A DNA stretch of 64,000 nt from a virus. The stretch lies in IMG/VR virus record IMGVR_UViG_3300010370_000029, positions 1 to 64,000 of that record; one strand, written 5' to 3'. Positions within the stretch are counted from its first letter, which is position 1, and each line of letters opens with the position of its first letter. Made by a program: the position numbers and the translations under genes. Below the pieces are notes generated by a model that searched no databases, had not been told where the DNA came from, and was given only the letters and a program-made list of their open reading frames with translations. This document shows, piece after piece, positions 1 to 64,000 of this stretch.

Positions 1-16
1 GATTTCATATAGTACC

Positions 17-23
17 TATTTAT
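17..23 (+). promoter_or_regulatory. TAYTTAT motif, putative phage late promoter (also at 9211, 13438, 23285, 28320, 31360, 34356, 54226, 57599)
   Basis: Same heptamer recurs about 25-65 nt upstream of nine gene starts in short intergenic gaps. Confidence 0.6.
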
Positions 24-55
24 ATGGTAGTTCTTAATTTAACCGGAGCGGAGTA

Positions 56-3000
56 GTGGCCGAAACACGTTTATCTGGGGTTTTAATCAAGACCGGTAGT
101 ATTCCCACATCAGCAATTAATAACTTTTCCGCAGAAGTCTCGTCCTCCATACCGCCAGGTGTGGTATCGTCGTCTGCGCAAATTGATGTTCGTAATACCA
201 CCGGTATTCAGACGATTGCCACTACGGGGTCAAATACCTTTAGAGGTAATCAAATTGTTACCGGTAGTTTGAACATTACGGGGTCAACCACACAAATTGG
301 TAATAATACATTAGCAGGAAACACACTATTATCGGGAACATTGATAATATCAAGTGCGCTCGGGGTTACCGATCCGTCCGTACATATATACGGCGACCTA
401 CAAGAAACAGGATATATACGATTCAATCCTACGACTACAAATATTGATTCAGGTATTAGTGCATCCTACATCTACGTCAGTGGGTCAACCAATGACTTAT
501 ATTTCACACAAAATGGAAGCGGATTCTTTAACACCACACGGTTACGGTGGTTAGAATCAAATTTATATACGGGTTTGCTAAATGGTGGTGTTATGTCGTC
601 TTCGTTGGGGTCAACGACATTTAGTATCACGTCGGGGTCTGGTCTTATCGTTACACAAAATGCAAGTCTTGCAAATGAACCGTACCCCGCAGTAAAATAT
701 GTCGTATGGGGAAATAAGACAAATGTTCCTATCACGTACTCGGGTTCCGCAAAGATTACCTACGTTGGATTAGATAGTAATGGCGATGTGGTACAACAAA
801 CCGCCGCGTGGGGGTCAACAAATATCGACCAATGGGATACAGAAATCTTCCTCGGGGTAGTATTGCATTTAAGTGGTAGTGTATCCACTGGGGTGTTTAA
901 TTCCCCACAAATTTCCTATGGTGGATTTCAAAAGAATGATGACTTTATTAGAGCATTCGGTCCATTAAAGGTAACGGGGCATACACTAACCGCAAGTGGG
1001 TCAAGTTTAGGAATTAATCGAACCGCAGGAACGGCATTCCGTGAGGGCTCAAATTATACAATTAATGCAAACCACCCATCCACGGTTACAGAAGCTGCAA
1101 CGACGACCTCAAAAATTTATCGGTATTACCTATCCGGATCCACACCAATCATTGATACAGGCGTTAGCGCAGCAGGATATACGGTCATTGACCCAACACA
1201 ATATGTAAACATTGCTACGGGACAATTAACCACAGTAACAGGAACTAGTCCAGCTACAAATCGCTGGACTGTTCAACGTGTATTCTGGGTTCCAAACTCC
1301 CCAACAAGTGCATTTATTGTTTATTACGGTAATGCAGAATATGCCACGCTACTTGACGCACGGAATGGTATTGATACCGAACCGTTCTCGGAAGCACCGA
1401 ATACGGCACTCAATGCAATATTCTTAGGTTATTTAATCGTTAGAAAAGATTGTACCAATTTAACAGATAGTGCAACGTCAGCAATCGTACAAGGCGGCAT
1501 TTTTCGTAGTGTGGGTGGTATAGGAGCATCTGGTGTTACCCCAGCATCAACCACACTAGCTTCACTATCTGATGTAGGAATTACAAGTCCTGCTGTGGGT
1601 GACTTGTTAGTATATGATGGTGCTATATGGCATAATACCAAGACGCTGAATGGAAATTACATATTGACAGGTAGTTTGACTACGAACGATGGTATTACGT
1701 CCGTATCGGTTACCAGTTCTCTGTACGGTACCAGTAGTTGGGCAGTTTCCGCATCACAAGCACTTACTGCCTCGTACGCATTAAATGCGGGTGGCTCTGG
1801 ATTCCCATTCTCTGGGAGTGCGGTTATTACGGGGTCACTATTAGTATCACAAAGTGGTATCGTAGTTACGGGGTCACTAAACGTTTCCCAAGGTATTACA
1901 GGATCATTGTTTGGGACCAGTAGTTTTGCAGTATCTGCTTCTTATGCACAAACTGCATCATTTGCCCTAACTCCACAAGGACCACAAGGCAATCAGGGTC
2001 CGCAAGGTAATCAAGGTCCACAGGGCAACCAAGGCCCTCAAGGGAATCAAGGTAATCAAGGTCCACAAGGCAATCAGGGTCCGCAAGGCAATCAAGGACC
2101 GCAGGGCAATCAAGGTCCACAAGGCAATCAGGGTCCGCAAGGTAACCAAGGACCAACTGGAAATACAGGTACCACCGGTCCACAGGGTAATCAAGGGCCA
2201 ACGGGGGTAACGGGGTCACAAGGCAATCAAGGACCACAAGGCAATCAAGGTCCACAAGGTAACCAAGGCCCTCAAGGCAATCAAGGACCAAGTGGACAAC
2301 AAGGTAATCAAGGTCCGCAGGGACTTGGGGCACAAGGTAATCAAGGTCCAACGGGTCAGCAAGGTAACCAAGGGCCACAAGGCAACCAAGGACCACAGGG
2401 TATTGCTGGGCCACAAGGCAATCAAGGTAATCAAGGTCCAACCGGCCCACAAGGAAACCAGGGCCCGCAAGGGAACCAAGGGCCACAAGGGAACCAAGGA
2501 CCGCAAGGGAACCAAGGCCCTCAGGGCAATCAAGGCCCACAGGGAAACCAGGGTCCGCAAGGCAACCAAGGACCAACCGGACCACAAGGCAATCAAGGCC
2601 CACAAGGAAACCAAGGACCAACCGGACCACAAGGTAACCAAGGTCCAACTGGAAATACGGGTACCACTGGTCCGCAAGGTAATCAAGGTCCAATTGGTTC
2701 ACAAGGCAATCAAGGTCCACAGGGCAATCAAGGACCACAAGGAAACTTAGGTCAGCAAGGCAACCAAGGCCCAACTGGTGGCACGGGTCCACAAGGAAAT
2801 CAAGGACCGCAAGGACTTGGGGCACAAGGTAATCAAGGTCCAACCGGCCCACAGGGAAACCAGGGTCCAATCGGAAGTACAGGCCCACAAGGTAATCAAG
2901 GCCCAACGGGGTCAACTGGAAGCACAGGTCCACAAGGTAATCAAGGCCCGCAAGGGGACCAAGGGCCACAAGGCAACCAAGGACCGCAGGGTAACCTAGG

Positions 3001-4186
3001 CCCACAAGGAAACCAAGGACCAACTGGACCTCAAGGTAATCAAGGACCAACCGGTGACACGGGTAGTACTGGACCACAAGGGAACCAGGGTCCGTTAGGT
3101 CCACAAGGTAATTTAGGTCCACAAGGGAACCAAGGTCCAACCGGAAATACAGGTGGTACCGGTCCACAAGGAAACCAAGGTCCAAGTGGTGCTACTGGTC
3201 CACAAGGCAATCAAGGACCGCAAGGATTAGGCCCACAAGGTAATCAAGGTCCAACCGGCGGTACAGGTCCAACCGGACCACAAGGCCGACAAGGCCCACA
3301 AGGCAATCAAGGCCCACAAGGCAATCAAGGCCCAACCGGACCACAAGGAAACCAAGGACCAACAGGACCACAAGGAAATTTGGGACCACAAGGGCGCCAA
3401 GGCCCACAAGGCAATCAAGGACCAACCGGAAATACAGGTGGCACTGGTCCACAAGGCAATCAAGGACCAACCGGCGGTACAGGCCCAACCGGACCACAAG
3501 GTAATCAAGGACCAACCGGCGGTACAGGCCCAACCGGACCGCAAGGCAATCAAGGCCCAACCGGACCAACCGGCGGTGCAGGTCCAACCGGACCACAAGG
3601 CCGCCAAGGCCCGCAGGGGAACCAAGGCCCAACCGGAAATACAGGTGGTACTGGTCCACAAGGCAATCAAGGCCCAACCGGACCAACCGGCGGTGCAGGT
3701 CCAACCGGACCACAAGGCCGCCAAGGCCCGCAGGGGAACCAAGGTCCAACCGGACCACAAGGTGCAGCTGGTGGATTTACTACAAACTCTAACGCCCAAG
3801 TAAACTCTTTAGGCGTTGGCACAGCTGCATCGGGTACGGCTGGTAATATTCGTGCAACTAACGACATTGTTGCCTACTATTCATCAGATGCTAGATTAAA
3901 GAAAAATAAGCAAGTTATTGCCAGTGCAATTGAAAAGATTCGTCAATTGGGTGGATATGAGTTTGATTGGATACCGATGGAAGGTATTCACGAAAACTAT
4001 GGTCACGACATCGGTGTTATCGCTCAAGAAATTGAAAGAGTCATTCCTGAAGTCGTTATCACCAGAGAAAATGGGTATATGGCCGTTCGTTATGAAAAGA
4101 TTGTCGCCCTATTAATTCAAGCAATCAAGGAATTAGACCTAGAAATTGAAAAATTAAAGAATAAGGACTTGACAACAGACGAGTAA
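56..4186 (+). CDS. Collagen-like long tail fibre with C-terminal intramolecular chaperone (peptidase S74-like)
   Basis: Ser/Thr/Gly-rich N-terminal half, about 597 aa of Gly-X-Y repeats, C-terminal SDARLKKN...[15 protein letters not shown]...[17 protein letters not shown] typical of S74 chaperones; GTG start preceded by GGAG. Confidence 0.88.
1979..3769 (+). repeat. Gly-X-Y collagen repeat tract (GPQ/GNQ/GPT)
   Basis: About 199 triplets; three Gly-Leu-Gly interruptions at 2321, 2813 and 3224; 86-nt exact duplication 3542-3627 / 3659-3744. Confidence 0.97.
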
Positions 4187-4197
4187 AGGTGTATACT
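4169..4197 (+). promoter_or_regulatory. sigma70-type promoter
   Basis: TTGACA-17 nt-TATACT. Confidence 0.8.
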
Positions 4198-4249
4198 AAA
4201 TAGGTTACAACGCATAAGGACTATAAATGAGTTATATTACAATAAAAAT

Positions 4250-4314
4250 AAACACACGTATTCATACTGCCATATGAGAATTTCTTATATGTTGGTATGA
4301 ATACGTTTTGTTTT
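4250..4314 (+). terminator. Long hairpin followed by a T-rich tract; possible attenuator or terminator
   Basis: CGTATTCATAC (4257-4267) pairs perfectly with GTATGAATACG (4295-4305); inner stem CATATGAGA/TCTTATATG; then TTTTGTTTT. Confidence 0.6.
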
Positions 4315-4334
4315 ACACCAATTAAGGAGTTTCT

Positions 4335-5276
4335 ATGAAAGACATTATGAATCATTTTACTAATGTTAACGGTATCTTGTGGTATATGGATTCGCTAGAA
4401 GTTAACGGAAGTGCGCTGACATTCAAAGGATGGCTGGCTCACACAGAACAAGCTATCAGCTCGATAACACTTAATAACCAACCAATCCTTACGACCATCG
4501 GATTTCGACCAGATGTGGTTAAGGTGTATCCATTTTTAAAGACACCCCACGTTGGCGTCGAAGTAACAATCGATAGAAATCAAATCAAGGATTCCGTAGG
4601 ACTTATTTTAGCGGACGGGTCAACGGTTCAGAATATTGGTACATTTGAGAAGTGGGCGATATTTTATTCTGGATTTAATCCGATACAAAAGAAAGGGGTC
4701 GTAGTCGTCGATAACTTCTACGACAATCCAGATTGGATTCGTTCATTCGCAATGAATAATTTGACATTCGCTGGTTCGGATTATCATCGGGGTAAGCGTA
4801 GTGAAGAACGTTTCATTCTAAACGGAACGAAGGAAGCTTTCGAGCGTATCTTAGGTAAAGAAATTATTAATTGGAATGACCCGTCATATGCAAATGGAAA
4901 GTTCCAATACTGCACATCAACAGACCCGATTGTATACCACGTTGACACACAAACATACGCTGCGATGGTATACCTCACGCCTGATGCCCCATTAAACTCT
5001 GGAACCGCAACGTATCGTAGTAAGATTACGGGAGCAACCCGATTTGACAACTATGATGACAATCCAGAACTGTATGAACGTACATTTAAGGGTCGGTCAA
5101 GTCAAATGAATTTCTACGACAATAGTACCTACGAATTAGTTGATAGTATTGCAAACGTGTATAACCGATTGGTAATGTTCGATGCAAAGACGTTACATGC
5201 TGCTACTAACTACTTCGGTGATAGTATTGAAACCGCTCGATTCTTCCAACTGTTCTTCTTTGATGTAGCGTGGTAA
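4335..5276 (+). CDS. DUF6445-like 2OG-Fe(II) oxygenase-fold protein with extra N-terminal domain
   Basis: VVVVDNFYDNPD, HVD...YLTPDAP..SGT, YNRLVMFD...H...R.FQLFFFD; AAGGAG RBS. Confidence 0.7.
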   Translation: MKDIMNHFTNVNGILWYMDSLEVNGSALTFKGWLAHTEQAISSITLNNQPILTTIGFRPDVVKVYPFLKTPHVGVEVTIDRNQIKDSVGLILADGSTVQNIGTFEKWAIFYSGFNPIQKKGVVVVDNFYDNPDWIRSFAMNNLTFAGSDYHRGKRSEERFILNGTKEAFERILGKEIINWNDPSYANGKFQYCTSTDPIVYHVDTQTYAAMVYLTPDAPLNSGTATYRSKITGATRFDNYDDNPELYERTFKGRSSQMNFYDNSTYELVDSIANVYNRLVMFDAKTLHAATNYFGDSIETARFFQLFFFDVAW

Positions 5277-5277
5277 A

Positions 5278-6096
5278 ATGCAGGTAATTGATTGTGTTAT
5301 CTTTTCGGACGAGGTTGATTTACTAAAGAAGCGTCTGGCATATTACGATGACAAAGTAGACCAGTTTGTAATATGTGAAGCAGACAAAAACTTTTATGGG
5401 GAAGATAGAGAATTGGTATTTCCCACAATTCGTGACGAACTAAAAAATAAAGACAAAATAACATATTTGGTTAATCGTGAGTTTGAACACGTATCAAAAG
5501 GGATTGAATATACGTGGCCACAAGGTCCGTGGATAAATGAATGGAAGCTACGAGAACAGCTTAATTCATTTATCGCCGACCAACTGGACGATGATATTAT
5601 CATTATAAGTGACACGGATGAGTTTTACGACAAGCGGTTCATATATGACCACGGAAAGCCGGTCACGTTTATGATGACAAACAATTACTTTTATGTAAAT
5701 TACGTAGATAATAAAACGACAATACCAGGCCCGCAATTATTTACTAAGAAGAATTATTATGATTTTGCGGGTACAGAATTTGAATATTATTCGGCACATT
5801 TAAATTCTGTTCAAGGGATGAGAAACAGTCCAATGTCGGGATTTAAGAAGATTATTTATGATGCAGCGTGGCATTTCAGTTATTTGGGTGGGTTACCATC
5901 TATACGAAAGAAATTAAACAACTTTTCTCATTCTGAGCTAATGCACTATCAAAATCAGCCAGATGAGTATTTCTTAGATAAGATTTCAAAGTTTGAAGAT
6001 ATTTTTGGTAGACCCGTAACGTATGGAATCAAAGATAACTTGACGCAAGAGCTTAAAGAATTATTTAATACGCCAGAGTATTATTATTCAGTATAA
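5278..6096 (+). CDS. Glycosyltransferase family 17-like (GlcNAc transferase)
   Basis: DCVIFSDEVDLL..RL, VDQFVICEA, ISDTDE, WHFSYLGG...KLNNFSHSE. Confidence 0.8.
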   Translation: MQVIDCVIFSDEVDLLKKRLAYYDDKVDQFVICEADKNFYGEDRELVFPTIRDELKNKDKITYLVNREFEHVSKGIEYTWPQGPWINEWKLREQLNSFIADQLDDDIIIISDTDEFYDKRFIYDHGKPVTFMMTNNYFYVNYVDNKTTIPGPQLFTKKNYYDFAGTEFEYYSAHLNSVQGMRNSPMSGFKKIIYDAAWHFSYLGGLPSIRKKLNNFSHSELMHYQNQPDEYFLDKISKFEDIFGRPVTYGIKDNLTQELKELFNTPEYYYSV

Positions 6097-6103
6097 GGAG
6101 AGC

Positions 6104-7924
6104 ATGGTGTTAAAATTACATTTATTTACTAGATGTACTCGGTTACATAATCTAGAAAAAATTAAACAAACGGTATTTCCAAGCCCATTTGATGTGGTTT
6201 GGCATTTGTTATTTGATACTACTACACTTAAGGATATTGATGCGGAGCTGTTAAACCGACTGCAAAATAACCAAACACGGTTTTATTTTCTTAAAAGTAA
6301 TGGGACTGATTATCTTTATCCGCAAATCAGTACGATAGTGGCGGGGGTTGAAGAAGGATTCGTCTCAATTCTAGATGATGATAACATCCTACACCCAGAC
6401 TTCTATACTGAATTACTGGAAGCGATTCAACAAAATCCAACCAAGAAAGGATTTGTGTTTGAACAATATGTCGGTGGAAATGATTTTACGGGATTAGAGA
6501 TTCGTAAGGTAGGCCCAGAACATATGAAGCTCCGTCATATAGATTCTGCCCAATATGCCTTACATACATCTCTGTATAGTCTAAAAACATATGAAGGTGG
6601 GTATGATGCGGACGGTCGATTTATTGAACCTTTATATAATCTTGTACCCGATGAGTTTCACTTTATCCACAAGGTACTGTGTTTTTACAACTACTTAACA
6701 GCTGTCAAGAAAGCTAGAGTACCAAAGGTATTATATATTGGTCCTGATGAGCCAAAGCTTGAAAGTATAAATTACTTGGGGTACGAAGATGTTAGTTTAG
6801 ATGTCACGTACGCCAAGGATGATGCACAGTTAAACAATATTTTAATAAACGTCAAACCCGATTCTATTATTACCGTATCGGATGATTATAAAAAGTTTCC
6901 AAATCTGTGTTATTCAAATTTAGAAGTACGTAAAAAGTGGATGACTGTTCCTCCAACGCAACAGAATATCGGAGATATCGCATATAATTGTGCGATGAAT
7001 CAAATGCTTGAACAAAGTAATGAACATTTGATTTCGTACTTTACTCCAATTTATAACACAGGAACTAAGCTAGTCCGAACATACGAATCGTTGAAAGAGC
7101 AAACCTATCAAAATTGGGAATGGGTGATGGTTAACGATTCATCCGATGGTGGTAAAACGTTAAAAATCGCAGAGCAAATCGCAGCACAAGACCCCAGAGT
7201 TAGAGTATATGATTTTAGAGAAAAGACCAAGGGAATCATTGGGGAATCAAAATATAGAGCTGCGTGTTTGACTCGGGGTAAGTGGCTCGCAGAACTGGAC
7301 CACGACGACTTATTAACCGACAACTGTTCGATGGATGTGATGAACGCAGCAAATAAGTTTCCCGATGCTGGATTTATTTATAATGATAGCGTCGAAGTAA
7401 CCGAAGATTGGGTATCGCTTACATATGGGGAAGGATTCTCTCTTGGGTATGGCACGTATAGAAAAGTTAATTATCGGGGATGTAATTGGGATGTTGCTTT
7501 AACCTCGAACATCAACCCAAAAACAATTCGTCATATTGTTGGAGTACCGAACCACGTACGAGTATGGCGTCGTGATGTGTACTTCGCCGTCGGTGGTCAC
7601 AATAGAGACTTGGCTATAGCAGATGATTATGAATTGATTGTACGAACATTTCTACACACTAAATTTGTAAAGATACCAAAGCTCGGATACATTCAGTTTA
7701 TTTATAATAATCACACGGGTCAGAATACACACGATTTGTCGAGGGCAGATATTCAACGTAGAGTTAGAACAATTATGTATCATTATAATGCTAGGATTGC
7801 ACAAAGATTCGCAGAACTTGGCGTAGACGATTATCCATATCGAATCAACCCAAATGACCCGTTAAGCGTACCAAGTCGATTTGGAACAGAAGAAAACTTT
7901 GTAAATTACATTTACGAGGATTAA
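6104..7924 (+). CDS. Two-domain GT-A (family 2-like) glycosyltransferase
   Basis: ILDDDN in the N-terminal domain; ISYFTPIYN..QTYQNWEWVMVNDSS, ELDHDD, DDYELIVR in the C-terminal domain. Confidence 0.85.
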   Translation: MVLKLHLFTRCTRLHNLEKIKQTVFPSPFDVVWHLLFDTTTLKDIDAELLNRLQNNQTRFYFLKSNGTDYLYPQISTIVAGVEEGFVSILDDDNILHPDFYTELLEAIQQNPTKKGFVFEQYVGGNDFTGLEIRKVGPEHMKLRHIDSAQYALHTSLYSLKTYEGGYDADGRFIEPLYNLVPDEFHFIHKVLCFYNYLTAVKKARVPKVLYIGPDEPKLESINYLGYEDVSLDVTYAKDDAQLNNILINVKPDSIITVSDDYKKFPNLCYSNLEVRKKWMTVPPTQQNIGDIAYNCAMNQMLEQSNEHLISYFTPIYNTGTKLVRTYESLKEQTYQNWEWVMVNDSSDGGKTLKIAEQIAAQDPRVRVYDFREKTKGIIGESKYRAACLTRGKWLAELDHDDLLTDNCSMDVMNAANKFPDAGFIYNDSVEVTEDWVSLTYGEGFSLGYGTYRKVNYRGCNWDVALTSNINPKTIRHIVGVPNHVRVWRRDVYFAVGGHNRDLAIADDYELIVRTFLHTKFVKIPKLGYIQFIYNNHTGQNTHDLSRADIQRRVRTIMYHYNARIAQRFAELGVDDYPYRINPNDPLSVPSRFGTEENFVNYIYED

Positions 7925-7925
7925 A

Positions 7926-8588
7926 ATGTACTCTATCGTTATACCCACGATGTGGAAGCAGCACCTAGGACGATTTAGAGAAGTGCTAGTTGATTTAAAT
8001 AATAGCAGTTTGGTTAATGAAATTATTTTGATAGATAATGATTCGAATTCTTGCCCAACTGAAATGTTAACGGGTTTAAGTAAATTACAGTATAACAAGC
8101 AAATAGAAAATATATATGTAAACCCAGCGTGGAACTTAGGAGTTGATATCTCTACGAGTGAATATGTGATGATTCTAAACGACGATGTATGGTGCAATCC
8201 ATCGATACCATATATATTAACTGCACATCAATCGCACGCTGATAAAGAAAACGGAATCTACGGATTATCTACGAGTTGCTTTTTATGTGAAGATATGATT
8301 ACGGATGTCCACAATACGGAAATTCAAGTAGTCAATACAGAAGGTCGAGGTACGGGGTGGGGGTGTTTATTTATGTTTAAGCGAGACAGATGGACGCCTA
8401 TCCCAAATGAATTAAAAGTCTGGTTTGGTGATGATTTTATAACCAGAGAGTTTACAAAACGTAGTGATGTAGTGTATTCAATTAAAAATGTTTGTGTAAC
8501 GGAATGGTCGATCACCTCTAGATTACCTGAATTTACCCCGATTACTGAAAACGACAAGGAAATATATTTTTCTAAATATTCTAACTAA
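7926..8588 (+). CDS. GT2-like glycosyltransferase
   Basis: YSIVIPT, EIILIDN, NPAWNLG, ILNDD, WFGDD. Confidence 0.8.
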   Translation: MYSIVIPTMWKQHLGRFREVLVDLNNSSLVNEIILIDNDSNSCPTEMLTGLSKLQYNKQIENIYVNPAWNLGVDISTSEYVMILNDDVWCNPSIPYILTAHQSHADKENGIYGLSTSCFLCEDMITDVHNTEIQVVNTEGRGTGWGCLFMFKRDRWTPIPNELKVWFGDDFITREFTKRSDVVYSIKNVCVTEWSITSRLPEFTPITENDKEIYFSKYSN

Positions 8589-8598
8589 GGAGTTATGT

Positions 8599-9183
8599 AT
8601 GCAAAACACTTTTATTTTCCCAAAAAAGCACGTAGATTCACAGAACTACTACTGGTTTGACAAAGGGTTTAGTGACCAAGAGCTTGATAAGATTTATCGG
8701 GAAGTTGGCGAAATCCCATTCCAAGAAGCAACCACTGCTGGTGGGAATAAGCAAATCCGCTCATCATCTATTAAGTGGGTTCCCCAAACCGAAAAGTGGG
8801 AATGGCTATATGATAAGTTGATGCGAATGGCTATCGAAGCTAATGATGTACTTTGGAACTTCGATTTACATACCGCACCAGAAGGAATTCAATACACCGA
8901 ATACCACGCTTCTGCTGGTGGTCATTATGGATGGCACCAAGACATCGGACCTGGCATGTTATCACTCCGAAAGGTGTCTATTACCGTACAATTAGCTGCT
9001 CCAGATGAATATGAAGGCGGTGATTTAGAAATCTGGCAGGGTGGAGATGGTCCACTTCAAGCCCCACGGGGTCGTGGAAATGTGGTTATTTTCCCATCCT
9101 ATATGATGCACCGGGTTGCCCCAGTCACTAAGGGAACTCGTCGGTCCTTCGTATTGTGGCTTGGTGGTGACCATTATCGGTAA
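8599..9183 (+). CDS. PKHD/P4Hc-type 2OG-Fe(II) hydroxylase
   Basis: QYTEY...WHQD, RKVSITVQL, YEGGDL, FPSYMMHRVAPVTKGTRRSFVLW. Confidence 0.9.
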   Translation: MQNTFIFPKKHVDSQNYYWFDKGFSDQELDKIYREVGEIPFQEATTAGGNKQIRSSSIKWVPQTEKWEWLYDKLMRMAIEANDVLWNFDLHTAPEGIQYTEYHASAGGHYGWHQDIGPGMLSLRKVSITVQLAAPDEYEGGDLEIWQGGDGPLQAPRGRGNVVIFPSYMMHRVAPVTKGTRRSFVLWLGGDHYR

Positions 9184-9244
9184 AATTTGTCTATTATTGG
9201 TTAAATTAGATATTTATAGTGGTACCTTTCCATAAGAGACATAC

Positions 9245-10060
9245 ATGGGTATTTTAGAACGAGTATTGGCCGGGGCGAGTTTTACAAGAAGAACACTTAC
9301 TATTCCTACATTTTATGCAGGAATAGTAAGTGGGGCTATGGCACCTCGTCCCGGTGGGGCATTTATTTTATTAAATGCAGAATCAAATAAGACCACGCGA
9401 ATCAGATTATATTCGGACAGTGCTAGTGTCAATATTGATGCTAGTAGAGGGCCTACCGATTTCAATCTCAACGATTCAGTTGCATTAATCTCCGATATTT
9501 CTTTAATACAAGGAACTGGTCTAAGCCTTGATTTAAATCCGCCTATTATCGGAAACACGTTTAGTAATGGTGATGTATGGTATCATATTAGTAGTTCATT
9601 CGGTCCTACAGCGGTGAACTTAACAGTATATGATTTTGGAGTTGTTGGAGATAGTATCACCGACCGCACTTCATTAATAATAAGTCGGTCATCTATCCCT
9701 ACTACGGGGTATGGCGTGTCTGGTAGTATTACCACAAAGAAGAGTTTTATAATATTAAGTGGTAGCGCCACAACAGGATCACGGTTAAGACTATATTCAA
9801 CACGAATTGAAGATGTTCCGTCATCAGAACAAACGCGGTCATTCGATACGGCCTCGTCGGCCGCATCACAATTGATTGCAGACGTTATTTTTGATACTGG
9901 AAGTTTTGCATACAAGTTTGTTCCTGTGTTGGAAGCCTACACGTGGGAAGCTGGAAACCTTTCTACTGGAACCGGAACGCTTGGGTATCAATTAGAAAAT
10001 AGAACGGGTGCTACACAAAATATCACCGCGTCACTCTACATTCTCTCCACAGAAGAATAA
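9245..10060 (+). CDS. Hypothetical, probable virion protein with internal duplication
   Basis: Two RIRLYS/RLRLYS...L(I)SD/LIAD half-repeats; follows a TAYTTAT motif. Confidence 0.55.
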   Translation: MGILERVLAGASFTRRTLTIPTFYAGIVSGAMAPRPGGAFILLNAESNKTTRIRLYSDSASVNIDASRGPTDFNLNDSVALISDISLIQGTGLSLDLNPPIIGNTFSNGDVWYHISSSFGPTAVNLTVYDFGVVGDSITDRTSLIISRSSIPTTGYGVSGSITTKKSFIILSGSATTGSRLRLYSTRIEDVPSSEQTRSFDTASSAASQLIADVIFDTGSFAYKFVPVLEAYTWEAGNLSTGTGTLGYQLENRTGATQNITASLYILSTEE

Positions 10061-10061
10061 T

Positions 10062-10304
10062 ATGAGATTTTATCCATTTGGGTCGGGTTCAGCAAATTTA
10101 CAATCCGTATTAACTGCTTCGTATGCTAGTTATGCAGCAACAGCGAGTGCAGCTATACGAGTTTATACGGCATCGAAAGCTATTACAGGCGTGGCTGGTG
10201 TAAATGGTTCTGATGGGATTTGTATATATGTACAAGGACCACAAGGAGCAACCGGTAGTAAAGGACCAACGGGAGCACCCGGTGGTATTTCCGACGCTTT
10301 CTAG
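10062..10304 (+). CDS. Small collagen-segment virion protein (paralogue 1)
   Basis: MRFYPFG start, ASYA repeats, GPQGATGSKGPTGAPG. Confidence 0.6.
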   Translation: MRFYPFGSGSANLQSVLTASYASYAATASAAIRVYTASKAITGVAGVNGSDGICIYVQGPQGATGSKGPTGAPGGISDAF

Positions 10305-10312
10305 GATTATTT

Positions 10313-10843
10313 ATGCAATTTTTTCCTCATAATGTACCAATAAGCATTACCAATACCGCGGTAAGTGCAAGCTTAACACAAACGGCACAGTTTTTATATA
10401 ATTTAGGTACCATAGCAATTAATACCGCGAGTTTGGCACTTAATATTTCTGGGTCTACTGGTGCTAGTGGGTCGAACTATACCAAGACGGGTGCAACGGG
10501 TCCACAAGGATCGACCGGCCCATCTGGATATCGTGGAAATAGTGTGTATCTGTTATCTATAGCCAGAAGTACGGGGTCTAATACTGTGTGCTACACCACA
10601 GACGCTCTTGGTACCGCTACATTTAATGGGGTAAATTATACTTGTAATTACGGATTTGCACAAACCTATTACGCCAATGCGAGTTCATTAACGAACGGAG
10701 TAGTATTATATTATGATTCATCATGTTCATCACTCGCAGTTAACCTATCAAGTTTATCAGACCCAACAAGTAACGCGATATTCAATACCGATGGCGCTGG
10801 AACTATCACTCTCACCGGCAACACTTGCGCGAGCAGCATCTAA
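10313..10843 (+). CDS. Small collagen-segment virion protein (paralogue 2)
   Basis: MQFFP start, GATGPQGSTGPSGYRG, Cys-containing C-terminal domain. Confidence 0.6.
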   Translation: MQFFPHNVPISITNTAVSASLTQTAQFLYNLGTIAINTASLALNISGSTGASGSNYTKTGATGPQGSTGPSGYRGNSVYLLSIARSTGSNTVCYTTDALGTATFNGVNYTCNYGFAQTYYANASSLTNGVVLYYDSSCSSLAVNLSSLSDPTSNAIFNTDGAGTITLTGNTCASSI

Positions 10844-11295
10844 TGTCATATTATTTTCCATTTGGTAATTCAAGTTTAGTGGTAAACACAAACGTTAGTT
10901 ATTCGATATCTGCGGTTACGGCAAGTAGACCACAATTTGCATCGATTGTTGTTCCAACAGCGTCTTTCGTAACATCAGTCATTAATGCACCAGCAAGTGG
11001 TACGACCGGTGTTCACAAATCTGCGTCAGACTGTACAAGTACTTCGCCTGTCGGCGCCCAAGGGGTAACCGGTCAACAAGGTGATATGGGTAGTAGTTAT
11101 ACCGTGTGTCCTCCCGGAACAAAAGAATGTCCTGGATTATTTACTTCATTATCTTTGTTTGTTAACCCAAACAGAGCGTCTGGTTCTCAATTCAGTATCG
11201 TATGTATTGAAACTGCTGGGTATGTATACTCAAGCGTAGGATGTCCAGATTATTTACCAACATCATCAAATCCAAACATCCCTGCTATTCCATAA
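10843..11295 (+). CDS. Small collagen-segment virion protein (paralogue 3)
   Basis: MSYYFPFG start overlapping the previous stop (TAATG); GAQGVTGQQGDMG; several Cys. Confidence 0.6.
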   Translation: MSYYFPFGNSSLVVNTNVSYSISAVTASRPQFASIVVPTASFVTSVINAPASGTTGVHKSASDCTSTSPVGAQGVTGQQGDMGSSYTVCPPGTKECPGLFTSLSLFVNPNRASGSQFSIVCIETAGYVYSSVGCPDYLPTSSNPNIPAIP

Positions 11296-11297
11296 CC

Positions 11298-11326
11298 TTG
11301 ACAAATATTAAACGGCATTTTAAATT
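11298..11326 (+). promoter_or_regulatory. sigma70-type promoter
   Basis: TTGACA-17-TAAATT. Confidence 0.65.
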
Positions 11327-11351
11327 TTATTAAACACCATAGGTAGATATT

Positions 11352-11567
11352 ATGACAGCAACGGTTCCAGTTCCATTGGCATTACGCCATTTAATTGAAA
11401 GTAACAACCAATTATTGAAAACGTATCAACAAGAGTTGACCACCAAAGTAGTGGTCGCTAACGAAGAAATGATGCGGCTATTAGGATTAGACGCCAACGA
11501 TGGGTGGAGATTAGACGTAGATACATTCACATACGTCAAGGTCGAAGATGGTACATCCGTCAGCTGA
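11352..11567 (+). CDS. Hypothetical protein
   Basis: 71-aa ORF after the promoter, overlapping the helicase start. Confidence 0.6.
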   Translation: MTATVPVPLALRHLIESNNQLLKTYQQELTTKVVVANEEMMRLLGLDANDGWRLDVDTFTYVKVEDGTSVS

Positions 11568-13437
11568 TACCGCAATACTTACGTGGGGAAAATTCAAGGG
11601 ATATTCGCTTTCGACTGTTTATTATCGAAATCAATCATATCTCCAATGGATGACCACCACGATTGGGATTCCCGAAGTCTGGAAAGAAGCAGCCAAACTG
11701 GTATTGGCTGGTGAAGACATTTCCCATTTAAAGATTGCCCGTACCACGCAAACTCCCGCGGTAGAAAAGCCCCAAACATCAACATCAGTTCAAGTCACCG
11801 TTACGTTAGTTGATAGTAAAACGGGGGCTGTCGCTATGCCATATAATCCACCCTTGATGGAACGTTTCAAGTACGAAGTAGACGGTCGTAAGTGGAATGG
11901 GGAAAATAAAACGTGGGAGTTTCCAGCAGTTCATCTTCCGAAAGTGTTTAAGGTCTTTGGCGAAGAAAATATCCAATGTGATGAGAAAGTCTTGAAGTTA
12001 CTGGAAAAGCTCAAAGACCGTCGAGAAGATTTAGACGAGATTCGGGTCAAAGAAGATATTGATTTCAGTATCAAGGGGATGCAACTCCAACTCTACCCAT
12101 ATCAGAAAGTCGGTGTCACGTTCGTTGAACGAGCCGACGGCCGGTGTCTGATTGCCGATGCACCTGGGTTGGGTAAGACTGCACAAGCAATTGGATTTGC
12201 CCAACACAAGAACCTTAAGACGGTCATCGTTTGCCCACTCTCCGTCGTGGTTAACTGGAAGCGTGAAATCAAGAAGTTTACTGGAAAGGATGCAACCATC
12301 TGGGACAGTAAGAGTTACGATGGAAAACTCTCCAATCAGTTCCATATCGTCCACTATGACGCCGTGGGTAAGGTTGTTGGTGACTTACGAAAGCAAGAAT
12401 TTGAACTACTGGTCTGTGACGAAGCAACCTATCTCAAGAACCGACAAACCATCCGAGCAAAGAGTATTCTGGGTTCGTATAAAGAACGACGTAAATATCC
12501 AGGCATCAAAACGAAGTACTGCCTATTCCTTACTGGTACTCCTGTGATGTCTCGTCCAATCGAAGCGTTCGCTTTGTTGAACTTCCCTGACAAAGAACGT
12601 TTCAATAATTTCTTCCATTTTACCCAGCGGTACGGGGGATGGAAGGGAGAAGCACCCCGCAATCTCCAAGACCTCCACGACCGCACGAAAGATTTGGTTA
12701 TTCGTCGCAAGAAGGAACAGATTCTTACTGAACTTCCAGCAAAACAACGAAATGACCTATACGTTGAGTTGACAAAGGACGAACAGAAACAATATAAGGA
12801 ATTACTACGAGAAGTCTTTGGTCGGTGGAAGGTAGAGAAACCTACCATCGGTCACATGCCGAAACTTCAAAACTTCTTGATTGAAAAGAAGATTCCACGG
12901 TTAGTAGAAATGGTGGATGAATTCTTGGATAACGATAAACCGATCCTTATTTTCAGTAATTATATTGCTCCGCTTAAGTTCTTGGCTGAGCAGTATGGGG
13001 ACAAGGCAGCACTTTTAACGGGTGAGATGAACAGTAAGGAACGTCAAGTCACAATTGACCGATTGACCAAGGGTGAAGCAAAAGTAGGGTTGTTTAGCCT
13101 TATGGCGGCAGGTATGGGTATTGACGGACTCCAACATCAGATAGATACCGTGGTATTTTTGAACTGTGATTGGGTTCCAGCAAACCACGAACAAGCTGAG
13201 GACAGAACCCACCGTATCGGTCAAAAAGGACAAGTTCAAGTTTATTATATGTTATGTGCCGATACCATCGATGAATATATGCGTGATATCCTCAAAGAGA
13301 AACAGCAGGTGGCAGACTTAGTGGTGGATGGGGCGTTAGTCACTCCTGAACGTTCTAAGTCCTATTTTAAGGAATTTGTGAAGAAAATTAATAGTGTTTA
13401 TAAGCAAGATATTTCCACTCAAAATATAGAAGATTAA
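11548..13437 (+). CDS. SNF2-family helicase with HARP-like domain (SMARCAL1-like)
   Basis: ADAPGLGKT, CDEA, LTGTP, QAEDRTHRIGQ; MPYNPPLMERFK..GRKWNGENKTWEFP resembles HARP; N-terminal WGKFKG...YLQW motif. Confidence 0.88.
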   Translation: MVHPSADTAILTWGKFKGYSLSTVYYRNQSYLQWMTTTIGIPEVWKEAAKLVLAGEDISHLKIARTTQTPAVEKPQTSTSVQVTVTLVDSKTGAVAMPYNPPLMERFKYEVDGRKWNGENKTWEFPAVHLPKVFKVFGEENIQCDEKVLKLLEKLKDRREDLDEIRVKEDIDFSIKGMQLQLYPYQKVGVTFVERADGRCLIADAPGLGKTAQAIGFAQHKNLKTVIVCPLSVVVNWKREIKKFTGKDATIWDSKSYDGKLSNQFHIVHYDAVGKVVGDLRKQEFELLVCDEATYLKNRQTIRAKSILGSYKERRKYPGIKTKYCLFLTGTPVMSRPIEAFALLNFPDKERFNNFFHFTQRYGGWKGEAPRNLQDLHDRTKDLVIRRKKEQILTELPAKQRNDLYVELTKDEQKQYKELLREVFGRWKVEKPTIGHMPKLQNFLIEKKIPRLVEMVDEFLDNDKPILIFSNYIAPLKFLAEQYGDKAALLTGEMNSKERQVTIDRLTKGEAKVGLFSLMAAGMGIDGLQHQIDTVVFLNCDWVPANHEQAEDRTHRIGQKGQVQVYYMLCADTIDEYMRDILKEKQQVADLVVDGALVTPERSKSYFKEFVKKINSVYKQDISTQNIED

Positions 13438-13480
13438 TATTTATATAGGTGGTAAAACCAAATAGTTTAAGGAGTTATTT

Positions 13481-14227
13481 ATGGCAGAATATAGTTTCCC
13501 GACAGAAACGATAGACCTCCCAAGTGGTGGAAAACTCTATCCAGAGGGAAGCCCGTTACGGAGTGGGACCATTGATATCAAGTATATGACCGCTAAGGAA
13601 GAAGATATCTTGACTTCAACCAATCTCATTCAGAAAGGCGTGGTAATTGATAAGTTGATGGAAAGTTTGATTGTTACCAAGGGTGTAAAACCCGATGATT
13701 TATTGGTCGGGGATTTAAACGCAGTAATGGTTGCGGCTCGTATCCTTGGGTATGGAAAAGACTATCCAATTCAACTATTATGTTCATCTTGTGGTAAGAA
13801 GGTTGACCACGTGGTAGACCTTTCAAAATTAGATATGGTTACTCCAGAAAGTGACTCGGCAAACGGCGAACATACGTTTGTATTACCCACTGGAATTAGT
13901 ATTACCTTTAAGTTATTGACCCGCGGCGATGAAAAAAATATTCAAGCTGAGGTAGAATCCTTAAAGAAAATTAATGGGGCTATTGAAGGTGACACATCGA
14001 CCCGATTAAAGTACATTATTACCTCAGTCAATGGTAATCGGGACAAGAAAAGTATCAGAGAGTTTGCAGATGCAATGATTCTCCGTGATATTCGGGCACT
14101 TCGTGAACAAATGAAAAAGGTTTCGCCTGATGTAGATTTTAATTTAAATATTACGTGTTCTCAATGTGACACTACTACCGCAGCGAGGATGCCCATTGGG
14201 GCAACCTTTTTTTGGCCTGACTTCTGA
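13481..14227 (+). CDS. T4 gp26-like baseplate hub / tail assembly chaperone
   Basis: LPSGG..Y, YMTAKEEDILTS, ARILGYG..Y, two CxxC pairs, ends FFWPDF; directly upstream of the tape-measure-like gene. Confidence 0.75.
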   Translation: MAEYSFPTETIDLPSGGKLYPEGSPLRSGTIDIKYMTAKEEDILTSTNLIQKGVVIDKLMESLIVTKGVKPDDLLVGDLNAVMVAARILGYGKDYPIQLLCSSCGKKVDHVVDLSKLDMVTPESDSANGEHTFVLPTGISITFKLLTRGDEKNIQAEVESLKKINGAIEGDTSTRLKYIITSVNGNRDKKSIREFADAMILRDIRALREQMKKVSPDVDFNLNITCSQCDTTTAARMPIGATFFWPDF

Positions 14228-14249
14228 GAACAAGGTTCAAATACATAAA

Positions 14250-14417
14250 ATGTTGTTTACATTAGCATATTATAGTAATGGTGCGTTTAACTTTGAACAA
14301 GTCTATAATATGCCGGTTTACTTACGAAACTTCTATATGAAGCAACTAGAAGAAACAAAAGAAAAAGAAGCAGATTTGGTCAAGTCAAACCAACGTAGTA
14401 AACCTTCCAAGAGATAA
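14250..14417 (+). CDS. Small tail-assembly ORF (gp51-like), possibly a frameshift extension of the upstream gene
   Basis: VYNMPVYLRNFY motif; frame open back through the T7 run at 14207-14213; no RBS before the ATG. Confidence 0.6.
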   Translation: MLFTLAYYSNGAFNFEQVYNMPVYLRNFYMKQLEETKEKEADLVKSNQRSKPSKR

Positions 14418-14420
14418 TCT

Positions 14421-15875
14421 ATGGCAACCCCAACCCAAGAAGATTTTTCATCATTAAGCAGTGCGATAGCCTCATTAACAGAAGCACTTGGTAAAGGCCA
14501 AGAGAATACTGCTGCGGGTACTAAGATATCGCCAGAGTTTAAGAAAAATTTGATTGGACTGGGTACTGAACTATTAAAGGTAGCCGATGCTGGAAGAAAA
14601 TTCGGTCAAACCATCGGAGTGTCCGCTACTTCAGGAATAGAATTAGAACTTAAGAATCGTGCACAGGCCGTTCGACAAATTATTAGTTTAGAAGCAAATC
14701 GCGCAGCGTCACTCAGTCAAATTCAAGCAGTTGAAAAATCTCTAGCAGACACCTTCATTGGTGTACGCGACGGATTTAAATTCAGTGCACAAGGTGCAGC
14801 ACAACTTGCAAGTAATTTAAAAGGTGGATTCGGGTCAGAATTTGAATTAACTGGTGAATCGCTAAGAGCATTGACTGTTATCGGGGCAACCACCACAGAA
14901 CAATTTACTGCGTTTCGTCAAGCGACCGGTCGAGCAAGTTTGTCGTCTAATCAACTTGCTACTATTGTTAATAAAAATTCCTTATCATTTTTATTATATG
15001 GAAATAGATTTGCCAAGGCAGCAGCAGATGCAGAAAAGATTGGAATCAGTTTGGCATCTATTCAATCAGCTCAAGCGGGATTGGTTACCAATTTAGAAGG
15101 AACGATTGATACCGTAGCCCAATTAAATCAATTGGGTGGGCAAATTGATTTTGGCACCTTAACTCGAATTGCAGAACAAGAAGGACCAGATGCGTTACTA
15201 GCTTACCTTAGAGCAACAGTTCCATCAGAATTTTTTAAGAGCACCAGCTTCCGTGCTTTGTTTGAACAGTTAGGAGTATCGTCTGAACAATTACTCCGAG
15301 CTGGTCAAGTACGTACTACTGCTGATAATTTAGACTCACAGCTAAGCCAACTAGGAACTAACGCTACGGCGACTTCCAAAGCACTAGCGGCGTTGTCTTC
15401 CGCAGCTAATGCGGTTAATTCAAGTTTTGGTGGTTTAGCAAAGCAAATAGTGGCTTCTGCGGCAGGTACTGCCATTGGTGGTGGAGCATTAAAAGGTTTA
15501 GGAAAGGCATTAGGTGGTACGGTTGCTGCGTTCGCCGCACCGGAAATTGCAGCAGTCGCAGCCACCGCAGCGGTAGGGTACGGTCTATACAGTCTATTCA
15601 AGGGAGATGATGTAATCTCTGGGTACGGTGAACGTACCTTGGTAACTCCAACCGGCGCGGTAGCATTGAACAATAATGATACGGTATTGGCAGGAACTCG
15701 CTTGATGTCCCAAGGAGCACTGCAACCGGGTGACACCTCAGAGTTGAATAGAAAAGTTGACACATTAATCGCTACATTACAAAACGCAAATACTACGATT
15801 AATATTGACGGTACAATGAGAACGGTTCCTCGTATGAGTTTGGTTGGTGTGTACTCACGTAATGAGAGAGCATAA
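14421..15875 (+). CDS. Tape-measure-like protein
   Basis: Ala/Gly/Leu-rich helical sequence with a hydrophobic GA-rich segment; lies between chaperone and baseplate genes. Confidence 0.65.
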   Translation: MATPTQEDFSSLSSAIASLTEALGKGQENTAAGTKISPEFKKNLIGLGTELLKVADAGRKFGQTIGVSATSGIELELKNRAQAVRQIISLEANRAASLSQIQAVEKSLADTFIGVRDGFKFSAQGAAQLASNLKGGFGSEFELTGESLRALTVIGATTTEQFTAFRQATGRASLSSNQLATIVNKNSLSFLLYGNRFAKAAADAEKIGISLASIQSAQAGLVTNLEGTIDTVAQLNQLGGQIDFGTLTRIAEQEGPDALLAYLRATVPSEFFKSTSFRALFEQLGVSSEQLLRAGQVRTTADNLDSQLSQLGTNATATSKALAALSSAANAVNSSFGGLAKQIVASAAGTAIGGGALKGLGKALGGTVAAFAAPEIAAVAATAAVGYGLYSLFKGDDVISGYGERTLVTPTGAVALNNNDTVLAGTRLMSQGALQPGDTSELNRKVDTLIATLQNANTTINIDGTMRTVPRMSLVGVYSRNERA

Positions 15876-15877
15876 TT

Positions 15878-17821
15878 ATGGCATTTACGACATTAGCTGA
15901 TCGGTTTGCCCAATCGTCGCAAGAAATATACGGGAAGTTCGCTACTCGGCAAACTCCTGATGGGCAACCGTACATCAGTATTCTTCCAGATACCGCTGAT
16001 TCTCGTAGTAGAATTAAAAGCGATAGCCAATCTGTTCCTGTGGTGTCTACTCAACGTGATGTTACAAGAGTTAGTAGATTTTTAAAATCGTCCGATGGAC
16101 TTCTTTTTATTGCTAAACAAACGTTGTTGCAAACTGGTAATACGTTCGTCAATACGAAACTATTCAATCCTGCCTCGGTACTATTAAATACTGTTCCGTT
16201 CGTGCACGCTCGTCGTCATATTGTAACGTCCGCAATAGTACCAAATCCATCAGGACTACTTCAAAATAGTACTGTGTCGGACACCGCGGGTCGTATTAAA
16301 ATTATTACCACAGGCGGTCCAACATTACCTTCACTTTCTCTACGGTCATTTGTATCTACACAATTAAAGAAAGCAGCAAATACGATTATCCCATTTCCAC
16401 AAAATTATTTGACATCTAGACCAGAATATAGAACATTTGGTTATACTGGAGGTACTTTAACACCTAAATCATCCGGTCCAGTTATCGTGGACCCCCAGCC
16501 ATTAAGTTCACGTGGATTGCCAAGATTATCTACCACGGCTACGGTTAAAAGTATTGTACAAAAGAAAGTAACTACTACGCTTACTGGGTTAGCAACCAGT
16601 GTAATACGTAAATTGGGCGGTCGTATACAAGTTCCGGCGGCATTGAAGGAACCAGAAAAGATTCCAGATTTTGTTAGAGCAGCGGAACAGTTTAGAGACA
16701 ATCAACTAAAAAGAACTAAAGATAGATTTAATAGTAAGTTCTTTGCCGAAAAGCAATTTTATCAACAAAACATAGCTACCTCGGTGGTAGAAACCAGTGG
16801 TATAAATCCTGTAATTAATGGAAGTGCTGGCTCAGTCCTTGACCCATTGAATATTGGATTGGATGGTTCTGCTGATGCGGGGACGGAACAAGGAAAAACT
16901 GATAGAATAGGGTACGGTGGTATAAACACCAAGCACGAAGGTAAAGGCGTTGACATTATAAGATTCGTATTCACAGACAGTAACGATAATAATGTACAGT
17001 TCAGAGCATTTATTTCTCAATTAAAAGAATCAACAAAGACTGAATTCAATGAACAACGATACGTTGGTCGTACTGAACGATTTGTAACGTATGGAGGTGC
17101 AAAGCGGTCAGTAAGTATGAATTTTAATATCGCTGCGTTCTCACAAAAAGAATTAATTAATGCATGGACAAAGGTAAACTTTCTTACGGGATTGGCGTTC
17201 CCAGCAGATGTATCCGAAAGTGGATTTATGGTTCCTCCATTATTTAAGATTACCGTGGGTGGTATTTATGATAATCAACCGTGTTACATCGAAACACTAG
17301 ATTTTGATTTTATAGATGAAAATATTACATTTGACGTTGATAGAGAAGTATCACAAACTATTAATGTAACTATGACAATATCGCTACTCGAAAAACGTAG
17401 TAAGTTCTATAATAGTCCATTCTACAAGATTACAGAAGATTTACCAGCATATTATTCAGCAAGACTAGCATCAACTGTGCCGATTAGATCTAATAATGTA
17501 GTTGATGCCGCGGTAAAGGAAGCCGCACGTAGAGGAGTTACAAGAGTAGAATTATCACTCCGAGACAGAGTTCGATTTGCGACCTCAGCTGTTGTAAGCG
17601 GGAACCTCCGTGCACCAGAAAGTGTTCTCCGTATACCGGCTCCTAGACAAATTCCGTTACCTAATAACACTGAAGTGCAGAAGATAAAGTCTGCACTCAG
17701 ACAATATGAGAGAACCGAGACAGATGCTAATTTTGTGCGTATTGCGGCAGCTGCATTTTGTCAAGACGCTGGGGAAGATAAAGACGCATGTATAAACAAT
17801 TATTTGTCTGGAGGAAACTAA
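15878..17821 (+). CDS. Baseplate / tail-tube initiator-like protein
   Basis: FRAFI..L.E....F....YVGR.E.F.TY.G..RS.S.NF and PPLFKITVG.IY...PCYIE pattern of contractile-tail tube initiators. Confidence 0.6.
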   Translation: MAFTTLADRFAQSSQEIYGKFATRQTPDGQPYISILPDTADSRSRIKSDSQSVPVVSTQRDVTRVSRFLKSSDGLLFIAKQTLLQTGNTFVNTKLFNPASVLLNTVPFVHARRHIVTSAIVPNPSGLLQNSTVSDTAGRIKIITTGGPTLPSLSLRSFVSTQLKKAANTIIPFPQNYLTSRPEYRTFGYTGGTLTPKSSGPVIVDPQPLSSRGLPRLSTTATVKSIVQKKVTTTLTGLATSVIRKLGGRIQVPAALKEPEKIPDFVRAAEQFRDNQLKRTKDRFNSKFFAEKQFYQQNIATSVVETSGINPVINGSAGSVLDPLNIGLDGSADAGTEQGKTDRIGYGGINTKHEGKGVDIIRFVFTDSNDNNVQFRAFISQLKESTKTEFNEQRYVGRTERFVTYGGAKRSVSMNFNIAAFSQKELINAWTKVNFLTGLAFPADVSESGFMVPPLFKITVGGIYDNQPCYIETLDFDFIDENITFDVDREVSQTINVTMTISLLEKRSKFYNSPFYKITEDLPAYYSARLASTVPIRSNNVVDAAVKEAARRGVTRVELSLRDRVRFATSAVVSGNLRAPESVLRIPAPRQIPLPNNTEVQKIKSALRQYERTETDANFVRIAAAAFCQDAGEDKDACINNYLSGGN

Positions 17822-17822
17822 A

Positions 17823-18080
17823 ATGGATAGATACGTTAAACCGCTATCGGTTGACTCCTCAAAGAAAATTCCGTATTATACCACGGAATTGACCAAAGCT
17901 ATTCCTTTAGAAGATATTCCATTTTATTATATCGTCCAAGAAGGTGATAGACTTGATAGTATCTCTAATAGATTTTACAAAACACCTGATAACTGGTGGG
18001 TCATCGCTAAAGCAAATTTGTTAGTAAATGGAAGCTTAGCGGTACAGCCAGGAACTAGTTTATTTATTCCAAATATTTAA
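17823..18080 (+). CDS. LysM-domain baseplate protein (gp53/tail X-like)
   Basis: YIVQEGDRLDSISNRFY....WWVIAKAN...PGTSLFIP. Confidence 0.85.
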   Translation: MDRYVKPLSVDSSKKIPYYTTELTKAIPLEDIPFYYIVQEGDRLDSISNRFYKTPDNWWVIAKANLLVNGSLAVQPGTSLFIPNI

Positions 18081-18081
18081 T

Positions 18082-21000
18082 ATGTCAACTATAACTGATG
18101 CACCTTGGAGTGCCGCGTTTATATCTTGGGTTCTTAAGCAAGCTATAGCAAGAACTTCAGGATTAGCCTTTCCACAAAATAAAACTGCACATACCGAATA
18201 CGCACAAGAAATTCGAACTAATAGAGCGTATCCGTTTGATGTACTCAATCCAATAATACCCGCTGGTCAGAGTGGGCAAGGACGATTTATAGAGTTAGTT
18301 GACGGAGATATCATCGTTTTTAATAGAGCGGACCCCACGACGGGACAATGGAATACATTAACTTACACCAGTAACCCATGGTCTGGCGTTTCTCACGGTG
18401 ATATTATTACCGGCCGACCATTATTTAGATCAGCGACAAGTAACGCTCTATACACAGGTATTGGTGGAAATTTAGGAACAAAAACCAGTTCCGGTAAAGT
18501 TACACAAAGAAATATAACAGAGAGTGATTTACAACGGGCATTTGTTGTACTTAGAGCAAAGAGCAGACAACATCGGTCAATTATAAAAGAAATTGCTGTA
18601 AATGAAGCCCGATATTGGGATTCAACGGATGGAAAAGCTAGGTGGGATGATGAAAACCAAGAAGGAGCTCGACAACGAGTAAATGAATATTGGCTATCCG
18701 TAGGAATCAATTGGATTCCTTCCCAAGAAGAGGTAATGGTTACTGCACTTTCAAACGCGCCAGAGTTTGGTAATTCAGCGATTACTCCGTTTATTGGGTC
18801 ACTGGAATCATTTCATCCAAAAATTCAATATGAGTTAACACGACGGAGAGTAGCGGCTGAAACAGCTAATACGTATATGCCGTTTGTAAAGCTCACTTCT
18901 CTGATGAACGTAAAGAGTAGTAATTTAACGGCAAGAGGCACGGCATGGTGTCCGTCGTTGGGTATGCACGGAAATCCTGAAAGTTCATTTAAGGACATCT
19001 ACTATCCACAAGATAATAGAAGTATTATTGGCTATGCTACATCAAATGGAAACACTGGAACGCCAGTACGAATTCCTGTTGTGGTGTCTAGTAGTGCTGC
19101 CACAACCGACCAACGTAACATTCCTATCCCAGGCATCACGGAAATAAACGCGGAACGTAGTACCGCTGGCCCTATGGGAGTTCGTGGTGGACTACTTAAA
19201 GCAAACATAAAAATTGCAGCATACTCTGTTGGTCAAGTAGATGCATTACTTACATATTTCCTACGACCGGCGACTAGAGTTGTGTTAGAGTTAGGCAGAA
19301 TATCATCCAACAAAAACGAGTTTAAGATTACCCCGTATGATTGGAATCAACCAAAGGAAGATATTCAAAACGAATTTAGTGAACTAATTGTCAATCCCGA
19401 TAAACAAAAGGAGTTTATCAAGCGATATATCTATAACAATTATGGCAACTATGAACTCTTTATTTGTTATGTAGCCAACTTTAATTTAAAGTATAACAAA
19501 AATAATACATACGAAATAAATCTAACCGTACATTCTGTTCAACAATTTGAAGTTCCAACAAAGCACACGGGAGTAAAATCTACTTGTGCAAGTCCAACAA
19601 CAAATTGTAAAACTATGGATGTTCAAGAATATTTTAATAACGCCTATTCTTGGAAGCAAAATTCGTTTAGTAAGTTAATGTCCAAGTATCTAGAAGATAA
19701 TATATGGCGTGGACAGATTATTCCAATTAGAAATCAACAATCAAATAGTACCGGTGCCGCCAGCTCGGAAGGCGGTACCAGAGAAAATGAATATTTTATT
19801 AGTTGGAGATTTTTCGTAGAAAAAGTATTAAATGACGCAACCTACGGAATTGCCAGTATGTTAGGTACTTCGGCCGCAGCAGATTTGGCAGTATTACGTA
19901 TTTCAAAAGAAGCAACTGAAGAAGAATCTAATAAAGGTCTTATTGCTAATCAAGTTGGATATCATCCAAATTTACGGTCAGTTAATCCGGAAGTTATGGT
20001 GGTCTTTAATCCAAGAGCTCAATCCGCGTATGAAACTTCATTAGACAAGAGTAGGTATCGAAGTATTATCCGTTTTGCAGAAATATCAGGATCTTCAGAT
20101 GCATCTCAACGATTAGAAATTTTAAATAATAATAACTTACTTGACCAATTTTATGCATCATCTGTTCCGTTTGAAAATACACTTAACAATATAAATTCTC
20201 AAGCGGGCGCCTCATATCTGTATCGTGGAGTGTGGTTAAACACGAAAGCTATTAAGCAGGCATTTACATCGGCAGATACAGTCAGTTCGGCAATCAGTAA
20301 TTTATTGAATATGATGAATTCTGCAACAGAAGGATACTGGAACTTACAAGTCTATTCAACGGATGTAACTAATCCGGGTATGCATATTATTGATATGGGC
20401 TTGTCAAAGCCATTAACCAGATTGGAAAGTAAGGAGAGTAAGACAGACCTAAGTATCGATTTAGAAGAATTACAATCGAATAATATTTTAGACAATATAT
20501 CTGGAATTAAAATAAGTAGATATGAAGCATCTCCGAACAGTGATGATGCTAACTATATCTATATGTTCAATAGAAAAACTAAATTATTCCAAGATGGAGA
20601 ACTTGGTAGTGATTTATTAGACTTGGCAGTAGATTTTAACTTACCTCAGGTTATTGCGGTGCAAGCTATTGCCAATATTGGTGGTCCTGCGCAAAAGGGA
20701 ACGTTACAATCTATCAATGTACCAGAATTAAGAGAATTGTCATTAATTCAGAACTTGTTTACTCCGTGTAATCCCGATGAAGATTGTATTTCAGAAAGTG
20801 CGTGCGAAGACGATGCACTTAGAAATTTACGTGAAGAACAACGGTTGGCATCAATAGGATTAGAAAATGCACGGCTTCGTCAATTGGGTGGATTACAAAA
20901 CGCGGGATATAATCCTACCGAAGCGCAACGTATCATTAGTAGAGATCCGTATACTGGTCCATACGGGGATGACGTTAGAAAATATCAAACTACTATAGAC

Positions 21001-21606
21001 GATATTCAGGCTAAATTAGATGTGGGTGATGCCACTATTTCATTAGGAAATCCCAATCTAGTGAACTTTGTTCGAGAATATGCTGATTTAGGTACTGCCT
21101 TGGAATTGATTGAAATTAATCCATCTCGAATGATGAAGCAGTTAAATATAGATTCTACTAACTTAGAAAACGGTAGAGTAGAACCAATTGCACACGCATT
21201 TAATAGTTCAAATCTTACAAAGACCGTCGCAGATGTTACGTTGCCGGGTATAGGTGGTATAAATTTGTTTCAATCATTCTTGATAGACCGCGTGCCATCT
21301 ATTCTAGAACGAGGATTCTATGTGGTGACTAAAGTAATACATAAGTTTACTGCACAAACTGGATGGACTACACAAATTCAAGGACGCTTTAGATATCGTC
21401 CAACATCAAAATTAGAACCGGGAGCAGTATACACACACTGTAAGGATACTTCACCGGCCGGAACAACGTCCGCCCCACCAAACAGTATAGTTAAAAATCC
21501 AAACGCTTCACAAGGACGAACAACTACACCATCTGCTGCAAGCGTACGTAATCAAGACTTTACCAAAATCCAAATTACAGGCGTACCCAAGCCTTGGGAA
21601 CAATAA
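18082..21606 (+). CDS. Baseplate hub protein with N-terminal DUF2272/CHAP-like hydrolase domain
   Basis: PWSAAFISWV, GDII, SHGDI, IGGN at the N-terminus; TLPGIGGI...YVVTKVIH...GWTTQI hub-like C-terminus. Confidence 0.65.
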   Translation: MSTITDAPWSAAFISWVLKQAIARTSGLAFPQNKTAHTEYAQEIRTNRAYPFDVLNPIIPAGQSGQGRFIELVDGDIIVFNRADPTTGQWNTLTYTSNPWSGVSHGDIITGRPLFRSATSNALYTGIGGNLGTKTSSGKVTQRNITESDLQRAFVVLRAKSRQHRSIIKEIAVNEARYWDSTDGKARWDDENQEGARQRVNEYWLSVGINWIPSQEEVMVTALSNAPEFGNSAITPFIGSLESFHPKIQYELTRRRVAAETANTYMPFVKLTSLMNVKSSNLTARGTAWCPSLGMHGNPESSFKDIYYPQDNRSIIGYATSNGNTGTPVRIPVVVSSSAATTDQRNIPIPGITEINAERSTAGPMGVRGGLLKANIKIAAYSVGQVDALLTYFLRPATRVVLELGRISSNKNEFKITPYDWNQPKEDIQNEFSELIVNPDKQKEFIKRYIYNNYGNYELFICYVANFNLKYNKNNTYEINLTVHSVQQFEVPTKHTGVKSTCASPTTNCKTMDVQEYFNNAYSWKQNSFSKLMSKYLEDNIWRGQIIPIRNQQSNSTGAASSEGGTRENEYFISWRFFVEKVLNDATYGIASMLGTSAAADLAVLRISKEATEEESNKGLIANQVGYHPNLRSVNPEVMVVFNPRAQSAYETSLDKSRYRSIIRFAEISGSSDASQRLEILNNNNLLDQFYASSVPFENTLNNINSQAGASYLYRGVWLNTKAIKQAFTSADTVSSAISNLLNMMNSATEGYWNLQVYSTDVTNPGMHIIDMGLSKPLTRLESKESKTDLSIDLEELQSNNILDNISGIKISRYEASPNSDDANYIYMFNRKTKLFQDGELGSDLLDLAVDFNLPQVIAVQAIANIGGPAQKGTLQSINVPELRELSLIQNLFTPCNPDEDCISESACEDDALRNLREEQRLASIGLENARLRQLGGLQNAGYNPTEAQRIISRDPYTGPYGDDVRKYQTTIDDIQAKLDVGDATISLGNPNLVNFVREYADLGTALELIEINPSRMMKQLNIDSTNLENGRVEPIAHAFNSSNLTKTVADVTLPGIGGINLFQSFLIDRVPSILERGFYVVTKVIHKFTAQTGWTTQIQGRFRYRPTSKLEPGAVYTHCKDTSPAGTTSAPPNSIVKNPNASQGRTTTPSAASVRNQDFTKIQITGVPKPWEQ

Positions 21607-21953
21607 TGAAAGCACCATTAAGTAACAAGCCAAAAATAACAACTACGGATATTGAAAAAGGATTTGTTAGTAGATATTTTGTCAAGTTTATATCCGACCC
21701 AAAGGTAGTTGAAGTTGATAAGAAGCAATACGATGAGTTTAAGAAAAATGCTTTTTATCAAACACTTGAATTACCGTGGCTAATTTCGGGGTATGCGAAC
21801 AATATTACCGCCGTGGATGGTAAGCCCGTGTATGGTGCCCGGCACAAAAATCAAGTTACCGTAAATTTTTATAGTAGACAGATGCCTGAGTTGTCTCGGC
21901 TCTTATACAACCCGTTAGAATATTTTCAAGGGGTTGACAACCGTTCCACTTAA
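21606..21953 (+). CDS. Hypothetical protein
   Basis: TAATG-coupled to the hub gene. Confidence 0.6.
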   Translation: MKAPLSNKPKITTTDIEKGFVSRYFVKFISDPKVVEVDKKQYDEFKKNAFYQTLELPWLISGYANNITAVDGKPVYGARHKNQVTVNFYSRQMPELSRLLYNPLEYFQGVDNRST

Positions 21954-21962
21954 TATTATATT
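21934..21962 (+). promoter_or_regulatory. sigma70-type promoter
   Basis: TTGACA-17-TATATT. Confidence 0.75.
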
Positions 21963-21989
21963 TAATTAAAATATATTATTGAGGAACCA

Positions 21990-23264
21990 ATGGTTATCAC
22001 GCGACTAGACGATATTATACAACTCACCAACCGCTTAGAGGAAGAGACGGCGTACGTCTATCCCGTGGCGGTTGATGCGTTTCTGCATCCCGTACAGAAC
22101 AAGTTGTCATCACTCCATTTTCGTTTTGACGATGGAACGTTCTATACCGTATCCGTGAACCATCCAGACGCTCCACACTTTGAGATGGATTTGAAGCGTG
22201 CACACAAGTTAGTTACCCTTCACCAGAAGGAACTGCGTCATCTGACTAATGCAGTAAACATTGTAGATTTGGCTACGATACTACACCTTAACTATGATGT
22301 GATTCCTATCTATCGTGAATTCTATACGATGGGTATTCATCAGATTAAAAATCAATTCAAGTTCAAGAATCTTCACTATAGTATCCCGTTGACTTCATGG
22401 GTGGAAACCGCAGAGGCGTTCCTTCAACATTGCGAACATCTCTACAAGCGATATGAGTCCACGGAACACGACTCGGCGTTCCAGTTCATCAACCAGATAA
22501 CGATTCCGACGTTGACCAGTATTGAGAAGTCTGGATTGTATACGACCGATAATAACTTCGTATATTCCGATTATAACATCTATACGTCTACCGGCCGTCC
22601 AAGTAATGCCTTCGGTGGCATCAACTTTGCCGCTCTGAACAAAAACGATGGTTCCCGTGAGAAGTTCGTCAGTCGGTTCGGGGAAAACGGAACGTTGGTT
22701 CAGTTCGATTATGAGGCATTCCACTTGCGGTTGGCTGGGAAGTTAATGGATTATCAACTCCCACCCACCTCACTTCACACCTATCTCGCTCAGCAGTATT
22801 ATGGAGTGGATGAAGTGACCGAAGAGCAGTATGAGGAGTCCAAGGCCCGTACCTTTGCCTTAATGTATGGTCAGTCTGACGATACGGGTGGCGTAGAGTT
22901 CTTCCAAAAGATTAAGGGGTATTCCTCCAAACTGTGGGAAGAATACCGTCAGAATGGATTTGTATTGTCAGGAACGGGTCGCAAAGTGACCTTGGTGGAC
23001 GCTTCCAAGAACAAGGTATTCAACTATATGATGCAGTTGACGGAAACCGAAGAAGCCATCCAACGGGTGTATGATGTCTGTAATTTTCTTGGAATGCGTG
23101 AATCCAGAGTGATTCTATACACCTATGACGCAATTCTATTGGATGTCCCAAATACTGAATTGGATTCTATGGAAAACGTGGCCAATATATTGAGCGCCGG
23201 TGGATTTCCTGTTCGTCAGTATCGTGGGGTTAATTACGATAATCTTTTCTTACATAAAATATAA
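21990..23264 (+). CDS. Minimal, divergent family A DNA polymerase-like protein
   Basis: TSTGRPS, motif A FDYEAFHLR, motif B KARTFALMYG, motif C YTYDAIL; GAGGA RBS. Confidence 0.75.
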   Translation: MVITRLDDIIQLTNRLEEETAYVYPVAVDAFLHPVQNKLSSLHFRFDDGTFYTVSVNHPDAPHFEMDLKRAHKLVTLHQKELRHLTNAVNIVDLATILHLNYDVIPIYREFYTMGIHQIKNQFKFKNLHYSIPLTSWVETAEAFLQHCEHLYKRYESTEHDSAFQFINQITIPTLTSIEKSGLYTTDNNFVYSDYNIYTSTGRPSNAFGGINFAALNKNDGSREKFVSRFGENGTLVQFDYEAFHLRLAGKLMDYQLPPTSLHTYLAQQYYGVDEVTEEQYEESKARTFALMYGQSDDTGGVEFFQKIKGYSSKLWEEYRQNGFVLSGTGRKVTLVDASKNKVFNYMMQLTETEEAIQRVYDVCNFLGMRESRVILYTYDAILLDVPNTELDSMENVANILSAGGFPVRQYRGVNYDNLFLHKI

Positions 23265-23323
23265 GTTTATCAAAGACAATTTGATACTTATTTGAAGTGA
23301 TTAACGCTTCTTAAGAGTATCAT

Positions 23324-23725
23324 ATGAACGAAACTCAGTTACTTTGCACGTTTATTCCAGCCGCAGAATTGGAACAGCACGTAAAGGCTATCCAAGATTC
23401 CTATAAATTGGCTTTTAATAATATCTATGTGTTAGAAAATGTTGATGACGCCAATCAACTAATTTTAACATATAATATTGTTGTGGGGTCATTGAAGGCT
23501 GGACACCAACCTCCGGCTTCCACTATTTCCGTACATCGGAAAAAGCAAACCAATACAATATACACCATTAATGCATTAAATGCTCTTATCGCAAGTAAGA
23601 ATGGTGGTATTATTGATAAGGCGTATAGGGTAAATTGGGATGAATTAAAGAATTCTATTCTAGTTACGGCCCACGGCCAATTAAAAATAGTTCGTACTAA
23701 AATACAACAAATTCTGAATTTCTAA
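23324..23725 (+). CDS. Conserved-looking phage hypothetical protein
   Basis: LLCTF, TISVHRKKQTNTIYTINALN; follows TACTTAT. Confidence 0.65.
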   Translation: MNETQLLCTFIPAAELEQHVKAIQDSYKLAFNNIYVLENVDDANQLILTYNIVVGSLKAGHQPPASTISVHRKKQTNTIYTINALNALIASKNGGIIDKAYRVNWDELKNSILVTAHGQLKIVRTKIQQILNF

Positions 23726-23732
23726 ACTGCAC

Positions 23733-23761
23733 TTGACAAACTAAATTTTTGGTAGTATACT
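23733..23761 (+). promoter_or_regulatory. sigma70-type promoter of the ssDNA-binding protein gene
   Basis: TTGACA-17-TATACT. Confidence 0.8.
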
Positions 23762-23828
23762 TCAAGACACTTGGGGTAAACTACTTGTTATAAACACCCT
23801 AAACACTCTAAACACAAGGAGAAGTACA

Positions 23829-24623
23829 ATGGCGTTAGACATTAATGCACTAAAGAGCAAGCTGAACAGTTTCAAGCGTACCGGCGGTGGGGACCGCGAT
23901 ACCGCTATCTGGAAGCCCAAGGAAGGCAAGACGGTCATCCGTATCGTCCCGTGGAAGGATAACCCCGCGAATCCCTTTATCGAACTTTACTTCCACTATC
24001 TCGGCAACAAGACTTATCTTTCACCTCTCTCGTATGGTAATCGTGACCCGATTGCGGAGTTTGCTGATTCCGTTCGGAATGATACCCAGCGTGAGCCCGA
24101 TGCGAAGGCTCGGTATGCGGAGGCTCGTCCGTTTATGCCGAAGCTCCGTACCTACATTCCTGTCATCGTTCGTGGTGAAGAGGATAAGGGTGTTCGCTTC
24201 TACTCGTTCGGTAAGACGGTCTATCAGGAACTTCTTTCCTACATCTCTGACCCCGATTACGGCGATATCACCGATGTTAAGACTGGTCGTGACATCGTAG
24301 TTGAGTACATTCCGAAGGAGAAGTCGGATACCAGTTTCGCCAAGACTTCGGTAAAGGTCAAGCCGTCACAGACTCCGCTTTCGTCGGACGCTTCACAGGC
24401 GAATCTGTGGATGACCACTCAGCCCGATATCAAGGAGCTTTATACGGAGCCGACCTACAACGAGCTGAAGGTCACGCTTGAGAAGTATCTTGACCCTGAT
24501 AATGCGGTCATCACTCCCGCTCGTGAGGCTGAGGAGCCGAAGGCTGTTACGGCTACCGCTGCCGCTCCAAAGGAGAACGTCAAGAACGCCGTTGATGCGT
24601 TTGACGAGCTGTTCAACGATTAA
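23829..24623 (+). CDS. gp32-like single-stranded DNA-binding protein
   Basis: WKP..G...IRIVP, FGKTVY, DITD...GRD, acidic C-terminus DAFDELFND; AAGGAG RBS. Confidence 0.85.
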   Translation: MALDINALKSKLNSFKRTGGGDRDTAIWKPKEGKTVIRIVPWKDNPANPFIELYFHYLGNKTYLSPLSYGNRDPIAEFADSVRNDTQREPDAKARYAEARPFMPKLRTYIPVIVRGEEDKGVRFYSFGKTVYQELLSYISDPDYGDITDVKTGRDIVVEYIPKEKSDTSFAKTSVKVKPSQTPLSSDASQANLWMTTQPDIKELYTEPTYNELKVTLEKYLDPDNAVITPAREAEEPKAVTATAAAPKENVKNAVDAFDELFND

Positions 24624-24630
24624 TTAACCA

Positions 24631-24685
24631 AAGACACGCTGTGGTGCTAGGTAGCCTTAAAACTACCTAGCCCCTGCGTGTTTTG
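24631..24685 (+). terminator. Stem-loop after gp32
   Basis: GCTAGGTAG/CTACCTAGC inner stem, ACACGC/GCGTGT outer stem, then a T-tract. Confidence 0.7.
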
Positions 24686-24702
24686 TTACATAAAGGAACA
24701 TT

Positions 24703-25866
24703 ATGGCTAAGGAAACAAAATCACCAAAGAAGCCAGTGCCATCCGCTGACCGCGATGAACTGGCCCAAGTTATCGCAGATAGCTTGAACAAGTTGTACAA
24801 GGATGGACAAGTTGCCTACTTCCTTGATGGAGAAGAGGAAACCCCGACTGATTTGACCGATTTCATTTCAACGGGAAATACGATGTTGGATATCGCAATC
24901 AGTAATCGTCCGAACGGTGGTATTGCCGCCGGTCGTATCACAGAGTTGACGGGATTAGAAGCATCGGGTAAGTCGTTGGTCGGTGCACAACTTATTGCTA
25001 CCACACAGAAGCGTGGTGGTGTTGCGGTTCTTATTGATACCGAAAATGCGGTCAATGATGAATTCTTCTCTGCCGTTGGTGTAGATATGAAGAAGTTGGT
25101 CTACGTTCAGCACGATACGGTTGAAGATATCTTTGATTCTATTGTGAACATCATCGAGAAGGTTCGTTCCGCTGCAAAGAAGGATAAGTTGGTCACTATC
25201 GTTGTTGACTCTGTTGCCGCCGCTTCGACCAAGACGGAAATGGCTGCGGACTTCAATAAGGATGGATACGCAACGGCAAAGTCCATCATTATCAGTAAGG
25301 CGATGAGAAAGATTACGAATCTTTTGGGTCGTGAAAAGATTGCTCTCGTATTCACCAATCAGCTCCGTTTGAAGATGAACGCTCCTGCGTTCTCTGACCC
25401 CTACACCACTTCTGGTGGTAAGGCAATCGGATTCCACGCTTCGACTCGTATTCGTTTGTCACAAGTCGGTAAGTTGAAGGATTCGGCTGGGAACATCATT
25501 GGTATCACTACGAAGGCGGTCATCACCAAGAATCGTTTGGGCCCGCCATATCGTGAAGCTGAATTCAATATTTACTTCAATCGTGGTATTGACGATTACA
25601 GCAGTTGGTTGGATGTCTTGAAAGAAAACGGCATCATCAAGCAATCTGGTGCATGGTATTCATACAATGATGAGAAGTTCCAAAGTAAGGAATTCCCAGC
25701 GTTCCTTGAAGCTGACCAAGAACGGAAGGCTGACTTGTACGATAAGATTTGTGAAGCGATGATTATGAAGTACGAGAAGGACTTCGACCCATCTGCGGTC
25801 AACAAGGAATCAGCAGAGGATGAGGACGAGGTATCACCATCTAAAAAGCAACTATTAAATGACTGA
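24703..25866 (+). CDS. recA: RecA/UvsX recombinase
   Basis: GRITELTGLEASGKS, IDTENA, VVDSVAA, FTNQLR, TSGGKAIGFHAS, KNR. Confidence 0.95.
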   Translation: MAKETKSPKKPVPSADRDELAQVIADSLNKLYKDGQVAYFLDGEEETPTDLTDFISTGNTMLDIAISNRPNGGIAAGRITELTGLEASGKSLVGAQLIATTQKRGGVAVLIDTENAVNDEFFSAVGVDMKKLVYVQHDTVEDIFDSIVNIIEKVRSAAKKDKLVTIVVDSVAAASTKTEMAADFNKDGYATAKSIIISKAMRKITNLLGREKIALVFTNQLRLKMNAPAFSDPYTTSGGKAIGFHASTRIRLSQVGKLKDSAGNIIGITTKAVITKNRLGPPYREAEFNIYFNRGIDDYSSWLDVLKENGIIKQSGAWYSYNDEKFQSKEFPAFLEADQERKADLYDKICEAMIMKYEKDFDPSAVNKESAEDEDEVSPSKKQLLND

Positions 25867-26902
25867 TTTACTGAAGGTTTTCGATAGTATGAACTTCGAT
25901 AGCGATAAGGGCACTGGATACAACTCCCGTGTCCTTATCGTAGATGCCCTTAACACATTCATGCGGAGTTATGCCGCTATTCCCACATTAGATGATGACG
26001 GGAATCATATCGGGGGAATGGCGGGATTTATGAAATCTTTGGGGTTTGCTATTCGTAGCTTCAAACCTACCAGAGTCGTGTTGGTATTTGATGGTAAGGG
26101 TGGGTCACAACGTCGGCGGAAGATTTACAAGAATTATAAGGCAAATCGGAAGCCACCCACTCGTTTGAATCGTTCGTATGATATGACTACGGATGAGCAA
26201 GAACGAGAGAATATGAAGTGGCAACTAGTGTCATTGGTAGAGATGGTAGAGTGCTTACCCGTATCTATTTTGGCATTAGATTATATTGAAGCAGATGATG
26301 CGATTGCCTATATGTCGGAGTTGGTTACAAAGAATGGTGGTACATCCATCATCTATTCTACTGACAAAGACTTTATGCAGATGGTCAATGAGAATGTCAA
26401 GGTCTATAATCCCGTCAAGAAAAAGACATTTGATATTGATATAATTCTGGAAACTTATGGCGTACACCCGTCAAACTTCGTATTCTATCGGTCACTGCTT
26501 GGAGATAAGAGTGACAACATTGATGGAATCAAGGGGGCTGGGGAAAAGACAATATTAAAGTATATTCCAGAGTTCGCTAACTCGACTGTTGAGGTCAATT
26601 TGGACTTGATTGAACAAAAATATGCTGATAGTAAAAAGAAGCCTAAGCTAATAGAAAACATTTTAGATAATAGTAGTATTGTAAATAGAAATTTGCAATT
26701 AATGAATTTGCGTGATGTAGATATTAACGTTGATGCAAAGATGAAAATCTTACATAAGTTTGAAGAAGGATGCCCACCGCTTCGGAAGGCGGACTTGACA
26801 AAGCTGATGTTTAAGACTAAGATTATATCATCTATCCAAAATTACGATGAATGGATTACTTTTTCATTTGGTCCACTAGCGAGATATTATGGTAAATCAT
26901 AA
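25859..26902 (+). CDS. 5'-3' exonuclease / flap endonuclease (T4 RNase H-like)
   Basis: LIVDALN, VFDGKGG, YKANR, EADD, STDKD, GDKSDNIDGIKGAGEKT. Confidence 0.93.
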   Translation: MTDLLKVFDSMNFDSDKGTGYNSRVLIVDALNTFMRSYAAIPTLDDDGNHIGGMAGFMKSLGFAIRSFKPTRVVLVFDGKGGSQRRRKIYKNYKANRKPPTRLNRSYDMTTDEQERENMKWQLVSLVEMVECLPVSILALDYIEADDAIAYMSELVTKNGGTSIIYSTDKDFMQMVNENVKVYNPVKKKTFDIDIILETYGVHPSNFVFYRSLLGDKSDNIDGIKGAGEKTILKYIPEFANSTVEVNLDLIEQKYADSKKKPKLIENILDNSSIVNRNLQLMNLRDVDINVDAKMKILHKFEEGCPPLRKADLTKLMFKTKIISSIQNYDEWITFSFGPLARYYGKS

Positions 26903-28274
26903 GCAATACGATAAGAATGTAGATACGCTGGCAAAGTTCGGTCCTAGCTTCCAGTCCAAGGCTGTGGCTGCGATGCTGAACTCGCCTGATTTCTTGGCAC
27001 AATCGTTTGACGTTATCAACCCGAACTTCTTTGAGTTGGAAGCGAATCAATGGATTGTGGAAACGACTTTGGAATATTTCAACGATTATAAGGTGCTTCC
27101 GACGTTGGAAGTCTTTAAGGTTGAGATGAACAAGTCGGTCAAGGATGATACTCTTCGCACATCAATCGTTGAATCGCTCCGCGGTATTTTCCAGAAGATG
27201 AAGGACAATGATTTGGATTATATCAAGGATAGTTTCTTGGATTTCGCCAAAAACCAAACGCTCAAGTCTGCGATTATCAAGTCAGTAGATTTGTTGCAGA
27301 TGGGTCAGTATGGTGAAATCAAGACCATTATCGATGGTGCGATGCGAAGTGGTCAGCCCAAGACGGTCGGTCACGATTGGAAGAAGGATATTGAACTTCG
27401 TCTAATGAAGAACGCCCGTAATACTATCGCTACGGGGTGGGATGCTATCGACGTTCTTATCGGTGGTGGATTGGCGGGCGGTGAGCTCGGCGTGGTCATC
27501 GCTCCGTCTGGTATTGGTAAGAGTTGGGCATTGGCAACTATTGGAGCTAATGCATTGAAGGCTGGGAAGAAAGTGGTTCATTATACCCTCGAATTAAATG
27601 AAAATTATGTCGGTCTACGATATGATACGATTTATACGGGGATTGAGCCGGGTAAGGTACCAGAACACCCAGAAATCATTCGGGAGCTGGTTGAGCAAAT
27701 TAAGGGTGAAATTATTATTAAATATTATCCGGCTCGAACCATTACCTCACATACGATTCAGGCCCACGTTCAGCAGATGGCATCGCTGGGATTCAAGCCC
27801 GATGTTATTATCGTAGATTACGCTGATTTGATGAGTGCCACAGCCCGTACCGACGCCCGACATCAAGAGCTGGGTGCTATCTATGAAGAACTTCGTGGGT
27901 TGGCTGGTGAGTTGGGAGTTCCTATTTGGACGGCTTCACAAACTCAGCGGTCCAGTATCCAAGATGAAGTCATTCAAGCAGATAAGATTGCTGAGTCCTA
28001 TGCCAAGATTATGACCGCTGACTTGGTTATCTCTATCTCACGGAAGCTGGAAGACAAGGTTCATAAGACGGGTCGAGCACACGTTATTAAGAACCGATTT
28101 GGGGCCGATGGTCAGACGCTCCCGATGATTATTGACGCCGGTATCGGGAAGATTGAGATTTTTGATGAGGCGTCAGCAAAAGGTATTATGTTAAAGAAAC
28201 AGATGCAAAATGGTGAAACGGTTACGAAACAAAATCTGGCTAAGAAGTTGTTGCAAATGGATTTAGAAGATTAA
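26889..28274 (+). CDS. dnaB: Replicative helicase (DnaB/gp41 family)
   Basis: APSGIGKS, YTLE, IVDYADL, WTASQ, KNRFG. Confidence 0.92.
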   Translation: MVNHKQYDKNVDTLAKFGPSFQSKAVAAMLNSPDFLAQSFDVINPNFFELEANQWIVETTLEYFNDYKVLPTLEVFKVEMNKSVKDDTLRTSIVESLRGIFQKMKDNDLDYIKDSFLDFAKNQTLKSAIIKSVDLLQMGQYGEIKTIIDGAMRSGQPKTVGHDWKKDIELRLMKNARNTIATGWDAIDVLIGGGLAGGELGVVIAPSGIGKSWALATIGANALKAGKKVVHYTLELNENYVGLRYDTIYTGIEPGKVPEHPEIIRELVEQIKGEIIIKYYPARTITSHTIQAHVQQMASLGFKPDVIIVDYADLMSATARTDARHQELGAIYEELRGLAGELGVPIWTASQTQRSSIQDEVIQADKIAESYAKIMTADLVISISRKLEDKVHKTGRAHVIKNRFGADGQTLPMIIDAGIGKIEIFDEASAKGIMLKKQMQNGETVTKQNLAKKLLQMDLED

Positions 28275-28362
28275 AAAATATCGTTGGGTATTCACCGTAT
28301 TTTTCGAGAAGCAGTATAGTATTTATTTAACCACTAACCCCTAACGATTTTGGAGTAGCAGT

Positions 28363-30213
28363 ATGCAATTAGAAGCAAAAATCCTTTCTGAAATCACGAC
28401 CTTTATGAAGTACTCGAAGTACATTCCGAGTAAGCAACGCCGTGAAACGTGGAAAGAATTAGTTGACAGAAACAAAGAGATGCATTTAAAGAAGTTCCCA
28501 CAACTTACACAAGAAATTGAAGAAGCATATCAATTCGTTTACGATAAGAAGATTCTTCCATCCATGCGTTCACTTCAATTTGCTGGTAAGCCAATTGAAA
28601 TCAATAACGCTCGGTTATACAATTGCTGCTTCCTTCCAATCGACCACACGGATGCTTTCAGTGAAGTGATGTTCCTTCTTCTTTCTGGAACAGGTGTAGG
28701 TTATTCGGTACAGCGTGCACACGTAGAAAAGTTACCAGAAATTAATAAGCCAACCAAGTCCCGCCGTTACCTCGTCGGTGACAGTATCGAAGGTTGGGCA
28801 GATGCAGTGAAGGTGATGATTGCTGCATATATGAAGGGTAAGGCTCTTCCGATTTATGATTTTAGCGATGTTCGTCCAAAGGGCGCATTACTCTTGACCT
28901 CTGGTGGTAAGGCACCTGGTCCAGAACCGCTCAAGGATTGCTTACACAATATCCAAAAGATTTTCGACCGTAAGCAAAACGGCGATAAGCTCAGTACCCT
29001 TGAAGTACACGATATGTTGTGCTTCATCGCTGATGCAGTATTGTCTGGTGGTATTCGTCGTTCCGCAATGATTTCATTATTCGATTTGGACGATGATGAT
29101 ATGTTGACTTGTAAGTTCGGCAACTGGTGGGAAACCAATCCACAACGTGGTCGTTCAAACAATTCAGCAGTTATCCTTCGTCACAAGGTTGAACAAGAAG
29201 TATTCTTAGACTTGTGGAAGAAGATTGAAATGAGTGGTTCAGGCGAACCAGGCTTCTTCTTTACGAACGATGCAAATTGGGGATTAAATCCTTGTGCAGA
29301 AATCAGTCTCCGTCCGTTCCAATTCTGTAACTTGACCACCATCAATGCTGGCGATATCAAGGACCAAGCTGATTACAACGCCCGTGCAAAGGCAGCAGCG
29401 TTCATCGGAACACTTCAAGCAAGTTATACTAACTTCCATTATCTCCGTGATATTTGGAAACGCACCACAGAAAAGGAAGCACTTATCGGTGTTTCGATGA
29501 CGGGTATTGCATCGGGTACTGTATTAAATTTGGATATGAAGGAAGCTGCTAATGTTGTGAAGGAAGAAAACGCACGTGTGGCGGAAGTGATTGGGACCAA
29601 CAAGGCTGCACGAACCACCACTGTCAAGCCCGAAGGAACCTCGTCACTAGTATTAGGAACTTCTTCTGGTATTCACGCTTGGCATAACGACTTCTATGTT
29701 CGTCGTGTCCGTGTTGGAAAGAACGAAAGTATCTACCAATACTTGGTTGACAATCATCCAGAAATTGTTGAGGACGAATTCTTCAAGCCGAAGCAACAAG
29801 CAGTTATCTCCGTTCCACAAAAGGCTCCAAAGGGTGCTATCACTCGTCAAGAATCTGCACTCGACTTATTGGCTCGTACCAGTAAGGTCTGGAAGGAATG
29901 GGTAAAGGCTGGCCACCGTAAGGGTGAAAACAAGAATAACGTATCTGTCACCGTAACCATCAAGCCAGATGAATGGGTTGGTGTTGGTGAATGGATGTGG
30001 GAGAATCGTGAGAACTTCACCGCATTGTCAGTTCTTCCATACTCAGACCACAGCTATATGCAAGCACCGTTCGAAGATATTGATGAAGCACAATACAACG
30101 AAATGGTTGGTCACTTACACAAGATTGACTTAACCAAGGTAGTTGAAGTCGAAGATAATACCGACCTTGCAGGTGAAGTTGCTTGTGGTGGCGGTGGGTG
30201 TGAGGTGCAATAA
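28363..30213 (+). CDS. nrdJ: Ribonucleotide reductase, class II (adenosylcobalamin-dependent, RTPR-like)
   Basis: LPSMRSLQFAG, NCCF, GGIRRSA, NPCAEI, FCNL, TTVKPEGTSSL, C-terminal CGGGGC; no class I beta subunit nearby. Confidence 0.85.
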   Translation: MQLEAKILSEITTFMKYSKYIPSKQRRETWKELVDRNKEMHLKKFPQLTQEIEEAYQFVYDKKILPSMRSLQFAGKPIEINNARLYNCCFLPIDHTDAFSEVMFLLLSGTGVGYSVQRAHVEKLPEINKPTKSRRYLVGDSIEGWADAVKVMIAAYMKGKALPIYDFSDVRPKGALLLTSGGKAPGPEPLKDCLHNIQKIFDRKQNGDKLSTLEVHDMLCFIADAVLSGGIRRSAMISLFDLDDDDMLTCKFGNWWETNPQRGRSNNSAVILRHKVEQEVFLDLWKKIEMSGSGEPGFFFTNDANWGLNPCAEISLRPFQFCNLTTINAGDIKDQADYNARAKAAAFIGTLQASYTNFHYLRDIWKRTTEKEALIGVSMTGIASGTVLNLDMKEAANVVKEENARVAEVIGTNKAARTTTVKPEGTSSLVLGTSSGIHAWHNDFYVRRVRVGKNESIYQYLVDNHPEIVEDEFFKPKQQAVISVPQKAPKGAITRQESALDLLARTSKVWKEWVKAGHRKGENKNNVSVTVTIKPDEWVGVGEWMWENRENFTALSVLPYSDHSYMQAPFEDIDEAQYNEMVGHLHKIDLTKVVEVEDNTDLAGEVACGGGGCEVQ

Positions 30214-30518
30214 TGCAGGAGTTGACGTTACAACAGTTTGAAGAAAAGTTGGCATCCAAGGAACCCTTTGTCGTAGATTTTTGGGCTCCTTGGTGCCCAA
30301 CCTGCATCGAAATGTTACCAACCGTAGAGGAATTAGCAAAGGAGTCAGAGATTCCTTTTTATAAGGTCAATGTTGATGAGCAACCAGAATTGAAAGAAAA
30401 GAACCGAATTAAGGCTATTCCAATGTTGATGTTCTATAAGGAAGGCCGGACAAGAGAATTCTTATACGGTAAGAATGAAAAGACCAAGATAGAGCAGAAG
30501 CTAAATCGCATCAAGTGA
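30213..30518 (+). CDS. trxA: Thioredoxin
   Basis: VDFWAPWCPTC, KVNVDE, IPML. Confidence 0.92.
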   Translation: MQELTLQQFEEKLASKEPFVVDFWAPWCPTCIEMLPTVEELAKESEIPFYKVNVDEQPELKEKNRIKAIPMLMFYKEGRTREFLYGKNEKTKIEQKLNRIK

Positions 30519-30525
30519 GGTTATT

Positions 30526-30915
30526 ATGATAATTGATTTAACGCCAGAAACCTTCTTTCAGCACATAAAGAAAGAAGGACCGCTTCACGTGGTAATGCAT
30601 TATGGAGCAACGTGTAATCCATGCAAAGTTACCATGCCTCAATATGAATTATTGGCGAATCATTTTGATGAACACAATATTACTAATGTGAAGTTTTATA
30701 GATTTCATCAATGGGAGCAGGAGTATAGACCCTTTATTGATGAACATAATCTAAATACAAAAGGTGTTCCAACTTTTAGATATTTTTATTATGGTGATAT
30801 CTTGGATGAAGAAACGCGAGTATATCACGATGCAAATCATATTAAAGAAAAAATAGTAGAAGTAGTAAAAGGAATTGAAGATACAATGGGAGGTTTTAAT
30901 TTACATGAAAGTTAA
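30526..30915 (+). CDS. Thioredoxin-like protein
   Basis: TCNPC and GVPTF cis-Pro motif. Confidence 0.75.
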   Translation: MIIDLTPETFFQHIKKEGPLHVVMHYGATCNPCKVTMPQYELLANHFDEHNITNVKFYRFHQWEQEYRPFIDEHNLNTKGVPTFRYFYYGDILDEETRVYHDANHIKEKIVEVVKGIEDTMGGFNLHES

Positions 30916-31351
30916 ACGATTATCACAAAATGCAACACCGCCACAAAAAGCACACGCTGGAGATTTAGGATATGATTTATTTGCCAGTGAAGGCGCTGCA
31001 ATTTTTCCAAGTGAAACGAAAGTGGTTAAAACAGGAATCGCTATTCAGTTTCCAGCAGGATATGGTGGGATTATCAAGGACCGCTCCTCTGTGGCTACGA
31101 AGAAAGGATTGTTTACTGTGGCTGGGGTTATTGATAATGGGTATATTGGTGAAATTTGCATAGCTCTTCACAACGGAACCGATAGCTTAGTTCATATAGC
31201 GCCTGGTGAAAAGATTGCACAACTTGTTCTTATTCCTACGGTAAGTTTTGATATAGAAGAAGTAGACGAGTTAGTATCGGCAGACCAACGTGGTGTTGGT
31301 GGGTTTGGGTCTACGGGTACCACGGCAGTCCCGCATGATTTATACAAGTGA
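30905..31351 (+). CDS. dut: dUTPase (trimeric)
   Basis: GYDL, DRSS, AGVIDNGYIGE, KIAQL, RGVGGFGSTG; GGAGG RBS. Confidence 0.95.
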   Translation: MKVKRLSQNATPPQKAHAGDLGYDLFASEGAAIFPSETKVVKTGIAIQFPAGYGGIIKDRSSVATKKGLFTVAGVIDNGYIGEICIALHNGTDSLVHIAPGEKIAQLVLIPTVSFDIEEVDELVSADQRGVGGFGSTGTTAVPHDLYK

Positions 31352-31401
31352 GTAGACACTACTTATAGGAAACCCCCAACCGAGATGTCGCATGAGAGTT
31401 T

Positions 31402-31782
31402 ATGTCACGGCGTAAGAATGGTAAGAAGGTTTCCAAGGTCAATACCATAGAAACAAAGGTTGCGACAATATTAGAATCAATGAACGTCCCGTTCGAACAA
31501 CAAGTATCGATTGATAGATATACAGTAGATTTTCTCGTAGACAAGAAGTATATTGTGGAGTGTTATGGTGACTTTTGGCACTGTAATCCCCATCAATATA
31601 CTTCTTCGTATTTTAATAGAGGTAAAAAGAAAACCGCAGAAGAAATCTGGGAACGTGATAATCAACGGAAAGAACACTTCCAAAAATTGGGATATAAATT
31701 CCTTTGTTTGTGGGAAAGTGACATTCGTAACAACCCAAAGATTGTGCGGTCTAAAATAAAACGTAATATTAAGCTGGATTGA
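31402..31782 (+). CDS. Vsr/DUF559-like endonuclease
   Basis: YTVDF, ECYGDFWH, ERD..RK....GY..L.LWE. Confidence 0.8.
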   Translation: MSRRKNGKKVSKVNTIETKVATILESMNVPFEQQVSIDRYTVDFLVDKKYIVECYGDFWHCNPHQYTSSYFNRGKKKTAEEIWERDNQRKEHFQKLGYKFLCLWESDIRNNPKIVRSKIKRNIKLD

Positions 31783-31807
31783 CAAACGGATGTGAAGCCG
31801 TTATACT
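31779..31807 (+). promoter_or_regulatory. sigma70-type promoter of the family B polymerase gene
   Basis: TTGACA-17-TATACT. Confidence 0.8.
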
Positions 31808-31829
31808 TAAAGGATAACGGAGGTTATTT

Positions 31830-34355
31830 ATGTATCAGGCAATTTACATTGAACGTGGTGAAGGATTTGGCAACGATACCGTGCATTTATGGGATGACGA
31901 GCTAGGGTATCAGACCATTCCTTATAATAAATTTGATTATGCGTATAAGCCCGACCGCAATGGGCAATTCATCAGCATGACTGGTGTGCGGTTGGCAAAG
32001 GTCAAGCGCTATAAGCGAGATGACCCATCATTATTTGAGAGCGACCTTCCCCAAGAGACTCGCGTGCTCACCGATTTATATCTGAACGAGGATAACGTTT
32101 CCCAAGGGCATAAGACGATGTTTTTCGACATCGAAGTGTCTATGGAAAATGGCGTGCCAAATATTGAGAATCCGAACAATGAAATTACGTCCATTGCGGT
32201 ATATGACTCGGTGACGCAGGAATATACGGTATTGGTACTGGACAAGGCGGGAGTTCAACCAAGTCGTGAGTATGATAATGTTAAGGTCGTAATGTATACA
32301 TCGGAATTGGACTTGCTCTATGGATTTTTGGACCTGTATGAGCAGATTGGACCGACGATTGTTACTGGATGGAATAGTGACTTTTTCGACATCCCATATC
32401 TCTATCATCGTATCAAGCAGCAGTGTGGACCAAATACCGCCGGTCGGTTGAGTCCGATTGGAAAGATTAAGTATTCCAAGTTCCGTAGTCGGTACCAGAT
32501 TGCGGGCGTATCTTCTCTAGACTATTTGACATTATATAAGAAGTTCACCTACACTCAACAGCCGAATTATCGTTTAGATACGATTGGTCGGTTGGAGGTG
32601 GGCATGGGAAAGGTCGAATATCAAGGGTCGCTCGATGAATTGTTCCGTAATGATTTGGAGAAGTTCATTGAGTACAATCTTCAAGACGTACGCATCATCG
32701 TAGAGATGGACAAGAAGCTCAAGCTGATTGAGCTCGTTCGTGGTATTTGTCATTTGGGTCACGTTTCATATGAAGATTATTGGTTTAGTTCGAAGTTCTT
32801 GGAAGGCACGATTGTAACCTATCTTCATAGAAAGGGCATCATTGTAACAAACCGACCCGCTGGTGGTCGTGAGATGATGGATAACAAGGTAGAAAATGAT
32901 GAAGAAGGATTCGCTGGTGCGTTTGTGAAGGAACCGAATCCCGGTCTATATGAATGGGTCTATTCCCTCGACTTACAATCGCTGTATCCATCTATCATTA
33001 TGAGTCTCAATATCAGCCCCGAAACCAAGATTGGATTTGTGACCAATTGGAATGTGGACAAGCATGCGGCTGGTGATATGCAGGAATATTTGATTCGTGG
33101 TACAACTGATGAGGAAGTGGTACGGTTGAGCCGTGAAGCGTTCTTGAAATATATGAAGATGGAAAGTCTGATGATTAGTTCCAACGGCGTTCTATATAAT
33201 GGAGGTGCGGTGGGGATTATTCCCGAAGTACTCGACAAGTGGTTCGCAGAACGCGTGGAATATAAGAATCTGATGAAGAAATATAAGAATGAGGGTAATA
33301 CCGAATTGGCTGAGTTCTACGACCGCCGACAGCACATTCAAAAGATTTTCTTGAATTCATTGTATGGTGTTCTTGGGCTGCCCATCTTCCGTTTCTTTGA
33401 TATTGACAATGCACTTGCCGTCACCGCGTCTGGTCAAGATGTGATTAAGAAGTCTGCGGCGTTTGCCAATGACTTGTATTGTTCAAAGCTGGAAGAGCAG
33501 AAAGATTATTGTACGTATATCGATACAGATTCGTTGTACTTCTCAGCAACTCCATTAATGCCAGAAACAGCATCACAGAAAGAATTTACTATCAAGTTGG
33601 CTCGTGCGATGGAGAAGAAGCTGAACGAGTATTATAACGAAATGGCTGAACAGCTGTTCTTCTGTAAGAATCATCGGTTGTATATCAAGGGTGAATCCGT
33701 TGCTCAGACCGCTATCTGGATTGCGAAGAAGCGGTATGCGATGAACGTGGTTTATGATTTGGAATCCAATCTTGAAGTGGCAAACAAGATGAAGGTCAAG
33801 GGATTGGATGTGGTTCGTTCATCGTTCCCGCCGGCGTTCCGTGACTTTATGAATAAGATGATGAAGGACATCTTGAATAAGGCAACGAAGGAAGAGATTG
33901 ACCAAAAGGTACTGACGTTCCGTGATTCGATGGATAGTATGTCGTATCTGGAAGTCGCCAGAAACACGGCGGTCAAGAATATCTCTGAATATGATTTACG
34001 GACGGGGAAGCTAAACGATTTCCGTAAGGGAACTCCCGCCCACGTAAAGGCAGCAATCACCTATAATTCTTTGTTGAAGCATTTCAAGATTCAAAATAAA
34101 TATGAAGCTATTTCGGATGGGGAAAAAGTGAAATGGTTATATCTGAAACAGAATCCGTGGAATCTCGAAGCGGTCGCTGTCAAGGGATATAATGACCCTC
34201 AGGAAATCGTTGAGATAGTAAATACTTATATTGATTATAATGCATTATTTGAGAACGAATTGCAGAAGAAATTAGAAGATTTTTATTCGGCATTGAAATG
34301 GGGTAATATACCCACCGAAGTTAATCAGAATGCTCAGGAATGGTTTAGTTTTTGA
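31830..34355 (+). CDS. polB: Family B DNA polymerase
   Basis: FDIEV, GWNSDFFDIPY, YNLQD exonuclease motifs; DLQSLYPSII, KIFLNSLYG, YIDTDS, KKRY. Confidence 0.96.
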   Translation: MYQAIYIERGEGFGNDTVHLWDDELGYQTIPYNKFDYAYKPDRNGQFISMTGVRLAKVKRYKRDDPSLFESDLPQETRVLTDLYLNEDNVSQGHKTMFFDIEVSMENGVPNIENPNNEITSIAVYDSVTQEYTVLVLDKAGVQPSREYDNVKVVMYTSELDLLYGFLDLYEQIGPTIVTGWNSDFFDIPYLYHRIKQQCGPNTAGRLSPIGKIKYSKFRSRYQIAGVSSLDYLTLYKKFTYTQQPNYRLDTIGRLEVGMGKVEYQGSLDELFRNDLEKFIEYNLQDVRIIVEMDKKLKLIELVRGICHLGHVSYEDYWFSSKFLEGTIVTYLHRKGIIVTNRPAGGREMMDNKVENDEEGFAGAFVKEPNPGLYEWVYSLDLQSLYPSIIMSLNISPETKIGFVTNWNVDKHAAGDMQEYLIRGTTDEEVVRLSREAFLKYMKMESLMISSNGVLYNGGAVGIIPEVLDKWFAERVEYKNLMKKYKNEGNTELAEFYDRRQHIQKIFLNSLYGVLGLPIFRFFDIDNALAVTASGQDVIKKSAAFANDLYCSKLEEQKDYCTYIDTDSLYFSATPLMPETASQKEFTIKLARAMEKKLNEYYNEMAEQLFFCKNHRLYIKGESVAQTAIWIAKKRYAMNVVYDLESNLEVANKMKVKGLDVVRSSFPPAFRDFMNKMMKDILNKATKEEIDQKVLTFRDSMDSMSYLEVARNTAVKNISEYDLRTGKLNDFRKGTPAHVKAAITYNSLLKHFKIQNKYEAISDGEKVKWLYLKQNPWNLEAVAVKGYNDPQEIVEIVNTYIDYNALFENELQKKLEDFYSALKWGNIPTEVNQNAQEWFSF

Positions 34356-34420
34356 TATTTATTTATTCACCCCTAGCGTCGAGCCACCCACAGACGGGGC
34401 TCGGTTATAGAGACTCTCTT

Positions 34421-37400
34421 ATGAGAAAAATGTTGGAAATTCTTTTAGCAACTGCGATGTTGTCTACCTCCGCTTATGCGCAAATCACCAGCGGAATCCT
34501 TCGTGGTACGGTTAAAGATTTTACAGGTAGTACAATTGAAAATGCAAATGTTACTGTGGTCTTTGTTCCAACCAATCAACGAATTGTTACGAAAACGACA
34601 ACAGAAGGTCGGTTCACATTATCCAACTTAAAACCAGGTGGTCCATATACTGTATCGGTGACCGCATTGGGGTTCCGTCCAAAGTTTACGGATAATCTCA
34701 CAGTTCGTTTGGGTGAAGCAACAAGCACAGATATTGAAATGGAAAAAATTGTTGTAGTATTAAATCAAGTATCGGTTATTGCAGACGTAGCAGCACAGGC
34801 ACGTAAAGATGGTGCGGTGGCACAACTCAATCAAGAGAAGTTGCAAGTGCTTCCCACCCTATCTCGTAGTCTCCAAGATATGACCCGTATGACCCCACAA
34901 GGTAACGGGGTTTCTTTTGCGGGTTCCAACTATCGGTATAACAACTTGACGATTGATGGAGCAGCATCGAATGATGCGTTCGGATTCAGTCAATCATCAG
35001 GTCAATCCACCGCATCAGTTCCAACGGGAACACCTGGTTCTCTTTCACGTTCACAACCTATTTCGCTTGACGCCATCGAACAAGTATCTGTGGTCATCGC
35101 ACCCTATGATGTGAAGATTGGTAATTTCACAGGTGGTAGCGTGAATGCAGTTACTCGTTCAGGTACCAACACCACCGAAGGTTCCATCTACTCATTCGGT
35201 CGTGTTCCACAATTTATCGGTGATGGTATCTCTGGTAAAATGCCAACCACCTTTAATGAATATCAAGCAGGTGGTCGTATCGGTGGTCCTATTATCAAGG
35301 ACAAGTTGTTCTACTTTTTGAATTTTGAAATTGCACGTAGAGCAGACCCTATCCTATTTGCACCTGGTAATCCAGGCGTGTTAGCCACGGAAGCAGTTGC
35401 ACAACAAGTTCGTGATAGTCTGGTGTCATTCGCAGCACGCTCTGGTGTTCCAAACTTTGATGCAGGAACCTTTGGGGCATATGATATTGAAGCAAATAGT
35501 GAAAAGTATTTCGGTCGTGTGGATTGGAATATTGGGAACTCTATCTTGACGGTTCGTAGTAATCTTGTCAATGCAGTCGCAGGAAACTTGGAACGTGGAC
35601 AAGCGCTCACCAAGTTAGCCTCACAAGACTTCGACCATTTCAGTAGAGCTACCAACACCGTTGCTGAATTGAAATCACAACTTGGAACAGGAGTATCTAA
35701 TAGTTTGTTGTTAGGATATTCACTTGTTCGTGACCACAGAAATCCATATGGTAATGTGTTCGCACCACAAATTGAAATCCAAGATATTCAGTTTGGTCAA
35801 ATCAATGCAGGTAGTGACCGTGAAGGGGTGGTGTATGGCACCAAAGTTCGCACCTATGAAGTGACTAACAATCTCACATGGTCTGTGGGGAAGCATACCC
35901 TTACCGCTGGTACTCACAATGAGTTCTACAATATTCAATACACCTTCGTGAATGGATACGCCGGTCGTTGGCAATACGCAAATCTCGCATCGTTCTTCGC
36001 AAATCGTCCTAATCGTATCAGAGCAACATTTGATTTGACGGATAATAGTTTAGATTATGTATTGAACAACCCAGGAGCAAACTTTAATATCACCGTTCCA
36101 AGTGTGTATATCCAAGACGAAGTATCTGTCACCGACAACTTCAAGGTGACCGCAGGGGTTCGTGCAGACTGGAATATGATGGATACACCAGTTCAAGCAG
36201 ATGCGTTTACGAACATCACTCTCACGAACGGCACCAAACCATATAGTACCATCACCAACGATTATAGTAGAAGTTTGTTGATTGGTCCTCGTTTCGGATT
36301 CAACTGGCAAACAGACAGAGTGACTTATCGTGGTGGGGTTGGATATTTTCAAGGAAGAATGCCGTTCGCATGGTATGCCTATCCATTCATCCACAACGGA
36401 TTGATTGTAGGAAACATTGATGCAAGACCAACCAATGTGGTTCCGTTGATTGTGGACCCACTTCGTCAAAGTTCATTGAGTAGCACCACGACATATGAAA
36501 TGAATGTGATCGGGAACAAGTATGTTCAACCACAGATGCGTAGAATGAACTTGGCAACAGACATCAAGTTACCATTTGATGCATTACTTGTACTGGATTG
36601 GACATTCACCAAGACATTAAACGACATCGTATTCACGAACATCGGATTACCCGCACCCGCAGGTAATCTCGCAGGTGGTGACCGCAGACCAGTCTACACC
36701 TCAACCAGATTAACAACCACTACAACTAATCCATACACATCAGTATTCGCACTCAATAATACTGATAAGGGTTACAGATACAACGTCACAGCAAATCTCA
36801 GTAAGAAGTGGGACCACCTTGATGTGATGGCAGCATATAGTTATGGGGAAGCAAAGGATTTGGCAAACGGTCAACGCAACTCGTTCCAATCACACGTGGA
36901 ATACAATCAATTGGTGAAGGGTAACCAATATGACCTCACGTGGTCTAACTTTGATATTCGTCATCGTTTCGTGGTGAATGGTAGTTGGAACTGGAAGAAC
37001 ACCACCGTATCAGCAGTCTATACAGGTTCATCAGGTTCACCATTCTCCTATGTGTATTCTGGTGATTTAAATGGTGACGGGTCAAGTCATAATGATTTGT
37101 TGTATGTTCCACGCAATATTGATGAAATCAAGTTGGTTCCATCTGCTCGTCCTACGGGTCAAGTAGATACCAGAACAGCACAACAAATCTGGGAAGATTT
37201 AGATAGATTCATCAGTAATGACCCATATCTGTCCTCACATCGTGGTGAATACACCAAGAGAAACGGTGCAAGAACTCCGTGGAATCACCGAGCAGATGTT
37301 CGTATCATCCAATCAGTCAAGAATGTAGATATTACATTTGACATCACTAACTTCGGTAATCTGTTGAACAAGGATTGGGGTAAGTATTATTTCGTTCCAA

Positions 37401-37558
37401 ATCTTAATAATCAAAATGTCTATCCACTCCAATATCGTTCAGGTCGTGGTGTGAATAGCGTTCCAACATTTAGTTTCGACCCACTAAATACCACTTATCA
37501 GACAGATGATTTAATGTCTCGTTGGCAGATGCAAGTGGGGATTCGAGTTAACTTCTAA
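34421..37558 (+). CDS. Oar-like TonB-dependent outer-membrane transporter with N-terminal carboxypeptidase-regulatory-like domain
   Basis: Signal peptide MRKMLEILLATAMLSTSAYA/Q; GTVKD..G..I..A.V, LKPGGPYTV; plug NNLTIDG..ND.FG, PISLDAIEQ...APYDV..GNFTGG.VNAVTRSGTN; barrel ends QVGIRVNF. Confidence 0.92.
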   Translation: MRKMLEILLATAMLSTSAYAQITSGILRGTVKDFTGSTIENANVTVVFVPTNQRIVTKTTTEGRFTLSNLKPGGPYTVSVTALGFRPKFTDNLTVRLGEATSTDIEMEKIVVVLNQVSVIADVAAQARKDGAVAQLNQEKLQVLPTLSRSLQDMTRMTPQGNGVSFAGSNYRYNNLTIDGAASNDAFGFSQSSGQSTASVPTGTPGSLSRSQPISLDAIEQVSVVIAPYDVKIGNFTGGSVNAVTRSGTNTTEGSIYSFGRVPQFIGDGISGKMPTTFNEYQAGGRIGGPIIKDKLFYFLNFEIARRADPILFAPGNPGVLATEAVAQQVRDSLVSFAARSGVPNFDAGTFGAYDIEANSEKYFGRVDWNIGNSILTVRSNLVNAVAGNLERGQALTKLASQDFDHFSRATNTVAELKSQLGTGVSNSLLLGYSLVRDHRNPYGNVFAPQIEIQDIQFGQINAGSDREGVVYGTKVRTYEVTNNLTWSVGKHTLTAGTHNEFYNIQYTFVNGYAGRWQYANLASFFANRPNRIRATFDLTDNSLDYVLNNPGANFNITVPSVYIQDEVSVTDNFKVTAGVRADWNMMDTPVQADAFTNITLTNGTKPYSTITNDYSRSLLIGPRFGFNWQTDRVTYRGGVGYFQGRMPFAWYAYPFIHNGLIVGNIDARPTNVVPLIVDPLRQSSLSSTTTYEMNVIGNKYVQPQMRRMNLATDIKLPFDALLVLDWTFTKTLNDIVFTNIGLPAPAGNLAGGDRRPVYTSTRLTTTTTNPYTSVFALNNTDKGYRYNVTANLSKKWDHLDVMAAYSYGEAKDLANGQRNSFQSHVEYNQLVKGNQYDLTWSNFDIRHRFVVNGSWNWKNTTVSAVYTGSSGSPFSYVYSGDLNGDGSSHNDLLYVPRNIDEIKLVPSARPTGQVDTRTAQQIWEDLDRFISNDPYLSSHRGEYTKRNGARTPWNHRADVRIIQSVKNVDITFDITNFGNLLNKDWGKYYFVPNLNNQNVYPLQYRSGRGVNSVPTFSFDPLNTTYQTDDLMSRWQMQVGIRVNF

Positions 37559-37581
37559 TTAATATGTTATAATAGAAAGGC

Positions 37582-37610
37582 TTGACAGAACAGGGGGTGT
37601 ATGATATATT
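37582..37610 (+). promoter_or_regulatory. sigma70-type promoter overlapping a hairpin
   Basis: TTGACA-17-TATATT; the -10 box is the loop of AGGGGGTGTATGA/TCATACATCCCCT. Confidence 0.75.
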
Positions 37611-37626
37611 TCATACATCCCCTTTT
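37592..37626 (+). terminator. Rho-independent terminator-like hairpin after the TonB-dependent transporter gene
   Basis: 13-bp stem (one G-T pair) ending in TTTT. Confidence 0.65.
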
Positions 37627-37640
37627 CTATGGAGATTGAT

Positions 37641-37763
37641 ATGTTGTTCAAGATTGGTGTGGTTCTCGTTTGTGCGTTCGCAATCTTTGTTATCTTTAGT
37701 GCAATCTACGCTCACATCTCTTACGCTCTTCTAAAGATTGACGAGGAGAGGAATAACCTATGA
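37641..37763 (+). CDS. 40-aa single-pass membrane protein (not in ORF track)
   Basis: MLFKIGVVLVCAFAIFVIFSAIYAHISYALLKIDEERNNL; GGAG RBS. Confidence 0.6.
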   Translation: MLFKIGVVLVCAFAIFVIFSAIYAHISYALLKIDEERNNL

Positions 37764-37831
37764 ACTTTGGACTAAAGATTTTCCTCATCAGTGTTGTGGT
37801 CATGTACATTCTTGACAAGGTAATCAAATGA
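37760..37831 (+). CDS. 23-aa hydrophobic peptide (not in ORF track)
   Basis: MNFGLKIFLISVVVMYILDKVIK; ATGA overlaps at both ends; GAGGA RBS. Confidence 0.5.
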   Translation: MNFGLKIFLISVVVMYILDKVIK

Positions 37832-38934
37832 AAATCGTAAAGTCTAGTGATTGGCTTATTTCGGAAAACAAGGCTGGTGGTGAGAAGTTCTGGCGGTTGC
37901 ATATCCTCCAAGATAACAAAGAAGGAGGATTTTATACGCAGACGGAATGGTTTCAGATTAGTAAGACAGGCCGTGAAACCAAACGACAGTTCTCTTCACC
38001 CTATTATGCCGAACCCACGAATGTCGGTCGGTCAAACGAGCGTAACTCTGAGCAGCAGGCAGAGTTTGAGTTTGACGCCGTAATCAAGAAGCAGAAGGAC
38101 AAGGGATTCCGTGCGAAGGGTGAGCGAAAGAATGTTCGTCCGATGCCGATGCTTGCACATAAGTTTACGGACCACAAGAAGAAGGTAAATTTTCCTGCAT
38201 ACATTCAGCCCAAGTTGAATGGTATGCGTATGTTGTTTGACGGAGAGAACGGATGGAGCCGTGGAAATAAGGAAGTGATTCCCGAAGTCATTCAGCACTT
38301 GAAGTTTGACACAGGTGGGTTTATACTTGATGGTGAGTTGATGCTTCCGAACAATCAGCTCCTTCAAGAGAGTATGAAGGCAATCAAGAAGTATCGCCCA
38401 GAGTTGTCCTCACAACTTCTCTATCACGTTTATGATATCGTAGATGAGGAACTTCCGTATGTGAAGCGTCATCAGTTGATTCTGGACATTTGTGCGAATG
38501 CACCGAAGAATGTCAAGATTGTCAAGACTGTTCGGGCAGATGATGAATCACAGGTATCTCACCTTCATAATCTCTTTGTCCAAGACGGATACGAGGGAAC
38601 GATGATTCGTGATGAGGAAATGAAGTATGAGATTGGCAAGCGTTCGTATTCACTACTTAAACTAAAGGACTTTACAGATGCAGAGTATCGTATTGTTGAT
38701 GTTGTTGACGGCGACGGTAGTGATGTCGGCCTCGCCATTTTTGAATTGGAGACTGATTCTGGTGCACGTTTCAATTGCCGTCCAGAGGGTTCGCAGGAGA
38801 ATCGTGCAGACCTATTCAAGAATCGTCGTCAGTTGGTTGGCAAGTATCTGACGGTTAGGTACTTTGAGTTGAGTAAGGACGGTATTCCGATTTTCCCCGT
38901 GGGTGTATCTATTCGTGAGTGGGGTGAATTCTAA
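37828..38934 (+). CDS. ATP-dependent DNA ligase
   Basis: PMLAH, QPKLNGMR, LDGEL, YHVYD, EGTMIR, LLKLK, TVRYFELS.DGIP.FP. Confidence 0.92.
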   Translation: MKIVKSSDWLISENKAGGEKFWRLHILQDNKEGGFYTQTEWFQISKTGRETKRQFSSPYYAEPTNVGRSNERNSEQQAEFEFDAVIKKQKDKGFRAKGERKNVRPMPMLAHKFTDHKKKVNFPAYIQPKLNGMRMLFDGENGWSRGNKEVIPEVIQHLKFDTGGFILDGELMLPNNQLLQESMKAIKKYRPELSSQLLYHVYDIVDEELPYVKRHQLILDICANAPKNVKIVKTVRADDESQVSHLHNLFVQDGYEGTMIRDEEMKYEIGKRSYSLLKLKDFTDAEYRIVDVVDGDGSDVGLAIFELETDSGARFNCRPEGSQENRADLFKNRRQLVGKYLTVRYFELSKDGIPIFPVGVSIREWGEF

Positions 38935-39404
38935 TGAGCACGACTCCCAACTGGGATTGTAGGTGTGGGGCTATCCCGTGTTATACGCATCCACCGACAC
39001 AATATGCACAGCAAATCGTAAATGAAATCCAACATCGGTATGACCGTGCTCTTGATACGATAAGTCATTTGCGTGATATGAATAGTAGGGCAAACGATGG
39101 TATAGAAGAATTACACAAAAAAATATCACGCCTTACAAACCTGTCGGAACATCACGAATGGGTTGCTAAAAAATATAAGTTACAATACGAGAAGGTTGTT
39201 GCTGAGTTGGAGTTGGTCAAAGGTGCTATGAACGCAGATGACCAAAGATTGAGAGATGCAGAACGCAGAGTGTTCGGAGATATTACCTTTGGATGTGATG
39301 CCCCAGAACGGATGGCTGATGAGATAGAAGAATTACGGATACAATTAAACGTTGTGAGGAATTCTAATGAAACAGTTCAAGATATACAGACCAAATATGA
39401 GTGA
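38934..39404 (+). CDS. Hypothetical coiled-coil protein
   Basis: TAATG-coupled to the ligase. Confidence 0.55.
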   Translation: MSTTPNWDCRCGAIPCYTHPPTQYAQQIVNEIQHRYDRALDTISHLRDMNSRANDGIEELHKKISRLTNLSEHHEWVAKKYKLQYEKVVAELELVKGAMNADDQRLRDAERRVFGDITFGCDAPERMADEIEELRIQLNVVRNSNETVQDIQTKYE

Positions 39405-39534
39405 TTATAAAGTTGTAGAAGGAAACAGCATGACTGTAACCGAAGATGGTAAAACCAATATTTGGAAGGATGGTGTGATTGTCGCATCCATTCCAAATAA
39501 CATGCCAGTTATTATGGAGTCGGGGGAATCCTAA
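39397..39534 (+). CDS. 45-aa hypothetical protein (not in ORF track)
   Basis: MSDYKVVEG...MESGES; fills the gap and is TAATG-coupled to the next gene. Confidence 0.5.
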   Translation: MSDYKVVEGNSMTVTEDGKTNIWKDGVIVASIPNNMPVIMESGES

Positions 39535-39869
39535 TGCTTGACCAAAACGTTATCATAGAACGACTGAGGTTTTACGCCGACGCCTTCTACGGACTGCCGG
39601 GAAACCCGCAATTCTTGCGTCTCACCGAAGGTCAGGCCGAACTCCTTGCCGTTGATATTCGGAAGGTCTGTAACGAACTGGAACGGGTCACCTGCACGTT
39701 GTGTGGTGGAACTGGTAAGAAAATCGTGGGAGAACACGAAACATTACAGGGTGAGTGGGTTTCCGATTATGCTCCGTGTAATCACAAGCCACCGCTCGGG
39801 AATACCATCCGATTGATGAATAATGCAAAAGGTGACTTGGGAAGCGATATCCAAAACAATCCGAGGTGA
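39534..39869 (+). CDS. Hypothetical protein with CxxCxGxG motif
   Basis: CTLCGGTG. Confidence 0.55.
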   Translation: MLDQNVIIERLRFYADAFYGLPGNPQFLRLTEGQAELLAVDIRKVCNELERVTCTLCGGTGKKIVGEHETLQGEWVSDYAPCNHKPPLGNTIRLMNNAKGDLGSDIQNNPR

Positions 39870-39872
39870 CGT

Positions 39873-40082
39873 ATGAAACAGATTGACAAAGAAATGGCAT
39901 ATCATTACGCAAAAGAACTAGAAATGGATGCGATGTTTGATGGTACATCTAAGCAGAATCTTGCACGTGCCTATCTACAACTTCTGGAAGATTATCGTTA
40001 TAGTCACGAAAAGTTGACTGGACAAATTGCACGACTTCACGAACTCACACGACTTCAAGCGGCGAGGATATTGGATAAATGA
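39873..40082 (+). CDS. Hypothetical protein
   Basis: GAGGT RBS; LARAYLQL resembles LAASYIAL in the next ORF. Confidence 0.55.
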   Translation: MKQIDKEMAYHYAKELEMDAMFDGTSKQNLARAYLQLLEDYRYSHEKLTGQIARLHELTRLQAARILDK

Positions 40083-40264
40083 CAAATAATATTTCAGTTG
40101 AAGATTATGCACGACAGATACTACGAGAACCAACACCAGACAATCTTATGTTATTTGAACTTGCCGCTTCGTATATAGCATTGTACGAAGAACGAAAAGA
40201 ACACGAAAAGGACTTGTCGGAATTGGTTGAACACGCCATTCGTGTGTACAATTCAAGATGGTAA
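40079..40264 (+). CDS. Hypothetical protein
   Basis: ATGA-coupled. Confidence 0.55.
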   Translation: MTNNISVEDYARQILREPTPDNLMLFELAASYIALYEERKEHEKDLSELVEHAIRVYNSRW

Positions 40265-40269
40265 ACTAA

Positions 40270-40557
40270 ATGAACATACACTACCGAGTCTATTACAAGG
40301 GATATTCTTCATATGTTGAGTTTTCCCTTGCGTCCGATGTAGTTGACCGACACGAACGAGATATGGTGATGACTTTAGCAATCAAGTATGACCCATATTT
40401 CAACGGATTGGGTGTTGATTATTCACGGGTGTCGAGGGTGATGCGAAAGGTCAAGGATACGTGGGAGCCTCGTCAATGGGTTATTCCACGACCGTTACAA
40501 ATGCAGGAGAGTCCGTTGGCAACAACGACTGACCCTGTACTGCGATGGCCTGTATGA
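40270..40557 (+). CDS. Hypothetical protein
   Basis: ORF in a tightly packed run. Confidence 0.5.
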   Translation: MNIHYRVYYKGYSSYVEFSLASDVVDRHERDMVMTLAIKYDPYFNGLGVDYSRVSRVMRKVKDTWEPRQWVIPRPLQMQESPLATTTDPVLRWPV

Positions 40558-40665
40558 GTGTATTTTGGGTAGAGGTTTTGAAAATTATAATACTTTTCTT
40601 CGCAGTATATATTACCGTTTGGTTTATCTGGAATTGGTTTGACAATAAAATATAGGATAACTAGT

Positions 40666-40884
40666 ATGTCTAAAATTATGGTAGAGATAAGTGGAGAAAT
40701 GGTAGATAATATTATTCTGCAAGAGATACAAGACACCAAAGAGATGTTGACTGAACAGTTAGAACGGGTTAAACTAAATGGTAAAGGTGATGTTTTTGAT
40801 TTGGATGTAAAGACAGATATCAAACTTATTAAGAAGCACATTGAAGCATGTGATTTGATTTACAAGTATTACGGCGGTAAGTAA
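40666..40884 (+). CDS. Hypothetical protein
   Basis: ATG preceded by AGGA. Confidence 0.55.
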   Translation: MSKIMVEISGEMVDNIILQEIQDTKEMLTEQLERVKLNGKGDVFDLDVKTDIKLIKKHIEACDLIYKYYGGK

Positions 40885-40890
40885 TTATTC

Positions 40891-41009
40891 GGCACCGCAG
40901 TTGGTCGGGACAACGATAGTATGACACGGGCGCTACCCGAGGTTACAAGCATACTATGCTAGCCAAGGACTAGGTGAGAGCCTAGATGGGTTCGAATCCC
41001 ACGGTGCCA
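40891..41009 (+). ncRNA. tRNA-like RNA with non-canonical anticodon region
   Basis: Acceptor GGCACCG/CGGTGCC+A; D-arm GTTG/CAAC; T-arm TGGG-TTCGAAT-CCCA; 8-bp ATAGTATG/CATACTAT stem closing a branched loop; extra hairpin CTAGG-TGAGAG-CCTAG. Confidence 0.75.
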
Positions 41010-41024
41010 CTTTACGAGGAAACT

Positions 41025-41390
41025 ATGGAAGATAAAAAGAATCCAAATGCGTTAACCTATGGGATATCCCCAAGTGCTCCCGCATCAATTAAACCAGTAG
41101 AAGTGGATAAGTGGGTCGGCAAAGTCGAACCCACTTTTAAGCATTATTATGAGGAACGATATAACGATTTGGTTAGACAATACGAAGAGTTGGTCAAGGA
41201 TTACGAAATCAATAAGATGTGTTATGAAGCCTCGCTTGGGTTTGAACCAAATATAGGGCAGGTCTACCACTTGTATCGTAAGGGTGATGGTAGTACATTT
41301 CTATCAATCGTAGAACCACAATACGCATTTTGGGGTAATCATATTGGTAGTTATAGATTGAACGCTCAATATGCATGGGAACAAGTCTAA
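41025..41390 (+). CDS. DUF2452-like protein
   Basis: L.Y...PSAP..IKP, FEP.IGQVYHLY, FLSIVEP..W; GAGGA RBS. Confidence 0.7.
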   Translation: MEDKKNPNALTYGISPSAPASIKPVEVDKWVGKVEPTFKHYYEERYNDLVRQYEELVKDYEINKMCYEASLGFEPNIGQVYHLYRKGDGSTFLSIVEPQYAFWGNHIGSYRLNAQYAWEQV

Positions 41391-41974
41391 TGGCGTTACA
41401 AGGATACACCGTCGAGCACATCAGCTTTTCCGATACTGTCCGTTCTTTTTTACGGAAATGGCACTATTCGGATTATGTCAATATTCAAGAAAAACACACT
41501 TTTGGATTATTTCGTGAGGGTGTGTTTTTACCTGAACTGGTTGGGATATGTATTTATACTAGGCCGGCAGGACCAAGTGCCGCGCAGAAGTATTATCCAC
41601 AAGACCCCGATAAATGTCTGGAACTCAGGCGATTGTGTTTAGTGGATGATACTCCAAAGAACGCTGAAAGTTTCTTTGTGAGTCGGACATTAAAGTGGTT
41701 ACGAAAAAATACGGATTGGAAGTTTGTCGTAAGTTATGCTGACCCAGAGCAAGGACATAAAGGTATCATCTATCGGGCAGCTAACTTTAAGTATGAAGGT
41801 ATCACCGCGCCTGGGTCATCACTACTGGTAGATGGGAAACCTTTTCACATTAGAACCTTGACAATGTTGGACCGTCCGTATGGAGTAGAAATCAATCAAC
41901 GATATAAAGCTGGCGACCCCGGCGTACAGATTATAAAGACGGAACCTAAGCATATTTACACATATCAACTCTAG
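41390..41974 (+). CDS. Mom-like GNAT DNA-modification protein (copy 1)
   Basis: WHYS, FGLF, LELRRLCL...PKNAESFFVS, VSYADPEQGHKGIIYRAANF. Confidence 0.8.
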   Translation: MALQGYTVEHISFSDTVRSFLRKWHYSDYVNIQEKHTFGLFREGVFLPELVGICIYTRPAGPSAAQKYYPQDPDKCLELRRLCLVDDTPKNAESFFVSRTLKWLRKNTDWKFVVSYADPEQGHKGIIYRAANFKYEGITAPGSSLLVDGKPFHIRTLTMLDRPYGVEINQRYKAGDPGVQIIKTEPKHIYTYQL

Positions 41975-41983
41975 GAGGAAAGT

Positions 41984-42340
41984 ATGGGCATGTTCGACAC
42001 ACTAAAAGTAGAAACAAAGATTCCAGGACATTCAGATGTTCCTCTTGGAGAATTTCAAACGAAGAGTCTGGACTGTACACTAGATTATTATGTTATAACA
42101 AATAATGGTGAATTATACAAGGAAGTTTGGGACTATGCATGGGTAGATGACCCCAACTCAGCGTTTAATGGGTATTTTGATAAAGTAGAAGGTAGTTATC
42201 GCCGGGAGTACTTGACAAACTTCCACGGAGATATTATATTTTATAATGGTGAAGTGGTGGGTGGGAAGTGGAGAGATTATACCGCTCGATTCACCGAAGG
42301 TAAATTAACAAGAGTTTGGTACGAAGATAAACAACTTTAA
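41984..42340 (+). CDS. Conserved-looking phage hypothetical protein
   Basis: MGMFD, FQTKSL, ARFTEGKL; AGGAGG RBS. Confidence 0.65.
   Translation: MGMFDTLKVETKIPGHSDVPLGEFQTKSLDCTLDYYVITNNGELYKEVWDYAWVDDPNSAFNGYFDKVEGSYRREYLTNFHGDIIFYNGEVVGGKWRDYTARFTEGKLTRVWYEDKQL
42212..42240 (+). promoter_or_regulatory. Intragenic sigma70-type promoter upstream of the sliding clamp
   Basis: TTGACA-17-TATATT. Confidence 0.7.
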
Positions 42341-42354
42341 AGAGGTTAAAGGTT

Positions 42355-43074
42355 ATGGAAAAGTCAAAGCTGGAAAGGTTCATTTCAAAGTATAACATCG
42401 GCGGAGCATGTGAGAGCGTCAAGTGTGTATCTAATGGTACAGAGATGACTGTTCGCTCTATTTCTGATGACAAGAATGTATTGGCTGAGGTGACCAGCCA
42501 CGATATCGGATTCCCCGAGGGTGAGTTCAGTATCTATGAGACGAAGAAGCTTCGTTCGCTTCTTGGTGTACTTGGAGAGAAGCTGAAGGTCGCTGCAAAT
42601 AGTTCGTCGAATAAGGTTATCGGATTGAATCTTTCTGACTCCGATACGAAGGTGACGTTCGTTCTGGCGGATGAGTCGGTCATTCCGAAGGTTCCCGACT
42701 TAAAGAAGCTCCCGCCGGTGGATATCGAAATTGTCCTTGATGACAAGTTTGTGAACACGTTCGCTCGTGCGAAGGGCGCTCTGTCTGAGGTGGATACGTT
42801 CACCGTGATGAGTGATGGTACGGATGCGACTGTTGTAATCGGCTACTCGACGTTGAATACGAACCGCGTCAATATCAAGACTACGACCAAGACGAATACG
42901 AAGATTGACCCGATTAGTTTCTCCGCTAACTATTTGAAGGAAGTGCTACTGTCGAACAAGGAAATCAAGGATGGTATCTTGAAGGTCAGTTCGAAGGGTA
43001 TCGCTGTTGCGGAATTCGTGGGTGAGGCGTTCACCTCGAAGTATTTCCTCGTCCAAATTGACACGAAGGACTAA
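42355..43074 (+). CDS. Sliding clamp (gp45/PCNA-like)
   Basis: 239 aa; F.IY....L..LL pattern, FSANYLKE, KVSSKGIA..F....SKYFL C-terminus; clamp-loader genes nearby. Confidence 0.75.
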   Translation: MEKSKLERFISKYNIGGACESVKCVSNGTEMTVRSISDDKNVLAEVTSHDIGFPEGEFSIYETKKLRSLLGVLGEKLKVAANSSSNKVIGLNLSDSDTKVTFVLADESVIPKVPDLKKLPPVDIEIVLDDKFVNTFARAKGALSEVDTFTVMSDGTDATVVIGYSTLNTNRVNIKTTTKTNTKIDPISFSANYLKEVLLSNKEIKDGILKVSSKGIAVAEFVGEAFTSKYFLVQIDTKD

Positions 43075-44255
43075 TGGCCGGCTTCGACGATTTCTTTGAT
43101 ACACCCAAGTTTGATTTCGACAAGGAGAAACAGCTCTTTGTCGAAAACTTGGACATGCTTAAGAGTATGTCTGTTCAAGAACAAACCTTGTACAAGAAGT
43201 ATAAGGAAGTAAATGGGTATTATCAGAATTCGTTTGATAAGGCTCGTATTGTCAAGGCGAAGATTTGGACGCCTACTGACCTGAACAATAAGGAACAGAC
43301 TGTCAAGGAAATACAAGCCCTTCAGCCCCGTATCCGTCTGGTGATGTCAAAGACCACCGACGAAATGGATTGGAATATGATTCGGGTGTTCTCGCATACA
43401 ATGGAGTTTGACCAGAATCCCGGTCGGTTTGTGCGATTCCTTGTTTATGATGAGGTAACGGGGAAGTATCTTGGTGCGACTTCTTTGGGGAGTGACGTTA
43501 TCGCTATCGGCTGCCGTGATGAATGGATTGGATGGGATAAGGATACGAAGCTGAAGGGGAAGTTGAATAATTCCGCCATCGGTACTTGTATTATGGCTAC
43601 CCAGCCGTTCGGATATAATTTCTTGGGCGGGAAGCTTGTTGCTTCGATGTTGACTACGAAGGTTGTTGCCGATACGTGGGAAAAGATGTACAACAACGTT
43701 TTGGCTGGACTCACCACGACTTCACTGTATGGGTCTGAGTCTATGTACAATTCTATTCCGTTCTGGAAGAAGTTGGGGTCAAGTACTGGTGCGATTGGTA
43801 TCAAGCCCGATGATGATGTCTATGGCAAGTGGCATGACTATCTGAAGCAGAACAAGCCCGACGAGTATAAGGAACGATTCGTCAAGGATGACCCATCGAA
43901 GGGACCGGTCACTGGTATTAAGCAACAAATCATTTCGATGATTTTCCGTGAAGTGGGAGTCGGTGCGAGTAAGTACAAGCACGGCTTTGAACGTGGTGTA
44001 TATTACGCTCCCCTTTACGAGAATACCCGTGAATTCCTGCGTGGGGAAATTGAGAAGGATAAGCTCATTCCCTTGACAAAGCTGAAGGACGATGTAGATT
44101 CCGTATTGAATTGGTGGAAGCCGAAGGCTATCGCCCGATATGAGAAGTTACATGAAGAAGGTCGGACAAAGGATGGTATTCTGTATTATACTAATATGAT
44201 TGGAATTAGTTGGGATGAGGCAAAGCGTATCTATCTTCCAGAGGTCGGCAGATGA
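43074..44255 (+). CDS. DruA/DUF4338-like protein (probable GNAT-related DNA-acting enzyme)
   Basis: PGRFVRFLVYD..TGKYLG..SLGS, RDEWIGW, QPFGYNFLGGKLVA, TTTSLYG..S.YN, LG.STG. Confidence 0.7.
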   Translation: MAGFDDFFDTPKFDFDKEKQLFVENLDMLKSMSVQEQTLYKKYKEVNGYYQNSFDKARIVKAKIWTPTDLNNKEQTVKEIQALQPRIRLVMSKTTDEMDWNMIRVFSHTMEFDQNPGRFVRFLVYDEVTGKYLGATSLGSDVIAIGCRDEWIGWDKDTKLKGKLNNSAIGTCIMATQPFGYNFLGGKLVASMLTTKVVADTWEKMYNNVLAGLTTTSLYGSESMYNSIPFWKKLGSSTGAIGIKPDDDVYGKWHDYLKQNKPDEYKERFVKDDPSKGPVTGIKQQIISMIFREVGVGASKYKHGFERGVYYAPLYENTREFLRGEIEKDKLIPLTKLKDDVDSVLNWWKPKAIARYEKLHEEGRTKDGILYYTNMIGISWDEAKRIYLPEVGR

Positions 44256-45361
44256 GTTTTTTTGAAACAACGGTTGACATATCAAAATGTAAAAAGGTAT
44301 TGGTAATCCCCAATATTACTAATTCTGCGAATATCGAAAAGGACTCCTTCGTGGATGTTATCTATAATCATATTCGAGCATTAGAAAAGCTTGGGGATTA
44401 TTATTGGCACATCCTACTTCCAGAGCCCGTAGCAAAGCTCAATTTGGAAAACGTCAAGCAACATATCGTAGACATCTCTGGCGATATGATTCATATGCGG
44501 GTAACGTTTCCACGAAAGGCTATCACGCTAATTCAAGAGCTGGAGTATGATGTAGTCTATTCACATCTTCCTGACTGGTTTATGGTCAAGCGATATACCG
44601 ATAAACCAATCGTCGGATATGCACATTGGTGGGAAATGAAATCGTGTAATGCTGAAGATAGAAAGAATCGTCAGCGGAATATCGTGGCAGAATTGCTGGG
44701 TGTGATGGGGATGAAGGTGTGTTATCTGAATACCCAAGACCAAAAGAATCGGGTATTGGATGAGGCTCGGCAATGGTTTAATGATGAAAAGGTTCAAGAG
44801 CTGGACAGAATTCTCCAAGTCTGGCATTTGGGTGTTCCCGAAGGAAAGATTATTTCCGCTCCTACTGAAAAGGAAAAGATTATTGTATTCAATCATCGTG
44901 CCGCTGCATACAAGGGATATCCGCAATTTATTGAGCTAATAAAAGAGTATCGTGAGTCCAGACAAGACTTTGTGGTATGGGTTCCACAGCTGGAAGGAAA
45001 GCCGGAAGAATCGTGGATTGACAATACCAAAGTCCCGAAGCATGAGTACTATACCCGACTCCAGCGTTGCTCCGTAGGAATCCAAATGCGCCAATCAAAC
45101 TATGGATGGAGCGTGGCAGCCACGGATTGTATGATGAATGGTACTGCGGTTATTTTCCAAGAGTCTGACTGCTATCACGAAATTGACCCCGATGGTCTAT
45201 TCTTCAAGTTTAAAAAGGATTTATTTGCTACGCTGGATAAGTTTTTGGACGATACGACATTTCGTCACGAACAAGGTGTACGAAGTATCCAACGTACAAA
45301 GGAATTGCAAGATAAAGAAAATAATATGTTATTATTGTTAAACGATAATTTAAGTACTTGA
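44252..45361 (+). CDS. GT-B fold glycosyltransferase
   Basis: YDVVYSHLP, IVFNHR....KG, YGWSVAATDCMMNG; ATGA-coupled to the DruA-like gene. Confidence 0.7.
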   Translation: MSFFETTVDISKCKKVLVIPNITNSANIEKDSFVDVIYNHIRALEKLGDYYWHILLPEPVAKLNLENVKQHIVDISGDMIHMRVTFPRKAITLIQELEYDVVYSHLPDWFMVKRYTDKPIVGYAHWWEMKSCNAEDRKNRQRNIVAELLGVMGMKVCYLNTQDQKNRVLDEARQWFNDEKVQELDRILQVWHLGVPEGKIISAPTEKEKIIVFNHRAAAYKGYPQFIELIKEYRESRQDFVVWVPQLEGKPEESWIDNTKVPKHEYYTRLQRCSVGIQMRQSNYGWSVAATDCMMNGTAVIFQESDCYHEIDPDGLFFKFKKDLFATLDKFLDDTTFRHEQGVRSIQRTKELQDKENNMLLLLNDNLST

Positions 45362-45386
45362 CAATAGCCAACAATTGTATTAGATT
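45358..45386 (+). promoter_or_regulatory. sigma70-type promoter
   Basis: TTGACA-17-TAGATT. Confidence 0.65.
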
Positions 45387-45465
45387 TAATATGTTACAAA
45401 GATTACTCTTTTTGTGCCACAGAGCAATCTTCTAAATCAACGGCACTAAAACAAAAGGAGAAGTT

Positions 45466-47133
45466 ATGGCTGGGCTGACCCTCGTATCATCAGGAGCAAA
45501 CGTCAAGTCGTGGACGTTTGATAAAATTTCTAAGGAGTATAGTACTACTCTCGTAGACACGCCAAAGTATCAGCGACCGGATGTGTTCGGCTTTGTACGG
45601 AACGGCAGCGGTAGTAATTGGCAGCGTAATCTCATCCGTTCTATTTTGATGGGCAATCCCATCCCTCAGCTCCACTTTCGCTACGTATTCTCAAAGGGGC
45701 CAAATGGTCTAGAGTGGAAGTATGAGATTGTGGACGGAGGACATCGCACACGTACTGTATATTACTTTCTAAACAATTGCATTAAAACTCCAATTGACTG
45801 TACGCTTACCGATGTTGACGGGAACCAGTACAACATTGGTGCTATGCATCTTTCACAGATTATACAGAAGTATCCTGTGCTAGAGGATTACATCTATAAT
45901 CTTTCTCTTAGCGTTGTAGAGTATGAAAATCTCACCGATGATGATGCAGAAACACTTTTTCTTACTCTTAATGATTTGAACAAGATGTCTCCCGCTGACA
46001 AGCGGAACGCTATTAATAATATTATTGCGGATACGAACCGTAATCTTGGTGCGGTTGACTCCCCTAACGCTTTTTCGATGTTCACCAGCCGTTCATTCAT
46101 TAAGAACGATTGGAAGGCTGACTACACCAGCTTGGATGCAGTCAGCCGAGAGTCGGATGAAATTGTATCGTGGGCGATGTACTATCTATACAGCGGTGGT
46201 ATATTTGCAAAAGACTCCAGCGGAAAGCCGCGGTTCGCGGGTATGGACGCCCAATCAGTTCTCGACAAGATGTATCGTGACGAGTATCTTATGAGGGAGT
46301 TGGCGGTACCGGGGTCTAAGATGGAAAAGAATCTGCGGTCACTACTGTCAATTGTTAATAATATTGTCGTTAAGAATCCGCGTCTTGATATTTTTAAAAA
46401 GGGCGGAAAGTGGTTCGCTGGTCCTCTAAAGAAGCTTATTATGCTAGTCGCTGAGATGCACAATGTAAACGGTACTTTTAACTTTAGTAAAGTTAAAATT
46501 AATACCGACGACTTCTTTACCTCTTTCAATCGAGCGACCAGCGAACTGAAGAACGACAAGAACGTAAAGCCACACCTGCCATACCAGTCGTATATGCTGG
46601 TAAACAACAAGGTTCACGTAAATAGCGTTCAGCCGGATAATGTTGGTGATACAATATATCCGTTCCATAAAGTGTTTACGGGAGGCGCTCGACTTGACGA
46701 TATGCTGTACATCTATTATCATTACGTCACCAAGGGTTATATGAATTTTGGAGTTACGAAATTGGATAAGCGTCGAGACTTTAATAAGGATATCGTAGAT
46801 ACTCTACTCACGGAACAGAAGAATTGCTGCCGGTTTTGCTCAAAGTTACTCACGGATGGTAATTACGCGGTAGACCACATTGCTCCGCATTCTTTTGGTG
46901 GACCTACAATTCTGGAAAACAGCCAGATTCTCTGTTCTTCTTGTAACGGTCAGAAGTCGAATGGCATGACACTCCAAGATGTGGTACATCTCTGTGAGAG
47001 AATGAACGTAGACGTTCAACTTAAGGAAGTTGTAGTTGGACTGGCTCACGCAGTTATTACCTCTGGCGCAACTGACCGACTCTCGGAAGGTGATATCCGT
47101 ACAGTAATTAAGCTGGTATTTGGCAAACAATAA
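45466..47133 (+). CDS. DUF262 (ParB-like) + HNH nuclease, GmrSD/SspE-like architecture
   Basis: PKYQR, W...LI.SIL.G.PIP, IVDGGHR, FLTLN; C-terminal CRFC...DHIAPHSFGG....NSQILCSSCNGQKS. Confidence 0.8.
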   Translation: MAGLTLVSSGANVKSWTFDKISKEYSTTLVDTPKYQRPDVFGFVRNGSGSNWQRNLIRSILMGNPIPQLHFRYVFSKGPNGLEWKYEIVDGGHRTRTVYYFLNNCIKTPIDCTLTDVDGNQYNIGAMHLSQIIQKYPVLEDYIYNLSLSVVEYENLTDDDAETLFLTLNDLNKMSPADKRNAINNIIADTNRNLGAVDSPNAFSMFTSRSFIKNDWKADYTSLDAVSRESDEIVSWAMYYLYSGGIFAKDSSGKPRFAGMDAQSVLDKMYRDEYLMRELAVPGSKMEKNLRSLLSIVNNIVVKNPRLDIFKKGGKWFAGPLKKLIMLVAEMHNVNGTFNFSKVKINTDDFFTSFNRATSELKNDKNVKPHLPYQSYMLVNNKVHVNSVQPDNVGDTIYPFHKVFTGGARLDDMLYIYYHYVTKGYMNFGVTKLDKRRDFNKDIVDTLLTEQKNCCRFCSKLLTDGNYAVDHIAPHSFGGPTILENSQILCSSCNGQKSNGMTLQDVVHLCERMNVDVQLKEVVVGLAHAVITSGATDRLSEGDIRTVIKLVFGKQ

Positions 47134-47147
47134 AATAGGAATATTCT

Positions 47148-48062
47148 ATGACAGAAAACACGTTGTGGATTGAGAAGTATCGCCCGAACACATTGGAAAA
47201 CTATATTGGGAACGATGCCCTAAAGGCGAAGTTGGCTGATTATATTTCCAAGCAGGATATCCCGCATCTTTTATTCTATGGAACTGCGGGTACGGGTAAG
47301 ACCACCGCTGCCAAGATTTTATTAAAGAATATTGAGTGTGATTCGCTCAGTATCAACGCTTCTGATGAGCGTGGTATTGATGTGATTCGGGAAAAGATTA
47401 AGAACTTTGCGTCCACATCGGGGTTTGCTCCGTTGAAGATTGTATTCTTGGATGAGGCCGATTATCTGACACCAGACGCTCAGGCCGCACTTCGTAATAT
47501 GATGGAAGTGTTCAGTCACCGTACAAGGTTTGTGCTGACTTGTAATTATGTGGAACGTATTATTCCTGCGATTATCAGTCGGTGTCAGACCTCGGCATTG
47601 ATTCCACCGTCGAAGAAAGATGTGGCGGTACATCTCACTCACATCTTGACGAAGGAGCAGGTGACATTCGAGAAACAGGCGATTGCTACCTTGGTTAATG
47701 CTTATTATCCTGATATTCGTCGGATTATTGGTACCGCTCAGTTACAGACCCGTGATGGGAAGCTGGTCATCAATGTTCACGAAGTTATCGCTGGAGATAG
47801 TAAGTTGAAGATTCTGGATACTTTGACCAGTAATCAACCATCCGCTAGTAAGATGAATGAGATTCGTCAGATTGTGACTGACGCTGGGATTCGTGACTTT
47901 ACTGAACTGTATCGGCTGCTTTATGATAAGGTTCAAGAGTATGCGTCCGACCGAATCCCACAGACGATTCTCGCTCTCGCAGAAGGTCAATATCGTGACG
48001 CATTTGTAGTAGATAAAGAAATTAATTTTATGGCAACGATGTATAACATTTTAATGTACTAA
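47148..48062 (+). CDS. Clamp loader AAA+ subunit (RFC/gp44)
   Basis: WIEKYRP, GTAGTGKTT, NASDERG, LDEADYL, QAALR, SRC, PDIRR. Confidence 0.95.
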   Translation: MTENTLWIEKYRPNTLENYIGNDALKAKLADYISKQDIPHLLFYGTAGTGKTTAAKILLKNIECDSLSINASDERGIDVIREKIKNFASTSGFAPLKIVFLDEADYLTPDAQAALRNMMEVFSHRTRFVLTCNYVERIIPAIISRCQTSALIPPSKKDVAVHLTHILTKEQVTFEKQAIATLVNAYYPDIRRIIGTAQLQTRDGKLVINVHEVIAGDSKLKILDTLTSNQPSASKMNEIRQIVTDAGIRDFTELYRLLYDKVQEYASDRIPQTILALAEGQYRDAFVVDKEINFMATMYNILMY

Positions 48063-48071
48063 GAGGAAATT

Positions 48072-48401
48072 ATGACCAGTAAGTTTATCCCGCCCGACCC
48101 GCGCCAGATGCGTAATCAGCAGGCACCTGACCTTTCATTGGCTACCGATATTGTCTGTGAGAATTGCGGTAATCTGACTTTCCAAGAAGTTCTCTTGATG
48201 AAGAAGGTATCCGCTCTCGTCTCACCAAACGGTAAGGAAGGAATTGTTCCTATTCCGACATTTTCTTGCGTAGCATGTGGATATGTGAACAAGATGTTCC
48301 GTCCGGTGACTCCGGCCGGCGCAGAAGAGCCGACCGAAGCGACTCGTACAGAAGCGGCTGAACCAGAGCCCACTCGTCCGAAGCTCGTATTAGAGGACTA
48401 A
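48072..48401 (+). CDS. Zinc-ribbon protein
   Basis: CENCG...CVACG. Confidence 0.65.
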   Translation: MTSKFIPPDPRQMRNQQAPDLSLATDIVCENCGNLTFQEVLLMKKVSALVSPNGKEGIVPIPTFSCVACGYVNKMFRPVTPAGAEEPTEATRTEAAEPEPTRPKLVLED

Positions 48402-49246
48402 TGGAAACAACCTTCGTTGAGACTTCCCGTGTCACGGTGCGAGAAATATCGAAATCCGTGGCACGAGATTTCATTCAGACTCATCACTATACACATAAGT
48501 TCAGTTCCACCCGATATGCCCTTGGGGTATTTTATGTGGAAGATGCCGAACATATATTCTTTGCTGGTGCGAACGAGAAGCTCATTGGGTGTATGACCTA
48601 TGGGCATCCCGTCAGCAATAGAACGGTGGATAGTATTGTGGATGGATTGGAACTTGACGAAGTGCTAGAATTGACCCGCTTGGTGTGCTTGGACGGATAT
48701 GGAAAGAATCTGGAAAGTTTTGTGATTTCCAAATCGTTTGAGTGGATGAAGAAGCATGACCCCAAGGTGAAAGTCTTGGTCAGTTATGCTGACCCCGAAC
48801 AAGCACATACCGGCGGGATTTATCGGGCAACGAATTGGCTGTATCAAGGATGTGGGTATTCCAAGTTGATGCCAGATTTCAGTATCCGAATCAATGAAGA
48901 TGACCTCTGGACGCATAGCCGTACCGTTGGAGCCCGTTGGGGTAATAAGTCGGTGGATAATCTGGCAAAGACTATTGGTCAAACCTTCTATAGAAAAGAA
49001 GAAACGGCAAAACATCGGTATATCTATTTCCTTTGTGGGAAGAAGGAACGGAAACGGATGATAAAGGAATTAAAGATTCCCGTGTTCGGATATTCAGAAA
49101 TCAAGCCGTATACCCAACTGATTCAGAAGGTGCATGTAAAGGATGGAGTAGTTGAACGTATTGAAATCCTGCAAGGGGTTGACAATGGCTGGTCAAACAA
49201 ACAGATTGTAATGCAGGAGGATGAAGATGGCGAAGACTCTATTTGA
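48401..49246 (+). CDS. Mom-like GNAT DNA-modification protein (copy 2)
   Basis: HHYTH, LELTRLVC...KNLESFVIS, VSYADPEQAHTGGIYRATNW, KHRY. Confidence 0.82.
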   Translation: METTFVETSRVTVREISKSVARDFIQTHHYTHKFSSTRYALGVFYVEDAEHIFFAGANEKLIGCMTYGHPVSNRTVDSIVDGLELDEVLELTRLVCLDGYGKNLESFVISKSFEWMKKHDPKVKVLVSYADPEQAHTGGIYRATNWLYQGCGYSKLMPDFSIRINEDDLWTHSRTVGARWGNKSVDNLAKTIGQTFYRKEETAKHRYIYFLCGKKERKRMIKELKIPVFGYSEIKPYTQLIQKVHVKDGVVERIEILQGVDNGWSNKQIVMQEDEDGEDSI

Positions 49247-49658
49247 CCACATTAATGCAATTTATCAAGACCAGAAGAAGAACTATTTCGCTGGATTGGA
49301 CGATGGGGAGAAACGGACCTATAGTAACTATATGGTCAACCGATTCCTCAGTATGAACATTCATCAGCTTCCGCTGGTCAATGAGATACAAAAATACAAT
49401 TTACCATCCGATGTTCACTATTTATTCTTTGCGACCACGATTCCTCGCGGGAAGCAATATAACAAATATGTAAAGTCAAAGAACGAAACCAAGTATGAAG
49501 GTTGGTTAGTCACACTGGTTTCGAAGCATTTTACTGTGTCTGAAAGTGAAGCGATGATGTATTTGGATATTTATTATGGGGAACATAAGGACGCCCTTCG
49601 GAGTTTATGTGAGGGGTATGGAATCGATAACAAAACACTAAAGAAAGCTAAGCTATGA
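49227..49658 (+). CDS. Clamp loader small subunit (gp62-like)
   Basis: LFDHINAI, YMVNRFLS, VNEIQKY, HYLFF....PRGK.Y.KY.K; AGGAGG RBS. Confidence 0.7.
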   Translation: MAKTLFDHINAIYQDQKKNYFAGLDDGEKRTYSNYMVNRFLSMNIHQLPLVNEIQKYNLPSDVHYLFFATTIPRGKQYNKYVKSKNETKYEGWLVTLVSKHFTVSESEAMMYLDIYYGEHKDALRSLCEGYGIDNKTLKKAKL

Positions 49659-50173
49659 CAGTAGCAACAGCAGAGAGAATGGTTACTATGGTTAAATTGA
49701 CTTGGGCAGAATACTTCCGAAAAATCGCACATACAGTTAAACTGAAGTCGAAGGATAAGACTACCCAGATTGGTGCGGTTATTGTCGGTTCCAATAATGA
49801 AATCCGTTCTACGGGATACAATTCATTTCCACGTGGGATTGAAGATTTCCGTGAAGAACGGCAGGAACGTCCAGAGAAATATTATTGGATGGAACATGCT
49901 GAGCGAAATGCAATTATCAACGCCGCTCGTATTGGTGTATCAACCGACCGTTGTATTTTATTCCTAACGTGTGACATTCCATGCGTTGATTGCACTCGTG
50001 CGATTATCAATTCTGGAATCAAGATTATATTCTGTGAACGTGGTGAAGGGGCAAAGGGTGACCACTGGAACGAACATACCCAACGTAGTATACAGATGTT
50101 ACAAGAAGCAAAGTGCACCGTTCATTATTATGGTGAAATAAAACCTTTTATTAATATTGGTGAACTACAATGA
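49655..50173 (+). CDS. dCMP deaminase
   Basis: SKD..TQIGAVIV, STGYN.FPRG, HAERNAI, PCVDC. Confidence 0.93.
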   Translation: MTVATAERMVTMVKLTWAEYFRKIAHTVKLKSKDKTTQIGAVIVGSNNEIRSTGYNSFPRGIEDFREERQERPEKYYWMEHAERNAIINAARIGVSTDRCILFLTCDIPCVDCTRAIINSGIKIIFCERGEGAKGDHWNEHTQRSIQMLQEAKCTVHYYGEIKPFINIGELQ

Positions 50174-50403
50174 GTAACGGAAAAGGTGATAGCCCACGCC
50201 CGCTGAGCGTGGACGCTGAGACATATAAGAGCAATTGGGAACAAACATTTGGAAACACACCAGAAAAAGCACAAGCTCGTATATCAGAATCATTACACGA
50301 AATTCAACAAGAAATTAATCGACTCAGAGATATAGTTGATAACTGTGAATATAGCGGATTACCCAACACCTCATCATACGAGGTTCACGGTGAACCTTTA
50401 TAG
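50170..50403 (+). CDS. Hypothetical protein
   Basis: GKGDSPRP...Y..NWE..FG motif. Confidence 0.6.
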   Translation: MSNGKGDSPRPLSVDAETYKSNWEQTFGNTPEKAQARISESLHEIQQEINRLRDIVDNCEYSGLPNTSSYEVHGEPL

Positions 50404-50614
50404 AAATCGTAAAGTAGAAAAAACATCTAAAGGTTATCGGTATGTATTGTTACAAGATGCACCAAACTCTATTCATCTTACGATACAAGATGGAGACAAG
50501 GCAATCTATGACCATCTTGCTAATTTACAATCCGAAGAAGATTTAAACAATAGAATTTCCACATTAGAAACAGAATTCACCGCATGGGTAACCAAAAATG
50601 AAGCCATTAGTTAA
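50390..50614 (+). CDS. Hypothetical protein
   Basis: GTG start with GAGG RBS. Confidence 0.5.
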   Translation: MNLYRNRKVEKTSKGYRYVLLQDAPNSIHLTIQDGDKAIYDHLANLQSEEDLNNRISTLETEFTAWVTKNEAIS

Positions 50615-50927
50615 ATACCTCACCGAAGAAGATGCAATCGCCCGTGTAGGCAAGGGATGGGAGTCTCTTGTTCGTCGTGTTTATAATGCAAAGGTTGGGT
50701 TGGGGGTTCCTGTAGGAATTATCCAAGTAAAGGAAAAATGGGGTGGCCTTCGTATATATACTGAATATTACGTCCGTGAAATAGAAGATGTTATTACCGA
50801 AGTGGGACGAAAGAGTTTAGAGATTTGTGAACAATGTGGTTCTCCTGCGGGATTGGTGAAGAAGGGAACGTGGTATCAGACCCGATGCGAAGAGCACAGA
50901 GGCGATTGGACACCAGTAGAACAGTAA
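50598..50927 (+). CDS. Conserved-looking phage protein
   Basis: QVKEKWGGLRIY...S..ICEQCG.P......W..T.C..H. Confidence 0.7.
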   Translation: MKPLVKYLTEEDAIARVGKGWESLVRRVYNAKVGLGVPVGIIQVKEKWGGLRIYTEYYVREIEDVITEVGRKSLEICEQCGSPAGLVKKGTWYQTRCEEHRGDWTPVEQ

Positions 50928-50941
50928 TAATAGTTTATAAT

Positions 50942-50959
50942 AGACCCCGAAAGGGGTCT
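50942..50959 (+). terminator. GAAA-tetraloop hairpin abutting the next promoter
   Basis: AGACCCC-GAAA-GGGGTCT. Confidence 0.65.
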
Positions 50960-50987
50960 TGACTTTTACGCCTCATTTGAGTATATT
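50959..50987 (+). promoter_or_regulatory. sigma70-type promoter
   Basis: TTGACT-17-TATATT. Confidence 0.7.
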
Positions 50988-51015
50988 TCATGTGTCTATT
51001 ATCCAAAGGTTATTT

Positions 51016-51885
51016 ATGAACAAAGTATCGTACAGTCAGTATACAACGTGGGCAAATTGCCCAGAGTCTTGGCGCTTGAAGTATGTCGAGGGTCACAAGA
51101 TTGATGATTCCTCCATCCATACCATTTTTGGTACCGCCATGCACGAAGTCATTCAAGAGTGGCTCGACATTCTTTTCAACAAGAGTGAATCATTTGCAAA
51201 TGGTATAGACCTTGATGACAATCTAAAGACCAAGTTTCATGCGCTTTTCAAGGAAGCCGTCAAGGAAGTTGATGGGGTCAAGGTGTTTCCGTGTGACCGC
51301 CCAACATTAGAAGAGTTCTACCACCAAGGCACACAGATTTTGTCGTATGTTCAGGCGAATCAGAAGAAGCTGTTCCCGAATCAGAATACCACGCTTGTTG
51401 GCATCGAATATCCGATTGATGTAGAGGTTCGTCCCGGCGTGAAGTATGTGGGGTTCGTAGACATCGTTACGAAGAACGAACGGACAGAACTCATTACTCT
51501 TTATGATTTAAAGACCAGTCGTGCCGGATGGACGCAGGCACAGAAGTCCGACAAGACTAAGATTAGTCAGTTGCTTCTCTACAAGAAGTTTATCTCTGAG
51601 CATTTCAACGTACCGCTAGAATCGGTTCGAGTTGAGTATATTATTCTGAAGCGTACCATTTCTGAGAATTCTCCGTATCCGATTCCGCGTGTCAGTCCGT
51701 TCGAACCGCCGCACGGAAAGCCGTCAATCAATCGGGCATGGACAGACTTTGAGAATTTCTTGACAGATTGTTTCAACGAGTCTGGTCAGTATAAGACTGA
51801 TACGATTAAACATAAGGCAAGTAAGAGTGCCTGTAAGTATTGTGTATTCCGTGAACGTAAAGACCTTTGCAAGTACGGGGTGTAA
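51016..51885 (+). CDS. PD-(D/E)XK RecB/Cas4-like exonuclease
   Basis: SYSQ......CP, FGTAMH, GFVD, YDLKTS, QLLLY, C-terminal CKYC...C. Confidence 0.85.
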   Translation: MNKVSYSQYTTWANCPESWRLKYVEGHKIDDSSIHTIFGTAMHEVIQEWLDILFNKSESFANGIDLDDNLKTKFHALFKEAVKEVDGVKVFPCDRPTLEEFYHQGTQILSYVQANQKKLFPNQNTTLVGIEYPIDVEVRPGVKYVGFVDIVTKNERTELITLYDLKTSRAGWTQAQKSDKTKISQLLLYKKFISEHFNVPLESVRVEYIILKRTISENSPYPIPRVSPFEPPHGKPSINRAWTDFENFLTDCFNESGQYKTDTIKHKASKSACKYCVFRERKDLCKYGV

Positions 51886-51886
51886 A

Positions 51887-52497
51887 ATGGAAAACCCGAT
51901 GGTGAACTATAGCAAGATTATCGCTAATACGGCTAGTAACCATTACAATGTGCGGGATGAGTACAAGAACAATACAGTTGAACAGAATGTTGCCATCACG
52001 ATGAGTGAGCAACGCAGGTTTTCCGTGGGATGTATCAATATCACGGGGGAACTGAATATCGGAATGATGATTCGTTCGGCGTGTCTTTTAGGTGCAGAAA
52101 ACTTTTATATCTTTGGGCGAAAGAAATTTGATAGCGGTCTACCGTAGGTGCCGAGAAATACATTAATATCGTCCAATATAATTTTGATGACCCGATACAC
52201 GCTGACGAATCAATCAACGAACGGTTGGAATATCTGTTGAAGTGGAATAGTGTCGTATTGTGTGAACACGGTGGTACAGAGATTGGGTCACATAAGGCTC
52301 GTCTATTGTACAAGGAAGAACTGGAAAATCCGTTGTTTATCTTCGGTTCAGAAAGTCACGGATTACCTATCGCCGTTGCAGAGAATCCGCACTTCTACAA
52401 GATGTCCATTCCGCAACGTGGTGTTCTCAGGTCGTTCAATGTGAGTGCCGCGATGAACATCATCGTGTGGGATTATGTCAAGGAGATGTATCTGTGA
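51887..52497 (+). pseudogene. SpoU/TrmH-family RNA 2'-O-methyltransferase split by a 1-nt frameshift
   Basis: NIGMMIRSA..LGA in the first frame; RSTVGAEKY...FIFGSESHGL...SIPQRGVLRSFNVSAA in the -1 frame; break at about 52133. Confidence 0.8.
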
Positions 52498-52892
52498 AGA
52501 AACGTTATAAGCAAATGATTGATACCCGTCGAGTGTATCAACTTGAAACAGATATGTACTATGACCGCCGTTTTGCGTATATCACGAAGCAACGGTCATT
52601 GGGTTATCTGGTACGATATGCCAAGAAGATTTGGAAGGCGGAGAAGATTAAAAAGGAAATACCTCTTATCCGATTCGGTAAGGGGTTGCAGAAGTATAGT
52701 TGGTGTGATGGGGAGATATTAGAACTTGCCCCAACCCAACGGGACATCTTGACTCTCATACATGAGTTGGTTCATGCGATTGGATATGATGACCACGATA
52801 AGAACTTTGCGGCAAAAGAGTTGGTCTTACTTGCGAAGTATACCTCTGTGAAGGTTGACGCATTACATGAAATGTTTGAGGTTATGATATGA
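52494..52892 (+). CDS. Putative zinc metallopeptidase-fold protein
   Basis: LIHELVH....DH...F; GTGA-coupled with AGGAG RBS. Confidence 0.6.
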   Translation: MKKRYKQMIDTRRVYQLETDMYYDRRFAYITKQRSLGYLVRYAKKIWKAEKIKKEIPLIRFGKGLQKYSWCDGEILELAPTQRDILTLIHELVHAIGYDDHDKNFAAKELVLLAKYTSVKVDALHEMFEVMI

Positions 52893-53158
52893 TGAAGAAG
52901 TTAAAGGAAGCATCAGTACTGTTCTTTATCCAGATATTGAGTTATTCTATCTGGTGTATTAACTTTCGTGCTGTTGCCGATACCCATTACCACACAGCGG
53001 CAGTAAGTGATTTCTTAATCGCTTCTATTCAGTTCTTTGTGATTCGTAAGATTGCACACGGACAAGACCAATTCCACCAATGGGCAGGATATGCACTTGG
53101 GTCGGTGGTCGGAAGTTATGTAGGGATCTGGATTTCGGCAACCTTCCTCGGGGGATAA
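52889..53158 (+). CDS. Small multi-pass membrane protein
   Basis: Three hydrophobic segments; YALGSVVGSYVGI. Confidence 0.6.
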   Translation: MMKKLKEASVLFFIQILSYSIWCINFRAVADTHYHTAAVSDFLIASIQFFVIRKIAHGQDQFHQWAGYALGSVVGSYVGIWISATFLGG

Positions 53159-53159
53159 G

Positions 53160-53315
53160 ATGGATATCTTTGTCGCAATAGGAATAATATTACTTGCAAT
53201 ATTTTTGACCCGTTGGATTATGGGTCCAAGTTATTGTATATGTCCATATTGCGGTCATACAATACGTCCATATGTAGTTCATAAGTGTAAGGGTCACAGA
53301 GTTACGTGTAAGTAA
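53160..53315 (+). CDS. 51-aa membrane-anchored Cys-rich protein (not in ORF track)
   Basis: MDIFVAIGIILLAIFLTRWIMG...CPYCGH...HKC. Confidence 0.5.
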   Translation: MDIFVAIGIILLAIFLTRWIMGPSYCICPYCGHTIRPYVVHKCKGHRVTCK

Positions 53316-53324
53316 GGAGACAGT

Positions 53325-53558
53325 ATGCCCCGTAAAAAGAAATTGGAACGTGTAGATTCGCTACGGTTGGACTTCAACGGAAAAATGCTCATACTGATTG
53401 ATACTGATGAGTGGGGTCCGATTGAATTTAACGTGAACGATAAGGAAACCGTACTGGAAGTCATGCGGACATTAATTAACTGTAGCGATAATAATTGGTC
53501 AGTTGATTCGTATACTAAGACTGAAGCAAAGAAACTTAAAAAGATGGTAGACAAATGA
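53325..53558 (+). CDS. Hypothetical protein
   Basis: AAGGAG RBS. Confidence 0.6.
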   Translation: MPRKKKLERVDSLRLDFNGKMLILIDTDEWGPIEFNVNDKETVLEVMRTLINCSDNNWSVDSYTKTEAKKLKKMVDK

Positions 53559-54220
53559 ATTTACTATTAGGCGATATTCACGGGAATGCTGGAGTATTAA
53601 AAGAAGCGATAGCAGTCGCTAAAGAAGCACACGCTACCTCTATTGTTCAGCTTGGAGACTTTGGGTTGTTCCCAGATACCGAAGCGTGGTTCCGTGAAAA
53701 TACAAAAGATGCACATATTCCAATTTATTTTATTGATGGGAATCACGACGATTGCCAACGCTGGGTAGAGTGTGACACCATAACCCAAGTATGGGATGAC
53801 CGTAATTTGTTTTACATTCCACGCGGTACCGTAATGGAGTTAGACCATAGAACGGTCGCCGTGATGGGCGGGGCGTCTAGTATTAATAAGGCTTGGCTAC
53901 TTCGTGATGGGCAGCATTGGGATGCAAACGAGGATATCACAGAAGCTCAGATTTCTCGTTTATTGAAGAATGCTGAAGGGAAAACGATTGATATGTTTTT
54001 TACTCATTGTCCACCACATTCAGTTATCCAACAAAACTTTGACCCGCTATGGAAGTTACACTTTGAAGTGAGCATTGACTGGACTGACCCAAATCAACTT
54101 ATCATAGAGGATTTGTGGCATAAATTGGGTACTACTGACATATACTCTGGGCATATGCATAAACGGGTGCAGGGTATAAATTATAGAATTGTAAATATAA
54201 ATGAGCTTTTGGCAGTTTAA
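53555..54220 (+). CDS. Calcineurin-like metallophosphoesterase
   Basis: GDIHG, LGDFG, DGNHD, THCPP, SGHMH. Confidence 0.9.
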   Translation: MNLLLGDIHGNAGVLKEAIAVAKEAHATSIVQLGDFGLFPDTEAWFRENTKDAHIPIYFIDGNHDDCQRWVECDTITQVWDDRNLFYIPRGTVMELDHRTVAVMGGASSINKAWLLRDGQHWDANEDITEAQISRLLKNAEGKTIDMFFTHCPPHSVIQQNFDPLWKLHFEVSIDWTDPNQLIIEDLWHKLGTTDIYSGHMHKRVQGINYRIVNINELLAV

Positions 54221-54231
54221 GATGATACTTA

Positions 54232-54249
54232 TCTATAGAATTCTATAGA
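54232..54249. promoter_or_regulatory. 18-bp perfect palindrome, candidate operator
   Basis: TCTATAGAATTCTATAGA directly after TACTTAT. Confidence 0.5.
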
Positions 54250-54261
54250 AAGGTAATTGTT

Positions 54262-54429
54262 ATGGCTAAAAAGAAAATCAACAAAAATACTACCATTCAA
54301 GTTAAGACTGATATCTACGAACACGTTAAGCAGTTCTGTAGTCAACGTGGGATGCTTATTTCCTCACAAACAGAATTCTTGTGGGTTAATCTGATATCAT
54401 CTAGTATGAGCGGCAGTATTTCTTTATAA
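54262..54429 (+). CDS. 55-aa ribbon-helix-helix-like protein (not in ORF track)
   Basis: TTIQVKTDIYEHVKQFCSQRGMLIS pattern. Confidence 0.55.
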   Translation: MAKKKINKNTTIQVKTDIYEHVKQFCSQRGMLISSQTEFLWVNLISSSMSGSISL

Positions 54430-54431
54430 GG

Positions 54432-55835
54432 ATGAAATATATGAGACAAGGTTATTTACCAAAAAATGAACGCAAGAAAATCCTCCTACTCTCGGATGAC
54501 CTACGGGTTACATCTGGCGTAGGAGTAATGTCAAGAGAAATAGTCGAAGGTACTTGCCATCGGTATAATTGGATACAAGTTGGTGCAGGCGTAAACCATC
54601 CCGATGCCGGCAAAATCCTAGACCTTTCAGAAGCACTAAAGAGTGAAGTGGGAGTAGATGACCCCTATGTTCGCATTTATCCATATAACGGATATGGTGA
54701 TAGTCGGTTGATTCGCACATTAATTGAAACAGAAAAGCCAGATGCTATTCTGCACTTCACCGACCCCCGCTATTGGATTTGGCTCTACCAGATGGAACAC
54801 GAACTCCGTCAAAAGATGCCGCTGATGTATTACAACATTTGGGACGACCTTCCATATCCTATGTACAATCAAGGGTATTATATGTCGTGCGATTCACTAT
54901 TCTCAATTAGTAAGCAGACATATAATATTAACAAGCAAGTACTCGGACCACGGAACCCGCGGCATCTTGCTTATATCCCACACGGCATTAACACCAAGCG
55001 GTATCACTCACTTCCAGTTGATGACGCTGGTATGTTGGAAACTCGTAAGAAGTTATTTGGTGAAGCCGAAGTCGATTATGTTATCTTCTATAATAGTCGG
55101 AACATTCGCCGGAAGCAGACATCGGATATCATCTACGCCTTCAAGGTATTTATGTCGAAGCTCACACCAGAGCAACGTGAAAAAGTACGCTTAGTTCTCC
55201 ATACACAGCCCGTGGATGACAACGGGACGGATTTACCAGCGGTCATTCGGGATGTGACGCCTGAAGTGCAGAAGTATATCATATTCTCTGCTGATAGAGT
55301 GGAAGCAGGATTCCTCAACCATCTGTATAATATCGCTGACGTATCTATCAATATGTCCAGTAACGAAGGATTCGGATTGGGTACGTGTGAAAGTATTGTG
55401 GCAGGTACTCCTATCATTGTCAACGTGACCGGTGGATTACAAGACCAATGTGGATTTATGGACGAGGAAGGAAACTACCTTGACCCAGATAAGCATTTCA
55501 CCTACGAATGGGGTAGCAATCACGATGGTCGGTACAAGAAGCACGGGGAATGGGCGTTCCCAATGTTCCCATCGAATCGCTCATTACAAGGGTCACCGTT
55601 GACTCCATATATCTTCGACGACCGTGCCTCGTTCGAAGACGCAGCAGACCGTATGATGGAAGTCTATAATATGTCACGTGAAGAACGTAAGCGCCGTGGT
55701 GAGCTCGGCCGTCAGTACGCTTTGGGAGCTGGTCAATTTACCGCAGAACGTATGTGTGAATTGTTTATAGAAAATATTGATAAGGGATTCCAAGAATGGG
55801 TTCCAAGAAGTAAGTTTGAATTAGTTAAGGCATAA
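54432..55835 (+). CDS. GT4-like glycosyltransferase
   Basis: ILLLSDD, YIPHGIN, NSRNIRRK, SSNEGFGL...ES...GTPII...TGGLQD. Confidence 0.88.
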   Translation: MKYMRQGYLPKNERKKILLLSDDLRVTSGVGVMSREIVEGTCHRYNWIQVGAGVNHPDAGKILDLSEALKSEVGVDDPYVRIYPYNGYGDSRLIRTLIETEKPDAILHFTDPRYWIWLYQMEHELRQKMPLMYYNIWDDLPYPMYNQGYYMSCDSLFSISKQTYNINKQVLGPRNPRHLAYIPHGINTKRYHSLPVDDAGMLETRKKLFGEAEVDYVIFYNSRNIRRKQTSDIIYAFKVFMSKLTPEQREKVRLVLHTQPVDDNGTDLPAVIRDVTPEVQKYIIFSADRVEAGFLNHLYNIADVSINMSSNEGFGLGTCESIVAGTPIIVNVTGGLQDQCGFMDEEGNYLDPDKHFTYEWGSNHDGRYKKHGEWAFPMFPSNRSLQGSPLTPYIFDDRASFEDAADRMMEVYNMSREERKRRGELGRQYALGAGQFTAERMCELFIENIDKGFQEWVPRSKFELVKA

Positions 55836-55860
55836 TAATTTTTACGATAGAGAGTATATT

Positions 55861-57192
55861 ATGAATACCGAAGTTAAACCGTTATGTATAGTCCGTGCTC
55901 CATGCGCCACCCGTTCTGGTTACGGAGATATGAGTCGTGACATCATCCGACATCTTATTGAATATGATAAGTATGATGTTAAGGTTATCTCTGTGAATTG
56001 GGGTGAGACTCCAATGAACGCACTGAATCCAGATAATCCAAAGGATAAGATGATTATTGACCGTATCCTTACTCAAAATCTTATTCAAAAGCCAGACTTG
56101 TTTGTTACGATTACCATTCCTACAGAATTTGAAGCGTTAGGTAAATATAATATCGGTATCACGGCTGGTATCGAAACCACTGCCGCCTCTGCTCAATGGG
56201 TTGATGCTTGTAACCGAATGGATGCCGTGTTTACTATATCTGAGCATTCTAAGAATGTACTCCTTACTTCAAAGTATATGAGAACGGGCCCAAATGGAGA
56301 AAAGTTGGGTACACTTGAAGTAACCAAGCCAATCGAAGTTTTACATAATTGTATAGACCAATCAATTATGAAGAAGTTGGAATACGAAGCTGATATTCTT
56401 CCTTCGATTAAAACCGTGATGGAAACCATACCAGAAAAGTTCTGTTATCTTTTCGTTGGTCATTGGCTCCGTGGGGACTTTGGAGAAGATAGAAAGAATG
56501 TATCATTCTTGGTACGGGTATTCCTTGAAACATTTAAGCAAACCAAGGTAGCACCCCCGGCTCTTATTCTAAAGACCAGTGGTGGTGGGTTCTCCATTCT
56601 TGATAAGCGAGAAATGTTGAATAAGATAGACACTATCCGTAAGCAAGTAGTATTAGAAGAAGGTCAACCTATGCCAAATATTTATTTATTGCATGGTGAA
56701 TTGACCGATGATGAAATGAATTCGTTGTATAATCACCCGAAGGTAAAGGCACACGTTAGTTTGACGAAGGGCGAAGGGTTTGGTCGTCCATTACTTGAAG
56801 CATCTATTAGTGGTAAGCCAGTTATCGCTTCGGGCTGGAGTGGTCATATGGACTTTTTAAACCCAGAAGATGCTGTACTGGTCGGCGGTGAACTTAAGCC
56901 TATCCACGAAAGTTCAGTATGGGATAATGTCTTGATTAAGGAATCGTCTTGGTTCGCTCCAGACTTACAACAGTCTGCTAATGCACTCGCTGCAGTCTTT
57001 ATGGAATATGATGCGTTCCATAAGAGAGCAAAGAAGTTGGGGAAGGAAAACTTTAAGAAGTTCTCCTACAAGGCAATTCAAAAGCGTACGTGGGAACTCC
57101 TCGACAAGTACGTACCAGAATTCCCTAAGCAAGTTCAATTGGTTTTACCGAAGTTAAAAAAGATTGAATTACCCAAAAAGCAAGGTGAATAA
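55861..57192 (+). CDS. GT4-like glycosyltransferase
   Basis: SGYG, DRKN, KGEGFGRPLLEA..SGKPVIASGWSGH.DF. Confidence 0.88.
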   Translation: MNTEVKPLCIVRAPCATRSGYGDMSRDIIRHLIEYDKYDVKVISVNWGETPMNALNPDNPKDKMIIDRILTQNLIQKPDLFVTITIPTEFEALGKYNIGITAGIETTAASAQWVDACNRMDAVFTISEHSKNVLLTSKYMRTGPNGEKLGTLEVTKPIEVLHNCIDQSIMKKLEYEADILPSIKTVMETIPEKFCYLFVGHWLRGDFGEDRKNVSFLVRVFLETFKQTKVAPPALILKTSGGGFSILDKREMLNKIDTIRKQVVLEEGQPMPNIYLLHGELTDDEMNSLYNHPKVKAHVSLTKGEGFGRPLLEASISGKPVIASGWSGHMDFLNPEDAVLVGGELKPIHESSVWDNVLIKESSWFAPDLQQSANALAAVFMEYDAFHKRAKKLGKENFKKFSYKAIQKRTWELLDKYVPEFPKQVQLVLPKLKKIELPKKQGE

Positions 57193-57596
57193 TGCCACTA
57201 CGTAGTGAACGCAGATTTATCAGTCTCAGTAACGTACAATCTGGGATGATGATTCAATTTAACTACTCCAAGAAGTCCGGTGGGAGCGGTCAGTATGTTG
57301 TATTGGTCGTAGACCCGAATCGTAAAAATGACCGAGCTACGGAACCACAACTACACGGGTTCGTCATAGATGAATTGTCTGACACTGAATTGCTAGAATT
57401 CTTTGCATCTTTTCGTAAGAGTACTTCTCTGGACTATGAAGATAGAAAGAAGAGTGTGGTCGAGGGATTAAACACAGATGAAGCATACGAAACATTTGCG
57501 GCGTCGAAGTATGTTAAAGACCGCTCATACAGAACATTTAATTTAAGTGGGATGACTCAAGTACGTCAGATTTTGATTGGTTCAGTTGAAGATTAG
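57192..57596 (+). CDS. Hypothetical protein
   Basis: TAATG-coupled to the glycosyltransferase. Confidence 0.55.
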   Translation: MPLRSERRFISLSNVQSGMMIQFNYSKKSGGSGQYVVLVVDPNRKNDRATEPQLHGFVIDELSDTELLEFFASFRKSTSLDYEDRKKSVVEGLNTDEAYETFAASKYVKDRSYRTFNLSGMTQVRQILIGSVED

Positions 57597-57630
57597 TCTA
57601 TTTATAGATATACCCTTTAACGGTACCGAC

Positions 57631-57774
57631 ATGCTGAATTCTGATAAGGAACGACCAAAGAAGTTTCCGATTTTAGATTTAGATGTATTGACTGAAAAGA
57701 AAACTTGGTGGGTGGTCTGGGAATATATTTTCTCTGGAAAACTCCGCCAACCGGATGATATAGATAAAAGTTGA
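57631..57774 (+). CDS. Small hypothetical protein
   Basis: ATG about 25 nt after a TATTTAT motif. Confidence 0.4.
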   Translation: MLNSDKERPKKFPILDLDVLTEKKTWWVVWEYIFSGKLRQPDDIDKS

Positions 57775-57781
57775 GAGTGTT

Positions 57782-58069
57782 ATGATTGATGAGAACGAGC
57801 AGATATGTCCACAAGAGGATTGTGTACCTGCGGAAGAGCTACCTTCGGTTATGCAGATGGCAAAGAATTTGTTTAACGATGGTAGTAAAATCGTTGGTAA
57901 TGCAGTAAAAGGAAATAAAACGTTAGTTGAGGATGTGGTTCGTAACGAGCGATGGTCTACTTGTTTGAGTTGTCCTAAACTAAAAAATGATAGATGCGTG
58001 GAGTGTGGATGCTTTATGAAGGTTAAAGTGGCGTTCGTCACCTCCAAATGTCCAATAAATAATTGGTAA
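57782..58069 (+). CDS. Cys-rich protein (DUF6171-like)
   Basis: R...CLSC......CVECGCFM..K......CP...W. Confidence 0.7.
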   Translation: MIDENEQICPQEDCVPAEELPSVMQMAKNLFNDGSKIVGNAVKGNKTLVEDVVRNERWSTCLSCPKLKNDRCVECGCFMKVKVAFVTSKCPINNW

Positions 58070-58075
58070 TATATT

Positions 58076-58954
58076 ATGAAAAAGGTTACATTTATATATG
58101 CGTACGAGCCGACTGAAGTTTGGTCTACGCCGTTGTCCTTGATTGAAGAATTCAAGGGCAGAGGATGGGAGGTTGAGATAGTATCCATAGGAAGTAATCG
58201 CACGGGTATCTATCACGATAACAATCTCCGTGAATGGGTAGAGTCCAAGCCGCACACTGATATGGTATTATTTATGGATTGGGGACGGTTTGATTCCCCA
58301 TATTTAAATAAGGACTTGGTTCCCGCTGTGTGGGTACAAGAAAGTGGAGATGACCCACAGAATTATGCTAGAAATTTTCCCAAAGCATCCAGATTCCACT
58401 TAACACTTACTCCTGATTATACTTCCTATCAATCCTACACAGTGGCTGGTATTAATGCTCTGTGGTGGACACATTTTGCGGATACCAGACTCCACGTTCC
58501 TATGGATGTGGATATAGAGTACATAGCCGTTACTAGTCGTGGATTAGGCGGCAGTCAATTCCTTGACCATCTTACTCACCATTCGGATGGCATGATTGGT
58601 AATAAAAACGGTATGATTGGTATAGAACATACTAAATTCCTACAAAGTGGCTTGATGGTAGTACAAAACAGCCGTTGGGGAGAAGTTACCCGTCGTCTCT
58701 TTGAAGCTATGGCGTGCGGCAGAATGGTATTAACGGATAGATTAGATACCTCACGTAAATTAGATGAATTATTTACAGATAAGGTAGATATCGTATATTA
58801 CAATGATATGGCGGATTGTATCAACTTAATGAACTATTATGCAGAGAATCACGAAGAACGTGAGGCTATAGCACAACGTGGTAGACTTAAAGTTTTGAAC
58901 GGACATACGCAGGTTCAGCGGGTAGACACGTTACTGAGGGCTGTCGGGTTATGA
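58076..58954 (+). CDS. CgeB-like GT-B glycosyltransferase
   Basis: RLFEAMACG..VLTD, LF...DIVYY, RE.IA..G...V...HT...R. Confidence 0.8.
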   Translation: MKKVTFIYAYEPTEVWSTPLSLIEEFKGRGWEVEIVSIGSNRTGIYHDNNLREWVESKPHTDMVLFMDWGRFDSPYLNKDLVPAVWVQESGDDPQNYARNFPKASRFHLTLTPDYTSYQSYTVAGINALWWTHFADTRLHVPMDVDIEYIAVTSRGLGGSQFLDHLTHHSDGMIGNKNGMIGIEHTKFLQSGLMVVQNSRWGEVTRRLFEAMACGRMVLTDRLDTSRKLDELFTDKVDIVYYNDMADCINLMNYYAENHEEREAIAQRGRLKVLNGHTQVQRVDTLLRAVGL

Positions 58955-59694
58955 ACAAATTACCTATCGGATTAGGCATATTAGCTTGGCGGTCTGGACA
59001 AACGCTTATTGATACTCTAGCGACCTATCACGAAAATGGATTGTTTACGATGGTGGAAGATGCAGTAATCTTATTTCAAGAGTTCTCTGAAACTGATAAG
59101 ATGATTGCGGAACACTTTGAGGTACGGTATATTCCATTAGAAAATAACATCGGTATAGGAAAGGGATTTATTGAACTAGCTAAGAACACCAATCAGCCGT
59201 ATTTTATGACATTGGAGCATGATTGGAATCTTATCGAAAACTTTATTACAACATTCGGTCGGCTACAATCTGGTATACACTTACTACAGAACGGATTTGA
59301 TTGTGTACGGTATCGGCATCGAAAGTCTCCTGGATTCCCGCACTTCAGTTTCCGTCATCAAGGAAATGAACTCACATACTACGATGAAGAGATTGGATGT
59401 ACCTCTCCGCATCTATTAGACGCAGTACATTGGACAGAACATCCTAACGTTGCATTCTCTCCACTAATTGATAAACAAGAAGAGTACTATACTACAACAA
59501 GTAGATATGGTAACTGGACTAATAATCCATGCTTGTACAGTACGCAATTTTATATGGACACGGTTTCTCAGTTCTCTGGCGATGGTATTGCTCTCGAAGG
59601 TAACATCTCTAAATGGTGGGCACAACAACAATTCAAGGTTGCTCACGGAGAGGGGTTGTTTATGCATCTGGATAAAGTAAAGTATGGCAGATAA
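58951..59694 (+). CDS. GT-A-like glycosyltransferase
   Basis: NIGIG.G, LEHDW, WTNNPCLY. Confidence 0.65.
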   Translation: MNKLPIGLGILAWRSGQTLIDTLATYHENGLFTMVEDAVILFQEFSETDKMIAEHFEVRYIPLENNIGIGKGFIELAKNTNQPYFMTLEHDWNLIENFITTFGRLQSGIHLLQNGFDCVRYRHRKSPGFPHFSFRHQGNELTYYDEEIGCTSPHLLDAVHWTEHPNVAFSPLIDKQEEYYTTTSRYGNWTNNPCLYSTQFYMDTVSQFSGDGIALEGNISKWWAQQQFKVAHGEGLFMHLDKVKYGR

Positions 59695-60370
59695 ACGTAT
59701 AGCATTAATATTGTCTGGTAAGTCTCGGAGTGGAATGTTCTGTTTTCCGTATATCTACGACGCCTTCTTAAACAACAATTATAATGTAGATGTGTTCGTT
59801 CACACGTGGGATGATTATCGGGTATTGGACTTATATAAACCAAAGCAAATATTGATTGAACGTAATGAACAAGAAATTTTAGAATACTTGTTTCGGCAAT
59901 TAACGTTATCAAACACTATGAGTTTTGAAGGAAGAATTGACAACGTTTTGCTAATGTATTATTCTTTAAAGCGGTCATTCGATATTATTGATGAACCATA
60001 TGATTATGTAATTCGTAGCAGATTCGATGTCATTATTCAAGATAAATTTAATATCGAACCAATCATTACCGAATTAGAAGAAGATAAATATGACATCTTC
60101 ATTCCAGATGAAGTGTTTAATTTCGGTGGATATCAAGATAGAGTAGCAATTGGTAAGTTCGAAGCAATGAAAACATATTGCGATACCATAGTAAATATCA
60201 ACAGTATTGCTACCAGCATCAATCGGTGGCACCCAGAAACTTTCTTAAAGCACCAACTAGATTCAGAACAAATTCGAGTAATGCAGCGTGATATCAATCA
60301 CCGACTAGTACGTAGTAGTAGTGTTGTTACCAATTGGCCAGAAAATCCATTTAAATTCTTAGATTTATAA
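59684..60370 (+). CDS. Putative glycosyltransferase (paralogue of 62359-63066)
   Basis: IALILSG..R, DVFVHTW, YDYVIRSRFD. Confidence 0.55.
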   Translation: MADKRIALILSGKSRSGMFCFPYIYDAFLNNNYNVDVFVHTWDDYRVLDLYKPKQILIERNEQEILEYLFRQLTLSNTMSFEGRIDNVLLMYYSLKRSFDIIDEPYDYVIRSRFDVIIQDKFNIEPIITELEEDKYDIFIPDEVFNFGGYQDRVAIGKFEAMKTYCDTIVNINSIATSINRWHPETFLKHQLDSEQIRVMQRDINHRLVRSSSVVTNWPENPFKFLDL

Positions 60371-60381
60371 TTGAGGGAAGT

Positions 60382-60993
60382 ATGAAAGTAAAAATCGATG
60401 TCGGTGCAAATAGAGGCGCAGAAACAAAAGAGATGGCAGCAGATGGGTCAATCGTTTATGCGTTTGAACCAACGTGGGAATTAATTACACAACATTTATG
60501 GCCACTTTCTTTTGAGAACTCTAATATTAGAATCATACCATTTGCAGTAGATGTGGAAAATTCATTTAAGAAGTTCAATGTTGCTGGATTTGGAGATTGG
60601 GGCTGCAGTAGCTTGCATGATTTTGCAAAGGACATTCATCAGAAGTGGCCCGACCGCCCAGACTTTCAAGTGACACATGCATATATTGTTCCGACGATAA
60701 CCCTATTCGATTTCTGTACATTGTATCAAATTGATGAGATTGATGAATTGCATATTGATGCACAAGGTAATGATTTGAATGTTTTAAAGAGTCTGGGAAG
60801 TAAGGTCGATATAGTAAAGCAAGGCGTGGTTGAGGCAGCTAATGCGGTCAACCTTTACGACAACGTAAACAATCGAATCGAAGATGTCAGAAAGTTTTTA
60901 ACTGACAACGGGTTTGAAATTTATAGTGAAACTCAAAATGATTGGTTATCTGCTGAGATGAACGTACACTTTAAGAGGAAGTCTCATGACTAA
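60382..60993 (+). CDS. FkbM-family methyltransferase
   Basis: IDVGANRG, YAFEP, SSL, LHIDAQGND..VL. Confidence 0.85.
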   Translation: MKVKIDVGANRGAETKEMAADGSIVYAFEPTWELITQHLWPLSFENSNIRIIPFAVDVENSFKKFNVAGFGDWGCSSLHDFAKDIHQKWPDRPDFQVTHAYIVPTITLFDFCTLYQIDEIDELHIDAQGNDLNVLKSLGSKVDIVKQGVVEAANAVNLYDNVNNRIEDVRKFLTDNGFEIYSETQNDWLSAEMNVHFKRKSHD

Positions 60994-62353
60994 ATTAATT
61001 ATATTTGATTTGGATGGGGTATTAGTAGAAGCGAAAGAGATTCATTATGAAACTCTAAATTCTGCTATTGTTGATGTGACCGGCAATTCTAATATGGCAA
61101 TTTCGTGGGATGAGCATCTCTCAACATATGACGGATTAAAAACTAATGAGAAGCTAGAAATGCTCACCGAACGGAAGCAGTTAGACTCATCATTCCATAA
61201 GCAAATTTGGGAACGTAAGCAAAAGTACACGCTAGACGCATTATCTGACCTCCCACAAGATAAACGGCTCCAAGAGATATTCGCTTCATTAAAATCTGAC
61301 GGATATATGACTGCATGCTGTTCGAACTCTATTCGTCGGTCTGTATTGACGATGTTATCCAAACTAGGATTAATAGAGTATATGGACTTAATCATTTCTA
61401 ATGAAGATGTCAAAAACAGCAAGCCTCATCCAGAAATGTACTGGAAAGCGATGAGTATGATGGGTGTTCTTCCAGAAGAAACGTTAATAGTTGAAGATTC
61501 TCCTCCTGGGTTATTAGCGGCATCCAGAAGTCGTGCAAATATATTAAGAGTAAATAACCCGCGTGACTTGACAAAAGAAAAATTATATGATAAGTTACAA
61601 GAGAAGAAGTCTTTTACAATTCCTAAATGGCAAGGTGGTAAGATGAACGTATTAATTCCAATGGCAGGTGCAGGTAGTAGATTCCAACAGGCCGGCTATA
61701 CATTTCCAAAACCCTTAATTGATGTTCGTGGAAAGCCAATGATTCAAGTGGTTGCTGAGAACTTGAATATTGACGCCACATTTATTTATGTGGTGCAAAA
61801 GGAACATCGTGAGAAGTATAATCTTGATACGTTACTCAATCTCATTACACCAAATTGCAAAATTGTGGAAGTGAATGGCATGACCGAGGGCGCGGCATGT
61901 ACTACCTTACTCGCCAAAGAACACATCAATACAGATGAACCCTTATTGATGGCAAACTCCGACCAGTTTGTTGAGTGGGATTCTAACGAGTTTATGTACA
62001 AGATGGTGGAACAAAACCTTGATGGGGGTATTGTAACATTTAGAGCTACCCACCCTAAGTGGTCATTTGCTAAGGTGGATTCCCAAGGGTATGTGACCGA
62101 AGTTGCCGAAAAGAATCCCATTTCGGATATAGCGACGGTTGGTATCTATTATTGGAAGCGGGGGTCTGATTACGTAAAGTTTGCCGAACAGATGATTGAA
62201 AAGAACATTCGAGTAAATAACGAATTCTATGTCTGCCCCGTGTTCAACCAGGCACTTGAATCTGGTTTGAAGGTTAAGCCATTTGATGTACCCAAAATGT
62301 GGGGACTCGGAACCCCAGAAGATTTGAAGTATTTCTTAGAAAACCAGCAGTAA
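60986..62353 (+). CDS. HAD phosphatase fused to sugar-phosphate nucleotidyltransferase
   Basis: FDLDGVL, KPHPE, VEDS; MNVLIPMAGAGSRF...PKPLI, EK.PIS..ATVG.YY, GLGTPEDL. Confidence 0.88.
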   Translation: MTKLIIFDLDGVLVEAKEIHYETLNSAIVDVTGNSNMAISWDEHLSTYDGLKTNEKLEMLTERKQLDSSFHKQIWERKQKYTLDALSDLPQDKRLQEIFASLKSDGYMTACCSNSIRRSVLTMLSKLGLIEYMDLIISNEDVKNSKPHPEMYWKAMSMMGVLPEETLIVEDSPPGLLAASRSRANILRVNNPRDLTKEKLYDKLQEKKSFTIPKWQGGKMNVLIPMAGAGSRFQQAGYTFPKPLIDVRGKPMIQVVAENLNIDATFIYVVQKEHREKYNLDTLLNLITPNCKIVEVNGMTEGAACTTLLAKEHINTDEPLLMANSDQFVEWDSNEFMYKMVEQNLDGGIVTFRATHPKWSFAKVDSQGYVTEVAEKNPISDIATVGIYYWKRGSDYVKFAEQMIEKNIRVNNEFYVCPVFNQALESGLKVKPFDVPKMWGLGTPEDLKYFLENQQ

Positions 62354-62358
62354 TTTGT

Positions 62359-63066
62359 ATGAAAGTAGCATTACTGTTGTCAGGGTTAGCCCGTAAGGTA
62401 GAAGATGGATATAATGCAACGTGGAAGCATGTTATAGAAAATTATGACACCGATGTTTATCTACACGCATGGAAAGATGAGGAATGGGAAAGGGTACCAC
62501 AGATATACGACAACAAGGTGAAATCATTACAAATACAAGACCCATTCAAATTTACCCATTTTAAGCAAGGTATTTCATTACCACACAAAGATACATCAAG
62601 ACCGCTTCCACAATACGATGTGATGAGTTGTTTTAGACAGTTCCCTATGGTCTATAGTTGGCAAAAGACATATCAGAATCTATATGACACAAATATTTCA
62701 TACGATTTTGTTATACGGAGTCGGTATGATATGGGAGTAAATAGTCCGATTGATTTACATTTGCTTGACAACGACTTAATATATCACGGACTTGGTGGGG
62801 CACATTACGATGACAATCTCTGCATAGCAAATCATATGCACTCAGAAATATTATTCCATAATGTATTTGATAAATTAATAGAATATTCTAGAGAAACTGG
62901 AATTTTAAATAGTGCAGAATCAAGCTGGACTATGATACTCAATAGAGCTGGACTACTTGATAAAGTACGTTCAACCCATCTACTGGCATTCAAATTGTTT
63001 AGAGATAACTGGTTATGGTGGGGCGATGAGAATGGAAATATAATTTCGGAAAGGAAACTTACCTAA
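62359..63066 (+). CDS. Putative glycosyltransferase (paralogue of 59684-60370)
   Basis: VALLLSGLAR, DVYLHAW, YDFVIRSRYD. Confidence 0.55.
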   Translation: MKVALLLSGLARKVEDGYNATWKHVIENYDTDVYLHAWKDEEWERVPQIYDNKVKSLQIQDPFKFTHFKQGISLPHKDTSRPLPQYDVMSCFRQFPMVYSWQKTYQNLYDTNISYDFVIRSRYDMGVNSPIDLHLLDNDLIYHGLGGAHYDDNLCIANHMHSEILFHNVFDKLIEYSRETGILNSAESSWTMILNRAGLLDKVRSTHLLAFKLFRDNWLWWGDENGNIISERKLT

Positions 63067-63085
63067 GCTTAAGAGAAAACAGATT

Positions 63086-64000
63086 ATGGTATCAAACAAT
63101 ATCCCTTTATTTAAAGTTTGGATGAACCCACTAGCGAAAGAAGAAGTCGCAAAGGTATTAGACAGTGGATACATTGGACAGGGCCCTAAGGTCGATGAAT
63201 TTGAAGAACAACTTCGTCAGTACTTGGGGGTCGAGCATTTAGTTACACTGAACTCTGGTACATCTGGACTACATTTAGCGTTACATATGTTAAAGCAACC
63301 ATACGTGCTGGTAGACGGATATAGTGAAATTGATTGGCCGGGATTGAATGTCGGTGATGAAGTACTTACCACCTCGTTGACCTGTACCGCTACAAACTTT
63401 CCGATATTAGCCAACGGGTTAAATATTAAATGGGTTGACCTCGACCCGACTACGTTGAATATGGACTTGGATGATTTGGAACGTAAGCTCTCTCCAACCA
63501 CCAAAGTAATCATAGCCATGCATTGGGGAGGATACCCATTAGATTTGGACAGATTACAACTTATCAAGAAAAAGTGTAAAGAGAAGTTTGGGTTCTCACC
63601 AGTTATTTTACAAGACTGTGCTCATGCGATGGGTTCTTTATATAAGAACAAGAGTCTCGCAACTTACGGTGACTTAACTATGTACAGTCTCCAAGCTATT
63701 AAGCATATAACATCGGTGGATGGTGGTATCTTAGTAGTTCCTCCTCACTTGAATAAGCGGGCACGGCTTTTACGTTGGTATGGAATTGACCGTGATGAAA
63801 AGGGACGTACGGATTTTAGATGCGAGGCAGATATCCCAGAGTGGGGATTCAAGTTCCATATGAATGACGTATGTGCTACTGTTGGTATGGCAAACTTACA
63901 AGATGTAAATCATATTGTCGATACCCATAAGAGTAACGCAAAATACTACGACACAAATCTTTCGGATGTCTCTGGAGTGACGACCTTAACTAGACATCCA
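63086..64000 (+). CDS. DegT/DnrJ/EryC1 sugar aminotransferase, truncated by the window end (not in ORF track)
   Basis: MVSNNIPLFKV..., SGYIGQGPKVDEFE, NSGTSGLHLA, HWGG.P, QDCAH, SLQAIKHITSVDGG. Confidence 0.9.
   Translation, partial: MVSNNIPLFKVWMNPLAKEEVAKVLDSGYIGQGPKVDEFEEQLRQYLGVEHLVTLNSGTSGLHLALHMLKQPYVLVDGYSEIDWPGLNVGDEVLTTSLTCTATNFPILANGLNIKWVDLDPTTLNMDLDDLERKLSPTTKVIIAMHWGGYPLDLDRLQLIKKKCKEKFGFSPVILQDCAHAMGSLYKNKSLATYGDLTMYSLQAIKHITSVDGGILVVPPHLNKRARLLRWYGIDRDEKGRTDFRCEADIPEWGFKFHMNDVCATVGMANLQDVNHIVDTHKSNAKYYDTNLSDVSGVTTLTRHP

What the first reader, a model, noticed from the sequence alone, without database searches (positions are those of the whole stretch)
40891..41009. 119-nt tRNA mimic with an intact acceptor/elbow but a rebuilt anticodon arm
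It has a perfect 7-bp acceptor stem with discriminator A (no encoded CCA), a 4-bp D-stem and a TTCGAAT T-loop on a short 4-bp stem. In place of the anticodon hairpin is an 8-bp stem closing a branched loop with an inner CGGG-CGCTA-CCCG hairpin, followed by a 12-nt linker and a second T-loop-like hairpin (CTAGG-TGAGAG-CCTAG). It is too short for tmRNA, lacks G3-U70 and could not decode normally. Possible roles: decoy for anticodon nucleases, synthetases or tRNA-sensing defences, or an RNase P processing signal for the downstream Mom-like operon. I do not recognise the family.
Basis: partly seen in the sequence, partly recalled or inferred. Interest (0 to 1): 0.75.

Follow-up and report, generated by a model that had tools for sequence, protein, structure and literature searches.

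The report
Anticodon-less tRNA-like RNA of T4-like phages
This is a real, strongly conserved phage gene for an RNA that keeps the amino-acid-carrying end and the elbow of a tRNA but has swapped the codon-reading arm for a different conserved module; it matches no described RNA family, and its job is unproven, the best guess being a private carrier for the phage's tRNA-dependent DNA-modifying (Mom) enzymes.

Summary
The 119-nt element at 40891-41009 (+) is exactly as described. It belongs to a family of 29 sequence variants in uncultured T4-like phages. On 27 aligned variants, 19 of 23 base pairs show compensatory changes and 96.9% of cells pair.

Conserved parts:
- a 7-bp acceptor stem
- the D-arm
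- a 4-bp T-stem with a UUCGAAU loop
- an 8-11-bp arm in place of the anticodon arm
- an invariant CGCUA apical loop
- a conserved GCUA..GCCAAGGA linker

ARAGORN and Rfam 15 do not call it. Intron-mode "anticodons" disagree between members, so it is neither an intron tRNA nor a decayed one.

In one lineage it lies in the replication module beside Mom-family genes, in three different gene orders. Mu Mom was recently shown to take glycine from charged tRNA. In another lineage it lies inside the phage's tRNA array, 2-11 nt after a canonical tRNA.

The closest described things are T4 RNAC and RNAD, two stable RNAs of unknown role. RNAC has a tRNA-like part with a long arm. RNAD carries the same CGCUA hairpin.

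My best reading is a non-decoding acceptor-end carrier for Mom enzymes (about 0.4).

The scan found this same RNA before on other DNA (e1-5827610, e1-5784396).

The parts
40891..40897 (+). Acceptor stem, 5' strand (GGCACCG)
   Evidence: Pairs with 41002-41008. 100% of cells pair in 27 variants, and 6 of 7 pairs change on both sides. G1-C72, G2-C71 and C3-G70 are nearly invariant, while pairs 4-6 vary freely.
40898..40899 (+). Positions 8-9 (C A). C8 stands where tRNAs have U8
   Evidence: C8 is invariant. A9 is G only in the L330 type.
40900..40914 (+). D-arm: stem GUUG/CAAC with a 7-nt loop GUCGGGA that holds the GG of the elbow
   Evidence: 100% of cells pair. Three of four pairs covary (GUUG/CAAC, GUCG/CGAC, GUGG/CCAC, GACU/AGUC). 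The loop is nearly invariant.
40916..40923 (+). Long arm, 5' strand (AUAGUAUG), in place of the 5-bp anticodon stem
   Evidence: Pairs with 40950-40957. The arm is 7-11 bp in relatives, and 7 of the 8 modelled pairs change on both sides.
40924..40949 (+). Apical module: ACA, the mini-hairpin CGGG-CGCUA-CCCG (40927-40939), then AGGUUACAAG
   Evidence: CGCUA (40931-40935) is invariant in all variants. GGG against CYY is compatible in 25 of 27 variants. GUUAYA follows in most. The same GGG-(U)CGCUA-CC hairpin is in T4 RNAD.
40950..40957 (+). Long arm, 3' strand (CAUACUAU)
   Evidence: See 40916-40923.
40958..40969 (+). Conserved single-stranded linker GCUAGCCAAGGA
   Evidence: GCUA and CCAAGGA are conserved in all variants. 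One extra base (C, G, U or A) is present in variants that lack the variable hairpin. L272 and L374 carry a 26-nt insertion.
40970..40986 (+). Variable-arm hairpin CUAGGU-GAGA-GCCUAG plus A
   Evidence: It is present in about half of the family and absent in L008, L022, L047, L050, L053, L330, L351 and others. It has a GNRA loop and one compensatory change (UAGG/CCUA to UAGA/UCUA). The core UAGGGAAACCUAU of the L026 type equals the variable arm of a phage tRNA-Ser(ACU).
40987..41001 (+). T-arm: 4-bp stem UGGG/CCCA with loop UUCGAAU
   Evidence: 100% of cells pair, 3 of 4 pairs covary and the loop is invariant. The stem is 4 bp in every member, so the acceptor/T stack is 11 bp and not 12.
41002..41009 (+). 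Acceptor stem, 3' strand (CGGUGCC), and discriminator A. No CCA is encoded
   Evidence: The discriminator is A in most variants, U in L064, L072 and L330, and G in L053 and L351.
40666..40884 (+). Upstream 72-aa ORF. Its stop codon lies 6 nt before the RNA
   Evidence: No Pfam or PHROG match.
41025..41390 (+). DUF2452 gene. It starts 15 nt after the RNA, and its Shine-Dalgarno GAGG directly follows the RNA
   Evidence: PF10504, E 1e-8. It lies next to the RNA in 41 of 60 loci.
41375..41974 (+). Mom-family gene 1 (GNAT; a tRNA-dependent DNA aminoacyltransferase family)
   Evidence: PF25680, 123 bits, and phrog_1384. It keeps Mu Mom residues H58, Y59, R111, S124, D149 and Y159, while R151 aligns with E.
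48401..49246 (+). Mom-family gene 2, 7.4 kb downstream on the same strand
   Evidence: PF25680, 160 bits. The same key residues are kept.

Best explanation
The element is a gene for a stable, tRNA-derived RNA that cannot decode, found in a clade of large T4-like phages.

Shown:
- The acceptor stem, D-arm, long arm and T-arm are under strong structural selection.
- The top of the acceptor stem (G1-C72, G2-C71, C3-G70, mostly A73), the elbow, an apical CGCUA loop and a GCUA..GCCAAGGA linker are conserved in sequence.
- No member has an anticodon loop.
- There is one copy per genome.
- It lies either inside the phage tRNA array or next to Mom-family genes.

Inferred:
- It is cut out of a polycistronic transcript like a tRNA, by RNase P at the 5' end and by 3' trimming after the discriminator.
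- The host adds CCA.
- It presents a chargeable 3' end, but the missing anticodon keeps it out of translation, and the 11-bp rather than 12-bp acceptor/T helix may help.

The job I think most likely is a private aminoacyl (or acyl) donor for the phage's Mom-family enzymes, whose prototype, Mu Mom, moves glycine from Gly-tRNA onto N6 of adenine in DNA. A private donor would let heavy DNA modification run without draining translating tRNAs. The conserved apical loop and linker would then be the handle for the charging enzyme or for the transferase.

Which amino acid is carried and which enzyme charges the RNA are unknown.
For: Family and structure:
- There are 29 variants.
- 19 of 23 pairs are compensatory and 96.9% of cells pair, against 0 of 500 shuffles.
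- RNAalifold finds the same fold on its own.
- The 119 nt are 100% identical where flanking genes are 65-87% identical.
- There is one hit of 83-120 bits per genome, against at most 22 bits for the phages' canonical tRNAs.

Selection on the acceptor end:
- Pairs 1-3 are nearly invariant while pairs 4-6 vary freely.

The phage treats it as a tRNA gene:
- In L272, L281 and L351 it follows a canonical tRNA by 2-11 nt on the same strand. In L050 and L053 it lies in the array.

Link to Mom:
- A Mom gene lies within 2.3 kb in 14 of 29 variants, in three different orders: RNA-Mom1, RNA-DUF2452-Mom1, and Mom ending 8 nt before the RNA in the L330/L370 type.
- It lies 6-9 kb downstream in two more variants.
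- All four records that are at least 46% complete hold a Mom gene.
- Both Mom copies of this window keep six of the seven key residues of Mu Mom.
- Mom uses charged tRNA and probably reads mainly the 3' acceptor end (PMC13219725).

Precedent:
- Staphylococcus aureus has non-proteinogenic tRNA-Gly species that feed Fem transferases and evade EF-Tu (PMC4052509, PMC9976931).
Against: - No experiment shows that the RNA is made, processed, CCA-tailed or charged.
- The link to Mom is not exclusive. L301 keeps the RNA with no Mom1, Mom2 or DruA-like gene in 8.8 kb downstream.
- The tRNA-array lineage shows no Mom in contigs of 19-62 kb, although those are only 11-32% complete.
- L012 and L016 have Mom1 with no RNA just upstream.
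- 80 other Mom loci from other phages hold no member of this family. Only two canonical tRNAs lie next to Mom there.
- Most of the adjacency lies within one syntenic replication module, so shared descent explains part of it.
- The acceptor end does not fit bacterial glycine identity, which needs U73, C2-G71 and G3-C70 (established knowledge; PMC9976931).
- The discriminator varies between lineages (A, U or G).
- No phage synthetase of Pfam families 2b, 1 or 1g and no CCA-adding enzyme was found in 5 records.
- The same phages carry a reduced tRNA-Gly(UCC) that could itself be Mom's donor.
- A phage 98-99% identical to this one has lost the 5' acceptor strand (L004/L007).
Confidence: 0.4

Rival explanations
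1. It is a scaffolded effector or regulatory RNA. The tRNA shape serves only for processing and stability. The working part is the conserved apical CGCUA loop and the GCCAAGGA linker, which bind a phage or host protein or RNA. This would be the same unknown job as T4 RNAC and RNAD, and it need not involve Mom or aminoacylation.
For: - The most conserved non-tRNA parts are the loop and the linker.
- The RNA is kept in a lineage where it lies in the tRNA array with no Mom in reach.
- T4 has two stable RNAs at the equivalent place, directly after tRNA-Arg. RNAC has a tRNA-like part with a 10-bp arm. RNAD has an ACCGG-GUCGCUA-CCGGU hairpin with the same loop motif.
- L301 keeps the RNA without Mom.
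Against: - It does not explain why the top three acceptor pairs are conserved in sequence while the lower pairs drift.
- No complementary target for the linker or the loop was found above chance in the window, G000 or G001.
- The model R1 scores T4 RNAC at only 12-14 bits and does not score RNAD, so homology with the T4 RNAs is not shown.
Confidence: 0.25
2. It is a decoy or sponge for a host factor or defence that grips the acceptor end or the elbow of tRNAs. Examples are toxins that modify the 3' CCA end or the aminoacyl group, or tRNA-sensing systems.
For: - The acceptor end and the elbow are intact and conserved. The RNA cannot enter decoding, so it would be harmless to translation.
- Phages of this group invest heavily in tRNA biology, with 25-31 canonical tRNAs in G001 and G002.
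Against: - Most known tRNA-cutting defences attack the anticodon loop, which is missing here.
- A decoy for an enzyme must be made in large excess.
- This reading leaves the invariant apical loop and linker, and the repeated placement beside Mom in different orders, unexplained.
- No test was possible with these tools.
Confidence: 0.15
3. It is only a processing signal: a tRNA-like punctuation mark that lets RNase P and a 3' nuclease cut the operon transcript just upstream of the DUF2452/Mom genes.
For: - It lies 6 nt after the stop codon of the upstream ORF and 15 nt before the next start codon, and the Shine-Dalgarno sequence directly follows.
- No significant promoter or terminator of its own was found.
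Against: - Punctuation needs only the acceptor/T minihelix. It does not need an invariant loop, a conserved linker and a covarying 8-11-bp arm.
- In relatives the RNA lies between tRNA genes, or is followed by a gene on the other strand, as in L053.
Confidence: 0.07
4. It is an intron-containing or decaying ordinary tRNA, such as the tRNA-Ser(ACU) with a 30-nt intron that ARAGORN reports in intron mode.
For: - ARAGORN -i calls tRNA-Ser(ACU) with a 30-nt intron in the window copy.
- The variable arm resembles that of a phage tRNA-Ser(ACU).
Against: - Across the family, ARAGORN -i gives Ser, Leu, Asn, Ile, Arg, Gly or Lys with different intron sites, or nothing in 15 of 27 variants.
- The supposed anticodon positions change in step with their pairing partners, so they are stem and not anticodon.
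- The stem that ARAGORN proposes (AUAGU/GCUAG) cannot form in L053 and other variants.
- Decay is excluded by 100% identity among diverged phages.
Confidence: 0.02

Closest known systems
Bacteriophage T4 small stable RNAs RNAC (species 1, 139 nt) and RNAD (species 2, 119 nt); roles unknown (PMC3014915, PMC9697503)
   Same: - Both are non-coding RNAs of T4-type phages, encoded at the end of the tRNA cluster directly after a tRNA (T4: tRNA-Arg, RNAD, RNAC; here L351: tRNA-Arg, 4 nt, then the RNA).
- The 3' part of RNAC has a 7-bp acceptor-like stem, a D-like arm (AUAU-GGUUGAG-AUAU), a 10-bp arm with a loop that is not an anticodon loop, and a UUCGAAU T-arm.
- RNAD carries a GGG-UCGCUA-CC hairpin like the apical module here.
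- Neither has an Rfam family. Both RNAC and this element get only a weak tRNA-Sec hit of about 17 bits.
   Different: - RNAC has a 5' extension of about 50 nt, a 5-bp T-stem, and its extra bases before rather than after the long arm.
- RNAD is not tRNA-shaped.
- The family model scores RNAC at only 12-14 bits and does not score RNAD, so common descent is a lead and not a result.
- T4 has no Mom gene next to these RNAs in the 8-kb stretch read.
Non-proteinogenic tRNA-Gly species of Staphylococcus aureus, the donors for Fem peptidyl transferases
   Same: They are tRNA-derived carriers thought to work outside translation for a GNAT-fold aminoacyl transferase. Altered T-stem and elbow features keep them away from EF-Tu (PMC4052509, PMC9976931).
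   Different: - Those keep a normal anticodon arm, glycine identity and tRNA length, and tRNA finders detect them.
- This RNA has no anticodon loop at all, an 8-11-bp arm, extra conserved modules, and no recognisable glycine identity.
Phage Mu Mom with host Gly-tRNA-Gly (Silva et al., Nat Commun 2026, PMC13219725; PDB 8bv8)
   Same: Mom-family GNAT genes lie next to the RNA. Both copies here keep H58, Y59, R111, S124, D149 and Y159. The enzyme family is shown to use a charged tRNA as donor.
   Different: Mu encodes no tRNA and uses ordinary host tRNA-Gly. The paper mentions no tRNA-like genes beside Mom homologues. R151 of Mu Mom aligns with E here.
Canonical class II tRNA (Rfam RF00005), such as the phages' own tRNA-Ser(ACU) and tRNA-Met(CAU)
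   Same: - It shares the acceptor stem, the D-arm with GG, the T-loop and an optional variable-arm hairpin.
- The variable-arm core is identical to that of a phage tRNA-Ser(ACU).
- The acceptor top G1 G2 C3 with A73 is as in the neighbouring tRNA-Met.
   Different: - There is no 5-bp anticodon stem with a 7-nt loop.
- The T-stem is 4 bp.
- C8 replaces U8.
- It scores 16-18 bits against a gathering score of 29.
- ARAGORN does not call it.

Membership tests
tRNA (RF00005) | Reaches the Rfam gathering score or is called by a tRNA finder | tested here: not met
   No Rfam hit at gathering score. The tRNA model gives 18.2 bits for the G001 copy and nothing for the window copy, against a cut-off of 29. 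ARAGORN in default mode finds 0 in the window and 0 of 27 family members.
tRNA (RF00005) | 7-bp acceptor stem, a D-arm with G18 G19, and a T-loop of the UUCRANY type | tested here: met
   All three are present and covary.
tRNA (RF00005) | 5-bp anticodon stem with a 7-nt loop (U33, anticodon, purine 37) and a conserved anticodon among orthologues | tested here: not met
   The arm is 7-11 bp with an apical region of 18-39 nt. The positions that would be the anticodon vary in step with their pairing partners.
tRNA (RF00005) | 5-bp T-stem, giving a 12-bp acceptor/T stack | tested here: not met
   The T-stem is 4 bp in all 29 variants, so the stack is 11 bp.
Intron-containing tRNA | Removing one insert gives the same canonical anticodon arm in all members | tested here: not met
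   ARAGORN -i gives seven different identities and intron sites, and no call in 15 of 27 members.
tmRNA | G3-U70 alanine identity, a tag reading frame and pseudoknots, about 300 nt or more | tested here: not met
   The third pair is C3-G70 and the RNA is 102-128 nt long. ARAGORN in tmRNA mode finds none in the whole 87-kb record. There is no Rfam hit.
tRNA-Sec (RF01852) | Gathering score of 47 bits; 8+5 or 9+4 acceptor/T stack; UCA anticodon | tested here: not met
   It scores 16.3 bits. The stack is 7+4 and there is no anticodon loop.
T4 RNAC / RNAD | Sequence and structure homology with the T4 RNAs | tested here: inconclusive
   R1 gives 12-14 bits on RNAC (E 0.02-0.06 in 8 kb) and nothing on RNAD. 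The architecture is shared with RNAC and the CGCUA hairpin with RNAD. The position after a tRNA in the array is shared as well.
Non-proteinogenic (non-ribosomal) aminoacyl-carrier tRNA | Is aminoacylated and used by a tRNA-dependent transferase | not testable with these tools
   This needs charging assays and Mom assays. No raw RNA reads were on offer, only contigs.
Non-proteinogenic (non-ribosomal) aminoacyl-carrier tRNA | Gene is linked to a gene for an aminoacyl-tRNA-dependent transferase | tested here: inconclusive
   A Mom gene lies within 2.3 kb in 14 of 29 variants, in three different orders, and within 9 kb in two more. It is absent within reach in L301 and in the tRNA-array lineage.
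Non-proteinogenic (non-ribosomal) aminoacyl-carrier tRNA | Bacterial glycine identity set (U73, G1-C72, C2-G71, G3-C70, C35, C36), as expected for a Mu-type Mom donor | tested here: not met
   The family has mostly A73, with G2-C71 and C3-G70, and no anticodon.

The most novel reading that the evidence does not exclude
T4-like phages encode an anticodon-less tRNA-shaped carrier. It is matured by the tRNA machinery, charged through its conserved acceptor top and apical CGCUA/linker handle, and consumed by Mom-family enzymes to decorate adenines in DNA. That would be a private aminoacyl supply line for DNA hypermodification, possibly delivering a residue other than glycine. The same logic would give a function to the T4 RNAC and RNAD RNAs, whose roles are still listed as unknown.
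Probability: 0.3. Interest if true: 0.85.

Novelty: new variant of a known kind. Interest (0 to 1): 0.7.

Why it matters
If the carrier reading holds, this would be the first virus-encoded RNA dedicated to feeding a DNA-modifying enzyme. It would be a natural tRNA look-alike that is charged but kept out of translation. That bears on how phages pay for heavy DNA hypermodification, on what Mom-family enzymes recognise in their donor, and on the design of orthogonal aminoacyl carriers.

The family matters whatever its function turns out to be. It is a well-defined, covariation-supported RNA class missing from Rfam and invisible to tRNA finders. It also gives a comparative handle on the T4 RNAC and RNAD RNAs, whose roles are still unknown (PMC3014915, PMC9697503).

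Tried and rejected
- **Intron tRNA.** ARAGORN -i gives inconsistent calls across the family. Rejected.
- **tmRNA and tRNA-Sec.** Features not met.
- **Public RNA runs.** Only assembled contigs were on offer. One 168-nt contig from a river metatranscriptome covers a relative's copy and stops at 41008, but it carries 56 nt of upstream sequence. Contigs cannot show ends, strand or CCA. No conclusion drawn.
- **Wide pattern scans.** No listed bacterial genome row was a true member. The metagenome rows added 13 variants.
- **Bacteroidota genomes.** No match to a family pattern in the 401 sampled, and none with R1 in 4 genomes. The host stays unknown.
- **GenBank phage collection.** No homologue.
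- **Base-pairing targets.** The complement of the linker (UCCUUGGC) and the complement of the loop (RRGUAGCG) occur at chance level.
- **Own promoter or terminator.** Nothing above the shuffle background.
- **Phage charging or CCA enzymes.** PF01743, PF00587, PF09334 and PF00133 are absent from the 5 records searched for each. Other synthetase families were not searched.
- **DUF2452 neighbour.** The model has pLDDT 80.5 and shows a long helix plus a small beta domain. It has no significant PDB fold match.
- **The 118-aa neighbour.** Only hypothetical T4-like protein clusters came up.
- **General link between Mom and tRNA-like RNAs.** 80 other Mom loci gave 0 family hits and 2 canonical tRNAs.
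- **Closest canonical paralogue among 57 phage tRNAs.** None is close.
Full report
**The observation.**
The sequence at 40891-41009 (+) reads GGCACCG CA GUUG-GUCGGGA-CAAC G AUAGUAUG [ACA CGGG-CGCUA-CCCG AGGUUACAAG] CAUACUAU GCUAGCCAAGGA CUAGGU-GAGA-GCCUAG A UGGG-UUCGAAU-CCCA CGGUGCC A. It fills the gap between a 72-aa ORF, whose stop codon lies 6 nt upstream, and a DUF2452 gene that starts 15 nt downstream with its GAGG Shine-Dalgarno directly after the RNA. ARAGORN in default mode finds no tRNA or tmRNA in the window or in the whole 87-kb record. Rfam 15 has no match at gathering score, and the best weak hit is tRNA-Sec at 16.3 bits against a cut-off of 47. The single-sequence fold has a shuffle z-score of -2.76.

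**Relatives.**
An exact-pattern scan found the same 119 nt, 100% identical, in five viral contigs whose flanking genes are only 65-87% identical to the window. Further scans, first through the Mom protein and then through D-arm and loop/linker patterns, raised this to 29 distinct sequences of 102-128 nt. All come from uncultured viral or freshwater, wastewater and sediment metagenome contigs. None was found in the GenBank phage collection, in the bacterial genome rows returned, or in 401 sampled Bacteroidota genomes.

**Structure.**
- On a MAFFT alignment of 25 variants, the cloverleaf with a long arm pairs in 96.5% of cells, and 17 of 23 pairs change on both sides.
- On 27 variants aligned to the model, 96.9% of cells pair and 19 of 23 pairs change on both sides. 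No shuffle of 500 reaches this, and slid controls pair at 37-63%.
- RNAalifold predicts the same helices on its own.
- The acceptor stem (7 bp), the D-stem (4 bp) and the T-stem pair in 100% of cells. The T-stem is 4 bp in every member.
- The arm that replaces the anticodon arm is 7-11 bp and varies freely in sequence, for example AUAGUAUG/CAUACUAU, GUAGUAAA/UUUACUAC, ACGAUAUAAA/UUUAUGUCGU and CUAAUAAGAA/UUCUUAUUAG.
- Conserved in sequence are G1-C72, G2-C71 and C3-G70, C8, the D-loop GUCGGGA, the T-loop, an apical CGCUA, and the linker GCUA(N)GCCAAGGA.
- CGCUA is flanked by GGG and CYY. That pairing is compatible in 25 of 27 variants but shows one-sided changes only.
- Acceptor pairs 4-6 vary freely.
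- The hairpin before the T-arm is a variable-arm hairpin with a GNRA loop. About half of the members lack it.

**What it is not.**
In intron mode ARAGORN calls the window copy tRNA-Ser(ACU) with a 30-nt intron. Across the family it gives Ser, Leu, Asn, Ile, Arg, Gly or Lys with different intron sites, or nothing in 15 of 27 variants. The supposed anticodon bases are simply one strand of the covarying stem. Decay is excluded by the conservation. Model R1 finds one copy per genome at 83-120 bits, while the same phages' canonical tRNAs score at most 22 bits.

**The phages.**
- Relatives carry 25 (G001) and 31 (G002, 89% complete) canonical tRNAs.
- They have gp44/62-type clamp-loader genes and T4-like hypothetical protein clusters.
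- No CCA-adding enzyme and no synthetase of Pfam families 2b, 1 or 1g was found in the five records searched for each family.

**Two genomic settings.**

*(a) The replication module.*
- The gene order is TonB-type receptor, ligase, (small ORFs), RNA, DUF2452 and Mom1 in either order, a 119-aa protein, a 239-aa protein, a DruA-like protein, a glycosyltransferase, the clamp loader, then Mom2.
- A Mom gene lies within 2.3 kb in 14 of 29 variants, in three arrangements. The third, in the L330/L370 lineage, has a 266-aa Mom (PF25680, 177 bits) that ends 8 nt before the RNA.
- In G002, G004 and L072 the nearest Mom lies 6-9 kb downstream on the same strand.
- All four records that are at least 46% complete have at least one Mom.

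*(b) The tRNA array.*
- In L272 the RNA starts 2 nt after a tRNA-Met(CAU). In L281 it starts 11 nt after one.
- In L351 it starts 4 nt after tRNA-Arg. In L050 and L053 it lies among tRNA genes.
- These contigs are 11-32% complete and show no Mom.

*Exceptions.*
- L301 keeps the RNA with no Mom or DruA-like gene in 8.8 kb downstream.
- L012 and L016 have Mom1 with no RNA just upstream.
- L004/L007, which is 98-99% identical to the window, has lost the first 8 nt of the RNA.
- Eighty Mom loci of other phages hold no member of the family.

**What is known.**
Silva et al. (Nat Commun 2026, PMC13219725) showed that Mu Mom, a GNAT enzyme, transfers glycine from Gly-tRNA-Gly to N6 of adenine in dsDNA. 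They suggest that it reads mainly the 3' acceptor end, and they mention no tRNA-like genes beside homologues. Aligned to PDB 8bv8, both Mom copies of this window keep H58, Y59, R111, S124, D149 and Y159, while R151 aligns with E. Dedicated non-translating tRNA-Gly species feed the Fem transferases of Staphylococcus aureus.

T4 itself encodes two stable RNAs of unknown role directly after tRNA-Arg:
- RNAC ends in a tRNA-like domain with a 10-bp arm and a UUCGAAU T-arm.
- RNAD begins with ACCGG-GUCGCUA-CCGGU, the same loop motif as here.
- Rfam has no family for either RNA.
- R1 scores RNAC at only 12-14 bits.

**Reading.**
Established: this is a real RNA gene family, tRNA-derived, unable to decode, under strong selection on its acceptor top, its elbow and two new modules, and handled by the phage like a tRNA gene.

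Inferred: it is matured by the tRNA machinery, gets CCA from the host, and acts through its 3' end. I rank a private donor for Mom-family enzymes first, at about 0.4. The reasons are that the enzyme family is tRNA-dependent, that the adjacency survives rearrangement, and that the conservation pattern points to the acceptor end.

Against this stand the exceptions listed above, the acceptor end that does not fit glycine identity, the variable discriminator, and a reduced tRNA-Gly(UCC) in the same phages that could serve Mom instead.

Rivals:
- a scaffolded effector RNA acting through the loop and linker, like T4 RNAC and RNAD (0.25)
- an acceptor-end or elbow decoy (0.15)
- pure transcript punctuation (0.07)
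- an intron-containing or decaying tRNA (0.02)

**Earlier notes of this scan.**
The same 119 nt were noted on two other genomes, and one follow-up reached the same reading. I treated these as leads only.

Noticed in passing
L324:2800-2869 (G002) and L322:8663-8732, minus strand (G001): The tRNA arrays of related phages hold a 70-nt tRNA-Gly(UCC) with a reduced D-arm: a 3-bp stem and a short loop without GG. It could itself be a non-translating glycine donor for Mom.
   Followed up: partly
window 48401-49246: A second, larger Mom-family gene (281 aa; PF25680, 160 bits) lies after the clamp-loader gene. It is only 34% identical to Mom1, so the phage has two diverged Mom enzymes.
   Followed up: partly
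window 45466-47133: A 555-aa protein with a GmrSD_N (DUF262-type) domain and an HNH nuclease domain lies inside the DNA-modification and replication block.
   Followed up: no
window 34352-37558: A 1068-aa outer-membrane beta-barrel protein with a CarboxypepD_reg domain, of the TonB-dependent receptor type, is encoded by the phage just upstream of the ligase. Homologues keep this place in relatives.
   Followed up: no
L370:7681-9787, minus strand: In the L330/L370 lineage the DruA-like and GT4-like genes are replaced by two TET-associated glycosyltransferase (TAGT) genes and a methylase-like gene. Mom lies directly before the RNA and an amidase gene follows it.
   Followed up: partly
L004:11648-11766 and L007 (contig IMGVR_UViG_3300008261_000032): A phage 98-99% identical to the window has a deletion of window 40818-40898. 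It removes the end of the 72-aa ORF and the 5' acceptor strand of the RNA.
   Followed up: partly
L272:272-399 and L374:1-103: One variant carries a 26-nt insertion inside the conserved linker, between GCUA and GGCCAAGGA.
   Followed up: no
L442:3028-3102 and L444:861-934: In two unrelated Mom-bearing phages, a canonical tRNA follows the Mom gene closely: tRNA-Arg(UCU) by 99 nt and tRNA-Met(CAU) by 37 nt.
   Followed up: no
L457:2909-3172 (phage T4, rnaC and rnaD): T4 RNAC holds GAGUAGCG twice. This is the complement of the CGCUAC in the 5' hairpin loop of RNAD, so the two T4 RNAs could pair with each other. No such partner was found in G000 or G001.
   Followed up: partly
L322 and L324 (G001 and G002 tRNA arrays): Both arrays include a tRNA-Ser with the unusual anticodon ACU.
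   Followed up: no

What the first reader, a model, noticed from the sequence alone, without database searches (positions are those of the whole stretch)
41390..50173. Candidate new replication-coupled DNA hypermodification system: two Mom-like GNATs, DruA-like protein, GT-B transferase and DUF262-HNH among the clamp genes
Seen order: Mom-1, hypothetical, clamp, DruA-like, GT-B, DUF262-HNH, clamp loader, Zn ribbon, Mom-2, gp62-like, dCMP deaminase, with many stop/start overlaps. Known: Mu Mom is a GNAT that carbamoylmethylates adenine; T4 glucosyltransferases are GT-B enzymes acting on DNA; DUF262+HNH proteins (GmrSD, SspE) discriminate DNA by modification. Inference: several base-modifying enzymes, perhaps acylation followed by glycosylation, act on nascent DNA with the clamp, and the nuclease removes DNA with a different modification state. 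This is the best candidate here for an undescribed system.
Basis: partly seen in the sequence, partly recalled or inferred. Interest (0 to 1): 0.8.

Follow-up and report, generated by a model that had tools for sequence, protein, structure and literature searches.

The report
Phage DNA-modification genes among replication genes
An uncultured T4-like water phage keeps two Mom-type adenine-modifying enzymes, a third enzyme of similar fold (DruA family), a sugar transferase and an exchangeable DNA-cutting gene among its sliding-clamp genes; together they probably make a DNA decoration that has not been described, but its chemistry is untested.

Summary
All eleven genes are at the stated coordinates, in the stated order, with the stated stop/start overlaps. 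The "clamp" is the only weakly supported call.

Mom x2, a DUF262-HNH nuclease, the GT-B transferase and a DruA-family gene travel together in many divergent T4-like viral contigs, in several different gene orders. That argues for one functional module.

- Mu Mom is now known to use Gly-tRNA(Gly) on finished double-stranded DNA, not an acyl-CoA.
- DruA is a GNAT whose best structural match is Mu Mom, but it shows no detectable sequence relation to Mom.
- The nuclease slot is swapped in the window's closest relatives, so the nuclease is an exchangeable partner.
- dCMP deaminase is ordinary T4-type nucleotide metabolism.

The interleaving with clamp genes is mostly explained by insertion into the conserved T4 gene block 43-45-44-62. 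However, DruA and GT-B carry floppy N-terminal FF tips like the polymerase's C-terminal tail, so clamp tethering is plausible. It could not be tested.

A covarying, anticodon-less tRNA-like RNA sits just upstream of Mom-1 and may be its private aminoacyl donor.

This scan has found the same module before on other DNA, in at least six follow-ups. I found no paper describing it.

The parts
40891..41009 (+). 119-nt tRNA-like RNA without a canonical anticodon loop. It has a 7-bp acceptor stem, a D arm, an 8-bp helix in place of the anticodon arm, a long variable arm and a TTCGAAT T-loop. It is a candidate private aminoacyl donor for Mom-1.
   Evidence: ARAGORN and Rfam find nothing here. Six distinct variants from viral contigs give 26 consensus pairs, 11 of them with compensatory double-sided changes and 1 broken cell. 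The element lies directly upstream of a Mom-1-type gene, or of DUF2452 followed by Mom-1, in 6 of the 11 loci fetched by its D-arm sequence that hold DNA downstream of it, and in the window itself.
41025..41390 (+). DUF2452 protein, function unknown. The likely start is 41025, after a GAGGA ribosome-binding site; the longer ORF from 40986 would overlap the RNA.
   Evidence: PF10504, E 1.3e-8, 34.9 bits. ESM-Atlas look-alike clusters are 92-100% DUF2452. It travels with Mom-1 and the tRNA-like RNA, in either order.
41375..41974 (+). Mom-1, a short (about 195-203 aa) Mom subfamily and predicted aminoacyl-tRNA-dependent adenine-N6 modifier.
   Evidence: PF25680, E 1.4e-35. Matches PDB 8bv8 (Mu Mom), E 1.8e-10. 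Keeps Mu residues H58, Y59, R111, S124, D149 and Y159; R151 is replaced by Glu.
41984..42340 (+). Hypothetical 118-aa protein, conserved only in the closest clade.
   Evidence: phrog_1615, E 1.5e-6, unknown function. Present in L004-L011 and L048.
42355..43074 (+). Probable gp45-type sliding clamp.
   Evidence: No family hit. hhalign to the HTVC008M processivity factor gives E 5.9e-4 over 183 columns. hhalign to a PF09116-positive gp45 of L114 gives E 9.5e-4 over 188 columns. It lies between PolB and gp44 in the relatives that hold both.
43074..44255 (+). DruA-family (DUF4338) GNAT with a Mom-like fold and a floppy N-terminal FF tip.
   Evidence: PF14236, E 1.6e-33. AF2 model has pLDDT 94.5. 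Best VIA-align match is Mu Mom 8bv8_A: Z 10.1, 179 aligned residues, rmsd 4.1; generic GNATs reach Z 9.2 or less. An N-terminal aromatic pair is present in 58 of 75 distinct homologues.
44252..45361 (+). GT-B (GT4-like, retaining type) glycosyltransferase with an N-terminal SFF tip.
   Evidence: AF2 model has pLDDT 85.8. Foldseek matches MshA, PglA, BshA and PimA, and also the phage HY126 glycosyltransferase (PDB 9iqz), at E 1e-11 to 1e-10. It abuts the nuclease gene in 15 further viral loci.
45466..47133 (+). DUF262 (ParB/Srx-fold, DGGHR motif) plus HNH nuclease, with a 104-nt leader of its own. It is the exchangeable member of the module.
   Evidence: Pfam GmrSD_N 39.7 bits and HNH 33.5 bits. 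Motifs read. Absent from the closest relatives L005-L011 and L048. Homologues at 28-44% identity abut GT-B elsewhere.
47148..48062 (+). gp44-type clamp-loader large subunit (replication core, not a modification gene).
   Evidence: phrog_168, E 3e-80; Pfam AAA and DNA_pol3_delta2.
48072..48401 (+). Zn-ribbon protein (CxxC...CxxC), conserved between gp44 and gp62 in the relatives that hold both.
   Evidence: Translation. 37 homologues at the same position.
48401..49246 (+). Mom-2, a full-length Mom with an acidic C-terminal extension.
   Evidence: PF25680, E 8.1e-47. Matches 8bv8, E 9.6e-8. Same active-site pattern as Mom-1. 34% identical to Mom-1.
49221..49658 (+). gp62-type clamp-loader small subunit (replication core).
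   Evidence: PF16790, E 2.1e-12; phrog_225, E 2.4e-24.
49655..50173 (+). dCMP deaminase. This is T4 cd-type nucleotide metabolism and is not counted as part of the module.
   Evidence: PF00383, E 1.5e-18. Seen only in the closest clade.

Best explanation
This is a conserved phage DNA-modification module inserted into the gaps of the T4-type replication gene block (polymerase, clamp, clamp loader).

Shown here:
- Two Mom paralogs keep most of the residues needed by Mu Mom.
- A DruA-family protein has a Mom-like GNAT fold.
- A GT4-like GT-B transferase and a DUF262-HNH nuclease recur next to these genes in many divergent relatives.

Inferred:
- The Mom enzymes take an amino acid from a charged tRNA, or from the tRNA-like RNA encoded just upstream of Mom-1. 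They put it on N6 of adenine in newly made double-stranded phage DNA.
- DruA and GT-B add to or vary this decoration, with a second acyl or aminoacyl group and a sugar.
- The polymerase-like aromatic tips of DruA and GT-B dock them on the sliding clamp, so that they work close to the fork, as reported for T4 alpha-glucosyltransferase.
- The nuclease spares decorated phage DNA and cuts undecorated host or rival DNA. Because any such nuclease will do, it is exchanged between strains.
For: - Family and active-site evidence for both Moms.
- Mom mechanism from PMC13219725: Gly-tRNA(Gly), double-stranded DNA, post-replicative; R111 and S124 essential.
- DruA fold: pLDDT 94.5, and the top match is Mu Mom at Z 10.1 with 179 aligned residues. 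Independently, cyanophage S-SCSM2R ORF152, a DruA homologue by my tblastn, was called structurally Mom-like in PMC12801897. DUF4338 is called a GNAT in PMC10853773.
- DNA-context fusions of DruA: ParB_N-DruA, UDG-DruA and DruA-GIY-YIG.
- Linkage:
  - 16 of 22 nuclease relatives have GT-B within 0-50 nt (15 of them within 0-11 nt); Mom x2 lies upstream of the nuclease in 8 of the loci; DruA is next to the nuclease or between clamp and gp44.
  - DruA lies between clamp and gp44 in 25 of 79 loci, and between clamp and GT-B in 8 of 79.
  - In a further T4-like clade, the gp45|gp44 slot holds Mom plus a nucleotidyltransferase/mannose-6-P-isomerase gene.
- Swapped nuclease slot: a GHKL-ATPase with a weak Mrr-like match in L011, and an unknown 439-aa ORF in L005-L010.
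- Terminal peptides: PolB ends in EWFSF, DruA starts MAGFDDFFD, GT-B starts MSFFE. Both tips have low pLDDT.
- Precedent: T4 alpha-GT binds gp45 (PMC13216743).
- tRNA-like RNA: covariation and linkage to Mom-1.
Against: - No chemistry was measured. No modified base is known for any member of this phage group.
- DruA and Mom show no sequence-profile similarity (hhalign probability below 1%). Mom's structural lead over generic GNATs is under 1 Z unit, which the tool counts as a tie.
- R151, essential in Mu Mom, is Glu here.
- GT-B matches cellular GT4 enzymes as well as it matches the phage HY126 enzyme, and the phage has about ten other transferases.
- DruA often occurs without Mom or GT nearby: 34 of 79 loci have other neighbours, for example UvdE and a RimK-type ATP-grasp gene. 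In Pelagibacter phages it also stands apart.
- The closest relatives lack this nuclease.
- Mu Mom needs no replisome, and the window's own Mom-1 and Mom-2 lack aromatic tails.
- Many loci come from near-identical phages, so the counts overstate independent events.
Confidence: 0.5

Rival explanations
1. These are independent accessory genes that merely share the plastic gaps of the T4-type replication block. Each Mom makes the ordinary Mu-type N6-carbamoylmethyl-adenine on its own. GT-B belongs with the phage's large glycan or surface-sugar gene set. DruA acetylates a protein or counters a host defence. The nuclease is a selfish or anti-competitor add-on.
For: - The gene order differs between clades.
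- The nuclease slot is swapped in close relatives.
- DruA is frequent without Mom or GT neighbours.
- The window holds further GT4 genes and a sugar pathway at 54432 onward.
- Mu Mom works alone (PMC13219725).
Against: The same four or five families end up adjacent again after rearrangement, at nuclease identities of only 28-44%. Gaps of 0-11 nt between nuclease and GT-B point to co-translation. ParB_N-DruA and UDG-DruA fusions tie DruA to DNA.
Confidence: 0.25
2. GT-B glycosylates a hydroxylated or hydroxymethylated pyrimidine made by genes outside the window, as in T4, RB69 and HY126. The Mom enzymes then provide an unrelated second protection.
For: - The GT-B model matches the phage HY126 glycosyltransferase (PDB 9iqz), E 1.6e-10. 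I infer that this is HY126's 5-hydroxycytosine arabinosyltransferase, because PMC13326640 reports arabinosylated 5-hydroxycytosine in HY126 DNA; the identity of the solved chain was not checked.
- The record is only 46% complete.
- Thymidylate-synthase-family genes exist in 2 of 5 larger relatives.
Against: There is no thymidylate-synthase-family gene in the 87-kb record. Three of the five larger relatives lack one, including one that is 84% complete. The hit in G001 scores like an ordinary ThyA (311 bits). GT-B is linked to Mom, DruA and the nuclease, not to any pyrimidine-modifying gene seen here.
Confidence: 0.1
3. The DUF262 (ParB-fold) part of the nuclease protein is an activator or loader for the modifying enzymes, like the ParB partners of phage thymine dioxygenases, rather than a restriction enzyme that reads the modification. 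This reading can coexist with the main one.
For: - ParB-fold proteins activate phage 5mYOX enzymes (PMC13229309).
- ParB_N-DruA fusions exist (P0132 at 28.0 bits, above the cut-off; P0136 below it).
- The nuclease gene always abuts GT-B.
Against: The HNH motif with its Zn-binding cysteines is intact. The slot is filled by unrelated nuclease-like genes, or left empty, in close relatives that keep Mom, DruA and GT-B. So the modifying enzymes do not need this protein.
Confidence: 0.1

Closest known systems
Bacteriophage Mu Mom (PF25680; PDB 8bv8; Silva et al. 2026, PMC13219725)
   Same: Both window Moms score far above the Pfam cut-off and align to 8bv8. They keep H58, Y59, R111, S124, D149 and Y159, and the stretch that aligns with the HTH-like insertion. 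The expected chemistry is aminoacyl transfer from a charged tRNA to N6 of adenine in double-stranded DNA.
   Different: There are two paralogs (34% identical) plus a DruA-type third GNAT. R151, essential in Mu, is Glu. There is no Com-type regulator. The genes sit in a lytic T4-like replication block, next to a glycosyltransferase, a nuclease and a tRNA-like RNA. The donor amino acid and the product are unknown.
Multi-Mom jumbo phages and Mom-REase fusions predicted by Iyer, Aravind and co-workers (PMC7824862)
   Same: Several Mom genes in one large phage (PA5oct has five), and Mom coupled to an endonuclease as a phage-borne modification-plus-restriction pair.
   Different: Here the nuclease is a separate DUF262-HNH gene in an exchangeable slot. 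The constant partners are a GT-B transferase and a DruA-family GNAT, which that survey does not describe.
T4 hmC glucosylation (alpha-GT and beta-GT) with host-DNA nucleases; alpha-GT binding to gp45 (PMC13216743)
   Same: The same logic: post-replicative sugar transfer to phage DNA, a DNA-modifying transferase that binds the sliding clamp, and phage nucleases that spare modified DNA.
   Different: No hydroxymethyl-pyrimidine pathway was found in the record. GT-B is GT4-like and is not of the T4 alpha-GT (PF11440) or beta-GT (PF09198) families. The putative acceptor would be an adenine adduct. Clamp binding is inferred only from N-terminal FF tips.
DruA of Druantia type I (PF14236/DUF4338) and DruA-like genes of T4-like cyanophages and pelagiphages
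   Same: Clear family membership (Pfam E 1.6e-33; PADLOC DruA1 E 1e-26). The same family is present in Pelagibacter phages Mosig and HTVC008M and in about 25 Synechococcus phage records. The Phold preprint (10.1101/2025.08.05.668817) notes DruA-like proteins in Synechococcus phages.
   Different: It is not part of a DruABCDE operon and is encoded by a phage. No function is known for DruA in any setting.
GmrSD / BrxU / SspE (DUF262 plus a His-Me-finger nuclease)
   Same: An N-terminal DUF262 ParB-fold domain above the Pfam cut-off and a C-terminal His-Me-finger nuclease, an architecture used to tell DNA apart by its modification.
   Different: The C-terminal domain is a classical HNH (PF01844), not DUF1524. 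There is no PADLOC GmrSD or BrxU hit, only a weak NsnA match. The motif is DGGHR instead of the DGQQR that I recall, from memory, as typical of DUF262. The gene is phage-encoded, and the expected polarity (cutting unmodified DNA) would be the reverse of GmrSD.

Membership tests
Mom (PF25680) | Pfam profile match above the curated cut-off (27.1 bits) | tested here: met
   Mom-1 scores 123.2 bits and Mom-2 159.9 bits. Both also hit phrog_1384 and PDB 8bv8.
Mom (PF25680) | Residues needed for Mu Mom activity: H58, Y59, R111, S124, D149, R151 and Y159 (PMC13219725) | tested here: inconclusive
   Six of the seven are invariant in the Mu/Mom-1/Mom-2 alignment. R151 is Glu in both window proteins and varies across the relatives.
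Mom (PF25680) | Uses Gly-tRNA(Gly) and makes N6-carbamoylmethyl-adenine in double-stranded DNA | not testable with these tools
   Needs nucleoside mass spectrometry and in vitro reconstitution.
DruA (PF14236, DUF4338) | Profile match above the cut-off (27 bits) | tested here: met
   116.6 bits, E 1.6e-33. PADLOC DruA1 E 1.1e-26.
Druantia type I defence system | DruA encoded together with DruB, DruC, DruD and the DruE helicase | tested here: not met
   The neighbours are the clamp, GT-B, the nuclease and the clamp loader. No DruB-E-like gene appears. This is a phage genome.
GNAT superfamily (for the DruA-like protein) | GNAT fold | tested here: met
   AF2 model pLDDT 94.5. 184 PDB chains, essentially all GNATs, reach Z 8 or more, led by Mu Mom at Z 10.1. 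Foldseek probabilities for GNATs are 0.9-1.0.
GmrSD | N-terminal DUF262 (PF03235) | tested here: met
   39.7 bits against a cut-off of 33.2.
GmrSD | C-terminal DUF1524 nuclease domain | tested here: not met
   The C-terminus matches HNH PF01844, PF14279 and PF13395. There is no DUF1524 hit and no PADLOC GmrSD or BrxU hit.
GmrSD | Cleavage that depends on DNA modification | not testable with these tools
   Needs a nuclease assay on modified and unmodified DNA.
GT-B glycosyltransferase (GT4-like) | Two-Rossmann GT-B fold with a nucleotide-sugar-binding C-terminal half | tested here: met
   Foldseek matches MshA, PglA, GlgM, BshA and PimA at E 2e-11 to 1e-9, with TM up to 0.71. Pfam GT4 and GT1 matches are below their cut-offs.
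DNA glycosyltransferases of phages | DNA base as the acceptor | not testable with these tools
   Only context bears on this: abutment with the nuclease gene and linkage to Mom and DruA, and a fold match to the phage HY126 glycosyltransferase (PDB 9iqz) that is no better than the matches to cellular GT4 enzymes.
T4 gp45-type sliding clamp | Profile match to PF09116 or PF02916, or to a solved clamp | tested here: inconclusive
   No Pfam, PHROG, NCBIfam or PDB sequence hit. Weak full-length hhalign matches to two gp45 proteins, at probability 22-29%. An ESM-Atlas lead. Conserved position between PolB and gp44.
T4 gp44/gp62 clamp loader | AAA+ large subunit and PF16790 small subunit | tested here: met
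   phrog_168 E 3e-80; PF16790 E 2.1e-12.

The most novel reading that the evidence does not exclude
These phages build a compound adenine hypermodification that has not been described. A Mom enzyme loads an amino acid from a phage-encoded, anticodon-less tRNA-like carrier onto N6 of adenine. The DruA-type GNAT and the GT-B transferase then extend it with an acyl or aminoacyl group and a sugar. The enzymes ride on the sliding clamp through FF/FW tips, and an exchangeable nuclease destroys DNA that lacks the mark.
Probability: 0.15. Interest if true: 0.85.

Novelty: new variant of a known kind. Interest (0 to 1): 0.62.

Why it matters
Only one adenine hypermodification made by a Mom enzyme is chemically known, and its tRNA-dependent mechanism was published only in 2026.

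This module is common in uncultured aquatic T4-like phages. The DruA-like gene alone has about 3,500 homologues in metagenomes.

If the module makes a new aminoacyl and/or glycosyl base, three things follow:
- The known chemistry of DNA would widen.
- DruA, a defence-system component with no known role, would get its first function.
- The enzymes could become tools for site-specific DNA decoration.

It would also give a testable case of DNA-modifying enzymes tethered to a sliding clamp, and of a private tRNA-like donor working outside translation.

Tried and rejected
Searches that found nothing:
- Megablast of the 8.8-kb region against 50,697 phage records: no match.
- hhalign of the DruA profile against the Mom profile, full length and GNAT core only: probability below 1%. 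The 'third Mom' label therefore rests on fold alone.
- BLASTP of DruA against Mom-2: nothing.
- PDB sequence searches with DruA, the clamp profile, the GT-B profile and DUF2452: nothing useful.
- NCBIfam: nothing for the clamp, DruA, GT-B, the Zn ribbon or the 118-aa ORF.
- ARAGORN and Rfam (E up to 1) over 38-52 kb: nothing.
- PADLOC: no GmrSD or BrxU model hit for the nuclease.

Ideas tested and dropped:
- The 591-aa ORF that sits between Mom x2 and GT-B in clade 2 (L049) is not detectably related to the nuclease family (hhalign probability 0.4%), and Pfam and PADLOC give no hit for it.
- A thymidylate-synthase-family gene as a source of an hm- or hydroxy-pyrimidine acceptor: absent from the record and inconsistent among relatives.
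- The nuclease as a fixed member of the module: rejected for the window's own clade.
- dCMP deaminase as part of the module: rejected, because it is seen only in the closest clade and is a standard T4 cd-type function.

Tools that did not run:
- Complex prediction (clamp with DruA) was not available.
I could therefore not inspect the contexts of nuclease homologues P0281 and P0290, whose longest contigs have the same lengths as those of DruA homologues P0028 and P0029.

Full report
**What is there**

The window is the first 64 kb of an 87,473-base IMG/VR virus record that CheckV rates 46% complete. All genes of the finding lie on the + strand at the coordinates given.

Pfam and PHROGs confirm these calls:
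- Mom-1 (41375-41974; PF25680, E 1.4e-35)
- a DruA/DUF4338 protein (43074-44255; E 1.6e-33)
- a DUF262 (GmrSD_N) plus HNH protein (45466-47133)
- the gp44-type clamp loader (47148-48062; phrog_168, E 3e-80)
- Mom-2 (48401-49246; E 8.1e-47)
- the gp62-type subunit (49221-49658)
- dCMP deaminase (49655-50173)

The 109-aa ORF at 48072-48401 has two CxxC pairs.

The GT-B call rests on structure. Pfam GT4 and GT1 matches are below their cut-offs. An AF2 model (pLDDT 85.8) matches retaining GT4 enzymes (MshA, PglA, BshA, PimA) at E about 1e-11. It also matches the phage HY126 glycosyltransferase (PDB 9iqz). I take that to be HY126's 5-hydroxycytosine arabinosyltransferase on the strength of PMC13326640, but I did not check which enzyme the solved chain is.

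The 'clamp' (42355-43074) is the weakest call, because no family library or PDB sequence search hits it. What supports it:
- A profile of it and ten relatives aligns end to end with the processivity factor of Pelagibacter phage HTVC008M (E 5.9e-4, 183 columns).
- The same profile aligns with a PF09116-positive gp45 from locus L114 (E 9.5e-4, 188 columns).
- It lies between PolB and gp44 in the relatives that hold both.

Upstream lie PolB, a TonB-type outer-membrane protein and a ligase. Downstream lie a PD-(D/E)XK nuclease and more glycosyltransferases. The phage is therefore T4-like in its replication genes. The T4 order 43-45-44-62 (from established knowledge of T4) is the scaffold into which the other genes are inserted.

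**The Mom paralogs**

Silva et al. (Nat Commun 2026, PMC13219725) showed the following for Mu Mom:
- It transfers glycine from Gly-tRNA(Gly) to N6 of adenine in double-stranded DNA after replication.
- The adduct rearranges to N6-carbamoylmethyl-adenine.
- R111, S124 and R151 are essential. D149A greatly reduces activity. H58, Y59 and Y159 matter. An HTH-like insertion is required.

I aligned the Mu protein with both window proteins. H58, Y59, R111, S124, D149 and Y159 are invariant. R151 is Glu in both and varies among relatives. Both proteins align to the crystal structure 8bv8.

Mom-1 and Mom-2 are 34% identical. Mom-1 belongs to a consistently short subfamily of 194-203 aa, so it is not a truncated gene.

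The likely donor is a charged tRNA.

**DruA**

PMC10853773 calls DUF4338 a GNAT domain. Profile-profile comparison of 49 DruA homologues with 20 Mom homologues finds nothing (probability 0.7%).

Structure gives a clearer answer:
- The AF2 model is excellent (pLDDT 94.5, pTM 0.90).
- VIA-align ranks Mu Mom 8bv8_A first (Z 10.1, 179 aligned residues, rmsd 4.1).
- Generic GNATs follow at Z 9.2 or less with 134-164 aligned residues.
- Independently, the authors of cyanophage S-SCSM2R called ORF152 structurally Mom-like (PMC12801897). My tblastn shows that this ORF is a DruA-family homologue (H39).

The family is very large in metagenomes: 3,508 proteins at E up to 0.001 and 1,104 representatives at 50% clustering.

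Some members are fused to DNA-handling domains:
- ParB_N (P0132 at 28.0 bits, above the cut-off; P0136 below it)
- a UDG-superfamily domain (P0146, 35.3 bits)
- DUF3102
- GIY-YIG

Cultured carriers are Pelagibacter phages Mosig and HTVC008M and about 25 T4-like Synechococcus phage records. In the two Pelagibacter phages inspected, the gene sits in the replication/recombination region without Mom or GT next to it.

**Is the linkage conserved?**

I made three scans of IMG/VR and labelled the ORFs with iterated profile searches.

1. DruA-centred scan, 80 loci at 48% identity or more.
- The closest relatives (L005-L011, L048) repeat the window's order: Mom-1, 118-aa ORF, clamp, DruA, GT-B, [slot], gp44, Zn ribbon, Mom-2, gp62.
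- A second clade reads Mom, Mom(, Mom), a 591-aa ORF, GT-B, PolB, (short DruA paralog), clamp, DruA, gp44, Zn ribbon, gp62, PD-(D/E)XK, GT4, GT4.
- A third clade reads DruA, (DUF262-HNH), GT-B.
- A fourth clade has DruA between UvdE plus a RimK-type ATP-grasp gene and unknown ORFs.
- Overall, DruA lies between clamp and gp44 in 25 of 79 loci, and between clamp and GT-B in 8.

2. Nuclease-centred scan, using a 26-sequence alignment.
- Of 22 non-self loci, 16 have GT-B within 0-50 nt of the nuclease gene, 15 of them within 0-11 nt.
- GT-B then abuts PolB by 0-1 nt in the loci that extend that far.
- Two Mom genes lie upstream of the nuclease in L122 and L126-L132.
- L132 reads Mom, Mom, DruA, nuclease, GT-B, PolB, clamp, gp44.

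3. Mom-2-centred scan. A further T4-like clade (L101-L120) has gp45, redoxin, Mom, a cytidylyltransferase/mannose-6-P-isomerase gene, gp44, gp62, RegA and PolB. So Mom plus a sugar-nucleotide enzyme occupies the very slot that holds DruA plus GT-B in the window.

The same families thus come together in at least five different orders, at low pairwise identity. This is the main argument for a shared function.

One caveat applies to all the counts. Many loci come from near-identical phages, so the counts overstate the number of independent events.

**The nuclease**

The protein has a ParB-fold DUF262 domain with a DGGHR motif and an intact HNH motif with Zn-binding cysteines. It is not a canonical GmrSD: there is no DUF1524 domain and no PADLOC GmrSD or BrxU hit.

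Only one IMG/VR contig, the same phage from another sample, has this exact gene. In the window's closest relatives the slot between GT-B and gp44 varies:
- an unrelated 439-aa ORF in L005-L010
- a 519-aa GHKL-ATPase with a weak Mrr-like match in L011
- nothing in L048

The nuclease is therefore an exchangeable partner and not a fixed half of the system. Its homologues nevertheless abut GT-B in distant clades.

The most economical reading is a phage nuclease that spares decorated DNA, analogous to the T4 nucleases that degrade cytosine-containing DNA (established knowledge). A second reading comes from the finding that ParB-fold proteins activate phage thymine dioxygenases (PMC13229309). On that reading the DUF262 part would help the modifying enzymes. 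It is weakened because close relatives keep Mom, DruA and GT-B without this protein.

**Replication coupling**

The interleaving itself needs no special explanation, since accessory genes fill the gaps of the T4 core block. There is a further hint, however.

- PolB ends in EWFSF, and 20 of 23 PolB relatives end in an aromatic pair.
- DruA starts MAGFDDFFD, and 58 of 75 distinct homologues have an aromatic pair in the first 14 residues.
- GT-B starts MSFFE, and 16 of 32 homologues do likewise (MSFWE, MQFWE, MNIFNF and similar).
- Eleven of 32 Mom relatives end in FW, FF or WFG.
- The window's own Moms do not.

Both tips are low-confidence, floppy ends in the models. Only 7 of 68 gene-like ORFs of the window have such an end.

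T4 alpha-glucosyltransferase binds gp45 (Sommer et al. 2004, confirmed in PMC13216743). A clamp-docked DNA-modifying transferase therefore has a precedent. That same paper found the interaction not to be decisive for the alpha/beta ratio.

**The tRNA-like RNA**

ARAGORN and Rfam see nothing there.

A D-arm pattern fetched 13 viral loci, which give six distinct sequences. Their consensus fold has a 7-bp acceptor stem, a D arm, an 8-bp helix in place of the anticodon arm, a short variable-arm stem and a T arm. Of 26 pairs, 11 show compensatory double-sided changes and only one cell is broken.

In 6 of the 11 fetched loci that hold DNA downstream of the element, it is followed at once by a Mom-1-type gene, or by DUF2452 and then Mom-1, with the two genes in either order. 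The window has the same arrangement.

Mom uses a charged tRNA, so a private donor for Mom-1 is a reasonable idea. Its amino acid is unknown. The long variable arm and the A discriminator recall class II tRNAs, and it lacks the acceptor-stem pairs that I recall as typical of E. coli tRNA(Gly). This last point rests on my own knowledge and was not tested.

**What does not belong, and what is missing**

dCMP deaminase occurs only in the closest clade and is a standard T4 cd-type function. No thymidylate-synthase-family gene is in the record. Two of five larger relatives have one, and the hit in G001 scores like a normal ThyA. So there is no sign of a hydroxymethyl- or hydroxy-pyrimidine acceptor, but an incomplete record cannot exclude one.

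**Comparison, novelty and verdict**

Multi-Mom phages and Mom-plus-endonuclease pairs have been predicted before (PMC7824862). DNA glycosyltransferases and phage nucleases that spare modified DNA are classical.

What is not in the literature I could search is this constant set: two Moms, a DruA-type Mom-like GNAT, a GT4-like GT-B and an exchangeable nuclease in the replication block of abundant aquatic T4-like phages, with a tRNA-like RNA next to one Mom.

The same module has been followed up by this scan on at least six other genomes, with the same conclusions. My tests agree with them independently.

I rate it a new variant of a known kind: phage DNA hypermodification with an associated nuclease. 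Confidence in a joint DNA-modification module is about 0.5. Interest is 0.62, because the chemistry is entirely untested but directly testable.

Noticed in passing
window 40891-41009: A 119-nt tRNA-like RNA without an anticodon loop. Across six variants, 11 of 26 pairs show compensatory changes. It is linked to Mom-1 and DUF2452 in either gene order. In L004/L121 (the same phage from another sample) the 5' acceptor strand is replaced by other sequence, so a recombination or assembly breakpoint lies inside the element.
   Followed up: yes
window 34352-37558: A complete TonB-type outer-membrane beta-barrel gene (PF25183, E 1e-39, with a CarboxypepD_reg domain) sits between the DNA polymerase and ligase genes. 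It is kept in close relatives L007 and L008 at 95-97% identity.
   Followed up: no
window 54432-57192 and beyond: Two further GT4-type transferases, one matching 'GT4-conflict' PF20706. They are conserved after the PD-(D/E)XK gene in clade 2 relatives. Whether they act on DNA or on glycans is open.
   Followed up: partly
L114 8546-12652 (and the L101-L120 clade): Another T4-like clade has gp45, redoxin, Mom, a cytidylyltransferase/mannose-6-P-isomerase fusion and gp44. So a Mom plus a sugar-nucleotide enzyme sit in the same gp45|gp44 slot.
   Followed up: partly
L067 1175-6691 (and about 20 similar loci): A fourth DruA context: the UvdE UV endonuclease, a RimK-type ATP-grasp ligase, a 180-aa ORF, DruA, then ORFs of 261, 83 and 241 aa of unknown function.
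   Followed up: partly
L011 12288-13847; L008 12295-13614: The slot that holds the DUF262-HNH gene in the window holds a GHKL-ATPase (HATPase_c_3, E 1e-10) with a weak Mrr-like end in L011. In L005-L010 it holds an unrelated 439-aa ORF without any family.
   Followed up: partly
L034, L037, L038, L040-L045, L050, L051, L046/L080: Short DruA paralogs (192-247 aa; PF14236 E 4e-8 to 7e-22) occur besides the full-length DruA. Some phages therefore carry two DruA-type and two or three Mom-type genes.
   Followed up: partly
window 4335-5276, 10313-10843, 13481-14227: Three further ORFs of the window have aromatic pairs at a chain end (LFFFDVAW, MQFFPHN, ATFFWPDF). They could be further clients of the same docking site, or chance.
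   Followed up: no
L015 about 3365, L025 about 4609, L081 about 388: Relatives carry sequences whose 3' ends look to me like tmRNA (a T-arm followed by ...CAGCTCCAC; recognised from memory, not tested), besides ordinary tRNA genes.
   Followed up: no
L037, L044, L045 (PolB region): The PolB gene is split into two ORFs (for example 500 plus 354 aa) in some relatives. This suggests an inserted element or a frame break.
   Followed up: no
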